From an uncultured Chryseobacterium sp. (GTDB lineage Bacteria; Bacteroidota; Bacteroidia; Flavobacteriales_D; Sanyastnellaceae): 64,000 nt of DNA. The stretch spans positions 5,233-69,232 of the forward strand of contig CAZNVU010000001.1 of NCBI GenBank assembly GCA_964576575.1, written 5' to 3'. Numbering within the stretch: position 1 is the first letter of the stretch; every line of letters starts with the position of its first letter. Below, piece by piece: positions 1 to 64,000 of the stretch. The notes below the pieces were generated by a model. That model did not search any database. It saw nothing but the letters and a program-made list of their open reading frames with translations, and was not told the DNA's origin. The translations under genes were made by a program, and so were the position numbers.

Positions 1-1
1 T

Positions 2-3000
2 CACGTGGAAGTGACCAACAGCTGCGGTGTTTCTCGCGATACTGTCGTGGTGAATGTCTTGGCACCACCCGTTGTGAATCTCGGTCCCGACTTGCAGATC
101 TGTCAAAATGCGGCGGTTACTTTAACAGCAGACAGCGGTGCCACCAGCTATCAATGGAGTACAGGTGCCATCACTCGGAGTATTCAAGCTGTGTTGGCGG
201 GGAATTATGTGGTGTATGCCACCAACCAGTGTGGAACCACCAACGACAACATTAACATCAGTTATCTGCCCACAACCACCATTGAGTTGGGAAATGACCA
301 GGGACTTTGTCCGGGAAGTCAGGTTGTATTGAATGCCAATACGCCCAATGCCTCTTATCTCTGGAGCAATGGAGCTACAACCCCCGCATTGACGGTTACA
401 CAGCCAGGAACCTATTGGGTCAATGTCACCACGCAATGCGGGGTCATTTCGGATCAGGTCAGCATTTACAACGGTGGATTTACCTTGAATGCAGGAGCAG
501 ATGTGCAGTTGTGTGATGGACAAACAGCCAGTTTGCAGGCCACCGGCGCCAATAGTTATTCTTGGAGCACGGGACAAACCTCATCAGGCATTCAAGTCAG
601 TCCAATAGCAACCACAACCTACACCGTAACAGCCACCAATATTTACAGTTGCTCTGCCACAGATCAAGTTGTAGTATATGTCAATGCTAACCCGGCTGTA
701 CCATCGGTGACGGTGGATGGACCCACCACTTATTGCAACAACGAAACGCGGATATTGAGCACCGCGATCATCGATGGTATTTCCAGACAGTGGTTGCGAA
801 ACAACATCGCTTTGAACGGAGCTACACAAAATACCTATCAGCCCACCTCAACGGCTACTTATCAATTGCGGGTGACCAATGGGAGTGGATGCACTGCGCT
901 TTCGGTCCCGATTGGAATTGTGGTCAATCCAGCACAAACCACCTACACAAACGTAGAATCTGAAGGCAGTTATGTTTGGCCGGTGACGGGGTTGACTTAT
1001 ACAGCGACAGGAATGTACATCAACAACATCAGTTGTGCCATTGATACTTTGAATTTGACCATTACTGGTCCTCAACCCTGTGATGACAGCGACCCATGCA
1101 CCATCAATGATATCAGCATCGGTGGTATTGGATGCGCCGGAACCTTCGTCGACACAGACAACGATGGCACTTGTGATGCGAACGATTTGTGCCAAGGTGC
1201 AGAGCCGGGTACAACGTGTGATGATGGTGATGCTTGTACTGTGAACGATGTCATCCAAGACAACTGCATTTGCACGGGAACAGTTGCTGATGCTGACAAT
1301 GATGGAACTTGCGATGCCAACGATTTGTGCCAAGGTGCAGAGCCGGGTACAACTTGTGACGATGGCGATGCTTGCACAGTGAGTGATGTCATCCAAGACA
1401 ACTGCATTTGCGCTGGAGTAGTTGCTGATGCTGACAATGATGGAACTTGTGATGCCAACGACTTGTGCCAAGGTACAGAGCCGGGTACAACTTGTGATGA
1501 TGGTGATGCTTGTACTGTGAACGATGTCATCCAAGACAACTGTACTTGCGCTGGAGTAGTTGCTGATGCAGACAACGATGGCACTTGTGATGCCAACGAT
1601 TTGTGCCAAGGAGCAGAGCCGGGTACAACTTGTGACGATGGTGATGCCTGCACAGTGAGTGATGTCATCCAAGACAACTGCACATGTGCGGGAACTTTTG
1701 CTGATGCGGACAATGATGGAACTTGCGATGCCAACGATTTGTGCCAAGGTGCAGAGCCAGGCGCAACGTGTGACGATGGTGATGCATGCACAGTGAGTGA
1801 TGTCATCCAAGGCAACTGTACTTGCGCCGGCATCTACGCCGATTCGGACAACGATGGCACTTGTGATGCCAACGATTTGTGCCAAGGCGCAGAGCCTGGT
1901 ACAACTTGTGACGACGGTGATGCTTGTACAGTCAACGATATCATCCAAGACAACTGCATTTGCACCGGCACCTTTGCCGATGCGGACAATGATGGAACTT
2001 GTGATGCCAACGATTTGTGCCAAGGTGCAGAGCCAGGCGCAACGTGTGACGATGGTGATGCATGCACAGTGAGTGATGTCATCCAAGACAACTGCACTTG
2101 CGCTGGACAGCTGTTAGATGCCAACAACGATGGAGTTTGCGATTTGAACAGCATACTGGGTTGTACGGATGTGAACGCCTGCAACTACAATCCAGAAGCC
2201 AATACGGATGACAACAGTTGTATTTTACCACAACCAGAAATTTGCAATGGTTTGGATGACAATTGTGATGGTGCAGTTGATGAAGGTTTGGTTCCTTCAG
2301 GATTGAATATCACCAATGTCGCCACCGCGCAGTATCCCGTTTGCGTAGTAACAGCGATCGCTTCAGCCAACTTGAACAACGGTGCCAACTCAACAGTGAT
2401 TGATGGTGATGGGAACGACCTATGGTTTGGCATTACCGCGCAATACAATACGCTCAGAGCGGGACTCTCAGCGGCCACAGGCAACAATGAATTGCGTTTG
2501 TTTGAGGTGAATGCAGCGGGCTGTCTGGAACTTCTAGAGACCGAACACGAAACCACCACAGGTAATCAAACCTTATTGAGCGATCAACTCACCGTCGGTA
2601 AAACATACTACGTTGCGGTGCACAACATCAGCGGAGCCATGAACCCCAGTGCTAAGATTTGTTTCAACCACTTGTTGGGTTCCACCTGTGATCACTATTA
2701 CAGCAACAATACTGGAATCTACACCTCCGTTTGCAACAGTTTCAAGGCGCAATACCGAGCCAATGCTGTCGCTTACACTTTTGATGTGTTGTCCGCCACT
2801 CAGAATAATGTGGACCAGGTCATTGCTCCATGGACTTATACTACGCCCAATGCGATTTCTGTAGTCTCTCGTTTGGGAATGATCTTGCCTCCGAACCAAG
2901 GAACCTCACCCATGGTGTACACCTTGAAAGTTCCGGTGTTGTACTCCCTATTTGATGCTGCAGGAAATTTTGAAAATCTTTTCGCACAAGCAACAACAAC

Positions 3001-3664
3001 TTGCACCGTCACCTTAAATGCAGAAACCACTATTGCTTTGAGAAGTTCTGATCGTTGTCCGATGAATAAACCGATTACCGGTAACATCGCACCGGACAGA
3101 ACGGTCTGCGGCGCCATGCGATACGATTGGGAGTTCACGGAAGTATTGCCCAATCCTGGAACGGCTCAAGTTGTTCAGGGCGGTAATAACGCCACGGTAT
3201 TCTTCTTGAGCAATATACCGGGCATCACCGTGGGTAAGACTTACAATGTTAGAGTCAGACCAGTGCACAGCAGCGGAATAGCGGGACAGTGGGGTAGTGT
3301 GCAGTGTTTGAGAATTTCACCAGCAGGAATGGTTCAACAGAGCGAGAGTGAGAAAGAGAGCGTCTTGAGTAATGAGTCACGAGTTTCGAGTATTTCTATT
3401 TATCCTAATCCTACGTCAACAAGTAGTTTTGTATTGCTATACAACGGTCTTCGTAGGGGCGAATTGACATTCGCCCTAGATGCCACAACGCAACCGAACT
3501 CCGACCAGGAAATGGTGATGATGGACATCACCGGCAAGATTGTATTTAAAACCAACGTGGTGTTGAATGGAAACATCGCTGAGATACATTTTGGAGATTT
3601 GGCTGCTGGATTGTATTTGGTTGATTTTGGTGGGGAGAGGAGTAGGTTGCAGGTGGTGAGGTAA
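2..3664 (+). CDS. Large secreted cell-surface (adhesin-like) protein, 5' end cut by the window edge, with a T9SS type-A C-terminal sorting domain
   Basis: The frame is open from nt 2, so the GTG at 5 in the track is not a real start. It has about 75-aa beta-rich repeats (aa 1-330) with C...Y.WS.G...TTTY.V motifs, then seven 46-aa Asp/Cys repeats. A CNYNP motif and an EICNGLDDNCDGAVDEG MopE-like motif follow. A D.WF...G.TYYV PPC-like segment comes next. The C-terminal tail SIYPNPTS...MDITGKIV...GLYLVDF... is typical of a T9SS CTD. Confidence 0.85.
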   Translation, partial: HVEVTNSCGVSRDTVVVNVLAPPVVNLGPDLQICQNAAVTLTADSGATSYQWSTGAITRSIQAVLAGNYVVYATNQCGTTNDNINISYLPTTTIELGNDQGLCPGSQVVLNANTPNASYLWSNGATTPALTVTQPGTYWVNVTTQCGVISDQVSIYNGGFTLNAGADVQLCDGQTASLQATGANSYSWSTGQTSSGIQVSPIATTTYTVTATNIYSCSATDQVVVYVNANPAVPSVTVDGPTTYCNNETRILSTAIIDGISRQWLRNNIALNGATQNTYQPTSTATYQLRVTNGSGCTALSVPIGIVVNPAQTTYTNVESEGSYVWPVTGLTYTATGMYINNISCAIDTLNLTITGPQPCDDSDPCTINDISIGGIGCAGTFVDTDNDGTCDANDLCQGAEPGTTCDDGDACTVNDVIQDNCICTGTVADADNDGTCDANDLCQGAEPGTTCDDGDACTVSDVIQDNCICAGVVADADNDGTCDANDLCQGTEPGTTCDDGDACTVNDVIQDNCTCAGVVADADNDGTCDANDLCQGAEPGTTCDDGDACTVSDVIQDNCTCAGTFADADNDGTCDANDLCQGAEPGATCDDGDACTVSDVIQGNCTCAGIYADSDNDGTCDANDLCQGAEPGTTCDDGDACTVNDIIQDNCICTGTFADADNDGTCDANDLCQGAEPGATCDDGDACTVSDVIQDNCTCAGQLLDANNDGVCDLNSILGCTDVNACNYNPEANTDDNSCILPQPEICNGLDDNCDGAVDEGLVPSGLNITNVATAQYPVCVVTAIASANLNNGANSTVIDGDGNDLWFGITAQYNTLRAGLSAATGNNELRLFEVNAAGCLELLETEHETTTGNQTLLSDQLTVGKTYYVAVHNISGAMNPSAKICFNHLLGSTCDHYYSNNTGIYTSVCNSFKAQYRANAVAYTFDVLSATQNNVDQVIAPWTYTTPNAISVVSRLGMILPPNQGTSPMVYTLKVPVLYSLFDAAGNFENLFAQATTTCTVTLNAETTIALRSSDRCPMNKPITGNIAPDRTVCGAMRYDWEFTEVLPNPGTAQVVQGGNNATVFFLSNIPGITVGKTYNVRVRPVHSSGIAGQWGSVQCLRISPAGMVQQSESEKESVLSNESRVSSISIYPNPTSTSSFVLLYNGLRRGELTFALDATTQPNSDQEMVMMDITGKIVFKTNVVLNGNIAEIHFGDLAAGLYLVDFGGERSRLQVVR
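1151..2116 (+). repeat. Seven head-to-tail in-frame 138-bp (46-aa) coding repeats inside the CDS 2..3664
   Basis: Unit starts were counted at 1151, 1289, 1427, 1565, 1703, 1841 and 1979, exactly 138 nt apart. The unit reads D-x-D-N-D-G-T-C-D-A-N-D-L-C-Q-G-x-E-P-G-x-T-C-D-D-G-D-A-C-T-V-x-D-V-I-Q-D-N-C-x-C-x-G. A half unit lies at 1075-1150 and a degenerate unit follows 2117. Confidence 0.95.
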
Positions 3665-3831
3665 ATCGGAAAGAGGGAGACGGAAAGCGGAATAGCGTCC
3701 ATTGCGAGAGCCTTGCGCCCATTGCGTTAAAAATAAACGGAAGTATCTCAACTTCGCTACGCCATGATTGCGCAAAGCGAGCAAAGTGGATACTGAATGA
3801 CTTCCTTTTACTATGTGACAAGGATAAGTGC

Positions 3832-3839
3832 TATTTTTG
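3832..3839 (+). promoter_or_regulatory. Candidate Bacteroidota -7 promoter box (TATTTTTG, consensus TAnnTTTG)
   Basis: Motif match 57 nt upstream of the HD-domain gene start. The -33 element is only weak (TTTTA near 3806). Chance matches are common in AT-rich DNA. Confidence 0.25.
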
Positions 3840-3853
3840 TGAAATAAATCACA
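3838..3853. promoter_or_regulatory. Perfect CRP/FNR-family-type palindrome TGTGA-AATAAA-TCACA, a candidate operator
   Basis: Read directly at 3838-3853, inside a longer imperfect inverted repeat AAGTGC...GCACTT (3826-3865). It lies 43 nt upstream of the ATG at 3897 in the longest intergenic gap of the window and overlaps a TAnnTTTG box. Confidence 0.35.
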
Positions 3854-3896
3854 TTTTTGGCACTTATTCCTGTAATTCGTCCAAGGGTGATGTGTA

Positions 3897-5126
3897 ATGA
3901 CATTGTGTATGACCCAACTCTTCCGAAAAATAATCAACGATCCCGTTTATGGTTTTATCACCATTCGCCATCCGTTTATTTTTCAACTCATCAACCATCC
4001 TGCATTCCAACGTTTGCGCCGCATCAGCCAGTTGGGTTTGAGCCACCTGGTTTATCCCGGTGCCATTCACAACCGTTTTCAACATGCTCTTGGCGCCATG
4101 CACCTGATGCAAAATGCCATCGATGAGTTGCGTGTGCGTGGGGTGGAGATTAGCAAAGCTGAGGAAGAAGGTCTATTGGCTGCTATTCTTTTGCATGACA
4201 TTGGCCACGGTCCCTATAGCCATGCGTTGGAACATAGCATCGTTGGTGGGGTTCACCATGAAGACATCAGCGCCGGTTTGATGGACCAAATGAACCGCGA
4301 TTTAAATGGCGGCTTGCAATTGGCCATTGACATATTTAACAACCAATATCCCAAGCCATTCATGCACAGCTTGGTCAGTTCACAGTTGGACATGGATCGT
4401 TTGGATTATCTGGCGCGGGACAGTTTTTTCTCCGGTGTTGTAGAAGGCCAAGTGGGCAGCGAGCGCATCATCAAAATGATGGATGTGGTGGATAATCAGT
4501 TGGTGGTAGAGGAGAAGGGGATATATAGCATTGAGAAGTTTATTGTTGCCAGAAGATTCATGTACTGGCAAGTGTATTTGCACAAGACGGTGTTGAGCGC
4601 GGAGTATATGTTGGTTAATGTGCTCAAACGCGCCAAGGAGTTGGTAGAACAAGGGAAGACCGTTTGGAGTACTCCTGCATTGTCTTTCTTTTTGCAACAA
4701 AATTTTACCAAACAAACGTTCTTTGAACACCCATTGGCCTTGTCCACTTTTTTGGAATTGGACGACCAAGATGTCCTCAGCGCACTCAAAGTATGGCAAC
4801 ACCATGAGGATGTTGTCTTGCGCGAACTCTCACAAAAATTGGTGCAACGAAAGTTGTTTAAAATACAAATTCACACCCAGCCCATCACACCTGAAGATTT
4901 ACAACAGCGCATCGTAACGGTTGCAGAGGCCAAGAACATTTCGCAGCACGAGGCATCCTATTTTGTGATGACAGGCGAGGCGGCCAATAGGGCCTACAGC
5001 CAGAGTGGAGACATCATATTGATCAAAATGAAAGACGGAAGTGTGCGCAATGCGGCTGAAGTCAGTGATCACCTGAGCTTGGCCCCCATGACACGCGAGG
5101 TACGCAAGTGGTTCGTGGCGCAATAA
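3897..5126 (+). CDS. HD-domain metal-dependent phosphohydrolase (COG1078 / dGTPase-SAMHD1-like family)
   Basis: Motifs RFQHALGAMHL, LLHDIGHGPYSH and QLDMDRLDYLARD are present. An alternative ATG lies at 3909. Confidence 0.85.
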   Translation: MTLCMTQLFRKIINDPVYGFITIRHPFIFQLINHPAFQRLRRISQLGLSHLVYPGAIHNRFQHALGAMHLMQNAIDELRVRGVEISKAEEEGLLAAILLHDIGHGPYSHALEHSIVGGVHHEDISAGLMDQMNRDLNGGLQLAIDIFNNQYPKPFMHSLVSSQLDMDRLDYLARDSFFSGVVEGQVGSERIIKMMDVVDNQLVVEEKGIYSIEKFIVARRFMYWQVYLHKTVLSAEYMLVNVLKRAKELVEQGKTVWSTPALSFFLQQNFTKQTFFEHPLALSTFLELDDQDVLSALKVWQHHEDVVLRELSQKLVQRKLFKIQIHTQPITPEDLQQRIVTVAEAKNISQHEASYFVMTGEAANRAYSQSGDIILIKMKDGSVRNAAEVSDHLSLAPMTREVRKWFVAQ

Positions 5127-5145
5127 ACCCCCTACCTTTGCGTTG

Positions 5146-6702
5146 ATGAATCCAATGAAACCAAAGATATTGTGGGCGGATGATGAGATTGAATTGCTCA
5201 AACCGCATGTGCTGTTTTTAGAGCAAAAGGGATATGATGTAACGACAGTGAACAATGGCAGAGAGGCGGTGACCTTGGTCAAGGAACGCCATTTTGATTT
5301 GATTTTTCTGGATGAGAATATGCCTGGTATTTCAGGTTTACAGGCTCTTCAAGAAATCAAAGCACATGATGCTGATTTGCCTGTGGTCATGATTACCAAG
5401 AGTGAGGAAGAACACATCATGGAGGATGCCATCGGTTCTAAGATTGCCGACTATTTGATTAAGCCAGTTAATCCCAATCAAATCTTGTTGAGTATCAAAA
5501 AGAATCTGGATGATAAGCGTCTGATTCAAGAGAAAACAACCCAAGATTACCGCCAAGAATTCAGAGAAATATCCATGCAGCTCAGCCAAAGCATGCCAGC
5601 AGACGGTTGGAAAGACTTCATGAAAAAATTGGTATATTGGACAACAGAGTTGGCGCAGACCAATGAAGAATCCATGAAAGAAATTTTGCAGACGCAAAAG
5701 ATTGAGGCCAATCAACAATTTGTCAAGTTTTACGAGCAGCGTTATCTGGATTGGATCAATGCCAAAGTGGAAGCACCGGTGATGTCGCATACGTTGTTCA
5801 ATAAGAAAATTAAATCTTTGGTTCAACCTGGACAACCCTTGTACTGGGTGGTCATTGACAATTTGCGTTATGACCAATGGAAGATCATTGCTCCTTTCTT
5901 GAAAGACCTTTACCGCACTGAAGAAGAGGATATTTATTACTCAATTCTTCCCACAGCCACCATGTATGCGCGCAATGCCATGTTCTCCGGTTTGCTGCCT
6001 TCCGAAATGCAAAAGCTGCATCCTCAATTGTGGAAAGATGAGGATGAAGAGGGTTCAAAAAATGAACATGAGCATGACTTCCTTCAGGCGCAATTGAAGC
6101 GTTTGGGAATGAACGTTAAGACCAGTTACCACAAAGTAGTGCAGAATCAGTTTGGTAAAAAATTGGTGGATCAAATCTCCAATTTGAAGCAAAATGATTT
6201 GAATGTTATTGTCTACAATTTTGTAGACATGTTGAGCCACGCACGCAGTGAGATGGAGGTGATTAAAGAGTTGGCAGAAGATACACCGGCTTATTTGTCC
6301 TTGACCAAATCATGGTTTGAACATAGTCCACTGCGTGAGATGTTGGAGAAAATGGCGGAACAAAAGGCGCGTGTCATCATCACCACAGACCACGGGACTG
6401 TGAGGGTGGAAGACCCCATCAAGATAGTGGGTGATAAGGCAACCAATAATAATTTACGCTACAAGGTTGGAAAAAATTTGAACTATAATGCAAAGGATGT
6501 TTTTGAAGTCAAGGATCCCGCTGCAGCACATTTGCCAAGACCACAGTTGAGCAGTTCTTATGTTTTTGCCAAGTCTAAAGGGTATTTTGTTTATCCCAAC
6601 AACTACAATCATTTTGTTACTCACTTCCGCAATACCTTCCAACATGGTGGTATTAGCTTGGAAGAGGTGTTGATTCCATTTGTTGTATTGCAAGCCAAAT
6701 GA
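5146..6702 (+). CDS. porX: PorX-type response regulator (receiver domain fused to a PglZ / alkaline-phosphatase-like domain), T9SS regulator
   Basis: The N-terminal receiver shows KILWADDE...DLIFLDENMPG...K. It is followed by about 390 aa with PglZ-like motifs (VIDNLRYDQW, ITTDHGT). Its length of about 518 aa matches PorX. The track start at 5143 is TTG, and ATG at 5146 is preferred. Confidence 0.8.
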   Translation: MNPMKPKILWADDEIELLKPHVLFLEQKGYDVTTVNNGREAVTLVKERHFDLIFLDENMPGISGLQALQEIKAHDADLPVVMITKSEEEHIMEDAIGSKIADYLIKPVNPNQILLSIKKNLDDKRLIQEKTTQDYRQEFREISMQLSQSMPADGWKDFMKKLVYWTTELAQTNEESMKEILQTQKIEANQQFVKFYEQRYLDWINAKVEAPVMSHTLFNKKIKSLVQPGQPLYWVVIDNLRYDQWKIIAPFLKDLYRTEEEDIYYSILPTATMYARNAMFSGLLPSEMQKLHPQLWKDEDEEGSKNEHEHDFLQAQLKRLGMNVKTSYHKVVQNQFGKKLVDQISNLKQNDLNVIVYNFVDMLSHARSEMEVIKELAEDTPAYLSLTKSWFEHSPLREMLEKMAEQKARVIITTDHGTVRVEDPIKIVGDKATNNNLRYKVGKNLNYNAKDVFEVKDPAAAHLPRPQLSSSYVFAKSKGYFVYPNNYNHFVTHFRNTFQHGGISLEEVLIPFVVLQAK

Positions 6703-7103
6703 TCCAGTTTGAATATTCCCTTGATCAAATAACGTCAGTGGCCCAATCGCTGGTTGCACAACTACCGTCTAAGGCCGTTGTGCTGTTGGATGCTGAGATG
6801 GGAACAGGAAAAACCACTTTGATATCTCAAATCCTGAAACAATGGGGGATTCATGAGGTGAGCAGTCCCACTTATAGCATTTGCAATGTTTACCGAACTT
6901 CTAGTGGGCAGACGGTTCATCATTATGATTTGTACCGCATTAAGAATGTAGATGAGTTGTTGGAGATTGGTTTCCAGGACCTGCTGGAAACGGCCGACTA
7001 TCATTTTATAGAGTGGCCAGCCTTGGGAGAGCCTTTCTATGAATCTCCCATTACATGGCAAATTAGCCGGAATGAAGACCTCAGAATCCTGACGATTCTG
7101 TGA
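6699..7103 (+). CDS. tsaE: tRNA threonylcarbamoyladenosine (t6A) biosynthesis ATPase TsaE
   Basis: It has the P-loop GTGKTT plus the SPTY and HHYDLYRI motifs. Its ATG overlaps the porX TGA (ATGA, 6699-6702). Confidence 0.85.
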   Translation: MIQFEYSLDQITSVAQSLVAQLPSKAVVLLDAEMGTGKTTLISQILKQWGIHEVSSPTYSICNVYRTSSGQTVHHYDLYRIKNVDELLEIGFQDLLETADYHFIEWPALGEPFYESPITWQISRNEDLRILTIL

Positions 7104-7126
7104 TCATCCAAAACATGCAGATGTAT

Positions 7127-7134
7127 TACTTTTG
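7127..7134 (+). promoter_or_regulatory. Candidate -7 promoter box (TACTTTTG)
   Basis: A perfect TAnnTTTG match 15 nt upstream of the ATG at 7150. No clear -33 TTTG is visible. Confidence 0.25.
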
Positions 7135-7149
7135 TACCTTTATTAAACA

Positions 7150-8235
7150 ATGAACAAGAACAACTATTGTGTGATCATGGCGGGTGGAATCGGCTCTCGA
7201 TTCTGGCCCATGAGCCGCACGGCTTTTCCAAAGCAATTTCACGATATTTTAGGAGTGGGCAGAACCCTTATCCAGCAGACTTTTGATCGTTTCAGAACCC
7301 TTTGTCCAACGGAGAATATTCTGATTGTTACCAATGAGCGTTACCGTGATTTGGTTCAATCTCAATTACCTGAATTGGCGGCTAATCAAATTTTGTGTGA
7401 GCCTTTCATGCGCAACACTGCGCCTTGCGTTGCCTATGCAGCGCATCGCATTCAAGCATCCAATCCGAATGCCCGGATGGTAGTGGCACCTTCAGATCAT
7501 TTGATTTTAAATACAACACAGTTTGAGGAGACGATTCAAATTGCGTTTGATCAATCAGAGAAAGGTCAGTTGGTGACCTTAGGAATTAAACCAACACGAC
7601 CCGACACTGGTTACGGTTATATCCAATGGGCGGATGATGCCCATGCAATTAATGATCGCGTAAAACGCGTGAAAACGTTTACTGAAAAACCCGATTTGGA
7701 ATTGGCCAAAGATTTCTTGGCCAGTGGTGATTTTTCATGGAACAGTGGGATTTTCATCTGGAAAGTGGATGCTGTAGTCGCGGCTTTTGAGCAGTTTCTT
7801 CCGGACATGAATAGAGCATTTTCTGAAGGTCAATCGGTTTACGGAACTGAGAAAGAGCAGGCCTTTATCAATGGCATGTATTCGGCTTGCGAGAACATTA
7901 GTATCGATTATGGTATCATGGAAAAGGCCAAGAATGTCAATGTGGTTTTGAGTGATTTTGGTTGGAGTGATTTGGGCACTTGGGGTTCATTGCATGGACA
8001 CTTGAAGCATGATGACTACCGAAATGGTGTGGTGGGCAATAACGTCAGCCTGTACAATTGCAGCAATAATGTGGTACATATGCCCGATAACAAACAGGTC
8101 GTGTTGCATGGCTTGAACGGATACATTGTAGTAGATTCAGGCAATACGCTATTGGTGTGTAAGTTGGAAGACGAACAAAAGATCAAAACTTTTGTGAACG
8201 ATATTAAAATGAAGAAAGGTGATGATGCCGTTTGA
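7150..8235 (+). CDS. Mannose-1-phosphate guanylyltransferase-type sugar-phosphate nucleotidyltransferase (short form, no isomerase domain)
   Basis: The N-terminal IMAGGIGSRFWPMSR motif is present, along with GYGYI and SIDYGIMEK motifs. Confidence 0.8.
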   Translation: MNKNNYCVIMAGGIGSRFWPMSRTAFPKQFHDILGVGRTLIQQTFDRFRTLCPTENILIVTNERYRDLVQSQLPELAANQILCEPFMRNTAPCVAYAAHRIQASNPNARMVVAPSDHLILNTTQFEETIQIAFDQSEKGQLVTLGIKPTRPDTGYGYIQWADDAHAINDRVKRVKTFTEKPDLELAKDFLASGDFSWNSGIFIWKVDAVVAAFEQFLPDMNRAFSEGQSVYGTEKEQAFINGMYSACENISIDYGIMEKAKNVNVVLSDFGWSDLGTWGSLHGHLKHDDYRNGVVGNNVSLYNCSNNVVHMPDNKQVVLHGLNGYIVVDSGNTLLVCKLEDEQKIKTFVNDIKMKKGDDAV

Positions 8236-9396
8236 TCAGATGTGATCAACAATCCAAGCCCTGAGCTCGTCCAAGTTAACTTTATTTTGTGCAGAAATAA
8301 ACAAGACGTCGGACTGCATTTTGGCCATCCAAGTTTTCTTTAAATACAACAAAGTTTCTTCTTTGGACAAGGGTTCCTCAAGACTTGCTTCGTCATGTTC
8401 TGGGTGAAAGGCGTCTATTTTATTGAAAAGCAAGAGCGACTTTTTATTTCCACAGTCTATGTCTTTCAAGGTGTCGTTGACCACTTTGATATGATCCTCA
8501 AATTGTGGATGAGAAACGTCAACGACGTGAATGAGAATGTCTGCTTCTCTGACCTCATCCAAAGTGGATTTGAAAGATTCAATCAAATCATGGGGAAGTT
8601 TTCTGATAAACCCAACGGTGTCGGAAAGAAGAAAGGGTTTGTTTTCTAGTACAATTTTCCGAACAGTGGTATCCAGTGTAGCAAACAATTTGTTTTCCGC
8701 AAAGACATCGCTTTTGCTCAAAGAATTCATGAGCGTTGATTTCCCAACGTTGGTATAACCCACCAATGCCAAACGGGGAAGATCTCCTCTGTTGCTGCGT
8801 TGTGTTTTCTTTTGGCGATCGATGACGGCCAATTCTTTTTTCAAAAATGAAATGCGATCACGGACAATACGGCGGTCGGTTTCAATTTCTTGCTCACCAG
8901 GACCGCGCATACCAATACCACCTTTTTGTCTTTCTAAGTGGGACCACATGCGTGTTAATCGCGGCAGCAAGTATTGGTATTGCGCCAGTTCTACTTGCAC
9001 CTTGGCATGTGCGGTGCGCGCTCTGCGGGCAAAGATGTCCAAGATGAGGTTGTTCCGATCCAACACTTTGACCTTTTTGTCCTCAATATTGAAAACCTGC
9101 TCCAAATTGCGCAATTGCGACGGGGCCAATTCGTCATCAAAGATCACCATGTCCACATCGTGTTCATGCACGTAGTTTTTGATTTCTTCAATTTTACCTG
9201 TTCCGACAAAGGTTCTGGAATCCGGATGAGGCAGTGATTGTGTAAACCGCTCCAATGTTAATGCATTGGCCGTTTCAGCCAAGAAAGCCAGCTCGTCCAA
9301 GTACTCTTCTAAAAGCCTTCGGGTTTGGGTTTGTGTGACAATGCCGACCAAGACACAAGTCTCTTGCGGTTTGGCTGTGGAAACTAATTTGGCCAT
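8236..9396 (-). CDS. hflX: GTPase HflX
   Basis: It has G1 GYTNVGKST, G3 DTVGF and G4 NKID, plus an HflX-type N-terminal domain (LDELAFLAETA...). Confidence 0.9.
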   Translation of the reverse strand: MAKLVSTAKPQETCVLVGIVTQTQTRRLLEEYLDELAFLAETANALTLERFTQSLPHPDSRTFVGTGKIEEIKNYVHEHDVDMVIFDDELAPSQLRNLEQVFNIEDKKVKVLDRNNLILDIFARRARTAHAKVQVELAQYQYLLPRLTRMWSHLERQKGGIGMRGPGEQEIETDRRIVRDRISFLKKELAVIDRQKKTQRSNRGDLPRLALVGYTNVGKSTLMNSLSKSDVFAENKLFATLDTTVRKIVLENKPFLLSDTVGFIRKLPHDLIESFKSTLDEVREADILIHVVDVSHPQFEDHIKVVNDTLKDIDCGNKKSLLLFNKIDAFHPEHDEASLEEPLSKEETLLYLKKTWMAKMQSDVLFISAQNKVNLDELRAWIVDHI

Positions 9397-9399
9397 GGA

Positions 9400-9708
9400 T
9401 TAATGGGTACGCATTTGAATAACATAATCCGCAACGGCCTTGATTTCTTGTGGTGATAAACGACCATCGAATGGAGGCATGCTGCCTTTTCCCATTTGTA
9501 TTTGCGCCACCACTTCTTCTTTTTTTAAAGTCGAAGCAGGCAAAGCCTTGGCTCCAGCCAGTTGCAACTGACCATCTAATCCGTGGCAACCCGCACAACG
9601 TGTAGTATAAATGTCTTTGCCATTGGGTGCACTTTCCTGCTGGGGAGCGCTTCCGTTGTTGCATGAAAATACAACCAAGGCAAGGCCAATTAACATGGAT
9701 GATTTCAT
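9400..9708 (-). CDS. Class I c-type cytochrome, predicted lipoprotein
   Basis: It has the CAGCH heme-binding motif and a downstream Met (GKGSMPPF). The start MKSSMLIGLALVVFSC gives a lipobox Cys. The track start at 9735 would overlap the upstream gene and was trimmed. Confidence 0.8.
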   Translation of the reverse strand: MKSSMLIGLALVVFSCNNGSAPQQESAPNGKDIYTTRCAGCHGLDGQLQLAGAKALPASTLKKEEVVAQIQMGKGSMPPFDGRLSPQEIKAVADYVIQMRTH

Positions 9709-9709
9709 A

Positions 9710-10144
9710 TTAGAACCAACCACGGTATGGAGCAAATGATAAGAAAGGCCATGGAATCATCGCCATCATGATGATGAAACCAATCAAGAAGAAACGGAAG
9801 ATCGTTTTGTAACGCGTTGCGCTGTCAGCTGCTCTTTTTCCTTTGATATGCCCCAAAGAAATGAACACAATGGCAATCAACATCATCATCGAGTGTTCCA
9901 TAATAAAATATCTATTCTCAGCAAGTTTCATTTCTGGGGTGCCGGAAACAGCGGAAAATTTCTGGAACCAAAGAATAATTCCTAAAATAAATTGGGTATG
10001 TACTACCAACATGCTCAGCATAGACCACTTGCTTGGAGCGGCTTCCTTGTTTTTCATATTCATGAAGGCATGAACAATAGTCCAGATGATCAAGATCACT
10101 GCGACGTAACGCAGAAAAGAATGTAAGTGAAGAATTCCAGTCAT
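9710..10144 (-). CDS. Small integral membrane protein, about 4 TM helices, function unknown
   Basis: Four hydrophobic segments are visible, and His residues sit in the first helix (HLHSFLRY). Its stop lies 1 nt before the cytochrome c start. Confidence 0.6.
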   Translation of the reverse strand: MTGILHLHSFLRYVAVILIIWTIVHAFMNMKNKEAAPSKWSMLSMLVVHTQFILGIILWFQKFSAVSGTPEMKLAENRYFIMEHSMMMLIAIVFISLGHIKGKRAADSATRYKTIFRFFLIGFIIMMAMIPWPFLSFAPYRGWF

Positions 10145-10160
10145 AATTTTTACTTTGTCA

Positions 10161-10168
10161 CAAATATA
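10161..10168 (-). promoter_or_regulatory. Candidate -7 promoter box (minus strand reads TATATTTG)
   Basis: A TAnnTTTG match 17 nt upstream of the minus-strand ATG at 10144. Confidence 0.25.
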
Positions 10169-10206
10169 ATCTTTGACGGTCCAATAAGATGCCTCATTTT
10201 TGACAA

Positions 10207-10524
10207 ATGAATAAAGTACTTTACAATGTCACTGTTTCAGTGGATGAGGCAGTGCATGAGACTTGGTTGGATTGGATGAAATCCGTACATATTCCTGAGG
10301 TAATGGCCACTGGGATGTTCTTAGAGAATAGGATTTGTAGGGTATTGGATTTTGAAGAGGGTGGAATAACCTACGCGGTGCAGTATGTATGCCGGAGTGC
10401 GGATGATCTAGATCGTTATCGAGAGGAGTTTGCAACGGCTCTGCAGGCGGATCACAATGAAAAGTTTGGGCAACACTGTGCTGCTTTCAGAACAGTATTG
10501 GAAATTTTGGATGAGATCAAATAA
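10207..10524 (+). CDS. DUF4286-like small protein
   Basis: At 105 aa, its N-terminus YNVTVSVDE..H..WL.WM...HIPEVMATG matches my recollection of the DUF4286 family. Confidence 0.6.
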   Translation: MNKVLYNVTVSVDEAVHETWLDWMKSVHIPEVMATGMFLENRICRVLDFEEGGITYAVQYVCRSADDLDRYREEFATALQADHNEKFGQHCAAFRTVLEILDEIK

Positions 10525-11639
<1,115 letters not shown>

Positions 11640-11653
<14 letters not shown>

Positions 11654-12962
11654 TCCAGGATTCTGGATTTTGCGCAGTTCCTTTTGTGCTGTTGACAGAC
11701 CACAACTCAAAGTGAAGTACCGCCTCGTCATCTGTCATACCCACATTGCCCAAAGATTGTTTGGAATTAACCTTGTCACCAACTTTGACGCTGACCTGAG
11801 CAAGTCCAGAATAGACTGTTTTATAGGTTCCGTGGGTGACTATGATGTTGTAACCCGCACCAGGGATGCTAAAAACTGAAGTTACCTTTCCTCCAAATAC
11901 GCACAATACATTTTCACCTTGCTTTGTGGTGAAGTCAACGCCGTTGTTGTTCAATACAATATCATCCAAACTGGGATGATTGTGTTTTCCAAATCTTGAT
12001 GTAATGGTTCCTTGTGCCACAGGCCAGGGAAGGTTTCCTTTGTTGGTTTCAAAGTTGCTGTTTAATGCAATAACTTCTGGTGCTAAAGTAATGGCGGTGT
12101 TTTTGATTTCTGTTTTGGTGGCCAACGGTGCCTTTGGCCCTTCACCTTTTGGTGTTTCGGTTTTTGGAGTATTGACTGCTGTGAGTTTCTTTATCTTTTC
12201 CTCTTCTTTTTTGCGTTCTGCTGCCAACTCCCTGTTGATGATGTCTTGGATTTTACTGTTTAATTTCTTGCGGTCTCCATCCAATTTCTTCTGTTGCGCG
12301 CGGAGTTTACCTTCTTCCTTTTTGAGTTTTCCCAACTTTTCTTGCTGGGATTGGCGGTCCTGATCGATTTCTGTTTTTACCACTTCCTGCTCCTTTTTCA
12401 AAGCTAGCGCTTCATGGCGAGTGTATTTCAGTTCGTTGATTTTATCCTTCAGTGTTTGCTCTGTTTCTTGAATTATCTCCACTTGTTTTTGTCTACCTTC
12501 AGACAAGGCCTGCATGATCTTGTATCGCTTGTAGGCTTGATAGAAATCATCTGCGCTCAGAATAAAAACGATGCTGTTGTAAGTGTTTCGGTTTTTGTAG
12601 GCTTGATAAACCATTTTGGCATATTCAGACTTCAATGATTCCACTTGGAATTCCAACTGCTCGATTTGGTTTTGCTCTTGTTGAATGGTTACATCCAATT
12701 GCCCCAATTCACCATCGATGTTCTCAATCATTTTTTCCCTATAGCGAATTTGCTCATTGAGCATGGCAATTTGGTTGGATGTTAGTCTTTGCTTTTTCTC
12801 AGAATCAGCAATCATGGCTTTGGTTTCCTTGATTTTGGCCGTTATCTCATCCCGTTGTGTCTTGAGCAATTCTTTTTTGTTTTGCGCCAACATCCATTGA
12901 CTGACCAGAACACCAGTAATGATGCTCGAAACAATGATGAAGAAATGTATCAGTTTTCTCAT
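11640..12962 (-). CDS. EnvC-like murein hydrolase activator: long coiled coil plus a degenerate LytM/M23 domain
   Basis: It has an N-terminal anchor, then about 270 aa of heptad-like E/K/Q-rich sequence. The C-terminal M23 fold has its zinc ligands replaced: NNGVD instead of HxGxD, YSGL instead of YxHL, and VLHFE instead of HLHFE. Confidence 0.8.
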
Positions 12963-13876
12963 AATTTCTTTTTCACTTCATATCCCTCTGGTACTTCAAA
13001 AGGATATTCAAATGTTCTATCGGTGACCCATTTGTTAACGTTCCAGCCGAATATAAATTGTTTCTCTTTGTCTGTCACGATGATTTCTACTTGACCAGGA
13101 TAGGCGTTTTGCTTTTCTTTGTTTTCATCAAAGCTCCAGGAGTTGTATTTTATTTCAATTAACCTGTTGTTCATGAGGTCTTGAAATACACATTTGTTGA
13201 GATGAAAGTGCTCGCTCTCAAACCAATATTTAGAAAGGATAAGGCCGTCTTCCTCAAGTTTGTGTTGTCTTCTTTTTTCTCTGTTTCTGATTCGGTCGTC
13301 ATCTGTTTCCAATGTATCTGGATTTTGGTTCAGAATGGCCATTGATTTTTTTATGCGTCTTTTGTATCTGGTGGAGATGAGGTATTGATTATCGTCAACA
13401 TCAGATTTGAACTTTCCTCCAATGCGATCTATCCCTACAGGTCTGCCGCTCATGATGCTTTCTAAATCTTCTAAGTCAAATTCGAAATGCAGGAATTCTT
13501 CCAAAGAATCAATATCACTGATGTAGGCAAATTTATTATCAGGAATTTTAGATAGTACTTTTAAGCTGTCTTTAAGGATTATCACCCGCGCCACTTCTAT
13601 TCCTAAAGCCGGTGAAAAACTCATCCAAATGGCGCTGTCGTTTTTGATTCTGACATTGGCTTTGAATTCAATGTTGTCTTCTGTATTTTTTGTAAATCCT
13701 TCGATTTTCATTCCAAGTTGTTTGTATTCCGTCCAACTTTTTTCGTTTTGCTTAAGGACAGTCATGGCGGGCTTTGGACGGATGTTTTCTCCAAGAGCAT
13801 TAGCGCTTTTGGAAGGTCGACATCCTATCAGAACAATGAGTGATGCAATGATTATGTATATATGCTTTAAGGACAT
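12959..13876 (-). CDS. DUF4292-like lipoprotein
   Basis: It has a lipoprotein signal LIVLIGC. It makes a 4-nt overlap with the downstream EnvC-like gene. The family assignment is from memory of the conserved TPR/DUF4292/M23 gene order. Confidence 0.6.
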   Translation of the reverse strand: MSLKHIYIIIASLIVLIGCRPSKSANALGENIRPKPAMTVLKQNEKSWTEYKQLGMKIEGFTKNTEDNIEFKANVRIKNDSAIWMSFSPALGIEVARVIILKDSLKVLSKIPDNKFAYISDIDSLEEFLHFEFDLEDLESIMSGRPVGIDRIGGKFKSDVDDNQYLISTRYKRRIKKSMAILNQNPDTLETDDDRIRNREKRRQHKLEEDGLILSKYWFESEHFHLNKCVFQDLMNNRLIEIKYNSWSFDENKEKQNAYPGQVEIIVTDKEKQFIFGWNVNKWVTDRTFEYPFEVPEGYEVKKKL

Positions 13877-15552
13877 TCGGGATTAATTTGATTCAGCCAA
13901 TTATTGAATGGCATTTTTTTCTTGGCCTCCAATAAGAATTTGCAAGCTGTAATGTTGTCTTTTTTCTCAGTGAAATACTTGGCGGCATTCAAGGCGTCAA
14001 AAAAACTATTTTTGTCAAATTCAGATTCAGCGATGTTTTCACCTTTTCTCATTCTTAGCGCATGCAGTGTGATTTCGTATCCAGGAATTTGGTTATTGAT
14101 CAAAACAATCACTTGGTCTTCAAGTTCGGGAATGTTAATAGAGAAAAACTCGTTGATCCAACCCATTTGTAAGACTGAAACTGTGGTCATGATGTTTATT
14201 TTTTTCATCATTGCTTGACCTTGAAAGAGCGCGTTTTTTTGATCACCAATTGCCGCATAACTAAATAGTTTCATCAGGTATAAACCTGATTCTATTGCTG
14301 GGTCGTCTAGGACTATGGCCAGACCTGCATTACACTCTTCTATACACCTTTGAAACTCACCCATTCTGAAAAGGGCCTGGGCAGCTTGATTTCTGAATTC
14401 CGCGGCAAACGGAAAGAGATTATAGGCTTCTTGAGATAGATCATAATACTGTGTTGCTGATGAGGCTGGGTTTTCCTCAAACATTCCCAATAATGCTATC
14501 CAAACTACTTTTTTGGAGGGGTCAAGTTGAACAGTATTTAAGTACGATTCTATTGCTTTGGTTGAATTATTGTTCAACGCATAGAAATCACCAGCCAATG
14601 AGTGCGCTTTGGCTTCTCTCGGAAAAGCAATCAATGTTTTTTCAATGCAACGTGCTATGATGGCTTTCCATTCTTCTTGTATGTTCTCACTGTATACAAA
14701 AGGGGCCAGTGCATTGATGCGTTGATCGATTCCTATTCCTGGCATGTCCAACGCTTTATCCAGGGCCAATAGAATGTCTTGTGGATGCGCTTTGGGGTCT
14801 TTTGATAGGATTTTGTATTGCAGAAAGGCCTTTTGACTTTCAGGCGTGTGGGGATTTTTATTGATCAAGTTTAATGCCTTTTGATTGGCATTGGTGCCCA
14901 AATAAAACTCTACAGCCTGCATGGTGAAGTCTGTTTCTTCCGGAAATGCCAATGCTAGTTTTTCAAGTTCAAGACCGGCTGCATCTATATCTTTCAGTTG
15001 AATATATAGTTCTTGTTTTAAGCGTGATATATATGGGTCGATGCCATTGACTTTTTCCAATTGATCCAGCGCTTCTATGGCTTGTCTCAACTCTCCATTT
15101 CTGGAGCAAGTTTCAGACAATTCAAGCAATGGCAATGTCCATGCAGGGTCTTGTTTGATGAGCGCTTGGTATTGCTTGGTGCTTTGTGACCATTGATTGT
15201 TGGCACCTAGACATCTAGCGTATTCTAAACCATACCACTTGTTGTTCTTGTCTATTTCAACAGCCCGCTTGGCATGCATTAGCGCCAATTCTGGAATCAG
15301 CAATTGTTCCCTTTGAATGCGTGCAACTTCATAGTGCGCGGCGGCCTCATTGGGTAGAATAACCAGATAGTCCTCAAAGGCTTTTACGGACTGTTCCCAC
15401 TTGGCATTGTTTTTCAATTCGATTCCTTTGAAAAACTGGTCGTTCGCTTCTTTGGCTTTTTCCTTGGAAAGAAAAATACTGGTTTGTTTTTTAGCACAAC
15501 TGCTGAAAACGAGGATAAACCCAAGAATGATATGTATGGTGATTTTATTCAA
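13867..15552 (-). CDS. TPR-repeat lipoprotein
   Basis: It has a lipobox LVFSSC and multiple 34-aa A/Y/L-patterned repeats. The start is TTG, as there is no in-frame ATG before the signal peptide. Confidence 0.7.
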   Translation of the reverse strand: MNKITIHIILGFILVFSSCAKKQTSIFLSKEKAKEANDQFFKGIELKNNAKWEQSVKAFEDYLVILPNEAAAHYEVARIQREQLLIPELALMHAKRAVEIDKNNKWYGLEYARCLGANNQWSQSTKQYQALIKQDPAWTLPLLELSETCSRNGELRQAIEALDQLEKVNGIDPYISRLKQELYIQLKDIDAAGLELEKLALAFPEETDFTMQAVEFYLGTNANQKALNLINKNPHTPESQKAFLQYKILSKDPKAHPQDILLALDKALDMPGIGIDQRINALAPFVYSENIQEEWKAIIARCIEKTLIAFPREAKAHSLAGDFYALNNNSTKAIESYLNTVQLDPSKKVVWIALLGMFEENPASSATQYYDLSQEAYNLFPFAAEFRNQAAQALFRMGEFQRCIEECNAGLAIVLDDPAIESGLYLMKLFSYAAIGDQKNALFQGQAMMKKINIMTTVSVLQMGWINEFFSINIPELEDQVIVLINNQIPGYEITLHALRMRKGENIAESEFDKNSFFDALNAAKYFTEKKDNITACKFLLEAKKKMPFNNWLNQINPECP

Positions 15553-16549
15553 TGTTGCCTACGGTAGAAAAATCTCCTAAATTCAGATCACCGGAGTAAT
15601 GTCTGATATGGCAATTTGAACCAATCATCGCATTTTCAATATTGGATTCAGCAATTACAGTTTGTGCATTGACAATGGCGTTTTCAATTTTAGTATTAAT
15701 GATTTTTACACCTTTTTCCAATGACACATATGGTCCAACAATTGCATTTTTCAGGACCACATCATCTGCAATAAAACAAGGAGGAATAATTTCACTATTC
15801 TCTCCCAAAGTTTGTGCTTGTGCATATTGTGGTTCATAGCCCAATATTTTTTGATTGGTTTCAACAACAGCTGCTTTGTTTCCGCAGTCCATCCAGTCAT
15901 TGACTGTTCCCGGAGTAAAGCGGGCTCCTTGTTTCATCATGTTCCTCAAGGCATCAGGTAGCTGGTACTCTCCGCCATTGGTGATGTTTTTGTCTAACAA
16001 ATATTGCAGCTCTTTTCTCAGCCATTGACCATCTTTGAAATAGTAGATACCGATCATAGCAAGGTCACTGATAAATTGCTGCGGTTTTTCGACAAACTCC
16101 AATATTTTTCCGTTGTCATCTGTTACAACGACACCAAACTGTCTTGGGTCGTCAATTTTCTGCACCCACAAAACACCATCGGCATTTTGATCCAATTCAA
16201 AATTGGCTTTGAACAGTGTATCGGCAAAGGCTACGGTCACAGGACCCTCAAGGTGCTCTGCAGCGCAAAGCACAGCATGCGCAGTGCCCAATGCTTGGTC
16301 TTGGTAATGGATGCTTCCTTTGGCGCCTAATGTTTGGGCTACTTCTAGCAAGTGTTGCTCAGCGGCTTCTCCAAATCGTCCGGTAACAAAGGCTATGTGC
16401 TCAACTTTTTGGTCGCTCACTTTACAAATTTCCTCTACCAAACGTTGCACAATGGGCTTTCCCGCTACGTGAATAAGCGGTTTGGGGGTGGTTAAAGTAT
16501 GCGGGCGAAGGCGCTTGCCCATGCCCGCCATAGGTACAATGACATTCAT
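15545..16549 (-). CDS. Sugar-phosphate nucleotidyltransferase with a C-terminal left-handed beta-helix
   Basis: It has the PMAGMGKRLRP motif, and the C-terminal third shows hexapeptide-like repeats. Confidence 0.75.
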   Translation of the reverse strand: MNVIVPMAGMGKRLRPHTLTTPKPLIHVAGKPIVQRLVEEICKVSDQKVEHIAFVTGRFGEAAEQHLLEVAQTLGAKGSIHYQDQALGTAHAVLCAAEHLEGPVTVAFADTLFKANFELDQNADGVLWVQKIDDPRQFGVVVTDDNGKILEFVEKPQQFISDLAMIGIYYFKDGQWLRKELQYLLDKNITNGGEYQLPDALRNMMKQGARFTPGTVNDWMDCGNKAAVVETNQKILGYEPQYAQAQTLGENSEIIPPCFIADDVVLKNAIVGPYVSLEKGVKIINTKIENAIVNAQTVIAESNIENAMIGSNCHIRHYSGDLNLGDFSTVGNIE

Positions 16550-16650
16550 GCGTATTAATTAGCAGTACCAAAGAAAATCTACAAGTCCTTTGTTTATTCA
16601 ATCGATTGAGAGAATAATCAACACTGTATCGTTAACGCAAATGTTTGTGC

Positions 16651-17955
16651 TTATTTGATTTGGCCGTATTTGCGCTGGTATTTCTCGTATAAGTCTAATT
16701 GTTTGTTGCGGATGGTAATGTCACGTCCGTCAATGAACGCACGAACCAAGTAGTTGGTTTGCATGTTCAGAGCATCCCCTTCTGAAAGAAAGAAAGTGGC
16801 ACTTTTACCCAATTCAATACTTCCATAATTTGCGTCGATCTTGAGGATTTTGGCGGCATCCAAAGTGAGCGCTTGAACTGCTGCTTCATAGGGTAGGCCG
16901 TATCCAACAGCTGTTCCTGCTAAGAAGGGTAGGTTGCGAGAATTCATGGCTTCCATATCTCCTGCATTTTGAAAACAGAAAAGAACTCCAGCATCGTGCA
17001 GGCGCTTGGCCAAGGTAAACGGAGCATCTATTTCATCACCGGAAAAACGGGGTAAGCTGTGAACGCGCGGTATCATCACGGGGATATTGTTTTCCTTGAG
17101 CAATGGAGCAACCCAGGCTGCATCATGACCGCCAACGATAACCATTTCTGGTATTTTATGTTTTTGTTTGAATGTTACAGCTTCTGTTATTTGACGCTCA
17201 TCTTCTGCATGAACATACCAAGTTGCGTTGCCATCAATGACTGGACACATAGCTTCCATTCTTGGATCTACCTCGCTTGGCTGTGGCATACTGCAATAGG
17301 CTCTAGATGCTTCAAAGTAGAGTCCTAGTCCGTCCACTTCTTCTGAATAACCTTTGTTGATTTCCAAACCACCTTGAGAACGACGGTAGGGGTATGGCCA
17401 ATTCACATGTATACCATCATTGGTTCTAACCACGGCATCTTCCCAGTTCCAAGCGTCCAAGTGTACAATGGATGATGTGCCTGAAATGGTTCCACCCCTT
17501 GGAGTGACTTGTGTTAGTAGGACTCCATTGCTTCTAACGGTAGGCAATATTTCCGAGTCGGTATTGAAGGCAATGAGTGATCGGATGTGCGGGTTGTAAT
17601 CTCCCACCTCATAAAAGTCGCTGGTAGCACGAACCGCTTCCATCTCTATCAATCCCAAATTGATTGCAGGAGCTATAAATCCAGGATACAAGTGTTGTTC
17701 ACTGGCATAGATAACCTCATCATATGCGTCTGGAGCCAATCTAATGGTACGTGCATCCGCAACCAAAACTATTTTACCATCTTTGAATCCGATGGCTGCA
17801 TTGTCCATCACCTGACCATTGCCCAGATGCGCCACCGCGTTCATGATGAGAATAGACTTCGATTGTTTTGGTGCAGGAGAATACTGCCCTTGCGCTATGC
17901 AGCTTATCAGTGCAAAGCAAATGATTAAAATCTTAGTGGTGGTTTTCATGGTCAT
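16651..17955 (-). CDS. Amidohydrolase-superfamily protein lacking the canonical HxH metal motif (secreted)
   Basis: The start is MTMKTTTKILIICFALISC, with an ATG at 17955 or 17949; the track start at 18066 is rejected. PGFIAPAINLG replaces PGxIDxHxH. The C-terminal half resembles amidohydrolases (FQNAGD...GSIELGKSATF). Confidence 0.7.
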   Translation of the reverse strand: MTMKTTTKILIICFALISCIAQGQYSPAPKQSKSILIMNAVAHLGNGQVMDNAAIGFKDGKIVLVADARTIRLAPDAYDEVIYASEQHLYPGFIAPAINLGLIEMEAVRATSDFYEVGDYNPHIRSLIAFNTDSEILPTVRSNGVLLTQVTPRGGTISGTSSIVHLDAWNWEDAVVRTNDGIHVNWPYPYRRSQGGLEINKGYSEEVDGLGLYFEASRAYCSMPQPSEVDPRMEAMCPVIDGNATWYVHAEDERQITEAVTFKQKHKIPEMVIVGGHDAAWVAPLLKENNIPVMIPRVHSLPRFSGDEIDAPFTLAKRLHDAGVLFCFQNAGDMEAMNSRNLPFLAGTAVGYGLPYEAAVQALTLDAAKILKIDANYGSIELGKSATFFLSEGDALNMQTNYLVRAFIDGRDITIRNKQLDLYEKYQRKYGQIK

Positions 17956-20900
17956 GTTCTTCAAAGTGATACAAATCTCCGGTGCTGTCGCAATGGAAAT
18001 GACGACGCTTTCTACCTTTAGGTTTTTGTGGTGTTTCTCCATTGATGATGGCCTTCTGCATGGCATCCATTAATGCTTTGCGATCATTCCATTCTTCTTG
18101 GTGCAAGAATCCATCTTCTTCACGATCAAAGTAGCATCTGCCATCAACAAATGTTTTTTCTGCGATGGCGTATACACTCAATGGGCTGGTGTTCCAGATG
18201 ACAACATCCGCGTCTTTGCCTGCTTTTAATGACCCCATTCTTTCATCGAGATGAAGAATCTTTGCAGGATTCAAAGTAACAAACTTCCATGCCTCTTCCT
18301 CAGAAAGATTGCCGTACTTTATGGCTTTTGCCGCTTCTTGGTTCAATCTTCTGGCCATTTCTGCATCATCTGAATTGAAGGCTACTACAATACCTTCTCG
18401 GTGCATAAGGGCTCCGTTGTATGGGATGGCGTCACGCACTTCCATTTTGTAGGCCCACCAGTCGCTGAAGGAAGATGCTGCTGCTCCATGCGCTTTCATC
18501 TTGTCAGCTACTTTGTAACCTTCTAAAATGTGGGTGAAGGTGTTGATCTTGATTCCCATGCTGTCCGCCATGTGCATGAGCATGTTGATTTCACTTTGAA
18601 CATAACTGTGGCAGGTGATGAATCGCTTGCCTTCCAGGATTTCCAATAATGCTTGTTTCTCCAAATCAACCCTTGGTTTGGGTAATTTGGTTTTTGACTT
18701 TAAAGACAAATTGTAATTTTTCCATTCATTACCATATTCACGCGCTTGATGGAAGTGATCATAATAAACTTGCTCGACACCCATTCTGGTTTGTGGAAAA
18801 CGAATACTGTTGAAATCACCAGCATTGCTGTGTTTTACATTTTCGCCTAAAGCAAATTTGATAAACCCAGGGGCATTTTCTATCAGCATTTGTTCATGGT
18901 TCACGCCCCATCTGGTTTTGATTAATGCGCTTTGTCCACCTATAGCGTTGGCACTTCCATGTAAAAGTTGAGCTGATGTAACACCACCTGATAGTTGACG
19001 ATAAATGTCAATATCCTCTGGCCAAACAACCCGAGCTTCCTCTACTTCTGCACTGGATGTCTGCGCGTGCTCATTGACTGACATCAAAGCAATGTGACTA
19101 TGCTCATCAATAATTCCACATGTGATGTGTTTGCCTGTTGCGTCTATGCTAGTGACTTCTGATCCTGTTGGCGGTGACACTTTACCTACCTGAAGTATTT
19201 TACCATTTTGAATTAAAAGATCACCCTTAATAATTCCTTCTTTCTCATTGGTCCATAGAGTTCCGTTTTTGATCCATACCGTTTCTTGCACAGGCAATGT
19301 GTTTCTGCCATAGGCACCAAAGGGGTAGGTCATTTCTGTAATTGGATTAATCCACTCTTCAATGGCTTCAACGGTGGTGTCGGGCTCAATGATGTTGGGA
19401 TTAAATTTTCCATTGATGGTAATGTTCTTGCTGTCTCCATTTTGATCGATAAGCAACCACCCTGTGACACTACTATTTAGCTTTTGCAAACTCATGTATT
19501 GTTGAGAAATTGCAATACTATCACTCTTGGGCATTAATGAAATGGTAATTCGCGATTCATCCGTTTTAACTGTACTGTTTAGTGACAAAGTGTCTGCGCC
19601 TTGTATCCAAGTGGCCATGACGCCTTGCGGTTTGTCTTCTACAACAACTTTTATTTCTTGGCTTTTTTCGGTTTGTAAGGAATAGGTTCCCAACCATGGA
19701 TTTGCTTTTGTAACATTTACTTCATGTTTTTTACCCATCACCCAGTTTTCCTCAATCTTACATTTTTTTGAAAGGAGTGGTTCATTGGTGATAATGAAAT
19801 TGGCCCATTTCCCTTTGTCCAAGCTGCCCAATTGGTCATATGCATTGATCCATTGCGCTGGATTTTTGCATAAAGCTCGAATCACGTCGGATTCGTCTAG
19901 TCCATACCTCGCAGCCTTTCGAATGTTGTTTAAGAAACCACTTTTATCGTCTAATCCGTCTGTGGTAAAGGCAAAAGGAACATTAGCTTCTTTGAGGGAA
20001 GCTGCATTTGCTGGAGCCCAGTCCCAATGTTTCAATTCTTCCAAGGGTACTTGTCTTGCCAATAGCGGGTCAATTAAATCATATGGTCCAGGAAAATTAA
20101 CTGGAAGAACAAATGAGCCTTTGGTTGCTGCAATTTCCTGCATTCTTTGATATTCATTTCCGCAACCTTTAAAGATGTATTGCACCTTCATTTCGTCTCC
20201 AATCTTGTCAGCTCGCAGGGCGTTCCATTTGTCATCGGTTTCAAAAAAGGAAGGGAATTGCTGTAATTGTAAAAAAGATTCTAAGCTGAGGTTGCGTTCT
20301 AGTTGAATCCCCTGATTTTTATACCATTCAGCATCGAAATAGGTTTGACGCAAAAGGGCGATTGAACCCATCAAGCTGGATGGATATTCTTGTTTACTAC
20401 TTCCTTTTTCAAATGAATAATGTGCCGACACATTGGATTTTAAAAGTGCAATATTTTCGTTGTTATCTAAAGCAACTAAGGCTCCGCTACCTCTCACAAT
20501 TCCATCTTTTCTGTGCGTAACCACGGCGCCAACACCGGCTTTGATTAAATCATTTGCAGCGGATTCATCATAGTTAAAATGGTAGCTGGCTGCGTAGTCT
20601 GCGTGTATAGCGTCATTCCAGCCAAATGCTCCCTTCCTGTTGCGATCAGGATTTGGGAATGGAGACCATTGTGCTTGTTCAACAGCGGGTTGTCCATAGC
20701 TGCTATACAAATCAACAAAGGACGGGTAGATGTGTTTGTTGCTGTAATCCAATATTACAGTGCCAGCAGGCAATGTTAGGTTGCTGCCTACGTTGATGAT
20801 TCGACCTTTGTAAAATAAAAGGGTAGCATCATTTAATACCTCAATGTCATTGATGTGCAGTGTGGCATGAGTGAGGGCGGTGTGTACCACCTCCTTTTCT

Positions 20901-20983
20901 CGAGCGCCATTGACAGGGAAAGTGGGTTGCGCATAAATCCAAGCAGACTGAATCAGGGCAACAAACAAAAATGTTTTTCGCAT
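17933..20983 (-). CDS. Two-domain amidohydrolase-superfamily protein (degenerate N-terminal copy plus intact C-terminal copy), secreted
   Basis: A signal peptide is present. The N-terminal half reads YPSFVDLYSSYG with no HxH. The C-terminal half has GIIDEHSHIAL (HxH) and later AFNSDD. The last 23 nt overlap the start of the next gene. Confidence 0.75.
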   Translation of the reverse strand: MRKTFLFVALIQSAWIYAQPTFPVNGAREKEVVHTALTHATLHINDIEVLNDATLLFYKGRIINVGSNLTLPAGTVILDYSNKHIYPSFVDLYSSYGQPAVEQAQWSPFPNPDRNRKGAFGWNDAIHADYAASYHFNYDESAANDLIKAGVGAVVTHRKDGIVRGSGALVALDNNENIALLKSNVSAHYSFEKGSSKQEYPSSLMGSIALLRQTYFDAEWYKNQGIQLERNLSLESFLQLQQFPSFFETDDKWNALRADKIGDEMKVQYIFKGCGNEYQRMQEIAATKGSFVLPVNFPGPYDLIDPLLARQVPLEELKHWDWAPANAASLKEANVPFAFTTDGLDDKSGFLNNIRKAARYGLDESDVIRALCKNPAQWINAYDQLGSLDKGKWANFIITNEPLLSKKCKIEENWVMGKKHEVNVTKANPWLGTYSLQTEKSQEIKVVVEDKPQGVMATWIQGADTLSLNSTVKTDESRITISLMPKSDSIAISQQYMSLQKLNSSVTGWLLIDQNGDSKNITINGKFNPNIIEPDTTVEAIEEWINPITEMTYPFGAYGRNTLPVQETVWIKNGTLWTNEKEGIIKGDLLIQNGKILQVGKVSPPTGSEVTSIDATGKHITCGIIDEHSHIALMSVNEHAQTSSAEVEEARVVWPEDIDIYRQLSGGVTSAQLLHGSANAIGGQSALIKTRWGVNHEQMLIENAPGFIKFALGENVKHSNAGDFNSIRFPQTRMGVEQVYYDHFHQAREYGNEWKNYNLSLKSKTKLPKPRVDLEKQALLEILEGKRFITCHSYVQSEINMLMHMADSMGIKINTFTHILEGYKVADKMKAHGAAASSFSDWWAYKMEVRDAIPYNGALMHREGIVVAFNSDDAEMARRLNQEAAKAIKYGNLSEEEAWKFVTLNPAKILHLDERMGSLKAGKDADVVIWNTSPLSVYAIAEKTFVDGRCYFDREEDGFLHQEEWNDRKALMDAMQKAIINGETPQKPKGRKRRHFHCDSTGDLYHFEEHDHENHH

Positions 20984-21031
20984 ACTGCAATGATAAGCAA
21001 AAAAGCAGCAGCAAAGAACGGGCTAGAGGGC

Positions 21032-21682
21032 TTAATGTATTACACCAACAACATCAGGAATAACGAGCTTTCCAGCTGTTTTGGCTTGTATTTCTTCGAT
21101 GCTGACGTCGTGGGCTCTCTCTAACAAATGAAATGCGCCGTCTTTGATGTCAAACACACCCAAATCGGTGACTACTTTTTTGATGCAATGAATTCCAGTG
21201 AGAGGAAGGGTGCATTGCGGCAAAAGTTTGGAATGACCTGCTTTGTCGCAATGTTGCATGGCCACAATGATGTTTTTTGCAGAGGCTACTAAATCCATGG
21301 CACCGCCCATTCCTTTTACCATTTTTCCGGGGACTTTCCAATTGGCAATGTCTCCCAATTCACTCACTTCCATGGCGCCTAAAATGGTCAAATCCACTTT
21401 CTGGGCCCTAATCATTCCAAAGCTCATCGCACTATCAAAGAAGGATGATCCAGGCAGTGTCGTTACTGTTTGTTTTCCAGCATTGATAAGGTCGGCATCT
21501 TCTTCACCTTCAAAAGGAAATGGTCCGGTTCCGAGTAGACCATTTTCAGATTGCAGAACTACCTCGATATTACTGGGAACATAATTGGCCACCAATGTGG
21601 GGATGCCGATGCCCAAGTTGACGTACATGCCGTCTTTGACTTCTAATGCAATTCTTTTTGCAATTCCATTTTTATCCAACAT
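21032..21682 (-). CDS. scoB: 3-oxoacid CoA-transferase subunit B
   Basis: It has the SENG active-site motif (LQSENGLLG), a family-typical length, and a position directly after subunit A. Confidence 0.85.
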   Translation of the reverse strand: MLDKNGIAKRIALEVKDGMYVNLGIGIPTLVANYVPSNIEVVLQSENGLLGTGPFPFEGEEDADLINAGKQTVTTLPGSSFFDSAMSFGMIRAQKVDLTILGAMEVSELGDIANWKVPGKMVKGMGGAMDLVASAKNIIVAMQHCDKAGHSKLLPQCTLPLTGIHCIKKVVTDLGVFDIKDGAFHLLERAHDVSIEEIQAKTAGKLVIPDVVGVIH

Positions 21683-21684
21683 GA

Positions 21685-22389
21685 TTACGCGCGCTTTTGG
21701 GTGGTTCTTTGTTCAATTCTCTTTTCGTATCGCTTTCCTTGGAAGATGCGATGCACATAGATGCCAGGGGTGTGTATGTGGTCAGGGTCCAATTCACCCG
21801 CGGGGACCAATTCCTCCACTTCAGCAATGGTTATTTTCCCAGCCATGGCCATCATGGGATTAAAATTTCTTGCGGTACTTCTGAATATCAAATTGCCCAT
21901 GGTGTCTCCTTTCCAAGCTTTGACTATGGCAAAGTCTGCATCAAAGGCATATTCCATGAGATAAGTTTTTCCGTTGAAGACTCTGGTTTCTTTTCCTTCG
22001 GCAACTTCCGTTCCTACGCCAGCGGGAGTGTAGATGACGGGCATTCCATAGCCCGCTGCCATACATCGTTGGGCCAATGTGCCTTGGGGGATCAGTTCTA
22101 CGTCTAATTCTCCACTGAGCATTTGTCTTTCAAACTCAGCGTTTTCACCAACATATGAACTGATCATTTTTTTTACCTGTTTGCCTTGGAGCAATAGGCC
22201 CAATCCAAAATCATCAACACCTGCATTGTTGGAGATGCAGGTCAAATTATCAACGCCCAAATTGACCAATTCGGTAATGCAATTTTCAGGAATGCCACAA
22301 AGGCCAAAACCCCCGACCATAAGGGTCATACCACTTTGAATGCCTTGGCATGCTTCGTTGGCATCACTTACAACTTTATTAAAGCCCAT
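21685..22389 (-). CDS. scoA: 3-oxoacid CoA-transferase subunit A
   Basis: It has the GGFGLCGIPE motif and lies 2 nt upstream of subunit B. Confidence 0.85.
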   Translation of the reverse strand: MGFNKVVSDANEACQGIQSGMTLMVGGFGLCGIPENCITELVNLGVDNLTCISNNAGVDDFGLGLLLQGKQVKKMISSYVGENAEFERQMLSGELDVELIPQGTLAQRCMAAGYGMPVIYTPAGVGTEVAEGKETRVFNGKTYLMEYAFDADFAIVKAWKGDTMGNLIFRSTARNFNPMMAMAGKITIAEVEELVPAGELDPDHIHTPGIYVHRIFQGKRYEKRIEQRTTQKRA

Positions 22390-22391
22390 TT

Positions 22392-24812
22392 TTATTTTTT
22401 TTGTATTGAATCTGCCCCGCCCATGAATAACTCTCCATTGTTGTACAAATCTTCATCACCATCATCGGAGAATACATCCTCTGCAAAAATAGCTCCTGGC
22501 TCATGCACATTGCAATCAAATCTGAGGGTGTCATAGTTTTCAGGTCTTGGGAAGTCTCCTTTGGAGATTTTGATGTTGGGGTCGGCGTATACCTTGTTCA
22601 TGAAATAACCAAATATAGGAAGACCTGTATTGGCGCCCTGACCAAGGTTGGTGCTGCTGAATCGAATGGTGGGATCTTGTGCTCCTACCCATACACCAGT
22701 AACCAAATCTGGAGTCATACCTATGAACCAACCGTCAGTATTGCTCTGTGTAGTTCCTGTTTTTCCCGCCATAGGATACCTCAAATTGCCATAAGGTTTT
22801 CCACTTCTGATTCGCGCTGCTGTTCCAAAGTTGCATACGCCCTTCATCATGTCTACCAATGCATAAGATACGCTTGGATCAAGGGCTTGACTGATTTGCG
22901 GATCTGCTTCGTAAATCATGTTGCCATTGCGGTCTTCAATTCGAAGCAAATAGGTGGGTTCTATGTACATGCCATGATTAACCATCGCGGAGTTGGCTCC
23001 TACCATTTCATACAGCGACAATTGCGCCACACCCAATGCAATGGAATAGGTGCGGGGAATGTCACTCTTGATACCCAGATTGCGCGCCAATGCCACTACA
23101 GCATCCACTCCGTAATCGCTGATCAATTGCGCGGCTACTGTATTGACGGATGCTGCCAGCGCTTTGTTCATCACATATCGTCCGGCACTTCCTCCGCGCG
23201 GACACCAGCGTTCACCGTTAGGTAAATTAAAACAAGGTGATGCGACAACAATAGGGTCACATGGTTTTTTACCCATACGCAGCGCTGTGGCGTACACAAT
23301 GGGCTTAAACGTAGATCCCACCTGACGGCGTGATTGGTAAACATTGTCGTACTTAAAATAGTTGTAATCTATGCCACCAACCCATGCTTTGACGTGTCCT
23401 GTTTTTGGGTCCATGGACATAAGACTAGCATGAAGTATTGTCTTATGGTACAAAATACTATCCATGGGACTCATGAGTGTGTCTTTGGGTCCCTTGTGCG
23501 TATATACCTTCATTTTGGTTTTGGTCTGGAAGATTTTTTGAATCTCCGCTTCATCATGTGATGCCCAATGCTCACCACAACCTCCAGCCTCTGAATCACA
23601 AACATACTCTTTGCCTTCTCTTACAATATAGTTTTTGGGTCTTTGGCATTCGGGACACATGTGTCCAGCTAAAAATTTGTATCGCTCACTTTGTTTGTAA
23701 GCTTGATCCATGATGTTTTTGCGGTCACCTTCTGTGATTCCATTGTAGAAAGGATAGTTTTCCTTTTTTCTCGATTTTAAATCTTGGGTAAATGCTTTTT
23801 GCAATTCTTTGCTCAAATGTTCTTCTACAGCCCATTCCCCGTATTCCTGCATTTGGGCATCTAAGGTGGTATAGATTTTTAACCCGTCTTTGTATATGTT
23901 GTAGGGCGTGCCATCTGCTTTGATATATTTCAAATTACCTTCTGCATCTTTCTCATCAAAAATTTCTTGAATTTTCAAGCGCAATACTTCTCTGAAGTAT
24001 GGCGCCACTCCCTCGGTGTGGCTGATTTTTTGAAAATCCAAACCTAATGGTAAAATGCGTAGACTATCATATTGCTGTTCTGATAGGTAATTGTTTTTAA
24101 CCATCTGTTTCAATACCACTTCACGGCGTTTGGTAACTTTCTCCGCACGCTTCATAGGGTTGAACAAAGAAGAGTTTTTGAGCATACCGATGAGCATCGC
24201 TCCTTGTTCTACCGTCAATTTTTCTGGCGTTGTGTTAAAATACACCAAAGCTGCAGATTTGATTCCTACGGCTTGATTTAAGAAATCATATTGGTTTAGG
24301 TAAAGAGTGATGATTTCTTCTTTGGTGTAAAGGCGTTCCAACTTGCATGCGATAATCCATTCACGAATTTTTTGCCAAGCACGTTTTACTTTTCCAACTT
24401 TTTCGAAATTCTTGGTGAACTGTTGCTTGGCCAATTGTTGGGTGATGGTGGACCCTCCACCGTCTTGTCCTAGGCTGAACATTGCCCTAAATAACCCCAA
24501 ATAATCTACGCCACTATGTTTGTAGAATCTTTCATCTTCAGTTGCTACCAAGGCATCCACGACATGTTTTGGAATCTCATTGAACTTCACATCGGCACGG
24601 TTTTCTTTGAAGTAAGAACCAATCATTTTTCCGTCGGCGGAATAAATGGATGAGGCCAAGCTGACTTTTGGGTTGGCCAAGGTTTCTACATTGGGAAGAC
24701 CGCTCAATAGGGTGATAAGCAGAATGAGAAGAACCAACAAGACTGGACTGGCTCCAATCCAAATGAGTCGCTTATTGTATTTCTTGGTTTGCTCAGGGCT
24801 AAATTTTTCCAT
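22392..24812 (-). CDS. mrcA: Class A penicillin-binding protein (PBP1A; glycosyltransferase plus transpeptidase)
   Basis: Glycosyltransferase motifs EDERFYKHSGVD and GGSTITQQ are present. Transpeptidase motifs STFKP and KTGTT are present. It has an N-terminal membrane anchor. Confidence 0.9.
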   Translation of the reverse strand: MEKFSPEQTKKYNKRLIWIGASPVLLVLLILLITLLSGLPNVETLANPKVSLASSIYSADGKMIGSYFKENRADVKFNEIPKHVVDALVATEDERFYKHSGVDYLGLFRAMFSLGQDGGGSTITQQLAKQQFTKNFEKVGKVKRAWQKIREWIIACKLERLYTKEEIITLYLNQYDFLNQAVGIKSAALVYFNTTPEKLTVEQGAMLIGMLKNSSLFNPMKRAEKVTKRREVVLKQMVKNNYLSEQQYDSLRILPLGLDFQKISHTEGVAPYFREVLRLKIQEIFDEKDAEGNLKYIKADGTPYNIYKDGLKIYTTLDAQMQEYGEWAVEEHLSKELQKAFTQDLKSRKKENYPFYNGITEGDRKNIMDQAYKQSERYKFLAGHMCPECQRPKNYIVREGKEYVCDSEAGGCGEHWASHDEAEIQKIFQTKTKMKVYTHKGPKDTLMSPMDSILYHKTILHASLMSMDPKTGHVKAWVGGIDYNYFKYDNVYQSRRQVGSTFKPIVYATALRMGKKPCDPIVVASPCFNLPNGERWCPRGGSAGRYVMNKALAASVNTVAAQLISDYGVDAVVALARNLGIKSDIPRTYSIALGVAQLSLYEMVGANSAMVNHGMYIEPTYLLRIEDRNGNMIYEADPQISQALDPSVSYALVDMMKGVCNFGTAARIRSGKPYGNLRYPMAGKTGTTQSNTDGWFIGMTPDLVTGVWVGAQDPTIRFSSTNLGQGANTGLPIFGYFMNKVYADPNIKISKGDFPRPENYDTLRFDCNVHEPGAIFAEDVFSDDGDEDLYNNGELFMGGADSIQKK

Positions 24813-24880
24813 TCTTGCAAAGATAAAACCCTGTCATTGCGCTTATCGTCAGAGTTGACCTTGTTTTAACAATGGTTTGC

Positions 24881-26707
24881 TCATTTCTCACCCTGAGTTT
24901 CAGAATCAAAAGCATGGAAGTAACCATGTATCTTTTTGGCCACTGGTGCGGAAACGCAGGTACTCAAGGATTCAATCGTTTGAGCTTTGATATTGTCGAC
25001 ACTGCCAAATTGAATCAAAAGTTTTTGAGCACTCTTGATTCCTAGTCCTGGAATTTGGGTCAATTCTGTTTGCAACGCTTCTTTGCTTCTTCTGTTGCGG
25101 TGTTTAGACAAGCCAAAACGATGCGCCTCATCGCGCAATTGTTGAATGAGTTTTAAAGATTCAGAGCGCTTGTCCAAATACAGGGGATCTGAATCGCCGG
25201 GGAAATAAATCTCTTCTAGTTTTTTTGCAATGCCAATTACAGCAACCTTTCCTACAAGATTAAGTGTGGCCAGGCTTTCCATGGCCGCGCTCAATTGTCC
25301 TTTGCCGCCATCAATAATAATCAGTTGAGGCATCGGTTCATTTTCCTCCATTACCCGGTGGTACCTTCTGAAAATGGCCTCGCGCATGGTGGCAAAATCG
25401 TCAGGGCCTTGAACGGTTTTGACATTGAATATCCGGTAATCTTTTTTGCTGGACTTTGCGTCTTTGAAAACCACGCATGCACTGACAGGATTGGTACCTT
25501 GAATGTTTGAATTGTCAAAACATTCAATGTGTCGGGGTAATTCCTTGAGGTGAAGATCTTTTTTTAATGTGGACAATATCCGCTCTGTATGTCGGGCAGG
25601 GTCTGTCAGTTCTATTTGTTTGTGGGACTGCAACAAGCTGTGCTTGGCATTTCGCTCTGATAATTCCAACAATTTTTTCTTGTCTCCGCGCAACGGAACA
25701 GTGAGCTTCACCTTCTCCCAAGGCCAATCGATGTCAAAAGGAACCAGTACTTCAAAGGATTTGGATTTGAATTTTTCTCGGATGTGTGTCACGGCAAAAG
25801 TCAACACCTCTTCATCGGTTTCATCCATTCTTTTTTTCAATTCCATGTTGTATCCTATGGCAATGGTACCATTCATGATTTGAAGGTAATTGACAAAAGA
25901 GCTGTTATCATCTGAGACCATGGTAAAGACATCAATGTGCGATATGGATGGATGGACAATGGTATTTTTGGCTTGAAAACTTTCCAGTGCATCAATTTTT
26001 TCTTTGACCTTCTGTGCAGCTTCAAACTCCAATACAGTAGCTTTTTGCAACATGTCTTGTTTTAAATCGCGAAGCACATCTCCATAATAGCCACGGATAA
26101 TGCGTTTGATTTGAAAGATGTGTTGATCATATTCCAACTCTGATTGTCTCGCATCACATGGACCAAGGCAATTGCCAATGTGGTACTCCAAACAAACTCG
26201 GAATTTACCTTTTTCAATGTTCTCTTGCGACAATGGTAGATTGCAGGTCCTTATAGGATAGAGTGTTTTAGCTAATTCTAACACCTGATGCATGGCTTTG
26301 ACACTGGTAAATGGACCCAGATAGGTGGAGCCGTCTTTCAGAATTTTTCGAGTTGCAAATACCCTGGGAAATTTTTCATTTTTGATGACAATGCTTGGAT
26401 AGGTTCTGTCATCTTTTAATGCAATATTGTACTTGGGTTTGAATTTTTTTATCAGGGAGTTTTCTAGCAACAAGGCGTCAGATTCCGTGGCAACAACAAT
26501 GAACTTGATGTCAGCAATGCGTTTGACCAGTTGAAAGGTCTTGGCATTTTCAAATTTGATTTTACTGAAATAGCTGCTGACACGGTTTTTTAGCACCTTG
26601 GCCTTTCCAATGTAGAGCAACTGCCCATGCTCATCATAGTATTGGTAAACACCTGGCTTGTCTGGCAGTGTTTTGAGGATGTTCTCTATGTGGGCGTTGG
26701 TTTTCAA
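24881..26707 (-). CDS. uvrC: Excinuclease ABC subunit C
   Basis: It has a GIY-YIG N-terminus (GVYQYYDEHGQLLYIGKA), a UVR domain and a C-terminal HhH. The start is TTG. Confidence 0.9.
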   Translation of the reverse strand: MKTNAHIENILKTLPDKPGVYQYYDEHGQLLYIGKAKVLKNRVSSYFSKIKFENAKTFQLVKRIADIKFIVVATESDALLLENSLIKKFKPKYNIALKDDRTYPSIVIKNEKFPRVFATRKILKDGSTYLGPFTSVKAMHQVLELAKTLYPIRTCNLPLSQENIEKGKFRVCLEYHIGNCLGPCDARQSELEYDQHIFQIKRIIRGYYGDVLRDLKQDMLQKATVLEFEAAQKVKEKIDALESFQAKNTIVHPSISHIDVFTMVSDDNSSFVNYLQIMNGTIAIGYNMELKKRMDETDEEVLTFAVTHIREKFKSKSFEVLVPFDIDWPWEKVKLTVPLRGDKKKLLELSERNAKHSLLQSHKQIELTDPARHTERILSTLKKDLHLKELPRHIECFDNSNIQGTNPVSACVVFKDAKSSKKDYRIFNVKTVQGPDDFATMREAIFRRYHRVMEENEPMPQLIIIDGGKGQLSAAMESLATLNLVGKVAVIGIAKKLEEIYFPGDSDPLYLDKRSESLKLIQQLRDEAHRFGLSKHRNRRSKEALQTELTQIPGLGIKSAQKLLIQFGSVDNIKAQTIESLSTCVSAPVAKKIHGYFHAFDSETQGEK

Positions 26708-26747
26708 ACGTGGCGAAGTTAATGCGAATGTGGTTTAACTTAGCGCC

Positions 26748-27755
26748 ATGCAATTGATCACAGGAGCAACGGGATTGGTAGGCTCACATGTCTTAAAGTA
26801 TCTTTTACAAAAAGGAGAAGCGGTGACTGCTTTGTACCACCATAGAAAGCCTGAAGAAACAGAGAAATGGTTGCGCAGCAAAGGAGTCAGTTGGGAAACC
26901 AATCAGTTGTATTGGATGACAACAGAATCGTTTTGGAATCTATCTCATTTTGATGATTTCAAAACAATTTACCATTGCGCAGCGGTGGTGAGTTATCACG
27001 TTAAGGATCACGCGATGATGATGGAAGTAAATGTTCACCAGACAGCGGAATGGGTGGATTGGGCGTTAGAGTTTGGTGTTTCTTTTTGTCACGTTAGTTC
27101 TATTGCCGCTTTGGGAAAATCCGAAGAAAATGCATCCATAGATGAGCAATGTTTTTGGCAGCCATCCAAATACCATACAGAGTATTCAAGGACAAAGTTT
27201 TTGAGTGAAATGGAGGTTTGGCGCGGTATAGAAGAGGGGCTTAAAGCAGTTATTGTCAATCCTGGGGTGATCATTGGAGAGGTGGATTTGCTGCAGAGTT
27301 CGGGTCAATTGTTTGATACGGTGGCCAGGGGTTACAACTATTATCCCAGGGGCGGAACCGGATGGATAGGAGCCAATGATGTTGCCCAAATCATGTTACG
27401 TTTGGTAGAGAACAATTGCTGGGGAGAGCGCTATATCCTGGTAGCAGAAAATCAAACTATGGAGTGGGCTTTTGCATCTATGGCAAAGGCAATGAATAAA
27501 AGGATTCCGCGGAAGCCGCTCAGTCAATGGATGTTGAACCTCATTTATTGGATGGATGCTATCAGGGAGCTGCTATCAGGCAAGAAGGCCATGGTGACAG
27601 CGGAAACCATCCGAAATACCGAACAAATCAAGCGATTTAACAACGAAAAAATAGTAAAGCAACTGCAATGGAAGTTTGAGTCCGTGGAAGATGTTATCCA
27701 ACAAACCGCTCGCAATCTATTTCCGCAGTTACCTTTGTCAACCGAAAAAAATTAG
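26748..27755 (+). CDS. NAD-dependent epimerase/dehydratase family protein
   Basis: It has a Rossmann motif ITGATGLVGSH and a YxxxK-type motif (YSRTK). Confidence 0.75.
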   Translation: MQLITGATGLVGSHVLKYLLQKGEAVTALYHHRKPEETEKWLRSKGVSWETNQLYWMTTESFWNLSHFDDFKTIYHCAAVVSYHVKDHAMMMEVNVHQTAEWVDWALEFGVSFCHVSSIAALGKSEENASIDEQCFWQPSKYHTEYSRTKFLSEMEVWRGIEEGLKAVIVNPGVIIGEVDLLQSSGQLFDTVARGYNYYPRGGTGWIGANDVAQIMLRLVENNCWGERYILVAENQTMEWAFASMAKAMNKRIPRKPLSQWMLNLIYWMDAIRELLSGKKAMVTAETIRNTEQIKRFNNEKIVKQLQWKFESVEDVIQQTARNLFPQLPLSTEKN

Positions 27756-27756
27756 A

Positions 27757-30036
27757 ATGGAAGCCATTAAAAAGAAAGACGCTCTGGATTATCACGAGCA
27801 GGGAAGACCAGGAAAGTTGGAAATTATTCCCACCAAACCGCACAGTTCACAACGTGACTTGGCTTTGGCTTATTCACCGGGCGTAGCAGAGCCAGTTTTG
27901 GCCATTGCGGAAAATCCAGATGATGTTTACCGCTATACCGCCAAGGGAAATTTGGTAGCTGTTATTTCCAATGGAACAGCTATTTTGGGTTTGGGAAATT
28001 TGGGTCCAGAAGCTTCTAAGCCAGTGATGGAGGGGAAGTGCATGTTGTTCAAGATTTTTGCTGATATCGATAGCATTGACATTGAGGTGAAGGCCACGGA
28101 TGTGGATGAATTCATCAATACGGTAAAAAATATTTCGCCCACATTTGGGGGTATCAATTTGGAGGATTTAAAAGCCCCTGAGGCTTTTGAGATAGAGGAA
28201 CGATTGAAGGCAGAGTTAGACATCCCCATTATGCATGACGACCAACACGGTACAGCCATTATTAGTAGTGCTGCTTTGATTAATGCGCTTGAATTGGCCA
28301 ATAAGAAAATTGGTGATGTAAGAATTGTAGTAAGTGGGGCAGGTGCAGCGGCATTGAGTTGTGTAGACATGATGATACAACTGGGCGCCAATCCCAAGAA
28401 CGTTTTTATGTATGATTCTAAAGGATTGATTACTGCAGATCGCGAGGATTTGGATCATAGAAAAAGAAGATTTGCTACAGAAGACAACCTAGGAACATTG
28501 GCGGACGCCATGGCAGGAGCGGATGTATTTTTGGGATTGTCGCAAGGAAACATTGTTTCTCCAGAAATGATTGTTGCCATGGCGGACAACCCAGTGGTTT
28601 TTGCATTGGCCAATCCCAATCCTGAAATATCTTACGATGAGGCGTTGGCTGCAAGGCCAGATGTTATAATGGCGACAGGAAGAAGTGATCATCCCAACCA
28701 AGTGAACAATGTATTGGGATTCCCGTTTATTTTCCGCGGGGCTTTGGATGTGCGAGCACGTTGCATCAACAATGAAATGAAATTGGCCGCTGTACATGCG
28801 CTGGCTGCATTGGCCAAGGAATCGGTTCCAGAAGAAGTTGTGCAAGCATACAACTTGCAATCATTGAGTTTTGGTAGAGATTACATTATCCCCAAGCCAT
28901 TGGATCCGCGTTTGATTTACGTGGTGTCTACAGCAGTGGCCAAGGCAGCAGTAGAAAGTGGAGTGGCCAAGCTCCCAATGAAAGATGAGGAGTCATATAA
29001 GGCAGAGTTGCTGAATCGCATTGGTCGTGATAACGCGTTGTCTAGAGGAATTGCGGAACGCGCCAGAAAATCACCCAAGCGCGTTGTTTTTGCTGAAGGT
29101 GAGAATATTAAAATTCTAAAAGCTGCAGAGGCCGCCAAAGATGAAGGATGCGCCATTCCCATTTTGTTGGGTGATGAAAAACGCATTCGCGAGTTGATGG
29201 AAGAATGGGATATTGATTTGCGCGATGCTCAAATCTTTGATCCACGGGTGGAGGCCAATGACGCCAATAGAGAGCGATTTGGACAGATTTATTTCGAGAG
29301 AAAACAACGCCGCGGAGTCACCTTCACTGATGCAGTAAGGTCAATGCGTGAAAGGAATTATTTTGGAGCGATGATGGTGGAAACGGGAATGGCAGATGCC
29401 ATGATCAGTGGAATGACCAGAAATTATTCCAAGGTGATTCGTCCAGGATTGCAGGTCATAGGACCTGCTGAGGGAGTGAAGAAAGTTTGCGGTATGTACA
29501 TCGTGCAAACCTTGAAAGGGCCTTTGTTTATTGCTGATACAACGGTCAATGAGGATCCATCTGCTGAGGATATCGTAGAAATTACTTTAAGGGTGGCAGA
29601 GGCCATCAGTAAGATGAAAATTACACCGCGCATTGCACTGTTGAGTTATTCTAATTTTGGTTCGGCCAAAGGAAAGGATCCATTGAAAATGGCCAAGGCA
29701 GCGGCCATTCTTCAGCGTGAACATCCCAATCTTTTGGTGGATGGTGAGTTGCAGGCCAATTTTGCTTTGAATCAAGAAATGATGGAGGAGAATTTCCCAT
29801 TCTCTAAATTGGTTGGTCATCAGGTGAACACATTGATTTTCCCTAATCTTTCAGCGGGAAACATTGCTTATAAATTATTGCAAGAAACAGCAGGGTATGA
29901 GGTTATCGGACCTGTATTGTTGGGCATGAACCATAGTTATCATATTCTTCAGATGGGATGTTCTGTAAGGGAAATCATCAACATGATTCGGATTGCAGTG
30001 GTGGATGCACAATTCAAGGGTACTGGACGCGCATAA
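27757..30036 (+). CDS. maeB: NADP-dependent malic enzyme with a C-terminal phosphotransacetylase-like domain
   Basis: The start is MEAIKKKDALDYHE. The track start at 27676 lies inside the previous gene. The malic-enzyme NAD(P) domain (GAGAAA) and a PTA-like C-terminal half are present. Confidence 0.9.
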   Translation: MEAIKKKDALDYHEQGRPGKLEIIPTKPHSSQRDLALAYSPGVAEPVLAIAENPDDVYRYTAKGNLVAVISNGTAILGLGNLGPEASKPVMEGKCMLFKIFADIDSIDIEVKATDVDEFINTVKNISPTFGGINLEDLKAPEAFEIEERLKAELDIPIMHDDQHGTAIISSAALINALELANKKIGDVRIVVSGAGAAALSCVDMMIQLGANPKNVFMYDSKGLITADREDLDHRKRRFATEDNLGTLADAMAGADVFLGLSQGNIVSPEMIVAMADNPVVFALANPNPEISYDEALAARPDVIMATGRSDHPNQVNNVLGFPFIFRGALDVRARCINNEMKLAAVHALAALAKESVPEEVVQAYNLQSLSFGRDYIIPKPLDPRLIYVVSTAVAKAAVESGVAKLPMKDEESYKAELLNRIGRDNALSRGIAERARKSPKRVVFAEGENIKILKAAEAAKDEGCAIPILLGDEKRIRELMEEWDIDLRDAQIFDPRVEANDANRERFGQIYFERKQRRGVTFTDAVRSMRERNYFGAMMVETGMADAMISGMTRNYSKVIRPGLQVIGPAEGVKKVCGMYIVQTLKGPLFIADTTVNEDPSAEDIVEITLRVAEAISKMKITPRIALLSYSNFGSAKGKDPLKMAKAAAILQREHPNLLVDGELQANFALNQEMMEENFPFSKLVGHQVNTLIFPNLSAGNIAYKLLQETAGYEVIGPVLLGMNHSYHILQMGCSVREIINMIRIAVVDAQFKGTGRA

Positions 30037-30085
30037 ACTTGCGGGTTTTTTTGTATTTTCGAGCCTTTCTAAAAATTGAAAGGCT

Positions 30086-30679
30086 ATGGTAACGAGTATT
30101 AGGGGTAAACTATTGGAGAAAAGCCCTGTTCACGCCGTTGTGGATGTGAACGGAATGGGTTATTTAATCCAAATACCGCTCAGCACTTACAGCCAGTTGC
30201 CTGATGGGGGAGAAATAACGTTGTTCACTCATATGCACATCAATGGAAATGATTTTTCCTTGGTGATGTATGGATTTAGCAATCCAGAGGATCGTGAGGT
30301 ATTTAAAAAATTAATTTCTGTAAGTGGTGTTGGACCCAATACTGCTCGGGTGGTATTGTCTAGCTTAACAGCAGATGAATTGAGGGCTATCATTGTCCAG
30401 AAGGATGTGGCTAGTTTAAAGCGCATCAAGGGAATAGGAGAGAAAACTGCGGAGCGCATGATTGTGGATTTGCATGATAAGATGGGCAAACTGGAAAACA
30501 TGACAACTACTGAGAAATCTGGAATTGCATACAATATTCAAAAGCATGATGCGTTATTAGCCCTTTCCTCATTGGGATTGGATAAAACCAAAGCAGAAAA
30601 AACCTTGGATAAGGTAATGAAAGAATGGCCCAATGCAGGATTGGAAGAATGGATCAAATGGGTATTGAAGCAGATTTAA
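30086..30679 (+). CDS. ruvA: Holliday junction branch migration complex subunit RuvA
   Basis: It shows the typical pattern I.G.L....P....V.VNGMGY.I, HhH motifs (VSGVGPNTA, IKGIGEKTA), and a family-typical length. Confidence 0.9.
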   Translation: MVTSIRGKLLEKSPVHAVVDVNGMGYLIQIPLSTYSQLPDGGEITLFTHMHINGNDFSLVMYGFSNPEDREVFKKLISVSGVGPNTARVVLSSLTADELRAIIVQKDVASLKRIKGIGEKTAERMIVDLHDKMGKLENMTTTEKSGIAYNIQKHDALLALSSLGLDKTKAEKTLDKVMKEWPNAGLEEWIKWVLKQI

Positions 30680-33600
30680 GTGAGGCGTAGTTTTGGGCAT
30701 ATCGTTCATTGGGTTTTTATTGCTGTAATTACAGTGGTTTCATCATGGGTAGCTTTGTCTGTTTCAACCATAGAGAATTCTGTTTACTACCGTAGGAGAG
30801 CGCGCATTGTTGCTGAAGTGGATACTACGATTACTCCCCCTGTTTGGCCCAATCAAGACCCCATCAATCCCTCACCTACTCCGAGTGGTATTGCCGTTCC
30901 ATTACCTAAAAATATCAAATACCACGTTGAGTATAATCCAGAAACAGGGATGTATGAAGTATCCCAAAAAGTGGGTGATAGAATTGATTTCAGAAGTGCC
31001 ACGCAAATGACCCGAGAGGAGTTCATGGATTTTCAAATGAAGGATAATGTAACGGCTTACTGGAAGGAATTGGTGGAAGAGGAAGATCAGGCAAAAAGAG
31101 AGTTTGCACCCGTTTTTAAAATCAACTCCGACGCTTTTGAGAATATTTTTGGATCCAATGAAATTGAGATTCGTCCACAGGGAAGCGCTGAATTGACATT
31201 TGGCATGAACATGTCTAAAGTAGACAATCCAAGAATTCCAGAGCGCCAAAGAAAAGTAACCACTTTCAATTTTGATCAAAAGATTCAACTTAATGTGACC
31301 GGTAACATTGGAACCCGCATGAAGCTTAATGTGAATTACAACACAGAGAGCCAGTTTGATTTTGAGAATCAAATGAAGTTGGGATATACGGGTGATGAAG
31401 ACCAGATAGTCAAGAAAATTGAATTGGGTACTGTTCAAATGCCCCTTTCAGGTTCATTGATACAAGGGAGTTCTAGTTTATTCGGTGCCAAGATTGAGAC
31501 CCAATGGGGCAAATTGAAAAACACCACAGTTCTTTCACAACAAAAAGGTGAGCGCAAAGAAATTACAGTCCAAGGCGGAGCGCAAACCCAGCAATTTGAT
31601 ATTTCGGCTGATAATTATGAAGCCAACCGCCATTATTTTCTATCAGGATTTTTTAGAAACAGCTATGACCGCGCTATGGAGACCCTTCCAGTGGTCAATA
31701 GTGGAGCCAACATCACCCGGATTGAGGTTTGGGTGGTAAACCAGCAAGCCAACACCCAGGACGTAAGAAATGTATTAACTTTCTCTGACCTAGGAGAAAG
31801 TCAGAGTTTCATGTCAACGGATTATGCCTTCCAAGGCTTAATGAATCCCAATCAAATTCCCAATCCAGACAATGACAACAATGCCTTGCACGATATCATG
31901 ACTGGTTCCCCTGAAATATTGGGATTTACAAATGCTAACCCAGCAATACAAGCATTGGGACTGGGCTTGAAGCAAGGGATTCATTATGAGCGTGTGGGTA
32001 ATGCGCGTAAATTGACCAGTTCTGAGTTCACTTATAATGCCCGACTGGGTTTTATCTCATTGAAGCAGGCACTGAATAATGCAGAGGTTTTAGGGGTTGC
32101 TTTTGAGTACACGTTGAATGGTCAAACATATCAAGTGGGCACCTTGTCACAGGATGGTATCGCTGCACCCAATGCATTGGTTCTAAAAATGTTGAAATCA
32201 TCCATAACGATGGTGGAGTTGAGCAATGGAGACCCTGCGCCATTGTGGGACAACATGATGAAGAACGTATACAACTTGGGTGCTTTTGGCGTTTCTCCTG
32301 AGAATTTTCGTTTGGATCTTTGGTACAACAATCCTTCCACAGGGGTTAATATGAACAGTATACAGCGCGACCCCCTGTCTGGTAAGTTGTTGCTGCAGGT
32401 TTTGGACTTAGACCGAATCGACAACCAACAAATGCCATACCCAGACGCCTTCTTTGACTTTGTTCCCAATGCTGCAACGCAGGGTGGTTTGATAGATGCA
32501 CAAACGGGTCGAATTTTCTTTCCACACATTGAGCCGTTTGGACAACATCTCTCCAATGAGATTATTGCGGGTTTAGGGAATACGACAGCTGCTCAACAAA
32601 TGATCAGTCAGGTGGTTTTTCAACCGTTGTACGATAGTACAAAGACTTCCGCTCAGATTAATTTTCCTCAGCTGAATCGATTTAGAATTAAAGGACAATA
32701 TCAGAGCGCTTCAGGTTCTGATATTTCTTTAAACGCGATGAACATTCCTCAGGGATCTGTGAGTGTTACCTCCGGGAGTATCAGATTGGTAGAAGGTCAA
32801 GACTACACAGTGGATTACAACCTGGGTCGCGTTAAAATAATCAATGAGGGTGTCATGAACAGCGGTAACCCCATTAAGGTTTCAGTGGAGAGTAACTCGC
32901 TATTCAACATGCAATTCAAGACCATGATTGGAAGTCGTTTTGACTATAAGTTTAGTGATAAATTGACAGTAGGATCAACGGTGATGAATTTGCGTGAACG
33001 ACCCTTAACGCAAAAGGTGAATATCGGTGATGAGCCGGTGAACAACTGGGTATTGGGAGCAGATTTTAATTACCAAGAGGAAGTTCCGTTCATCACGGAG
33101 ATGATTGACCGCTTGCCTTTTATTAAAACCAAAGCCAAGTCAACCATTTCCTTTAGCGGAGAGGCTGCCAAACTATTTCCAGGTCACAGTAGAGCGATTT
33201 CAAGAATTGGAAATTCCTACATCGACGATTTTGAAGGAAGTCAAAGTATTATTGATTTGCGGAGCATTAATCAATGGTTCTTGGCCAGTACCCCAAAGCT
33301 TCAACAAGGCCTGTTTCCCGAAGGGAATATCGAGGATAGTTTGATATACAATTACAACCGCGCTAGATTGAGTTGGTATGTTATCGACCCCTTGTTTTAT
33401 CGTTCCAATGCCCTGACACCACCCAATGTCGATGAGGAAATGCAAAGTGATCATCGCATGCGAGAGATATTGGAGTCAGAGGTTTTTCCAAATAGACAAT
33501 TGCCTCCTGGAACTCCTCCCAATATCGCTTCTTTGGATTTGACTTATTATCCCAGTGAGAGAGGTCAGTATAATTTTGATGTACCGGATGGTGTTCCAGG

Positions 33601-36600
33601 TTATTCTGCTGGGTTAGATCAGGACGGTTTCTTGAATGATCCAGAGTCGCGTTGGGGAGGAATCCAGCGCGCCTTAACTACAACAGACTTTGAAATGAGC
33701 AATGTTCAGTTCATTCAATTTTGGCTAATGGATCCATTTCATGAAGACTCACCCAATGCAAATGGAGGAGATTTGTATTTTAATTTGGGTAATGTTTCAG
33801 AGGATGTCTTGAATGATTCTCAATTGTCATTTGAGAATGGTTTTCCAACAGACAATAATCCACTGCCCACCCTGCAGGGAACATGGGGAAATTATCCCAA
33901 CCCTTCAACTTTTAATGTCGTCAACGCATTTGATAACACCACAGGCTCTTATGCTCAGCAGGATATTGGCATGGATGGATTGAATTCCAGCGGTGAACAG
34001 ACGTTTTTCTCGCAATGGTTGTCCTCCGTTCAGGCGCATGTAACGGCAGATGCATATGGAAAAATTGCCCAGGATCCAGCTGCTGATGATTTCCGCTATT
34101 TTAGAGGTAGCCAGAGTGATCAAGAGAACTTGAATACCATTGATCGATACAAGTTTTTCAATGGATATGAAGGAAACTCCAATACTTCCAGTCCAGAAGG
34201 ATATCCTATAGCTGCAACAACAGTTCCCAATACGGAGGATATCAATCAAGATATTACATTGAATCAAATTGAAAGTTATTTTCAATACAAGGTCAGTCTA
34301 CGTCCTGGTGATTTGGGAGAGAATAACATTGGGGATAATTACATTACGGACAGTTTTGTAACCACTAAAACCACAGCGGATGGTGATGAAAGAGAGATCC
34401 GGTGGTATCAATTCAAGGTGCCAATTAAAGAGTTTGAAAAGCGCATCGGTAACATACCTGATTTTCGTTCTATCCGGTATATCCGCATGTTTTTAAAAGG
34501 TTGGGATCAACCTGTGACGCTGCGCTTTGCACGATTGGAGTTGGTGAGGGGTGAGTGGCGTAAATTTGAGAGTAGTCTTTTAGGACCACAAGAATTGGAG
34601 CCCAATGATGATGAGCCAACAGAGTTTGATATAGCGGCAGTAAACATAGAAGAGAACGGAAACAGAGAGCCAGTTCCATATACTGTTCCTCCAGGAATTA
34701 TTCGTGAACAGGATGTGGCCTCGGCCAACTTGCGCAGCATGAATGAGCAATCCTTATCCATGACTGTTTGCAATTTGAATGATGGAGACGCAAAGGCAGC
34801 TTACCGAAATGTGAATTTTGACATGCGACAATACAAGCGTTTACGAATGTTTGCGCATATAGAGGCCAAAGGTGTGGAGAGTGCCTTAAGGAATAAGGAT
34901 CTTACTGTTTTTGTTCGTTTGGGGTCTGATTTTGATCAAAACTATTATGAGTATGAAATGCCAATGGCTGTAACCCCATGGTTTACAGATGACGATAATG
35001 AGATATGGCCTGAAGAAAACAATTTTGACATCTTGATCAAAGATCTGCAAGATTTGAAAGCCAATCGACCCGCTGGATTTAGTGCCTTGCAGGAGTTTTC
35101 TAGAATGCTATCTGAAAATGTACGTATTTCAGTAAGAGGTAACCCCAATGTTGCCAATGTTACAGTACTGATGATTGGTGTGCGCAATCCAGATGATAAG
35201 AAGAATAGCTTTGTGAACAACGATGATGGATTGCCAAAGTGCGCTAGCATTTGGGTAAACGAGTTGAGATTATCTGAGTTTGATAACACCTCTGGATGGG
35301 CAGCATTGGGTAGGATTACAGCACAGTTGGCAGATTTAGCAACGGTAAATGTAGCCGGAAACATTAGTACACCCGGCTGGGGATCCGTTGAACAGAAGGT
35401 GCAAGAGCGTCAACAAGAGACAAGAACAGGTGTTGATGCAAGCACCACCATACAAATGGGAAAATTGATGCCGGAAAACTGGGGCGTCCAGCTGCCTTTG
35501 TTCATGGGATATTCAGAGAACGTTTCTACGCCAAGGTTTAGTCCATTGCAACCTGATTTGGAGTTGAATGATTTGCCCAATCTTTCCAAGCCATTGAAGC
35601 AGAAATCTCAAACGATGACACGGCGCAGGAGTATAAACGTCACCAATGTAAAGATTGCACCCAAGAAAGGAGAGAAAGAGGCATCGGGAGGAGGTGCGCC
35701 ACCGGCCCCTGGAGCCCCTGCGGCAGCGGCTGGTGGAGGAGATAAGCCTAAGTTTTATGCCATTGATAATTTCAGTGTAAGCTATGCATACAATGAAATT
35801 TATTTCAGAGACATCAATATTGATTGGCGATTGAATAAACAATACACGGGAGCCTTTGATTATGCCTTCACCAATAAACCAAAAGAGATTAAGCCTTTTG
35901 CGAAGTTGCCATTGGTGAAAACATCACCCTACCTGAAGTGGATCAAAGAGTTTAATTTTTATCCAGGTATCAAATCTGTAGGCTTCCATACCGACATGAA
36001 TCGTTCTTATGAAACCAGTCGAATCAGGAATAACACTTTGGAATTGTCCGGGGTTTACAGCGACATGCTGATACAGACACAAGCGCAAAAGAATTGGAGT
36101 TGGAATCGGAATTACAACGTGAAGTATGATTTGACCAAGAGTATCAAGATGGATTTGACGGCATCCACAACAGCCTTGATACGGGAGCCTCGAGGTGTAA
36201 TAAATCGTGAAGATAAGGATTGGTATGATGCTTATAGGGATACCGTTCGCCAGAACATTTTGAGCATGGGTGAACCTACTATTTACAATCATCAATTTAA
36301 TGCTTCATACAAATTGCCATTTGATAAGTTCCCCCTGATAGATTTTGTGAATTCGGATGTGAAGTATGGTTCTAGCTTTAGATGGGACCGAGCTCCCTTT
36401 ACACAGGACACACTTGGTAATAAAATACAAAATTCAAGGCAGTTGAACTTTAATGCAACAGCCAATTTTGAAACATTGTACAACAAAGTTCCTAAGTTGA
36501 AGCAAATCAACCAAGGGAAGAAGAAGGATGATAAGAAGAAGTCAGGAGATAAAAATAACCCAGATAACAAAGATGGATTTGGAAAAGAGATTGAGAAACC

Positions 36601-38056
36601 TGAAAAGAAGGAGAAAATTGTTTGGACAGATGTGGCTTTGCGCTTCTTGATGATGGTGAGAAATGCCAATATGAGTTATACCAGAAATGAAGGAATGATG
36701 TTGCCTGGTTATAACCAACGTGCTGGTCTTTTGGGTTTGAATAATCAATTTACCGCGCCAGGAGTTGGTTTTGTTTTGGGGCAACAAAATACAGATTGGC
36801 GAGGGGATTTGACAGATCGCAATTTTGCTCTGGATATGGCCAATGGTGGATATGTGGTGGGTTCACCTTTCCAGAATAATCAGTATACAGAAACTTCAAG
36901 CACTACTTGGAATGCAAAAGCATCCATAGAACCAATCAAATACCTGAGAATAGAATTGACAGCCAATAGACAAGACGGTAGAAACTTGACCAGCTTTTTT
37001 AGGTATTCAGCTGACTCCATGGAATACCAGTTTCAGTCACCGATGGAGACAGGAAACTTCAGTGCCTCCATTAACACCTGGGCGACAGCCTTCGCACGTG
37101 ACGACAAAGACAATGGAAACATGTCTGATCCATTCTTGAATTTGATAGCATACAGACAAGAGATTTCAGGACGATTGAATGCTGAGAACTATCAATTGAA
37201 TGATGTGGACACTGCAGGATATTATCAAGGTTTTGGTGGCACTTCCCAGGACGTTATTATTCCAGCTTTTATTGCTGCATATACAGGAAAGAGTACAGCT
37301 GAAGTTTCTTTGAACCCATTCAAAACAATGGCTCAACCCAACTGGAAAATCAGTTATGATGGATTGACTAAGCTGGAGAGTGTAAAGAAATATTTCAAGC
37401 AATTTACCATTAATCATCAGTTCAAATCTACTTTGAACGCCAGCTATGTTACCAACTTGAATTTTGAGCAAGATCAGTTAGGAAGGCCAACCGCTCTAGA
37501 TGCCAATGTACAGCCCAATTGGATTTCAGAAAAGCAAATCAACACTGTCACCATTACGGAATCCATGTCACCATTGTTGGGTTTTGATATGACGGTAAAG
37601 ACCAAGAAGAGCAATGACCCTCAGATTAAGGTGGAGATGAAGCGCGATAGAACCATCGCATTGGGATTGGCCAATAATCAAGTCACGGAAAACAGAAGCA
37701 ATAGTTTTGTGATTGGAACCGGTTATAAGTTCACTGACATTCCCAATCCAATTGCCAAAATCAAGGGAAAGAAGTTTCCAATGAAGTTGTTAAAGAGTAC
37801 AACGCTAACCTTACGGGCAGATTTAACTATGCGTGATAACGTGACGATGATTCGTAAGATAGTAGAGCAGCAAAATCAAATTACTGCCGGACAAACGCTA
37901 TGGAGTTTAAAGACCAGCGCTGACATGGCAGTGAGTGATAAGTTGACATTGCGTTTCTTCTATGATCACCAGTTCAACAAACCCAAGATTTCCAACTCGT
38001 TCAACAATACCAATATCAATTCAGGAATTGCAATTAGATTTACACTCAACGGTTAA
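30680..38056 (+). CDS. sprA: T9SS translocon / cell-surface protein SprA (Sov family)
   Basis: It is a 2458-aa protein with an N-terminal anchor, and the rest is beta-rich with the aromatic-alternating pattern of a giant barrel. Size and composition fit SprA. The GTG start is the very first codon after the ruvA TAA. Confidence 0.8.
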   Translation: MRRSFGHIVHWVFIAVITVVSSWVALSVSTIENSVYYRRRARIVAEVDTTITPPVWPNQDPINPSPTPSGIAVPLPKNIKYHVEYNPETGMYEVSQKVGDRIDFRSATQMTREEFMDFQMKDNVTAYWKELVEEEDQAKREFAPVFKINSDAFENIFGSNEIEIRPQGSAELTFGMNMSKVDNPRIPERQRKVTTFNFDQKIQLNVTGNIGTRMKLNVNYNTESQFDFENQMKLGYTGDEDQIVKKIELGTVQMPLSGSLIQGSSSLFGAKIETQWGKLKNTTVLSQQKGERKEITVQGGAQTQQFDISADNYEANRHYFLSGFFRNSYDRAMETLPVVNSGANITRIEVWVVNQQANTQDVRNVLTFSDLGESQSFMSTDYAFQGLMNPNQIPNPDNDNNALHDIMTGSPEILGFTNANPAIQALGLGLKQGIHYERVGNARKLTSSEFTYNARLGFISLKQALNNAEVLGVAFEYTLNGQTYQVGTLSQDGIAAPNALVLKMLKSSITMVELSNGDPAPLWDNMMKNVYNLGAFGVSPENFRLDLWYNNPSTGVNMNSIQRDPLSGKLLLQVLDLDRIDNQQMPYPDAFFDFVPNAATQGGLIDAQTGRIFFPHIEPFGQHLSNEIIAGLGNTTAAQQMISQVVFQPLYDSTKTSAQINFPQLNRFRIKGQYQSASGSDISLNAMNIPQGSVSVTSGSIRLVEGQDYTVDYNLGRVKIINEGVMNSGNPIKVSVESNSLFNMQFKTMIGSRFDYKFSDKLTVGSTVMNLRERPLTQKVNIGDEPVNNWVLGADFNYQEEVPFITEMIDRLPFIKTKAKSTISFSGEAAKLFPGHSRAISRIGNSYIDDFEGSQSIIDLRSINQWFLASTPKLQQGLFPEGNIEDSLIYNYNRARLSWYVIDPLFYRSNALTPPNVDEEMQSDHRMREILESEVFPNRQLPPGTPPNIASLDLTYYPSERGQYNFDVPDGVPGYSAGLDQDGFLNDPESRWGGIQRALTTTDFEMSNVQFIQFWLMDPFHEDSPNANGGDLYFNLGNVSEDVLNDSQLSFENGFPTDNNPLPTLQGTWGNYPNPSTFNVVNAFDNTTGSYAQQDIGMDGLNSSGEQTFFSQWLSSVQAHVTADAYGKIAQDPAADDFRYFRGSQSDQENLNTIDRYKFFNGYEGNSNTSSPEGYPIAATTVPNTEDINQDITLNQIESYFQYKVSLRPGDLGENNIGDNYITDSFVTTKTTADGDEREIRWYQFKVPIKEFEKRIGNIPDFRSIRYIRMFLKGWDQPVTLRFARLELVRGEWRKFESSLLGPQELEPNDDEPTEFDIAAVNIEENGNREPVPYTVPPGIIREQDVASANLRSMNEQSLSMTVCNLNDGDAKAAYRNVNFDMRQYKRLRMFAHIEAKGVESALRNKDLTVFVRLGSDFDQNYYEYEMPMAVTPWFTDDDNEIWPEENNFDILIKDLQDLKANRPAGFSALQEFSRMLSENVRISVRGNPNVANVTVLMIGVRNPDDKKNSFVNNDDGLPKCASIWVNELRLSEFDNTSGWAALGRITAQLADLATVNVAGNISTPGWGSVEQKVQERQQETRTGVDASTTIQMGKLMPENWGVQLPLFMGYSENVSTPRFSPLQPDLELNDLPNLSKPLKQKSQTMTRRRSINVTNVKIAPKKGEKEASGGGAPPAPGAPAAAAGGGDKPKFYAIDNFSVSYAYNEIYFRDINIDWRLNKQYTGAFDYAFTNKPKEIKPFAKLPLVKTSPYLKWIKEFNFYPGIKSVGFHTDMNRSYETSRIRNNTLELSGVYSDMLIQTQAQKNWSWNRNYNVKYDLTKSIKMDLTASTTALIREPRGVINREDKDWYDAYRDTVRQNILSMGEPTIYNHQFNASYKLPFDKFPLIDFVNSDVKYGSSFRWDRAPFTQDTLGNKIQNSRQLNFNATANFETLYNKVPKLKQINQGKKKDDKKKSGDKNNPDNKDGFGKEIEKPEKKEKIVWTDVALRFLMMVRNANMSYTRNEGMMLPGYNQRAGLLGLNNQFTAPGVGFVLGQQNTDWRGDLTDRNFALDMANGGYVVGSPFQNNQYTETSSTTWNAKASIEPIKYLRIELTANRQDGRNLTSFFRYSADSMEYQFQSPMETGNFSASINTWATAFARDDKDNGNMSDPFLNLIAYRQEISGRLNAENYQLNDVDTAGYYQGFGGTSQDVIIPAFIAAYTGKSTAEVSLNPFKTMAQPNWKISYDGLTKLESVKKYFKQFTINHQFKSTLNASYVTNLNFEQDQLGRPTALDANVQPNWISEKQINTVTITESMSPLLGFDMTVKTKKSNDPQIKVEMKRDRTIALGLANNQVTENRSNSFVIGTGYKFTDIPNPIAKIKGKKFPMKLLKSTTLTLRADLTMRDNVTMIRKIVEQQNQITAGQTLWSLKTSADMAVSDKLTLRFFYDHQFNKPKISNSFNNTNINSGIAIRFTLNG

Positions 38057-38076
38057 TTGCTTCAAAAATGCTGCTG

Positions 38077-38094
38077 ATTGTAACCTGTTACAAT
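38077..38094. terminator. Possible bidirectional terminator hairpin between the convergent sprA and CotH-family genes
   Basis: It is an inverted repeat ATTGTAAC-CT-GTTACAAT. It is AT-rich, has only short T-runs on either side, and has a 2-nt centre. Confidence 0.2.
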
Positions 38095-38141
38095 TCGCAA
38101 GCTAGTTTTCTGAATTGTTAGCGAAAGAAATCATTTTCAAT

Positions 38142-40802
38142 TTATAGTTTTACCCATTTAGCATGTGAAGTAGGTGTGCAAATGAGATAGACACCTGTGA
38201 CAAGATCAGCAACAGATAAATGGTTAACAGGATATTTTGATTCAAGTACCATTTTCCCCAACGCATTGAAAATTTGAATTGGTTCAGTTGTATTCAAGTA
38301 AATCTTGTCAGCGTTAAAACCTGGATTGGGATACACCAGTAACGGATTAGTGGAATTGTGGGTGGCGATGTCAGTTAGTATTTCATTTGTAGCATTTGGA
38401 GTGGGGATGATGAAATTGGTCCATGTTTCGTTTCCATCACTTTGTCTACCGTAGCTTCGATTGGTTGTTTGGGAGTTGAAAACAATTGAATCGATAAGAC
38501 TAATACCATCTGGCATTGTTAAAGCGAGAGACTCCCCAGATGACGATAGTTTGAAATTGGCATGAAGAGGGCCTTGTGAAACAACCTCATCGCACCAAAT
38601 TAGTTTATATCCATGAGCTGGAATGATGCTTTTGTCATCAACACTTTGTATTTGGAATTTTGTTTTATGTAACAAATTATCAGTTATGTAGTACTCATCT
38701 AAATCAATGGGGTAATTGTTTGGGTTGTATAACTCAAACCAATCATCAAACTCACCATATTCATCAGCAATAAAAGATGTATTGGAAGCGCACAATTCAT
38801 TGATGTACACATGTTGATAGGCAGTAAAGGTGGTGTCAATCTCAAAAATTGCAGTAAAAGAGGTGTCTTGAGTGAGGTAAATAATAGTGTCTGGATTGAC
38901 AATAGTGGTATTTTCCCAATGTGAGAATCTGTAACCCGGACGGGCAATGGCTTTGAGTGAAATAGGGATGTTGTGAAAATAAACTCCGTTCCAAGGGTAT
39001 GGATTTCCTTCGATACCTAGTGTATTTTCGTCAATGGTGATGGAGTTGATTTTAACTCTACCAGCTTCTGTGTTATTTACGTTTAAAGCAATCTGGGAAG
39101 TGTCACCAAGTTCGAAATAGTTCATGTAGTATTCTCTCAGTTTCTTGGGACGAAGCATGGCAAAATTGTGCAAACCTGACCGAATTACATTCCACTTTTG
39201 TAAGCTGGGTATTTCAAGTGATCTTTCTAGTAAAGTATTTGAAAGAGCGGGATATCTCCATCTATAGACATGCTCAAGCATTTCAGGATCTACATCTGTT
39301 TCAGTTTGCTGAATAAATTGTGAAACCCGGGAAGTTTTAAACGCAGTATTCATCAGATCTGCGGATCTATTGATAAAGTTTGTTTTGAAGTTTCCGTTCT
39401 CTATCAATTTACGCATTAGCAGAGTATAACTTCCCCCAGCCTCTGATAGTGCTGGAATCAGAGAGTTGTAGCCATGGTATATACCCGAGCAATCGCCTCC
39501 AAAACCTGCATCCAAATCAAAGAAGATCCACCTCCATCTGCCATCAAGTCTAATACCTGAATTGGGTTGAAAATTATCTCTGCGGTATCTCCAAAACTTG
39601 ACATTGGATATCGGCCAATCACCATTCCCAAAAAAGATTTGAGAGGCATAGTAATCAATGAAATTATCAACATCCATTTGGGTTTGCACAAACTCATAGT
39701 TTTCATGAATAGCAATATCATTGTTGGATACAAACTGAAGCAGATTATCGTAATGTATTTCATCATCTGTTGTTCCGTCTTGCACGGTTCCGCTAAGCTC
39801 TAGAATCGTAAAATTTTCTTTTTGAGCATGGTATTTATTTGCAAGATAGTGATCATCAATATGTTCCTTAATTGTATACACTCCCCAATATTCTCCGTTC
39901 AAAAACAGTATGACGTTCTTGTTGTTTTTGGAGTCAAGATTCAGTGCGTTGACAACGTCACAAGCAACATTGTCTCTTGGAAAACAGTCTGGTCGATGTC
40001 CGTGATTTCTAAAGATTAAATGCTTGTGTTCAAGTTGGTTGTTGTCAAAAGCATCAATGTAGAATCTGTCTAGTCCATAGATGTCTCTTGCGGAAAGCCG
40101 AAGTGTTTTTTGTGAGGCAGATCTACCTCCTCCACCATGATTTTGTGCCCCACACTTCTGAGAAACCAATCGTGTTCCGTTTTCGGAGAACCACTCTAGA
40201 TGGGCAGAATATTCGTTATCTTGATAATAATTTCCTCCGGACATAGTATCTAAACCATAAACAAAAAGACCCTGTTCCTGCGAGAACAAGAATAAACTAT
40301 CCATTGAGATGGATGCAACCGGAAGTGAATATCTGCTGCTTCCCAAAGAATCGATGAAGTAAGTTGCAGTTTGAACCGGACTTGGTTCATAGCCGGGTTT
40401 AAAAGTTCTTGCTTTTATAACTGTTGCTTTGTTAACCAAAGATGCTGGCGGTAGCCAACCCCTCGTATTTGCACGAAGTTCATTGTATCCATTGATGGAA
40501 AAATGAAAACTTGGATTAGTGGGAATAAGGGAATGAGAGTTAGGATTCTGTTGGGTATTTCTAATCACAATGGGATTGGAATACAGAGATGATGTCTCTG
40601 TAGGATCACTTCCATTAGTTGTAAATCTTATTATAGCTTCTTGGGTGGGCGTTAACAATTCAACAACAATAGAATCAGTATAGTATCCAGCATGGTGCGA
40701 GAAAGTAGGGGGTTCAGGTTGTTGTCCTAAACTTTTGCTGAATAAAGAGAGGTTCATTGCTAAAAGAATGAAAATAACTTTTATAAGAGTGCATTGACCC
40801 AT
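38142..40802 (-). CDS. Secreted CotH-kinase-family protein with an N-terminal Fn3-associated/chitobiase-C-like domain, a lamin-tail domain and a T9SS C-terminal sorting domain
   Basis: CotH motifs are LFLNGEYWGVYTIKEHIDD, FIDYYASQIFFGNGDWP and RWRWIFFDLDAGFG. Lamin-tail-domain (LTD) motifs are INELCASN...DDWFELYNP...LHANFKLSSSGESLAL. The CTD reads VYPNPG...GVYLI.... The track start at 40811 is TTG, and ATG at 40802 is preferred. Confidence 0.8.
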   Translation of the reverse strand: MGQCTLIKVIFILLAMNLSLFSKSLGQQPEPPTFSHHAGYYTDSIVVELLTPTQEAIIRFTTNGSDPTETSSLYSNPIVIRNTQQNPNSHSLIPTNPSFHFSINGYNELRANTRGWLPPASLVNKATVIKARTFKPGYEPSPVQTATYFIDSLGSSRYSLPVASISMDSLFLFSQEQGLFVYGLDTMSGGNYYQDNEYSAHLEWFSENGTRLVSQKCGAQNHGGGGRSASQKTLRLSARDIYGLDRFYIDAFDNNQLEHKHLIFRNHGHRPDCFPRDNVACDVVNALNLDSKNNKNVILFLNGEYWGVYTIKEHIDDHYLANKYHAQKENFTILELSGTVQDGTTDDEIHYDNLLQFVSNNDIAIHENYEFVQTQMDVDNFIDYYASQIFFGNGDWPISNVKFWRYRRDNFQPNSGIRLDGRWRWIFFDLDAGFGGDCSGIYHGYNSLIPALSEAGGSYTLLMRKLIENGNFKTNFINRSADLMNTAFKTSRVSQFIQQTETDVDPEMLEHVYRWRYPALSNTLLERSLEIPSLQKWNVIRSGLHNFAMLRPKKLREYYMNYFELGDTSQIALNVNNTEAGRVKINSITIDENTLGIEGNPYPWNGVYFHNIPISLKAIARPGYRFSHWENTTIVNPDTIIYLTQDTSFTAIFEIDTTFTAYQHVYINELCASNTSFIADEYGEFDDWFELYNPNNYPIDLDEYYITDNLLHKTKFQIQSVDDKSIIPAHGYKLIWCDEVVSQGPLHANFKLSSSGESLALTMPDGISLIDSIVFNSQTTNRSYGRQSDGNETWTNFIIPTPNATNEILTDIATHNSTNPLLVYPNPGFNADKIYLNTTEPIQIFNALGKMVLESKYPVNHLSVADLVTGVYLICTPTSHAKWVKL

Positions 40803-40823
40803 GAGCACCAATAATTATGTCTG

Positions 40824-40831
40824 CAAATTTA
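40824..40831 (-). promoter_or_regulatory. Candidate -7 promoter box (minus strand reads TAAATTTG)
   Basis: A TAnnTTTG match 22 nt upstream of the ATG at 40802. Confidence 0.3.
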
Positions 40832-40901
40832 ACAGATAGGATGCTGCTTTAGAAAACTTTGAACTAGGGTTTTTAAGGACGTTTTGTTTATTGAGCAGCC
40901 A

Positions 40902-41990
40902 TCATTTTTTCACACCTTTCCCCCACCAAAATAATCCATTGGCGCTGAGGAAGGTGGTTAAGAAGACAACGGCCAAGCTGATGTTGGGTGTATTGGGCGG
41001 CATCATAAATGTGATTCCAATAATGAAAAGTGTAAAGCCGTACAAAATGAAACAAACTTTCTTGTGTGTGAAGCCCATGGACAACAGCTTGTGGTGAATG
41101 TGGTTTTTGTCTGCTTTGAAAGGTGAAATCCCCTTTGAAATTCGAACAGTAAACGCCCTAAGTGTGTCCATCAATGGATAACATAAAATGGCCATTGCCA
41201 ATACAGGTTTAGATACATTGGCCGCAAATCCATACATTCTGTTTGGGGGGAACTCAATCAACTTCATAGCTAAAACGTACAATACCATACCCAATATTAA
41301 CGAACCTGAATCTCCCATGAATATTTTGGCAGGTTGGAAATTGAAGAATAAAAAACCGATGAGTGATCCTGCAAGGCTGAAAGCCAACAATGATAGTGGT
41401 AAATCTCCTGTACTATAAAACCAAACCCCAAAAGTTGAGGCAGCAATAACGCCTATTCCACCCGCTAATCCATCTACCCCATCAATCAAATTGATGGAAT
41501 TTACAATAACAATATAGGTGAACATACTCACAATTAAACTCATCCAATAAGGGAGTTCACCAATGGAAAAAAGTCCCCAAAAGCTGGTGATACGGATGTC
41601 AGCCATATAAACCAAGATAATACCAACCAAAAAATGAACATACAATTTCTTGTTGGGCGCTACACCAATGATGTCATCTTTTAACCCCAAAAAGAAAAGT
41701 ACAAACATCGAAGCTACCAAGTATTTGAACTCATTGAGCGCAGACAATGGATCATAATTGTTCCCCATCATCCATTGATCCTTGGAAGGAAACATCAAAC
41801 AATATGCAAATAGGGTCCCAGCAAAAATCATGATGCCGCCAATGGTAGGGATACTGCGGTTGTGCAGTTTCCTTTGGTCCCCTGGCTCATCTACCAGATG
41901 CTTCAGTTTGGCCACTTTGATGAGTGAAGGCATCGCTATCATCACCAAGAGCAGGGCTGTTAAGAAAGCCAATGCTAAGTCAACGATCAA
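40902..41990 (-). CDS. Polyprenyl-phosphate N-acetylhexosamine-1-phosphate transferase (MraY/WecA family, GT4)
   Basis: It has the GLKDDIIG, NLIDGVDGLA and FMGDSGSL motifs and about 10 TM segments. The start is TTG. Confidence 0.8.
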   Translation of the reverse strand: MIVDLALAFLTALLLVMIAMPSLIKVAKLKHLVDEPGDQRKLHNRSIPTIGGIMIFAGTLFAYCLMFPSKDQWMMGNNYDPLSALNEFKYLVASMFVLFFLGLKDDIIGVAPNKKLYVHFLVGIILVYMADIRITSFWGLFSIGELPYWMSLIVSMFTYIVIVNSINLIDGVDGLAGGIGVIAASTFGVWFYSTGDLPLSLLAFSLAGSLIGFLFFNFQPAKIFMGDSGSLILGMVLYVLAMKLIEFPPNRMYGFAANVSKPVLAMAILCYPLMDTLRAFTVRISKGISPFKADKNHIHHKLLSMGFTHKKVCFILYGFTLFIIGITFMMPPNTPNISLAVVFLTTFLSANGLFWWGKGVKK

Positions 41991-42029
41991 GGTTTTCGGT
42001 TTTGGTTAGGTGAAGATACACTGAATTTT

Positions 42030-43598
42030 TTAAAAATCGAAGGCCCTGTAGCAAATGTCACTGGTTAATTTGAAGGTAAGAATTTGCCCAGTTGTATTGG
42101 ATTTATAGGTATTGTCCAAATTTGACCTAAGTTCATCTACTTGGGTTACTCCTAACCATAAGCAAAGATGTGTATGTGGCTGCACCAAGTAACCAATTTC
42201 TCCCTGGAAGTATTGGAAGTCTCGTTTACCAAATTTTTGGCCATAATCCATTGCGTAGGGATTAGCGGTGTTTCCCATATCTTGTTGTATCCAATGATAA
42301 CATGCTTGCGCCAGAAAGCGCTTCCAGCGGTAATGTCCTCTGATCAACCATTCTGTTAAAGCCGATCCTGATGCATGGCCCAAAGGTTGATTTTGTTGCG
42401 TGAGCGACATAAGGTTTACATTTTGCGAATAGAAATAAGCTCCTACCTGATTGTATTCCACGCGCAAATCTAAATTTTTCATTCCTAAATCTGTGAAAAG
42501 AGCGCCAAATTGAAGCGCATCCTTGCCCATTCCTTTCATTACCCAACCGTACTGACCGTAAAAAGTGGCGCTGCGATTGGCATTCCATTTCATGTTGGCA
42601 CCATAAAGTACGGTGGCATTGCTATCATTTTGCGCCATCCATCCTCTGGCGCCAAAAATGGGAACATAAGCATGCAATTCAGGAGCCACAACCCCTTGAG
42701 GTGTCCATCGCGCAGAAACGACAGTTTCCATCAACGCAAGCTCCAATTTTTCTGTTGGTAAATAAGACAAATAATTCCAAGTGATTAGTTTTCGTTTGAA
42801 TAAACTTTCACCCGTGCTCCCCAAAGGAATTCGTGATTGTTCTTGTCCCAGACCAACTGTGCTCTTGTATTGAAAATGTTGGTTTTGTATTCCTACTTGT
42901 AACATTGGCATATTCATGGAAGCATCCGATAATATCAGGGAGCGATAGCCATTTCCAAAAAATTGTTTGCCATACATCAACCCTAAATTCCACCATGATT
43001 TGGATCCGATGAATAATGAACTGGTGGAGATTCCATAGTCATATCCAAATTTCTTAAATTCTTTGTGACGCCCCATGCCCGGTATTACGCCTGTTGAGTC
43101 AGACCAAATACTTTGGTAATAGGGTAGTACACTTTGGGTTTCGAGAAATATGGTTTGAAATTCCACTCCATTGCCTATGGTACCCTGCACGATGGCACCG
43201 CGACCATTATTGTACATTCTTCCACGTGTATTATTGAATGTCTCATTTTTAAGGTCTTGATACAATTCCAGCTGTAAAATGGGATCAATGGTAATTGTAT
43301 ATTCTGGTTTTTTGAATTCAATTAGATGATCCCTGAATACAAGCCTTGATAGCATAGAGTAATACTTTACAGAATCTTTTACTTCACCAGTTATGTTTTT
43401 AAAATTGACTGTCGATTTCAGTTGTGGTTTGTAAGTGGTAAATGCTGGTTTTCCTTTATAATGCTCTACCCGCTCCAATTCTCTGTTCCAATAATCACCA
43501 ATGGGTATGGTCTGAGTCCACCCTGAAATTGCATTAAATGACAACATGAGTATTGTGAAAATCGTTGAAAGCACGAATGGGGTAAGAAGCTTTTTCAT
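42030..43598 (-). CDS. Predicted outer-membrane beta-barrel protein of unknown function (possibly Wzi/RemB-like)
   Basis: It has a signal peptide, alternating aromatic/polar beta-strand patterns and a C-terminal Phe (AFDF). The family name is only a guess from its glycan-gene context. Confidence 0.45.
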   Translation of the reverse strand: MKKLLTPFVLSTIFTILMLSFNAISGWTQTIPIGDYWNRELERVEHYKGKPAFTTYKPQLKSTVNFKNITGEVKDSVKYYSMLSRLVFRDHLIEFKKPEYTITIDPILQLELYQDLKNETFNNTRGRMYNNGRGAIVQGTIGNGVEFQTIFLETQSVLPYYQSIWSDSTGVIPGMGRHKEFKKFGYDYGISTSSLFIGSKSWWNLGLMYGKQFFGNGYRSLILSDASMNMPMLQVGIQNQHFQYKSTVGLGQEQSRIPLGSTGESLFKRKLITWNYLSYLPTEKLELALMETVVSARWTPQGVVAPELHAYVPIFGARGWMAQNDSNATVLYGANMKWNANRSATFYGQYGWVMKGMGKDALQFGALFTDLGMKNLDLRVEYNQVGAYFYSQNVNLMSLTQQNQPLGHASGSALTEWLIRGHYRWKRFLAQACYHWIQQDMGNTANPYAMDYGQKFGKRDFQYFQGEIGYLVQPHTHLCLWLGVTQVDELRSNLDNTYKSNTTGQILTFKLTSDICYRAFDF

Positions 43599-43604
43599 AT
43601 GGCA

Positions 43605-44537
43605 TCAAGAAAGTGATTGTTTCTGATATTCTTGGTAGACAGCGGTGATTCCTTGCGCTAGATTTATTTTGGGCGACCAACCCAAACCTTTGATCTTGGA
43701 AATATCCATCAGTTTTCTTGGCGTACCATCAGGTTTTTCCGTATTCCAAATCAATTCGCCTTGGAATCCAACAATGGACTGAATCATTTCTGCAAGAGAC
43801 TTGATACTCAAATCTTCACCGCAGCCCACATTGACAAATTGTTTGTCATTATAGTTTTGCATTAAAAAATAACATGCCTCGGCCAAGTCATCCACATGCA
43901 AGAACTCACGCAAAGGACTTCCAGTTCCCCATACTTCAACGGATGCGGATTGATTGATTTTAGCTTCATGGAATTTTCTGATCAAAGCGGGAAGAACGTG
44001 AGAGTTCTGTAGATCATAGTTGTCATTGGGACCATAGAGGTTGGTGGGCATGGCAGAGATAAAGTTGCTTCCATATTGATCGCGATAGGCTTCACACATT
44101 TTGATTCCAGCAATCTTGGCTATCGCGTAGGGTTCATTGGTGTATTCCAATGTGCCGGATAACAGACTCTCTTCTTGCAAGGGTTGTGTTGCCAGTTTGG
44201 GATAAATGCATGATGAACCTAGGAAAAGCAATTTTTCAACGCCATAAACATGAGCGGCATGAATCACATTGCTTTCAATCATCAAGTTGCGGTACAAGAA
44301 GTCTGCACGGTATGTGTTATTGGCGTGGATACCACCAACTTTAGCAGCTGCAAGAAATACAAATTGAGGTTTCTCCTTTTCAAAAAAATCATTGACCGCT
44401 TTTTGATCAGTCAGATCCAATTCTTTGGAGGTTCTTGTAATGATTTGAGAATACCCTTCTTGTTGTAATTTACGACAAATAGCAGACCCTACCATCCCGC
44501 GGTGTCCCGCCACAAATATTTTATCATTGTGTTTCAT
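43605..44537 (-). CDS. fcl: GDP-L-fucose synthase
   Basis: It has the N-terminal VAGHRGMVGSAI motif, the YAIAK catalytic motif, NLYGPNDNY, and a length of 310 aa. Confidence 0.9.
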   Translation of the reverse strand: MKHNDKIFVAGHRGMVGSAICRKLQQEGYSQIITRTSKELDLTDQKAVNDFFEKEKPQFVFLAAAKVGGIHANNTYRADFLYRNLMIESNVIHAAHVYGVEKLLFLGSSCIYPKLATQPLQEESLLSGTLEYTNEPYAIAKIAGIKMCEAYRDQYGSNFISAMPTNLYGPNDNYDLQNSHVLPALIRKFHEAKINQSASVEVWGTGSPLREFLHVDDLAEACYFLMQNYNDKQFVNVGCGEDLSIKSLAEMIQSIVGFQGELIWNTEKPDGTPRKLMDISKIKGLGWSPKINLAQGITAVYQEYQKQSLS

Positions 44538-45464
44538 CTAAATCTTTTTTATGTCCAATGCTGATCTTAATCCGTTGCCCACAAAGCTCAATGCCAATAC
44601 AGTGACCATGATGCAAATACCAGGTGCCAATGCCAAGTGGGCATGCTGTGTTGGAATCATGGCGTAATTTTCTCTGATCATATTTCCCCAACTGGGTGCT
44701 GGTATTTGCACACCCAATCCCAAAAAACTCATGCCACTTTCGATGAGTATGGCACTAGAGAAATTGGCTGCTGAAATGACAATGAGTATTGGCCATAACT
44801 GAGGAAGCATCTCACGAAACATGATTCGCGAATCACTCATACCTATTGATCTCGCAGCTTCTATGTATTCTTTTTCTCGGATGCTTAAAATTTGGCCGCG
44901 AACAATGCGCGCCACTTCCACCCACATCGTTAGTCCAATTGCAATGAATACCTTCCAAAATCCTGCACCAAAGGCAAGGATGAAAGCCATCACCACCAAT
45001 AAGTTGGGAATGGACCAAATGACATTGATGATCCATGAGAGTGTTGCGTCTACCCAACCCCTATAGTAGCCGGCCAACAATCCAATGGTGACGCCGACAA
45101 TAAGCGATATAGCTACAGAAATAAATCCCACAGTTAAACTGATATAGGTACCGGCCATTAATCGCGATAGAATATCTCGACCTAGACGATCCGTACCCAA
45201 GAGAAATAGTTTTTCTTCCGTTTGTCCTTCTAGATTGCGCTCTCCACCTTCATCCCAATCAAATTGAACCTTGCTCATCGGGGGAAGTTTGGCCCATTGT
45301 ATTTGCTGGTCATTGGCATTCTCAGTTTTATCTGGACGAATGAATCCCCCCAGTAGGCTAACCAAAAACAATAGTGCAATAAAAGACAACCCCGTGATGG
45401 CCCATTTGTCTTGAGAGAATTTCCCCCAAAAAGCTTTTAATGCCTGATTGCCCTGCCTTTCCAT
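44538..45464 (-). CDS. ABC transporter permease, OppC/DppC type
   Basis: It has the EAA-loop motif YIEAARSIGMSDSRIMFREMLP and six TM segments. The start is MERQG at 45464, since the track start at 45533 lies deep inside the upstream gene. Confidence 0.75.
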   Translation of the reverse strand: MERQGNQALKAFWGKFSQDKWAITGLSFIALLFLVSLLGGFIRPDKTENANDQQIQWAKLPPMSKVQFDWDEGGERNLEGQTEEKLFLLGTDRLGRDILSRLMAGTYISLTVGFISVAISLIVGVTIGLLAGYYRGWVDATLSWIINVIWSIPNLLVVMAFILAFGAGFWKVFIAIGLTMWVEVARIVRGQILSIREKEYIEAARSIGMSDSRIMFREMLPQLWPILIVISAANFSSAILIESGMSFLGLGVQIPAPSWGNMIRENYAMIPTQHAHLALAPGICIMVTVLALSFVGNGLRSALDIKKI

Positions 45465-46531
45465 TCTTGTTTTAAAAATAACACGGATAAGCCAACAGCA
45501 AACACCCAAAACGGATAGATTATTAAAAACCAAAGGGTGATAAAAAGAGGATTGTTTTTAAGCAATCGAAATAGGCTGAACTCTGTAAAAATTTTGATAA
45601 AAACCAAAATGAGCAATAGGATAGAGCTCATTTGAGAAGGATGTAGGATCAATTCAATGTATGCGTAAAGCATTATTGTATTGCTAATTGCGGTGCTGTA
45701 GGCCAAGACTTTCATATCTCCCATTTCCAATGCTTTTGATTTTCCGGCCCATCTCACACGTTGAGCCAATAAAGCTTTCCATGATGACAATGGTGCTATT
45801 GAAATGGTCTCTGGTGCTATGTAAGCCCAGCCGATGTTCCAACCTTTTTTTCTGAATGCAGCCAACAGAAATTGATCATCACCGCTGCTGATGTGTTCAT
45901 GGTTGGAATAACCATTTACCTGGGAGTAATACTTTTTTTGAAACGCCAAGTGAGCGCCATTGCTCAGTTGAGCTCGTTGTCTTAAAATGCTACCTTCTGT
46001 GAGAATCTGAAAAAACGAAAATTCGAGGTGTTGAAAAATAGCGACCCACTTTTTTCCTGTTAACATGGTTATTGGAAAAACAATCAATGCACACTCAGGG
46101 TTGAATTGATGTTGAATATTTTTCCACCAGGTGTCAGAAAGTTGTACATCGGCGTCTATGGTGAGTATCCAGTGGCTTTCGGGAATTTTTTCGATTCCTG
46201 TAGTTAAGGCAGCTTTTTTGCCTTGCCCTTTGTTTTTGAGGAGAATGTGATGTCTTGGGATGTTGTCGGAGAGCCATTTTAGGCCCTGATCATCACTGTG
46301 ATCATCAATCCAATAGACATCAATCTCAACAGGCAGTTGGTACAATTTATCGAGCAAAGCAGGCAAATGTTGGATCTCGTTTCTGAAAGGAATGACAATA
46401 CTGAGAAGTGGGGTAGGGTAAGTGGGATGTGTTGTTTTTCCTTTTCTTTTGCCCCGGTACCATAGCAATTGCATGGCATAGGTGCATTGCAGCACCATAG
46501 CGATGGAAATTGTCATTACTTTTAGCACCAT
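45437..46531 (-). CDS. Family 2 glycosyltransferase with a C-terminal membrane domain
   Basis: It has LLSIVIPFRNE, WIDDHSDD and TIDAD (DxD) motifs. TM helices lie in the last 80 aa or so. Confidence 0.75.
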   Translation of the reverse strand: MVLKVMTISIAMVLQCTYAMQLLWYRGKRKGKTTHPTYPTPLLSIVIPFRNEIQHLPALLDKLYQLPVEIDVYWIDDHSDDQGLKWLSDNIPRHHILLKNKGQGKKAALTTGIEKIPESHWILTIDADVQLSDTWWKNIQHQFNPECALIVFPITMLTGKKWVAIFQHLEFSFFQILTEGSILRQRAQLSNGAHLAFQKKYYSQVNGYSNHEHISSGDDQFLLAAFRKKGWNIGWAYIAPETISIAPLSSWKALLAQRVRWAGKSKALEMGDMKVLAYSTAISNTIMLYAYIELILHPSQMSSILLLILVFIKIFTEFSLFRLLKNNPLFITLWFLIIYPFWVFAVGLSVLFLKQEWKGRAIRH

Positions 46532-46545
46532 AACTACATCATCAA

Positions 46546-47112
46546 TTGCAAAAGGAGCGCATCATATTGGGTATTGATCCCGGAACTTCTATTCTGGGTT
46601 ACGGAATCATAGAGGTCAAAGGTAAACAAATGCAACTTTTGGCTTTAGGCGTTGTGCGTTTGGATAAGATTGATGATCACGCATTGAAGTTAAAAAAAAT
46701 ATTTGAGCGTTGTATAGAACTCATAGATGGTTTTCATCCGGATGAGTTGGCTATTGAAGCGCCTTTTTTTGGAAAGAATGTTCAATCCATGTTGAAGTTG
46801 GGCAGGGCTCAAGGAGTGGCAATTGCAGCGGCTTTGAGCAGACAACTAAGCGTAACAGAGTATGCACCCCGAAAAATCAAGCAGAGTATCACGGGAAATG
46901 GAAACGCCAGCAAAGAACAGGTGGCAGCTATGATTCAGCGACTATTGAAAATAGAAGACTCTCAAATGCCTGAAAAGATGGATGCAACGGATGGTTTGGC
47001 GGCTGCTGTTTGTCATTTTTACCAAACGTCCAATCCTTTGTTTGGAACAAAGTCTAATTCATGGAAATCCTTTTTATCCAACAATCCAGATAGAATCATT
47101 GGTAAGAAGTGA
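46546..47112 (+). CDS. ruvC: Crossover junction endodeoxyribonuclease RuvC
   Basis: It has the [16 protein letters not shown] motif and catalytic Asp/Glu positions ([17 protein letters not shown]). The start is TTG. Confidence 0.9.
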
Positions 47113-48669
47113 CTATTCCAAAATGATTTTTTCAGTGTGCGTGTATTGATTGGAAACCACTTGAATAAAGTAGACGCCAGGCATTAAATCGCTCAAATCA
47201 ATATTTCCTGACACTACACCACCTGTAACCATTTGTTGTTGTGTTTTACAAACTCTTCCATGCATATCCAAAATGGAAAACTCGGCTTTTCTGTATTGTG
47301 AGCCAAGGCATGTCCATTGAATGCTATTTCGAGTGGGATTGGGATAGAACTGCCAGAAATGAGGTGTTTCAGAGTAGTTTAAGACATTGGTATTGGGGTC
47401 AATGATAATGTTTTCATCGCCAGGCATCCAATATGTATAAAGATAAAATATTACCATCATCTCATCTGTTGTTTCTTCCCCTGCCGTGACCAATTGCGGC
47501 GGGTTTACCGGTTGATTAGGGTTGTTGATGGTGTTGTCATATGTGGCAACAGCCTTAAGTTGAGATTGGGCAGGTAGTTTGACAAGTTGTGTATAGTCAT
47601 AGCCCAATTGCCAATCAAAATCCCATTGTGGTATATCAATCAGAGGAATACTGTCTGTTCCGTCAACGCAAAAACTCCTGATGCTTTTGCCTATCAAATG
47701 CATGTGAGGGAAGATACCGATCAGCGATATATTGATTGGTACATTGTATGTTGCATGGAAGGTCCTTTCTGTATTGGCTGGAATTATCAAAGCTGGTTCA
47801 TCCAATGTGGACGGATCGTGGGTGATGATGGGATTGTACCAAGCTTCTCTGGGATTGCTACTTGTGGAGTGTTTGATGTTAATAGTAGTTTCGTCTTGTT
47901 GACCAACCGAACCAGCAGGGTAATGCATTTCTATCAGATAATATCCATTGGCTTCTGCGCGTATACCAAAACCTTGTGGTAAATTTTGAGGACCTTTTCC
48001 AGGAACCCATGCGTTGATAAAATGAGCGGCCGATGGTAATCCCCCGCCAGTACCATTGGTTTCAAAACCAGGTTCTGTATCCATTGCATCTAGTTCAAGG
48101 CATTCACCGGAGGGGTCATAATATATGACAACGTGGTGAACAATCTCACTATTTCCTGGAATGATTTCTATGCCATCTATGAACTGATCTACTGTATAGT
48201 TGGATGGAATCACAAACGTGCGGTAATAATCTTGTGTAACTGCTTGACTGGTATTAATAGGGGTGGAACCACTAAAGTCAATATGCGACAACTCGGTTTG
48301 ATTATTGTACACTGGTGGTGCAGGAGCCAATGCCAGATCTCCGTGCGGTGCACCACTCATTACCCAATTTTCTATTGTACTTTTTTCAGTTTCTGTAAGA
48401 ACGTTTTCATTAATGAAATGACGATAGTTTGGGTTAGCTGGCCATGGCGGCATATAGTCGTCCATGATCGCGCTTAGAATAGACGCTGCGTTGTTGGAAG
48501 CTTCATCTGCAGTCATAAAACTAGAAGGACCTATCCCGCCTGGATGGTGGCACTTGGTGCAATGGTCAAACAAAATTGGGGCAACGTTTTCAGCCCAGTT
48601 CATTTGTCCATGCAGCAAGAATACTTGCATACTGAAAATGGCAACGATAAAGAAGTTTTTGATTTTCAT
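47113..48669 (-). CDS. Secreted protein with an N-terminal CxxCH motif, a PHM/DBH-like copper monooxygenase ligand set and a T9SS C-terminal sorting domain
   Basis: A signal peptide is present. The heme motif is C37-T-K-C40-H41. Candidate copper ligands are H178-H179, H249, H322-x-H324 and M404/M405. The CTD reads FYPNPT...LDMHGRV...GVYFIQV. Confidence 0.65.
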   Translation of the reverse strand: MKIKNFFIVAIFSMQVFLLHGQMNWAENVAPILFDHCTKCHHPGGIGPSSFMTADEASNNAASILSAIMDDYMPPWPANPNYRHFINENVLTETEKSTIENWVMSGAPHGDLALAPAPPVYNNQTELSHIDFSGSTPINTSQAVTQDYYRTFVIPSNYTVDQFIDGIEIIPGNSEIVHHVVIYYDPSGECLELDAMDTEPGFETNGTGGGLPSAAHFINAWVPGKGPQNLPQGFGIRAEANGYYLIEMHYPAGSVGQQDETTINIKHSTSSNPREAWYNPIITHDPSTLDEPALIIPANTERTFHATYNVPINISLIGIFPHMHLIGKSIRSFCVDGTDSIPLIDIPQWDFDWQLGYDYTQLVKLPAQSQLKAVATYDNTINNPNQPVNPPQLVTAGEETTDEMMVIFYLYTYWMPGDENIIIDPNTNVLNYSETPHFWQFYPNPTRNSIQWTCLGSQYRKAEFSILDMHGRVCKTQQQMVTGGVVSGNIDLSDLMPGVYFIQVVSNQYTHTEKIILE

Positions 48670-48698
48670 ATCGGTTCTTAGTTGTTGGGTAGTTCAAT

Positions 48699-48989
48699 TT
48701 ACCAAAAAAGTTTTCTATACCAAGGAATACGATTTGGAGATCCGTGACTTTTGGATTTTTTGAGGCTTTCTTTCATTCGCTTCTTAGTAGCCTTGTCTTG
48801 AATTTCGTTGTGGTGATTTTTTTTGGTTTCATATTCTTCCCACTTCCGATTTTTATTTTCTGCACTTTTATTGGCGCCATCAGCAGGAGTTACCACATTG
48901 TCTTGTTTTGGCGGCCTTTTTTGAGCCATGCAAACAGATCCAGCAGCAATGAAAGTGAATAGAAAGAATATTTTGAAAACGTTTTTCAT
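48699..48989 (-). CDS. Small secreted, very basic (Lys-rich) protein of unknown function
   Basis: It has a signal peptide MKNVFKIFFLFTFIAAGSVCMAQ followed by a K/E/N-rich sequence. Its ATG overlaps the upstream stop (ATGA). Confidence 0.5.
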   Translation of the reverse strand: MKNVFKIFFLFTFIAAGSVCMAQKRPPKQDNVVTPADGANKSAENKNRKWEEYETKKNHHNEIQDKATKKRMKESLKKSKSHGSPNRIPWYRKLFW

Positions 48990-49849
48990 CTAAATTGATA
49001 TTCGTATTTGTGTATCGTTATGGCTTGACTAGCGATGTCCTGGTGCAAGATAGCTTTTATCATTGAGGCTTGATTGTACAACACTTCATATTCTTCAACA
49101 GGCTGATTGTTAATGCTGTGCTTGGCAAAAATCACATTGCCTTTGTTGTCATAAGTAAATGAGACTTCCTCTTTTTCAATGGATTTGTTATCTGTTTGGA
49201 TGGTTTTGGATACCCATCCTTTTTCATTGTATTCATACAAGGTGGTGATTTCACGTTGACTGACGAAAAAATTTTCTATTTCCTTGAGTAAGAAACCTTG
49301 ATCATTTTTAATGGTAGTAAAAGAGCTGTAGGACAAGCCGTAGTTATTGATATTGTTTCTAACGATAACATTTGGTTGAGGAAAACTGTACTCATAGGTT
49401 GTACTTTCAACCAATATTTCTCTGCTGGTTTCTCCCTGTAAATGAAGTACCTGCTTGATATCCTCTCGGGTAATTTTTCCATTGTTATCATAGGACATCT
49501 GAGTGATGGTGGTTTCAGTCTTTTTGTTTTGCTCAATGCTAAACAATTGCCCAATATCGTTTCGGTTGAATAATATGGAGCTGCTATCTTGGAAAGATGT
49601 TCCTTGCGTTGTGAGCATTTTCTTTTCTAAAATTCCAGTAGAATTGAAGAACATTATCTCTTTCCATTCCGTCTCATTGATGGGTCGGCCTGGTAGTTTT
49701 ATCTGTTTGATGGCTGTTATTGATGCAATTTTATTTTCCCAAATAAATGATCTATTAAATAAAAAAGCATTGTCAAATGCCTTTCCTTCTTTGTTATTCA
49801 GCATTTGTGTCCATCCTTTGCCAGCAATTAATCCTAGCAGGATAAACAT
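48986..49849 (-). CDS. Hypothetical exported protein with YD-repeat-like motifs
   Basis: The ATG at 49849 shares 1 nt with the upstream TAA, so the track start at 49930 is rejected. Motifs are MSYDNNGKIT, LYEYNEKGWV and FTYDNKGNVI. Confidence 0.55.
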   Translation of the reverse strand: MFILLGLIAGKGWTQMLNNKEGKAFDNAFLFNRSFIWENKIASITAIKQIKLPGRPINETEWKEIMFFNSTGILEKKMLTTQGTSFQDSSSILFNRNDIGQLFSIEQNKKTETTITQMSYDNNGKITREDIKQVLHLQGETSREILVESTTYEYSFPQPNVIVRNNINNYGLSYSSFTTIKNDQGFLLKEIENFFVSQREITTLYEYNEKGWVSKTIQTDNKSIEKEEVSFTYDNKGNVIFAKHSINNQPVEEYEVLYNQASMIKAILHQDIASQAITIHKYEYQFR

Positions 49850-51753
49850 TATACAATTTCGGAAGAATGGAGTACAGGAGGATAGCATGTAGCTAATGTA
49901 CAAAGAGAATATTGGGTTTTGGGATGCCATTTTCCTTGCAGAAACGGATTTTCTACATTTTTATGCAATGCAATGGTTTTATGCAGCCATTTTTTATTTT
50001 GAATCCAATCTGTTTCTGGTAGACAGGCAACTATTATTCCGGCGCTGCCATCCATCAATTGCAGTAGGTAATTCCAATGCGCATAATAGCCTATTTGATT
50101 GACATCTTGCCCCATACATTGTACCATGCGGATGCACTGTTCATGGTACTGGATGTCTCCGGTTATGATACTGAGCCAATACATGTTCTCTGCCCAAATG
50201 GCGTTACTAGATGGAATAACATTGTCTTGTATTTCAACAATCTTTGCCAATAAATTTTCTTCGGCATTCAGGGCATAGAGTGATGACGTTTGCTGAAAAA
50301 TATTGGCCTGATCATGAATCTCAATGGCTTCTTGGATGTATTTCCAATCCGTTGTTTTTAAGAACAATTCAATGCAAGCTTTCTGAACCCACGCGAGTGT
50401 ATCAAATAGCAATGGTTCGATTGTCTTTTCTCCTTCTTTTCCTTGAATCCATTGCCCATTGATTTTGAGGTGCCGCTCCATTGCGACATACAAATCTTCT
50501 GCATTTCTCATCCAATCGGCAAATACTGCGCTGCCGTGACAATATCCAATAACGGTTTGCGCATTCCAAGCTGTGATTACTTTGTGATCGGTTATGGGTT
50601 TTGTCTTATCAGCTCTGATTTGCTGAAGTGCCAATTGCACGTTTTTCCATGCTTCATCCTTCAAAGAAAAGGATGCTTTGGCGCTGAGGACAATCTTCCC
50701 TTCTTCCCAATAGCTATGATGCGCAAAATCAAAAACTGATTCCCAATAGTTGTCTTTATTACCAAAAACTTTTTTGATTTCGTCAGATTGGAAAACGTAG
50801 TATTTTCCTTCCTCACCCTCGCTGTCAGCATCCATGGTACTGGATATTAAACCTGAAGATTGTTTCATCTCATTGTTTATCCAGTGATGAATCCCTAGCA
50901 GAACCTCATCATATTCTTGATTTGGAAATATCAAATGCGCCTGAGCGTATACAGAAAGCAATTGTGCATTATCAAAGAGCATTTTTTCAAAGTGCGGAAC
51001 ATGCCATCGGTGATCGATACTGTATCGAGATATACCACCTTCAATCAAATCATGAATCCCACCAAATTTGATTTTGTCTAAAGTCAATTGACACCATCGC
51101 AGAGATGCTTTGTGTTGTTGATGAACTCCATATTGTAAGACAGACTCAATCAATGGAGGCATTGGAAATTTAGGATAGCCTGCCGTTCCACCCCATTCAA
51201 AATCCAATTCAGCAATAAAACCTTGAATGCTATCGTGATCAAGTTCAGGAGTTGATTGAGCTTGAAGTTTTGCTGTAAATTGATTTAATGCCTGTTTCAT
51301 TTCATCAGCAAAAGAGTCCAGTGTTTCTTTGCGCGTTTGAAACAAATGATGCAATTCAGAGAGAATTTGAAGCCATTTTTTTTTGGGGAAATAAGTCCCT
51401 CCAAAAATGGGTGTTCCGTCAGGTAAGCAGATACAGTTGAGCGGCCATCCACCTGGCTTTCCCATCAGGTGCAGAGCATTCATGTACATCTGATCAATGT
51501 CTGGTCGGCTTTCGCGATCTACCTTGATGCTTATAAAATGTTCATTGGTATAAACAGCAACTTCATTGTTCTCAAAACATTCCTTTTCCATCACATGACA
51601 CCAGTGACATGAGCTGTATCCAATGCTTACGATGACTAATTTATTCTCTTCAATGGCTCTGGTCCATTGAAGAGAACTCCATTCCTTCCAATGAATGGGA
51701 TTGCTCCCGTGTTGCCTCAGGTATAAGTTGGGATGTTCACGGAGCTCGTTCAT
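49849..51753 (-). CDS. Thioredoxin-domain protein of the DUF255/YyaL type (thioredoxin fold plus alpha/alpha-barrel)
   Basis: It has the CHWCH motif (SSCHWCHVMEKE) and a long alpha-helical C-terminal part. The track start at 51762 is TTG, and ATG at 51753 is preferred. Confidence 0.75.
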   Translation of the reverse strand: MNELREHPNLYLRQHGSNPIHWKEWSSLQWTRAIEENKLVIVSIGYSSCHWCHVMEKECFENNEVAVYTNEHFISIKVDRESRPDIDQMYMNALHLMGKPGGWPLNCICLPDGTPIFGGTYFPKKKWLQILSELHHLFQTRKETLDSFADEMKQALNQFTAKLQAQSTPELDHDSIQGFIAELDFEWGGTAGYPKFPMPPLIESVLQYGVHQQHKASLRWCQLTLDKIKFGGIHDLIEGGISRYSIDHRWHVPHFEKMLFDNAQLLSVYAQAHLIFPNQEYDEVLLGIHHWINNEMKQSSGLISSTMDADSEGEEGKYYVFQSDEIKKVFGNKDNYWESVFDFAHHSYWEEGKIVLSAKASFSLKDEAWKNVQLALQQIRADKTKPITDHKVITAWNAQTVIGYCHGSAVFADWMRNAEDLYVAMERHLKINGQWIQGKEGEKTIEPLLFDTLAWVQKACIELFLKTTDWKYIQEAIEIHDQANIFQQTSSLYALNAEENLLAKIVEIQDNVIPSSNAIWAENMYWLSIITGDIQYHEQCIRMVQCMGQDVNQIGYYAHWNYLLQLMDGSAGIIVACLPETDWIQNKKWLHKTIALHKNVENPFLQGKWHPKTQYSLCTLATCYPPVLHSSEIV

Positions 51754-51754
51754 A

Positions 51755-53029
51755 TTAAACAAACAATGGTCTATCTGACATCAATTTATGGACCTTATTG
51801 GCCACTTCTTTCTGCGCAGATTCGTTGTCTTTCATAACAATCGCTTCATCAATCAAGCTAGCGATAATTTTCATATCACCTTCAATCAATCCGCGTGTTG
51901 TGATTGCCGGGGTTCCTAGACGAATTCCAGATGTAACCATTGGAGATTGCGTGTCGCCAGGCACCATGTTTTTGTTGGCAGTAATGTGCACCTTTCCTAA
52001 TACAGCATCTGCTTCTTTTCCTGTGATGTTTTTACTTCTCAAGTCAATCAGCATGCAATGGTTGTCTGTCCCACCACTAACAATATTGTATCCAAGTTCA
52101 ACCAATGACTGTGCAAGCACCTGTGCATTGGCTTTAACTTGTTTTCCATAAGTTGTAAATGAATCTTGTAATGCTTCTCCAAAGGCGATGGCCTTTGCAG
52201 CAATGACATGTTCCAATGGTCCACCTTGCATCCCAGGGAAAACGCCGCTGTCGAGCAATCCACTTAACGAACGCAACTCCCCTTTGTTGTTTTTAATGCC
52301 AACAGGGTTTGGACCGTCTTGAGCGGTCATGATGATACCACCGCGTGGGCCTCTGAGTGTTTTGTGGGTTGTTGATGTTACAACATGGCAATGCGGCATG
52401 GGGTTATTAAGAAGACCTTTAGCAATGAGGCCTGAGGGATGAGAAATGTCTGCGAGTAGGATGGCTCCAACTTCATCAGCAACGGCTCTGAAAGCAGCAT
52501 AATCCCAATCTCGGCTGTATGCAGATGCACCAACAATCAACATTTTGGGCTGAACTTCTAAGGCCCTTTTTCTAACGGTTTCCATATTCACTCTTCCTGT
52601 ATCTGGATCAACACCATAGAAGTGCGCTTGGTATAATTTTCCTGAATAGTTAACTGGCGATCCATGGGTCAAATGACCACCTTGCGACAAATCTAAACCT
52701 AGGATTTTATCTCCCGGTTTTAACAAGGCCAGCATTACGGCACTATTGGCATTGGCTCCACTGTGGGGCTGAACATTGGCCCATTGTGCACCAAACAATT
52801 GTTTCAAACGGTCTATGGCCAATTGCTCTATCTCGTCTACCACTTCACATCCTCCATAGTAGCGCTTATTGGGTAATCCTTCAGCATATTTGTTGGTCAG
52901 GATACTACCTGCTGCTTCAAGGACGGCATCAGAAACATAGTTCTCTGAAGCAATCAATTCAATGCCGTTGGTTTGTCTTGTTCTTTCTTTTTCAATCAAA
53001 GAAAAGACGATGTCTTTGTTCTTACTCAT
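51755..53029 (-). CDS. glyA: Serine hydroxymethyltransferase
   Basis: It has the LIASENY and GGHLTHG motifs and the [12 protein letters not shown] motif with the PLP lysine. Confidence 0.95.
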
Positions 53030-53030
53030 T

Positions 53031-54536
53031 TTAAAAATCTTTGCGTTGTGGTCTTAATCTTGGCCACCAAACAAATGTCTTAAGTTTGGTGGGTTCTTCT
53101 TTGCTTTTTTCCATCGGAATGAGAAAAGAATCTGGTTCGTTTATGAGTTTGATTCTCTTGATTTTCCTTTCATTAACATATACGCTGATGTTGCTGCATT
53201 GCGCCTTATTGAGCCCTACTGGGATGGTGTCAGTTTCCTTTTCCAATGGGAAATAAATGAGCTCGCCATTGCCTCTAACATCAATGCGATCTAAATTACC
53301 ATCCACAAAAAATGCTTCAATATTTCGCCCACTGATTTGGTCAAAATAGACTGAGTCACTTTCAAAAGTTTGTCCTACAATAAAGCTGTTTTTCACGACA
53401 TGAAAGCGGTAGGGTGATTTGTATTTTAAAACCATATACATGCTATCCCCTGTGATTTGTCTAGAATCACTCCAAAGTATCGGGGCCTTGTAGAAGTGGA
53501 TGGTGCTATCTGATGCCTGAAAAACCAGCGAGTCACATTTGGCTTGAAAATCTTGCGCGTAAATGTTGGCATGATGAAAAGCTTTGACCAAATCACCTTG
53601 AACGGAATCATTTTTCATCCAAAGTGTATCTGACCTGACAAATAGTGTATCATCTTCTAGCAATTCATGGTAGATGGGTTGCTCACTCATCCATTGAACT
53701 TTATCATAGTCATGGTATTCACCGTATCCACCTGTAATCCACTTTCCATCTATGCTGTCTGCAATGAATACATTTCCGATAAATTTTCCCCACCCTTCCT
53801 TGCCATGTCCAATAAGCGTGTCGGCAATAATTATTTGACTGTCATGTATAGATTTTGGTCTCTGATACAACTCTGTATAATCATCTGTGCTCCGGTAAAA
53901 TCCGTTTTTACAATACAGCTTTTCATTATCAGAGCTGATTTTGGTGTCGGTAATGATATAGGCCGTTTCGGTGTTGTTGTCGTAGTCGAGTTTTTCTGTT
54001 GTAAGCGTGTAGGCGCCGTGGATGAGCTTTACCTTTTTCTCAAAATGTGATTTGTTGAGCTCGGTATTGTAATTTCCTGTAATACTTGTGAGAAGGTTTT
54101 CTTTGTTATTGGATACAATTTTTCCACCTGAGAAATAGGTAGCATCTTTGGTCTCCATGTTGTAAACCATGAGTGGTGCTGTGAGTGTCATTTGGTTGTC
54201 CACCAATTTTGCATCACCTTCCAACCGGGCAGTATTGGTTTCATTGGTATACCGAAGTGATTTACCGGTTAAGGTATAGTCTCCAGGCTTGACAATCCTA
54301 ATTTTTCCAAAGGCTTCAAAGTCTCTATTTTCAAACCAATACGCGCTATCGCAATATAGATGTGTTCCTTGCCTTTCAAAATGCACATTTCCAATGACAC
54401 GCTGTGCATCTACTAACTTTTTTGAATAAAAGATATTATCTGAATAGATCAACTGTATTTTGTCCTGTGCTTGGAGCCCTACAATCATGGATTGCAAGAG
54501 CACAATCATCCAGTAGCACAGGATTTTCTTGGTCAT
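53031..54536 (-). CDS. OstA-like (LptA/LptD N-terminal-like) repeat protein
   Basis: It has a signal peptide and repeated beta-jellyroll-like segments of the pattern L.AD...Y......F.GNV. Confidence 0.55.
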
Positions 54537-55804
54537 CGCATAGAAATGGTTTGCGTTCTATCAGGGCCAACGGATACAATGGTTATAGGGATGCCTACAG
54601 CATCTGAAATAAACTTGATGTAGTCATTTAGTTCAATAGGAAATTGATCGGGATGATTGATTTGAGTCAGGTCTGCTTTCCAACCTTTAACAGACGAATA
54701 AACGGGCTCTAAATTCTCCGTTGCATTATAGGGCAAATAATCAATCACTTCATTTTTCCATCGGTAGTGCGTGCAAATTTTGATTTCATCGAAAATACTG
54801 AGAACATCGGCTTTCATCATAAATAACTCCGTTACACCATTTATCATGCAGGCGTATTTTAATGCTGGAATATCCAACCAACCACATCTTCTTGGCCTTC
54901 CAGTTGTGGAGCCAAATTCATGACCTTCCTTTCTCATGCGCTCTCCCACTTCATCATGAAGCTCTGTTGGAAAAGGACCAGAACCCACACGGGTGCAATA
55001 CGCCTTGAAAATTCCAAAGACATCACCGATTTTATTGGGTGCAATACCCAATCCTGTGCAGGCACCTGCTGTCACAGTATTGCTAGAGGTCACAAAAGGA
55101 TATGAACCAAAGTCAATGTCTAAAAGTGAGCCTTGCGCGCCTTCAGCCAATACCTTTTTCCCTTGGCTTAGGGCGTTATTGATGTAATGCTCACTGTCAA
55201 TGATGGTCATTGCCTTTAGGAAAGCAACGCTTTGCATCCATTGATTTTCCATCTCTGTCAATTCATACTCAAAAGTGTATTGACTGAGAATCTTGAGATG
55301 TTTCTCTTTGAGCTCGTTGTATTTCTGAACAAAATTTTCTTCCAAAATATCGCCCACACGCAATCCATTTCTCCCGGTCTTGTCCATGTATGTAGGCCCT
55401 ATTCCTTTTAATGTAGATCCTATTTTCGCAGCCCCTTTTGCGGCTTCAGAAGCTGCGTCTAGAATGCGGTGAGTGGGTAAAATGAGATGTGCTTTTTTTG
55501 AAATCAAAAGTCTTTCTTGAAACGGGACGCCATTTTCTTGAAGTTTTTCAATTTCTTTCTGAAAGATGATTGGGTCAATAACAACGCCATTTCCAATGAC
55601 ATTGATTACGTTTCCGTGAAAAATACCTGAAGGAATGGTGTGTAGTACGTGCTTTTTTCCGTCAAAAATCAGGGTGTGACCAGCGTTGGGACCACCCTGG
55701 AATCTGGCTATTATGTCGTATTGTGGAGTTAGTACATCTACTATTTTCCCTTTTCCTTCATCTCCCCATTGTAAACCGAGAAGAACCGCAGTTTTATTGA
55801 TCAT
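54533..55804 (-). CDS. purA: Adenylosuccinate synthase
   Basis: It has the LGLQWGDEGKGK, GPNAGH, GIGPTY and STTGRPRRCGW motifs. ATG at 55804 is preferred over the TTG at 55822. Confidence 0.95.
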   Translation of the reverse strand: MINKTAVLLGLQWGDEGKGKIVDVLTPQYDIIARFQGGPNAGHTLIFDGKKHVLHTIPSGIFHGNVINVIGNGVVIDPIIFQKEIEKLQENGVPFQERLLISKKAHLILPTHRILDAASEAAKGAAKIGSTLKGIGPTYMDKTGRNGLRVGDILEENFVQKYNELKEKHLKILSQYTFEYELTEMENQWMQSVAFLKAMTIIDSEHYINNALSQGKKVLAEGAQGSLLDIDFGSYPFVTSSNTVTAGACTGLGIAPNKIGDVFGIFKAYCTRVGSGPFPTELHDEVGERMRKEGHEFGSTTGRPRRCGWLDIPALKYACMINGVTELFMMKADVLSIFDEIKICTHYRWKNEVIDYLPYNATENLEPVYSSVKGWKADLTQINHPDQFPIELNDYIKFISDAVGIPITIVSVGPDRTQTISMR

Positions 55805-55852
55805 ACTATTGGTAAAGCGCAAAAATAATGGTAAAATGGGGTGAATAGAAAA

Positions 55853-56290
55853 CTATTTTGAATTGGGTCGTTTTCCGTAAAAATTTAGACTATGGTGTTG
55901 AATTTCAACACCAAAAAGCTCTTCTAAAGTTTTTTTGATTTGATGAATACGTGGGTCGCAGAATTCAATGACCTCGCCGGTATCCATCAATACTATGTGA
56001 TCATGCTGCTGATTTTGAAAGGCTTTCTCAAAATGAGCTGTGTTTTGACCAAATTGATTTTTTCTAACCAACTGACAATTCATCAATAGTTCAATGGTAT
56101 TGTACAGGGTAGCCCTTGAAACGCGGTACTTCTGTAACTTCATTTGGTTGTACAATTGCTCAATATCAAAATGTCCAGAAAGGTTGTAAATTTCTTTAAG
56201 AATAGCAAAGCGCTCGGGTGTTTTACGGTGCCCGTTTTTTTCCAAGTACTCCTTGAACAGTAGCTTTACTTTTTCTTGCAAATCTTCCAT
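55853..56290 (-). CDS. fur: Fur-family transcriptional regulator
   Basis: It has a winged-helix N-terminus ([13 protein letters not shown]...[12 protein letters not shown]) and the HDH motif. ATG at 56290 is preferred over the TTG at 56296. Confidence 0.8.
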
Positions 56291-56311
56291 GGACAAAGCA
56301 AAGATACTATT

Positions 56312-58525
56312 TTATGAAAATTCAGACTCGATTCTGTCAACGGTTAATACGCCATCTACAGCCTTGAGGTTTTTGATTAGATCGTTCAAATGCGCGGTAT
56401 CATGGACCAACACAACGACACGACCACTGAAAATACCATCTATGGCTTCAAATGATATGGCTCTCATGTTTACCCTCATATCCGTAGAAATGATATTGGT
56501 GATCTTTTGAACCAATCCTACATCATCAATTCCGGTGAATTTTAAACCTACTTCAAACTGAACCAAATTCTGACTATTCCATCTGGCCTTGATAACGCGA
56601 TATGCAAATTTGCTCATCATCTCCTGAGCGTTGGGACAGGAAGTGCGGTGAATTTTTATGCCTTCATCGACCGTGGTAAAGCCAAAAACTTCATCTCCTG
56701 GTATGGGATTGCAGCACGTAGCTAGGCTAAAATCCACCTTCTGTTCAGCATCACCAATAACAACGGAGCTGCCAACACTTGGCGCTGTGGTGATTATTTT
56801 TGTAGACTCCTCCGAAGATGATTTTTCCTTTTTTCGATTAACTTTTATTCTTCCACCCTCAATTTTGAAGCTTTTGAAATCTTTTAATACAACTTTTTCT
56901 TTGGCAATTCTGAAATAAAGTTCTTGGGAGGAGAAAGTTTCGAAGTACTTTACCATTTCATCGATGTTGACGGCCAACCAATCGGCATGTATGCTTTGGA
57001 AAAACTTCCGAAGCAAAGATTTTCCCTCCTCCGCAATTTCTTTCCTTTCTTCTTTTAAAGCTACTTTGATTTTCTGACGTGCACTAGCCGTAACAACAAT
57101 ACTCAACCATTCTTCTTTTGGCCTTTGTTTCTTAGACGTTAAAATTTCTATTTGATCACCACTTCTGATGACATGGCTCATGGGAACCAATTTATGATTG
57201 ACTTTTGCGCCAATGCATTGGGAACCAATTTGAGAATGTATATTGAAAGCAAAGTCCAATGCGGTGGATCCTTTGGGCAATGTTTTTAAATCACCACTGG
57301 GAGTAAAGACATAGATTTCTTCCGAGAAAAGTGAAAGTTTGAAATTGTCAATGAATTCCAGCGCATCGTCACCAGGATTTTCCAGTACCTCACGCACCTG
57401 GCTCAACCATTTGTCCAACTTGCTCTCTGGTGATTCAACTGTTCCTTTGTATTTCCAGTGAGCAGCATATCCTTTTTCGGCAAGGTCATCCATTCTTAAT
57501 GAACGAATTTGAACTTCCACCCATTTTCCAGAAGGAGACATGACGGTGGTGTGCAACGCCTCGTAACCAGAAGATTTGGGAATGCTTATCCAGTCCCTTA
57601 AACGCTCAGGGCTGGGTTGATAGTAATCGGTTACTGCGGCATAAACTCGCCAGCATTCACTTTTCTCATGTTCTTCATCACTATCAATGATGATGCGGAT
57701 GGCAAATAAGTCATATATCTCTTCAAAAGGAACCCCTTTCTGATGTATTTTATTCCAAATGGAGTAAATCGATTTTGTTCTGCTTTTGATTTCATATTTC
57801 ACCCCCATTTCATCTAATGCACGACGAATGGGTAGGGTAAATTGATTGATGAATCGTGTTCTTACAGCTTGTGTCTTTTGTAATTTGGCGGTAATGTCAT
57901 CATAAGCATCGGAATCTTGGAATTTGAGGCTGAGATCTTCTAATTCTGTCTTGATATTATACAATCCCAAGCGATGTGCAAGAGGTGCATACATGAACAA
58001 AGTCTCACTTGCAATTTTCAACTGCTTTTCCCTGGACATATGATCCAATGTTCTCATGTTGTGCAGTCTATCTGCCAGCTTAATGAGAATCACGCGGACA
58101 TCATCACTGAGCGTGAGCAACATCTTTCTAAAATTCTCTGCCTGTTGACTGGTGGTTTGGTGATCAAAAACACCAGATATTTTGGTTAAACCATCAATGA
58201 TAATCCGCTCTTTTTTCCCAAAAAGATTCTCAATATCATCTAAGGTGATATAAGTATCTTCTACTGTATCATGCAGCAAGGCACAAACAATCGCCAAAGT
58301 GCCTAGACCCAATTCCTCTGCGGCAATTTTTGCAACTGCTAGGGGGTGATAGATGTACGGCTCACCGCTCTTGCGTCGCATATCCTTGTGGGCCTCCAAT
58401 GCCACATTAAAGGCCTTTCTTATGAGGTTGCGCTCGTTTCTTGTTTTTGAGCGATTGCACACACGCAATAGGCTGCGGTATCTTCTGACAATCTCTTTGT
58501 TTTCTTCAATTAAATCAATTTCCAC
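56312..58525 (-). CDS. relA: Bifunctional (p)ppGpp synthetase/hydrolase (RelA/SpoT family)
   Basis: It has an HD hydrolase domain (LLHDTVEDT), a synthetase domain (SGYEALHTTV), then TGS and ACT-like C-terminal regions. The start is GTG, since a stop lies 3 codons upstream. Confidence 0.9.
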   Translation of the reverse strand: MEIDLIEENKEIVRRYRSLLRVCNRSKTRNERNLIRKAFNVALEAHKDMRRKSGEPYIYHPLAVAKIAAEELGLGTLAIVCALLHDTVEDTYITLDDIENLFGKKERIIIDGLTKISGVFDHQTTSQQAENFRKMLLTLSDDVRVILIKLADRLHNMRTLDHMSREKQLKIASETLFMYAPLAHRLGLYNIKTELEDLSLKFQDSDAYDDITAKLQKTQAVRTRFINQFTLPIRRALDEMGVKYEIKSRTKSIYSIWNKIHQKGVPFEEIYDLFAIRIIIDSDEEHEKSECWRVYAAVTDYYQPSPERLRDWISIPKSSGYEALHTTVMSPSGKWVEVQIRSLRMDDLAEKGYAAHWKYKGTVESPESKLDKWLSQVREVLENPGDDALEFIDNFKLSLFSEEIYVFTPSGDLKTLPKGSTALDFAFNIHSQIGSQCIGAKVNHKLVPMSHVIRSGDQIEILTSKKQRPKEEWLSIVVTASARQKIKVALKEERKEIAEEGKSLLRKFFQSIHADWLAVNIDEMVKYFETFSSQELYFRIAKEKVVLKDFKSFKIEGGRIKVNRKKEKSSSEESTKIITTAPSVGSSVVIGDAEQKVDFSLATCCNPIPGDEVFGFTTVDEGIKIHRTSCPNAQEMMSKFAYRVIKARWNSQNLVQFEVGLKFTGIDDVGLVQKITNIISTDMRVNMRAISFEAIDGIFSGRVVVLVHDTAHLNDLIKNLKAVDGVLTVDRIESEFS

Positions 58526-58630
58526 AATTCGAAGCTAGAATCAAAACAACAATGTTGACCGCTTGATTTTTTCTTTTTGTTAAAAAGGATAGTTGGAAAA
58601 ATTAAACTTGTAATTTTTCGAGAGTTTCCA

Positions 58631-58638
58631 TATTTTTG
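58631..58638 (+). promoter_or_regulatory. Candidate -7 promoter box (TATTTTTG) with a -33-like CTTG 20 nt upstream
   Basis: A perfect TAnnTTTG match 24 nt upstream of the ATG at 58662, with CTTG at 58607-58610. It lies in the divergent relA/giant-ORF intergenic region. Confidence 0.35.
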
Positions 58639-58661
58639 ACAACTAACCAAAATTTATCTAG

Positions 58662-61600
58662 ATGAAAAAAGTTGTTTTTTTCAGCAAAATCGATGTTTTC
58701 AAGTTGCCACTTTTAGTGATTCTTGTAGCGGTTCTTCAAACGATTAGCTTTACTTCATTTGCTCAAGGTGATGAGCCGTGGACGGCTTTTACAGCTGATC
58801 CAATCACCGGTTGCGTGGATGTTACAGTCGATCCAGCATTGTATACTCCTTCAGCAAATCCAGGTGCTCCAGGTTGTGCAAATAATCCCTCTTGGCAAGG
58901 AGTTCAGCAAGCGGATGTTTGGTTTGCATTGGTGGTACCTTCTTCAGGTGTCCTTTTGTTGAACCCGCAAGGTACAGTCGACGCAGGTATGGCGGCCTAC
59001 ACCCTTGATGGATCAACGGGATTGTACACTTTGTTGGCTTGTGATGATGACACTGGTCCTGGCCTGATGCCACAGATTAATGTTACGACGGTTCCTGCTG
59101 GAGAAATAGTGTACGTTCAATTATGGGCTTATGCTGGTGGGCTGATTAACTTTAGCTTATGTTCTTCAGATTGTGAAGCTCCAACGGCCTATTATTCTGA
59201 TGCGGATGGTGATGGTTTTGGAAACAACAGCAACGCAATTTATACTTGTACACCAGACCCATCATTGATTACGGACAATACGGATTGTAATGATGCCGAC
59301 GCAACAATCAATACAGCTGCTGTTGAAATTTGTTATGATTTGATTGATAACAACTGCGATACACAAATAGATGAAGGTTGTATAGTTGACGCTGATGGAG
59401 ATGGTTTTACCTCAGATGTTGATTGCAATGATGGTGATCCCAACATTAATCCTAGTGCAGTCGAATTGTGTGATTTAATTGACAATAACTGTAACACCAT
59501 AATAGACGAAGGTTTTGATCAAGATGGTGATGGTTTTACCTCTTGTAATGGTGATTGTGACGATAGTAACCCTTCTGTTTTCATTGGAGCATCTTGTGAT
59601 GATGGTAATCCCAACAGCTCCAGTGATGTGATTCAGGCGGATTGTTCCTGCGCTGGAGCAATTGGAGACGATCCATCATCAGCCTTTACGGCTGATCCAA
59701 CAACGGGGTGTATCGATATTACGGTTGACCCAACAACTTACACAATCTCCACAGTAGTTGCTGCTCCGGGTTGTGCTGGTAACTCTGTTGGTAGCGAGAA
59801 TCCAGATGTTTGGGTGCTTTTGAATGCGCCATCCAATGGAGAGCTTTTGTTGTCTCCACAGGGAACCGGCGATGCAGGAATGGCAGCCTACAGTTACGAC
59901 GCAGGAACCAACACATACACTCTTTTGGGTTGTAATGACGATTCAGGGCCTGGACTGATGCCTTTGTTGAGTTTGACAGGGTTAATTCCAGGCTCCCCAA
60001 TATACATTCAGCTTTGGGCCTACAATCCGGGAAACACACTTAATTTTTATTTTTGCTCTTCAGATTGTACAACAGCATTGGCCTACTTCATGGATGCCGA
60101 TGCTGATGGTTTTGGTGACAATAGCCAAGCTCCTGTTTTAACATGTACTCCAGACGCGAATATGGTTTTGGACGGCACAGATTGTAACGATGCAAGTAGC
60201 ACTTCTTACCCAGGAGCTACTGAATTCTGCGACGGTTTAGATAATGACTGCAATGGATTGAACGACGATAACTGCGTTGGTCTTGTCGATAATGATGGGG
60301 ATGGATTTACCTCGGATGTAGACTGTGATGATAGCAACATCTCCATCAATCCAGCAGCCATAGAGGTTTGTGATGGAATTGATAACAACTGTAATATTGA
60401 AATCGATGAGTTTGTTAGCACCGAATACTACGCGGATTTGGATGGCGATGGATTTGGTGATGTGAATAATACGGTATTCGATTGTTCTCAACCAGGAGGA
60501 TATGTCACCAACTTTGATGATTGTAACGATGCAAGTATCACCTATGTCGACGGTGACGGTGACGGAGACGGTTCTTCAGTTATTGATGCTTGCGGTTCAA
60601 CAACCAATGGGGATTGTGCGGATAATAACCCAGCTGTGAGCTCTTTGGCTTCAGAAATTTGCGAAAATGGTATCGACGATGATTGCACTGGCGGTGATGC
60701 TCTTTGTGCAGGAGTTGATTTGGATGCTGACGGATTTAATGCCCCAGCGGATTGTAATGATAACGATGCCTCTATTAATCCAGGTGCCGTTGAAGTTTGT
60801 GGTGATGCAATTGATCAGAATTGTTCCGGTGTAGCCGATGAAGGCTGTACCGCCTCAGACAATGACGGAGATGGATTTGATGCATTGACTGACTGTAATG
60901 ACAATTGTGCAACAATTTATCCTGGCGCACCATGTAACGATGGCAATGCTGGCACAATAGACGAAACATTACAGGCAGATTGTACTTGTGGTGGTGGAAC
61001 AACAATCACATCATGTTTGGGACCCCAAAGTATTTCATTTGAGCCATTGCCAACAGCAGGTACTTGGCCTGTTGGAACCAATGTTACAATTTGTTATTCT
61101 TTGGATTATGGACAAAATTCAGGAGATTGGTTAGACGGGATGGCAATTTCCCTTGGAACAGGCTGGTCTTTGGCTACTCCTCTTACTCCACCTTTGGAAT
61201 GTAATGGTGGTCCCGGTGATTGGATTTGGCAAGAAAGTATCGCTCCAACAGGTGGTTCAGCCTTTCCTGCTGGCCAAGGATACTACTATGACTATACCAT
61301 TGATGGAAACGGAGGAAATGATTGGGGTGATGCAGGATCTTGTGTATTCAATATGTGTTTTACTGCCACAACAGTTGCTACGGTTGACCTGGCCGTTACT
61401 ATTGCCTCAGGTGGAGATAGTCAATTTGGAAGTTACACCTCTACAGCGGGTTGTCCAATAGAACCATTTACTGTTGATCCTGTTTCATTGCCAGTATGTT
61501 CTATAGAATTCCCATTCTGCGCAACACCATCCACCTGTGATCCTATTACCAATCAATATACTTTGGTTCAAGCACAGAACAACTACATCAATACCACTTT

Positions 61601-64000
61601 GGCTCCAGGCACTGGAACTTTGGATTTATTATTGGACGGAAACGTTATTCAAACTTGGAACGCTCCTTTCAATTCAGTTATTCCATTGAATATTACTGGA
61701 TTGAACTCGGATGGTGCTAATCATACTTTGATGGCGATGTACTCTGCAAACCCTGGTTGTATGGGAACAACTACATATGTTGCTCCTGCTTTCTGTGCTG
61801 GCCAAGATGATGATGCGGACGGATACGTAGCTGCTGATGATTGTAATGATTTAGATGCCACTGTTAATCCAGGAGCTCCAGAGATTTGCGACTTGCAAGA
61901 CAACAATTGTGATGGTGTAATTGACGAGAATCAAGATGCTGACGGAGATGGATTCACCTCGTGTAATGGAGATTGTAACGATGCAGATAATACTGTCTGG
62001 ATTGGAGCTACTTGTGATGATGGAGATGCAACAACCACCAACGATTTGATTCAGGTAGATTGCACTTGTGCAGGCGTTTTGGGTGATGAGCCATCAAATG
62101 CCTTCACAGCTGATCCTGCTACCGGCTGTATCGATATAACGGTTGATCCAACGGCCTATACCATTAGTACTGTAGTTGCTGCACCAGGTTGTGCAGGAAA
62201 TACTGTAGGTAGTGAGAATCCAGATGTTTGGGTATTGGTTAATGCTCCTGCAAATGGTGAGTTATTCTTGTCTCCTCAAGGTACGGGTGATGCTGGTATG
62301 GCAGCCTATAACTACGATGCAGGAACCAATACTTATACATTGTTGGGTTGTGATGATGATACTGGTCCAGGATTAATGCCTCAATTGACCTTAACCGGAT
62401 TAACACCAGGCGCCCCAATTTATATCCAACTTTGGGCTTATAATCCTGGAAACACCATAAATTTCAGCTTCTGTTCTGCAGACTGTACAACAGCTCTAGC
62501 ATATTATCCTGATGCTGATGGTGATACTTTTGGAGACGCAACTGCAACACCGATTTTGACTTGTACTCCAGAAGCTACATGGGTAACCAATAATACCGAT
62601 TGTAATGATGCCGCAGCTAATGCATTCCCAGGAGGAACCGAGGTTTGTGGAGATAACATCGATAACAATTGTGATGGAACAGTTGACGAAGGTTGTACCA
62701 CGGATATCGATGGTGATGGCTTTGTGACAGCGGTTGATTGTGATGACAATAACGCCGCCATCAATCCTGCAGCTGTTGAAATTTGTGATCTGATTGATAA
62801 TAACTGTGATGCGGTGGTTGATGAGGGATTCGATTTGGATGGTGATGGTTTTACATCTTGTAATGGAGATTGTAATGACAATGACCCAACAGTTTGGATT
62901 GGTCAAGTTTGTAATGATGGTAACCCAGCGACGGGTGGTGATGAAATCCAGTCTGATTGCTCTTGTTTGGGCTACATTTCATTGGAAGGCGATGAGCCAT
63001 GGACAGCTTTTGCTGCTGATCCAACAACAGGTTGTTTAACTATTTCAGTTGATCCTGCTGTATACACACCATCTACCAATCCAGGTGCACCAGGTTGTGC
63101 CAATAATCCATCTTGGCAAGGTGTGCAGCAACCAGACGCTTGGTTTGTAATCGCAGTTCCAGCATCAGGTACTTTATTGTTAAATCCTCAAGGAACGGTA
63201 GACGCAGCAATGGCAGCTTACACTTTTGATGCCGCAACAGGCTTATACACACAATTGGATTGTGATGACGATACAGGACCTGGTTTAATGCCAGAGATTA
63301 CAATTACCACTGTGCCTGCTGGTGAAATGATTTACGTACAATTATGGGCATTTGGAGGCGGATTAATCGAGTTTAGTTTGTGCGCTTCAGAATGTACAGA
63401 TCCAATTGCTTATTATTCCGATGTAGACGGAGATGGATTTGGGGACAATGCTACAGCGGTTTTCTTGTGTACACCAGACCCACTTTTGGTAACAGATAAT
63501 ACAGATTGTAATGACACAGATGCAGCAATTAACACAGGAGTTGCTGAAGTTTGTAACGATTTGATCGATAATAACTGTGATACGCAAATTGATGAAGGTT
63601 GTACTACCGATGCCGATGCTGATGGTGATGTTGACGCGGTTGACTGTGCTCCATTGAATCCAAATATCAACTCAGCGGCTGTCGAAATTTGTAATACGAT
63701 TGATGATAACTGTGATGGACTCGTTGATAATGGTCTGCCAACCACTACCTACTACCTAGATGCGGATGGTGATACTTTTGGAGGAACAACCTCTATGGAG
63801 TCTTGTTTCAATCCGAACTCTCCTCCTGTTTGTTTGTATACTTTCAACTTAACAGATACCTATGGTGACGGCTGGAATGGCAATCAAATGCAATTGACCA
63901 CAAATGGAGGCGCAACTGTTGAGGCTACCGTGGGATTAACATTTACAGACGGTTTAGGAGTTCAAGAGACCGTGTTGATGACCAATAATGTCGCATATGA
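58662..64000 (+). CDS. Giant secreted Cys/Asp-rich modular protein, 3' end beyond the window (more than 1779 codons); not present in the supplied ORF track
   Basis: I translated it by hand. The ATG at 58662 is preceded by an in-frame TAG, and I saw no stop through nt 64000. It has a signal peptide MKKVVFFSKIDVFKLPLLVILVAVLQTISFTSFA/QG. At least 17 MopE-type putative metal-binding motifs (D.DGDGF...DC.D.....NP.A.E.C...DNNCD...DEG) and four roughly 135-aa PPC-like domains stay in frame at 59664, 62082 and 62988. Confidence 0.9.
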   Translation, partial: MKKVVFFSKIDVFKLPLLVILVAVLQTISFTSFAQGDEPWTAFTADPITGCVDVTVDPALYTPSANPGAPGCANNPSWQGVQQADVWFALVVPSSGVLLLNPQGTVDAGMAAYTLDGSTGLYTLLACDDDTGPGLMPQINVTTVPAGEIVYVQLWAYAGGLINFSLCSSDCEAPTAYYSDADGDGFGNNSNAIYTCTPDPSLITDNTDCNDADATINTAAVEICYDLIDNNCDTQIDEGCIVDADGDGFTSDVDCNDGDPNINPSAVELCDLIDNNCNTIIDEGFDQDGDGFTSCNGDCDDSNPSVFIGASCDDGNPNSSSDVIQADCSCAGAIGDDPSSAFTADPTTGCIDITVDPTTYTISTVVAAPGCAGNSVGSENPDVWVLLNAPSNGELLLSPQGTGDAGMAAYSYDAGTNTYTLLGCNDDSGPGLMPLLSLTGLIPGSPIYIQLWAYNPGNTLNFYFCSSDCTTALAYFMDADADGFGDNSQAPVLTCTPDANMVLDGTDCNDASSTSYPGATEFCDGLDNDCNGLNDDNCVGLVDNDGDGFTSDVDCDDSNISINPAAIEVCDGIDNNCNIEIDEFVSTEYYADLDGDGFGDVNNTVFDCSQPGGYVTNFDDCNDASITYVDGDGDGDGSSVIDACGSTTNGDCADNNPAVSSLASEICENGIDDDCTGGDALCAGVDLDADGFNAPADCNDNDASINPGAVEVCGDAIDQNCSGVADEGCTASDNDGDGFDALTDCNDNCATIYPGAPCNDGNAGTIDETLQADCTCGGGTTITSCLGPQSISFEPLPTAGTWPVGTNVTICYSLDYGQNSGDWLDGMAISLGTGWSLATPLTPPLECNGGPGDWIWQESIAPTGGSAFPAGQGYYYDYTIDGNGGNDWGDAGSCVFNMCFTATTVATVDLAVTIASGGDSQFGSYTSTAGCPIEPFTVDPVSLPVCSIEFPFCATPSTCDPITNQYTLVQAQNNYINTTLAPGTGTLDLLLDGNVIQTWNAPFNSVIPLNITGLNSDGANHTLMAMYSANPGCMGTTTYVAPAFCAGQDDDADGYVAADDCNDLDATVNPGAPEICDLQDNNCDGVIDENQDADGDGFTSCNGDCNDADNTVWIGATCDDGDATTTNDLIQVDCTCAGVLGDEPSNAFTADPATGCIDITVDPTAYTISTVVAAPGCAGNTVGSENPDVWVLVNAPANGELFLSPQGTGDAGMAAYNYDAGTNTYTLLGCDDDTGPGLMPQLTLTGLTPGAPIYIQLWAYNPGNTINFSFCSADCTTALAYYPDADGDTFGDATATPILTCTPEATWVTNNTDCNDAAANAFPGGTEVCGDNIDNNCDGTVDEGCTTDIDGDGFVTAVDCDDNNAAINPAAVEICDLIDNNCDAVVDEGFDLDGDGFTSCNGDCNDNDPTVWIGQVCNDGNPATGGDEIQSDCSCLGYISLEGDEPWTAFAADPTTGCLTISVDPAVYTPSTNPGAPGCANNPSWQGVQQPDAWFVIAVPASGTLLLNPQGTVDAAMAAYTFDAATGLYTQLDCDDDTGPGLMPEITITTVPAGEMIYVQLWAFGGGLIEFSLCASECTDPIAYYSDVDGDGFGDNATAVFLCTPDPLLVTDNTDCNDTDAAINTGVAEVCNDLIDNNCDTQIDEGCTTDADADGDVDAVDCAPLNPNINSAAVEICNTIDDNCDGLVDNGLPTTTYYLDADGDTFGGTTSMESCFNPNSPPVCLYTFNLTDTYGDGWNGNQMQLTTNGGATVEATVGLTFTDGLGVQETVLMTNNVAY
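58767..59174 (+). repeat. Intragenic domain repeat, type A copy 1 (136 aa, GDEPWTAF...FSLCSSDC)
   Basis: It aligns colinearly with 62988-63395 at the protein level, sharing PGAPGCANNPSWQGVQQ, LLLNPQGTVDA, CDDDTGPGLMP and YVQLWA. Confidence 0.85.
59664..60068 (+). repeat. Intragenic domain repeat, type B copy 1 (135 aa, GDDPSSAF...FCSSDC)
   Basis: It aligns colinearly with 62082-62486, sharing TGCIDITVDPT.YTISTVVAAPGCAGN.VGSENPDVWVL and IYIQLWAYNPGNT. Confidence 0.85.
62082..62486 (+). repeat. Intragenic domain repeat, type B copy 2
   Basis: See 59664-60068. By eye the two copies are roughly three-quarters identical at the nucleotide level, with many synonymous differences. Confidence 0.85.
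62988..63395 (+). repeat. Intragenic domain repeat, type A copy 2
   Basis: See 58767-59174. Confidence 0.85.

What the first reader, a model, noticed from the sequence alone, without database searches (positions are those of the whole stretch)
58662..64000. Giant ORF missing from the supplied ORF track: more than 1779 codons open to the window end
The track lists only short ORFs on either strand after 58525. However, frame 58662+3n reads without a stop from an ATG preceded by an in-frame TAG to nt 64000. I translated it codon by codon and verified the frame at conserved motifs at 59664, 62082, 62988 and 63393. It begins with a good signal peptide and has a TAnnTTTG box 24 nt upstream. All the listed minus-strand ORFs between 58822 and 63745 are shadows of it. 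In the visible part there are at least 17 MopE-type putative metal-binding motifs and four PPC-like domains, and the protein is extremely rich in Asp, Cys, Gly, Thr and Asn. It is likely another T9SS or surface protein, but the C-terminus lies outside the window.
Basis: seen in the sequence. Interest (0 to 1): 0.7.

Follow-up and report, generated by a model that had tools for sequence, protein, structure and literature searches.

The report
Giant calcium-repeat surface protein gene
The open reading frame is real and is the first 72% of a roughly 2,470-residue, very acidic, cysteine-rich surface protein of a freshwater Flavobacteriales bacterium, exported by the type IX secretion system; it is an ordinary member of a widespread but uncharacterised class, and the ORF track omitted it only because it runs off the window.

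Summary
Frame 58662+3n is open from an ATG, preceded by an in-frame TAG, to nt 64000 (1779 codons). The chance probability is about 1e-47, and the other five frames carry 56-214 stops. The ORF track omits it because ORFs that run off the window are not listed.

A syntenic ortholog with 93% nt identity (L001) is colinear apart from one 5-bp deletion. dN/dS against it is 0.06-0.08. It places the stop about 695 codons beyond the window, after a T9SS type A sorting domain. The T9SS translocon gene sprA lies in the same window.

The visible part contains:
- a signal peptide (SFA|Q);
- four ~137-aa beta jelly-roll modules, which are divergent relatives of Pfam PF23759 GBD_T9SS_assoc, so "PPC-like" names the right fold class but not the best family;
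- 17 DxDxDG/Cys units, 11 of which pass Pfam PF11617;
- a tandem beta-sandwich pair with no Pfam family;
- the start of a further domain.

No catalytic domain was found. With one His, a MopE-type copper site is excluded.

The best reading is a calcium-stiffened, adhesin-like T9SS cargo. This makes it a new member of a known kind. One side observation: the passenger has no Lys or Arg, a trait shared across this protein class.

The parts
58608..58610 (+). -33-like TTG of the putative promoter
   Evidence: Invariant in all nine aligned orthologous upstream regions. It lies 20 nt upstream of the -7 box. The Bacteroidota consensus is TTTG/TANNTTTG (PMC6847099).
58631..58638 (+). -7 box TATTTTTG (TAnnTTTG / TAHHTTTG)
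   Evidence: Present in the window. Invariant in nine loci, including ones whose flanking intergenic DNA has diverged. The motif on its own is not enriched in the window.
58662..64000 (+). Giant ORF, first 1779 codons of a predicted ~2474-codon gene; the 3' end is outside the window
   Evidence: The length is predicted from the colinear ortholog L001/P0011.
58662..58763 (+). Sec signal peptide, residues 1-34 (MKK..., hydrophobic LPLLVILVAVL, cleavage SFA|Q)
   Evidence: Read directly from the sequence. Nearly all full-length orthologs show an A|Q junction after the hydrophobic core, as in the Bacteroidetes Q-rule (PMC5837995). No signal-peptide predictor was available.
58767..59177 (+). GBD-like beta jelly-roll module 1 (residues 36-172)
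   Evidence: Profile A1. AlphaFold2 pLDDT 77, all-beta. Foldseek gives weak matches to CBM6/CBM32/C-CPE. Relatives are PF23759.
59199..59663 (+). MopE-type units 1-3 (one long, one canonical, one short cap)
59664..60071 (+). GBD-like module 2 (residues 335-470)
60093..61007 (+). MopE-type units 4-9
61008..61802 (+). Tandem beta-sandwich pair (residues 783-1047) with no Pfam family
   Evidence: No Pfam hit. AlphaFold2 pLDDT 88. Foldseek gives only generic Ig/FN3/cohesin pairs from adhesins and pilins, best E 1.9e-5 and TM below 0.35. The first half recurs at the N-terminus of several orthologs.
61806..62081 (+). MopE-type units 10-11
62082..62489 (+). GBD-like module 3 (residues 1141-1276)
62511..62987 (+). 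MopE-type units 12-14
62988..63398 (+). GBD-like module 4 (residues 1443-1579)
63420..63830 (+). MopE-type units 15-17 (the last is only the N-terminal half)
63831..64000 (+). Start of a ~108-aa 'YGDGWNG' domain, cut by the window end
   Evidence: The complete copy in P0011 has no significant Pfam or PDB match.
30680..38056 (+). sprA, the T9SS translocon that would export the protein (machinery, not part of the gene)
   Evidence: PF14349 SprA_N, E 4e-180

Best explanation
The ORF is the 5' 72% of a gene for a ~2,470-residue cargo of the type IX secretion system in a freshwater Flavobacteriales (Crocinitomicaceae-like) bacterium.

Proposed route:
1. Transcription from a conserved Bacteroidota-type -33/-7 promoter.
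2. Sec export, with signal-peptide cleavage at SFA|Q.
3. Recognition of a C-terminal type A sorting domain, which lies beyond the window, by the SprA-based T9SS.
4. Removal of that domain, followed by either attachment to the cell surface or release.

The passenger is a long string of small all-beta modules: four galactose-binding-domain-like jelly-rolls, a tandem Ig-like pair and at least one more. These are separated by DxDxDG/Cys-rich MopE-type units. I infer that these units bind Ca2+ and are disulfide-stapled, which would make them stiff acidic spacers, as in thrombospondin type 3 repeats.

The most likely function is non-enzymatic: a surface adhesin or fibril that binds glycans or particles.

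Shown here: the reading frame, its conservation, the domain content, and T9SS targeting of the orthologs. Inferred: Ca2+ binding, disulfides, surface attachment and the ligand.
For: Real gene:
- The ORF is open over 1779 codons, P about 1e-47.
- There is a single gap against the 93%-identical ortholog L001, and that gap lies in L001.
- dN/dS is 0.06-0.08.

T9SS cargo:
- Orthologs of 2245-2493 aa (63-84% identity) carry PF11617 plus PF18962.
- P0011, the C-terminal ORF of L001, hits TIGR04183 at E 2.5e-10 and PF18962 at 3.9e-10.
- sprA and two other Por_Secre_tail cargos are in the window.
- The signal peptide has an A|Q junction in this protein and in nearly all full-length orthologs (PMC5837995).

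Conserved locus and promoter:
- The order Fur-RelA | giant gene | RecQ is seen in full in four loci, and partial versions on cut contigs agree in the rest.
- The -7 box and -33 TTG are invariant in nine loci (PMC6847099).

Domains:
- PF11617 scores 290 bits with 11 stretches, and there are 17 DxDxDG units.
- Dx[DN]xDG is a recurrent Ca2+-binding loop, including in thrombospondin (PMC3123361).
- Profile A1 of the ~137-aa module finds 3184 cluster representatives. Their matching segments are PF23759 GBD_T9SS_assoc, found in other T9SS cargos.
- AlphaFold2 models are all-beta, with adhesin, pilin or CBM-type fold neighbours.
- No catalytic Pfam or NCBIfam family appears in this protein or in full-length orthologs.
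Against: - The C-terminus of this very gene is not in the window, and its own contig could not be retrieved. The sorting domain is therefore inferred from orthologs.
- No experimental data exist for any member of this class.
- Ca2+ binding rests on a linear motif only. The one solved structure with the motif (MopE*, 2VOV residues 5-43, E 2.5e-5) was not inspected for metal contacts here.
- Fold matches for the jelly-roll module are weak (E at or above 2.5e-3, TM 0.35-0.45). A carbohydrate ligand is a guess.
- The ortholog copy in L001 is split by a 5-bp deletion, so the gene may be dispensable in some strains.
Confidence: 0.7

Rival explanations
1. It is a copper-binding or copper-scavenging surface protein that works like MopE of Methylococcus capsulatus, as the Pfam name Cu-binding_MopE suggests.
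For: The PF11617 match is strong. The only PDB relative by sequence is MopE* 2VOV.
Against: - The MopE* copper site is two histidines plus a kynurenine (PMC3423442 abstract).
- This protein has one His in 1739 mature residues and 1.1% Met.
- The match to MopE* covers only residues 5-43 of that chain, not its beta-core.
- The motif is dominated by Asp/Asn and Cys, which fits Ca2+ and disulfides better than Cu.
Confidence: 0.05
2. It is a secreted enzyme, such as a protease or glycoside hydrolase, whose catalytic domain is one of the unassigned modules or lies beyond the window. The jelly-roll modules would then be accessory PPC/CBM domains.
For: PPC and CBM-like modules usually accompany enzymes. 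Three modules have no family assignment: residues 783-1047, the YGDGWNG domain and the pre-CTD domain.
Against: - Full-length orthologs show only PF11617 and PF18962, and NCBIfam adds only sorting-domain matches.
- The 783-1047 region models confidently as two plain beta-sandwiches with adhesin or pilin neighbours.
- The remaining unassigned modules are ~110-130 aa, which is small for a catalytic domain.
- The near-absence of His, Lys and Arg leaves few catalytic residue types other than Asp and Glu.
Confidence: 0.1
3. It is a SprB-like mobile gliding-motility adhesin carried along the cell surface by the gliding machinery.
For: Many lower-ranked homologs are annotated 'gliding motility-associated-like protein' and combine PF11617 with CHU_C. 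The protein is giant, repetitive and T9SS-dependent.
Against: - No SprB repeat (PF13573) was found in this protein.
- The orthologs end in a type A domain (TIGR04183/PF18962) and not the type B CHU_C domain of SprB-type adhesins. CHU_C reaches only E 0.019, below threshold.
- The neighbours RelA and RecQ are housekeeping genes, with no sprF/porP-like partner adjacent.
Confidence: 0.1
4. The long open frame is an artefact: a chimeric or collapsed assembly of repeats, or a decaying pseudogene.
For: The gene is internally repetitive. The closest relative's copy is frameshifted.
Against: - Internal repeats are only 64-74% identical at DNA level, too divergent to collapse.
- The window is colinear with L001 over 5.3 kb, and the only gap is in L001.
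- dN/dS is 0.06-0.08 on both sides of that frameshift.
- Intact orthologs exist in many independent MAGs.
Confidence: 0.03

Closest known systems
MopE-related / 'putative metal-binding motif-containing' giant T9SS cargos of Bacteroidota (uncharacterised; PF11617 + PF18962 or CHU_C)
   Same: They share arrays of PF11617 units, a size above 2000 aa, an extremely acidic Cys-rich composition almost free of Lys and Arg, a signal peptide and a T9SS C-terminal domain. 1695 proteins scored E <= 1e-5 among the 8000 candidates that were scored. K/R-free runs above 2000 aa occur in many of them.
   Different: This ortholog group, seen in about 16 of the listed proteins, is defined by its module set: GBD-like jelly-rolls, the 783-1047 tandem pair and the YGDGWNG domain. 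It also sits at a fixed locus between relA and recQ.
MopE / MopE* of Methylococcus capsulatus (PDB 2VOV)
   Same: One copy of the ~40-aa motif (DxDGDG...DCxD...P.A.E...D.NC) lies at the N-terminus of MopE*.
   Different: MopE* binds copper through two His and a kynurenine in its beta-core (PMC3423442). That core is absent here and the protein has one His. MopE is not a T9SS cargo.
Thrombospondin type 3 (calcium-binding) repeats
   Same: Both have tandem Dx[DN]xDG loops interleaved with cysteines in an Asp-rich, extracellular, extended array. Dx[DN]xDG binds Ca2+ in thrombospondin (PMC3123361).
   Different: No sequence-level match was detected, since the PDB search returned only 2VOV. The resemblance is of design, and homology is not shown.
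Pfam PF23759 GBD_T9SS_assoc and PF04151 PPC modules of T9SS cargos
   Same: The ~137-aa module is homologous, through profile A1, to segments that Pfam assigns to PF23759, with weaker overlapping PPC hits. The predicted fold is a beta jelly-roll or sandwich.
   Different: The window copies do not reach either model. There was no hit at E <= 10. Across 18 family members, the best values were E 0.055 for PF23759 and 0.03 for PPC. This is a divergent, Cys-containing, K/R-free subfamily.
SprB gliding adhesin of Flavobacterium johnsoniae
   Same: It is a giant repetitive surface protein that depends on the T9SS.
   Different: This protein has no SprB repeats. Its orthologs carry a type A rather than type B C-terminal domain, and there is no adjacent SprF-like gene.

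Membership tests
T9SS type A cargo | C-terminal sorting domain (TIGR04183 / PF18962) | not testable with these tools
   The C-terminus lies about 695 codons beyond the window, and the contig could not be extended. The feature is met in the colinear 93%-nt-identical ortholog (TIGR04183 E 2.5e-10, PF18962 E 3.9e-10) and in all full-length orthologs.
T9SS type A cargo | N-terminal Sec signal peptide | tested here: met
   The sequence reads MKK-, then a hydrophobic core, then SFA|Q. An A|Q junction is conserved in nearly all full-length orthologs. This was judged by inspection because no predictor was available. It is consistent with the Q-rule (PMC5837995).
T9SS type A cargo | T9SS machinery encoded by the same genome | tested here: met
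   SprA is at 30680-38056 (PF14349, E 4e-180). Two other Por_Secre_tail proteins are in the window.
PF11617 (Cu-binding_MopE motif) repeat proteins | Match to the Pfam model above its gathering score | tested here: met
   290 bits against a cut-off of 27, E 3.1e-88, with 11 stretches.
MopE-type copper protein | His/His/kynurenine copper site in a MopE*/CorA beta-core | tested here: not met
   There is one His in the mature part. The match to 2VOV is limited to residues 5-43. The site definition comes from PMC3423442.
PPC, bacterial pre-peptidase C-terminal domain (PF04151) | Match to the Pfam model | tested here: not met
   The window copies give no hit at E <= 10. One of 18 family members reaches E 0.03. 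Distant relatives show PPC hits only as weaker overlaps of PF23759.
GBD_T9SS_assoc (PF23759) | Match to the Pfam model | tested here: not met
   There is no direct hit for the window copies. The best among 18 members is E 0.055.
GBD_T9SS_assoc (PF23759) | Homology to bona fide members over the whole domain | tested here: met
   Profile A1 matches P0186 34-156, P0226 29-157 and P0202 26-155, with whole-protein E 1e-36 to 1e-45. These coincide with the PF23759 stretches at 23-141, 28-144 and 24-142, which score above the gathering score.
GBD_T9SS_assoc (PF23759) | Beta jelly-roll (galactose-binding-domain-like) fold | tested here: inconclusive
   The AlphaFold2 model is all-beta with pLDDT 77. 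The top Foldseek hits are CBM6, CBM32 and C-CPE, but at E 2.5e-3 or worse and TM 0.35-0.45.
SprB-type gliding adhesin | SprB repeats (PF13573) and a type B CHU_C C-terminal domain | tested here: not met
   PF13573 was not found. In the ortholog, CHU_C reaches only E 0.019 against PF18962 at 3.9e-10.
Thrombospondin type 3 repeats | Sequence homology to TSP3 repeats | tested here: not met
   A PDB sequence search with three units returned only 2VOV. Only the Dx[DN]xDG loop and the Cys spacing are alike.

The most novel reading that the evidence does not exclude
The mature protein may be built to carry no primary amine and no fixed positive charge at all.

Every Lys and Arg of the predicted 2,474-residue precursor sits in the signal peptide or in the T9SS sorting domain, and both are removed. 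The new N-terminus is Gln, which Bacteroidota cyclise to pyroglutamate.

This K/R-free design is conserved across orthologs down to ~50% identity. It recurs in many other MopE-rich T9SS giants, with runs of more than 2000 residues.

It could be a selected requirement of this class. Possible reasons are Ca2+-bridged packing on anionic LPS, immunity to trypsin-like proteases, or resistance to amine-reactive chemistry. The alternative is that it is a by-product of acidity.
Probability: 0.25. Interest if true: 0.55.

Novelty: new member of a known kind. Interest (0 to 1): 0.3.

Why it matters
Practical value: the window's gene list needs this gene added, because it occupies the last 5.3 kb.

Biological value: it is a clean, intact, syntenically anchored example of a very large and entirely uncharacterised class of Bacteroidota surface proteins. 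The class has thousands of relatives and no experimental study that I could find.

Features that make it a usable entry point:
- three modules that lack any family model;
- a fixed locus between relA and recQ;
- fast module-swapping evolution next to slow housekeeping neighbours;
- a passenger free of Lys and Arg.

These could help in asking what the giant acidic T9SS cargos of freshwater Flavobacteriales do. None of this overturns current understanding.

Tried and rejected
1. Retrieving the window's own contig to see the true 3' end failed.
   - Exact-protein look-ups with RelA (two start choices) and Fur (TTG start) found nothing.
   - Fur from its ATG was found only on contigs of 4 kb or less, which reach just 243 codons into the gene.
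   - A 50-nt exact search of metagenome contigs with the window's last bases found nothing.

2. The search for homologous proteins returned no scored hit for the domain profile A1 or for residues 783-942 alone, although close orthologs exist. I treated this as tool behaviour and not as absence. The full HMMER scan replaced the first search. The breadth of the 783-1047 module therefore remains unmeasured; it is seen only in the ortholog group plus P0192 and P0229.

3. Direct Pfam assignment failed for the four jelly-roll modules, the central pair and the YGDGWNG domain.

4. PDB sequence searches with A1, A2 and the YGDGWNG domain gave nothing significant.

5. I rejected TAnnTTTG enrichment as evidence for the promoter, because the motif is slightly under-represented in the window. 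I used cross-locus conservation instead.

6. A literature search for PF11617, PF23759 or K/R-free T9SS cargos found nothing relevant beyond a teneurin paper and the MopE/CorA papers.

7. The recent-repeat or assembly-collapse idea was rejected, since internal DNA repeats are only 64-74% identical.
Full report
**1. The observation**

Translating window 58602-64000 in the stated frame gives stops at three positions upstream. The last is the TAG at 58659-58661. An ATG follows at 58662, and then 1779 codons run without a stop to the window end.

With the local base composition a random codon is a stop with probability 0.059. An open run of this length therefore has a chance probability near 1e-47. 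The other five frames of the same stretch contain 56 to 214 stops.

Three of them are the first codons of repeated domain copies.

The tool states that ORFs running off an end are not listed. The "missing" ORF is therefore a window-edge effect of the track.

**2. It is a real, intact, constrained gene**

A contig from assembly GCA_044239385.1 (locus L001) aligns to window 57583-64000. A global alignment of the ORF portion has 93% identity and one single gap, a 5-bp deletion in L001 opposite window 61097-61101. That deletion is why the gene is called as two ORFs in L001, of 845 and 1630 aa. The window copy is the intact one.

dN/dS between the two copies is 0.059 upstream and 0.079 downstream of that point, with dS of 0.24-0.30. 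This indicates strong purifying selection.

Internal repeats are only 64-74% identical at DNA level, so assembly collapse is not a concern.

Colinearity with L001 predicts 695 further residues beyond the window, for a total of about 2474 aa.

**3. Organism and locus**

A scan of species-representative genomes found the orthologs in freshwater-lake MAGs. These are labelled Flavobacteriales, Crocinitomicaceae or Bacteroidota, with two labelled Chryseobacterium (taxonomy).

The full order Fur-RelA on the minus strand, the giant gene on the plus strand, then RecQ on the minus strand is seen in L002, L004, L005 and L007. Partial versions on cut contigs (L001, L003, L006, L008-L010) agree.

In the closer loci (L002-L006, L009, L010), RelA is 96-97% and RecQ 93-95% identical to the window or L001 proteins. 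The giant protein is only 80-84% identical and differs in module content.

Window, L001, L006 and some others start with a signal peptide MKK... followed by a jelly-roll module. L002, L004, L005, L007, L008 and L010 start with a different signal peptide, followed by a copy of the first half of the 783-1047 module. This split does not follow RelA similarity, which points to recombinational module exchange. That last step is inference.

**4. Promoter**

TATTTTTG at 58631-58638 fits the Bacteroidota -7 consensus TANNTTTG/TAHHTTTG (PMC6847099, PMC7641319).

The motif alone proves little, with 47 matches in the window against 59.6 expected from shuffles.

In an alignment of nine orthologous upstream regions, however, this octamer is invariant. 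So is a TTG 20 nt upstream (58608-58610). Much of the surrounding intergenic DNA has diverged. I take the promoter as likely. No transcript data exist.

**5. Secretion**

The N-terminus has basic residues, a hydrophobic core and the junction SFA|Q. Nearly all full-length orthologs show an A|Q junction after the hydrophobic core, whichever signal peptide they carry. This fits the Bacteroidetes Q-rule (PMC5837995, PMC10653852).

The C-terminus is outside the window. The colinear ortholog ends in a type A T9SS sorting domain: TIGR04183 at E 2.5e-10 and PF18962 at E 3.9e-10, while CHU_C reaches only 0.019. All full-length orthologs carry PF18962.

The window itself encodes SprA (30680-38056, PF14349, E 4e-180). 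It also encodes two further Por_Secre_tail proteins, at 5-3664 and 38142-40811.

T9SS export is therefore well supported, although it is formally inferred for this copy.

**6. Domain anatomy of the visible 1779 residues**

*(a) MopE-type units.* Seventeen units start with DxDxDG. Pfam PF11617 scores 290 bits with 11 stretches passing alone. They come in three flavours:
- a canonical ~43-aa unit;
- a ~63-aa unit with a CTPD-containing insert;
- a short cap (DxDGDGFTSCNGDC...IQxDCxC) that always precedes a beta module.

*(b) Four ~137-aa modules*, at residues 36-172, 335-470, 1141-1276 and 1443-1579.
- They hit no Pfam family, even at E <= 10.
- A profile of 18 copies (A1) found 3184 cluster representatives at E <= 0.001 in a full HMMER scan, often with many copies per protein.
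- In those proteins the matching segments are what Pfam calls PF23759 GBD_T9SS_assoc. Weaker PPC (PF04151) hits overlap them, and the context is type A or type B T9SS cargos.
- The AlphaFold2 model is all-beta with pLDDT 77. Its Foldseek neighbours are CBM6, CBM32 and the claudin-binding domain of C. perfringens enterotoxin, all weak (E 2.5e-3 or worse, TM 0.35-0.45).
The better label is a divergent GBD_T9SS_assoc subfamily.

*(c) Residues 783-1047.*
- There is no Pfam or PDB sequence match.
- The region models confidently (pLDDT 88) as two beta-sandwiches.
- Its neighbours are generic Ig/FN3/cohesin pairs from adhesins and pilins.

*(d) Residues 1724-1779.* These begin a ~108-aa YGDGWNG module with no assignable family.

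*Beyond the window.* The ortholog adds about seven more MopE-type units, a CTDPEACNYN-containing module and the sorting domain.

No catalytic family was detected anywhere.

**7. Mechanism**

The Pfam name suggests copper. The copper site of MopE*, however, is two histidines plus a kynurenine (PMC3423442), and the CorA/MopE* core also holds a structural Ca2+ (PMC3912023).

This protein has one His in 1739 mature residues. Its only PDB relative by sequence, 2VOV, matches over residues 5-43 only. A MopE-type copper site is therefore excluded.

Dx[DN]xDG is a recurrent Ca2+-binding loop, and thrombospondin uses it (PMC3123361). With 17 such loops, 13% Asp and 99 Cys in an exported protein, I infer Ca2+-loaded, disulfide-stapled spacers that hold small binding modules apart on a long acidic stalk. 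This is the design of an adhesin or surface fibril.

Ca2+ binding, disulfides, anchoring and ligand are all inferences.

**8. Side observation**

After the signal peptide there is no Lys and no Arg in the visible 1739 residues. In the ortholog there is none in the 610 residues up to the sorting domain, which is where K and R reappear.

Nine orthologs share this. For comparison, cytoplasmic proteins of the window have 12-15% K+R and SprA has 10%.

The trait is not unique. K/R-free runs above 2000 residues occur in many other MopE-rich T9SS giants. It is a class property and, as far as my searches went, undocumented.

**9. Comparison and verdict**

The gene is a new member of a known, widespread, uncharacterised kind: MopE-motif T9SS cargos.
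- It is not a MopE-type copper protein.
- It is not a SprB-type adhesin. There are no SprB repeats, and the C-terminal domain is type A rather than type B.
- It does not reach the PPC or PF23759 models directly.

Interest is modest.

Noticed in passing
window 58764-64000 (mature part of the ORF); also P0001-P0030 and P0121-P0267: The passenger contains no Lys and no Arg, and one His, in 1739 residues. In the predicted full-length protein every K and R sits in the signal peptide or in the T9SS sorting domain. Nine orthologs share this. Many other MopE-rich T9SS giants have K/R-free runs above 2000 aa. A practical consequence is that tryptic proteomics would miss these proteins.
   Followed up: partly
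L001:3515 region, opposite window 61097-61101: The closest relative (GCA_044239385.1) has a 5-bp deletion that splits the gene into ORFs of 845 and 1630 aa. Both halves still show dN/dS below 0.08. This is either a very recent pseudogenisation or an error in the MAG assembly.
   Followed up: partly
window 58662-59663 versus L002, L004, L005, L007, L008, L010 and P0001-P0004: There are two alternative 5' 'alleles' of the gene. They differ in signal peptide and first module: jelly-roll plus MopE units in one, a copy of the 783-942 module in the other. The switch occurs right at the start codon, while the promoter and 5' UTR stay conserved. The distribution does not follow RelA similarity, which suggests recombinational module exchange.
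   Followed up: partly
window 58577-58585 and 58644-58652: TTGTTAAAA lies 77-85 nt upstream of the ATG and is invariant in all nine orthologous loci. TAACCAAAA in the presumed 5' UTR is nearly invariant (one position varies in a single locus). Neighbouring positions vary in both cases. These may be regulatory sites, possibly shared with the divergent relA gene. They remain unexplained.
   Followed up: no
window 30680-38056: A 2458-aa ORF is SprA, the T9SS translocon (PF14349, E 4e-180).
   Followed up: partly
window 5-3664 and 38142-40811: There are two further T9SS cargos with Por_Secre_tail. One is Cys-rich (5.7%) and K/R-poor, with EF-hand-like loops, and may be cut by the window start. The other is a CotH-kinase-family protein with CHB_HEX_C, LTD and Fn3_assoc domains.
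   Followed up: no
L001:14937-18499: Downstream of recQ, tatC and a SIS/CBS gene, the relative's contig carries two more T9SS cargos. One combines MopE motifs, a weak SprB repeat and Por_Secre_tail. The window's organism probably has the same genes just beyond nt 64000.
   Followed up: no
L004, L005 (record titles): Two MAGs that carry this Crocinitomicaceae-like locus are titled Chryseobacterium gleum and uncultured Chryseobacterium sp.. These are probably taxonomic mislabels in the public records.
   Followed up: no
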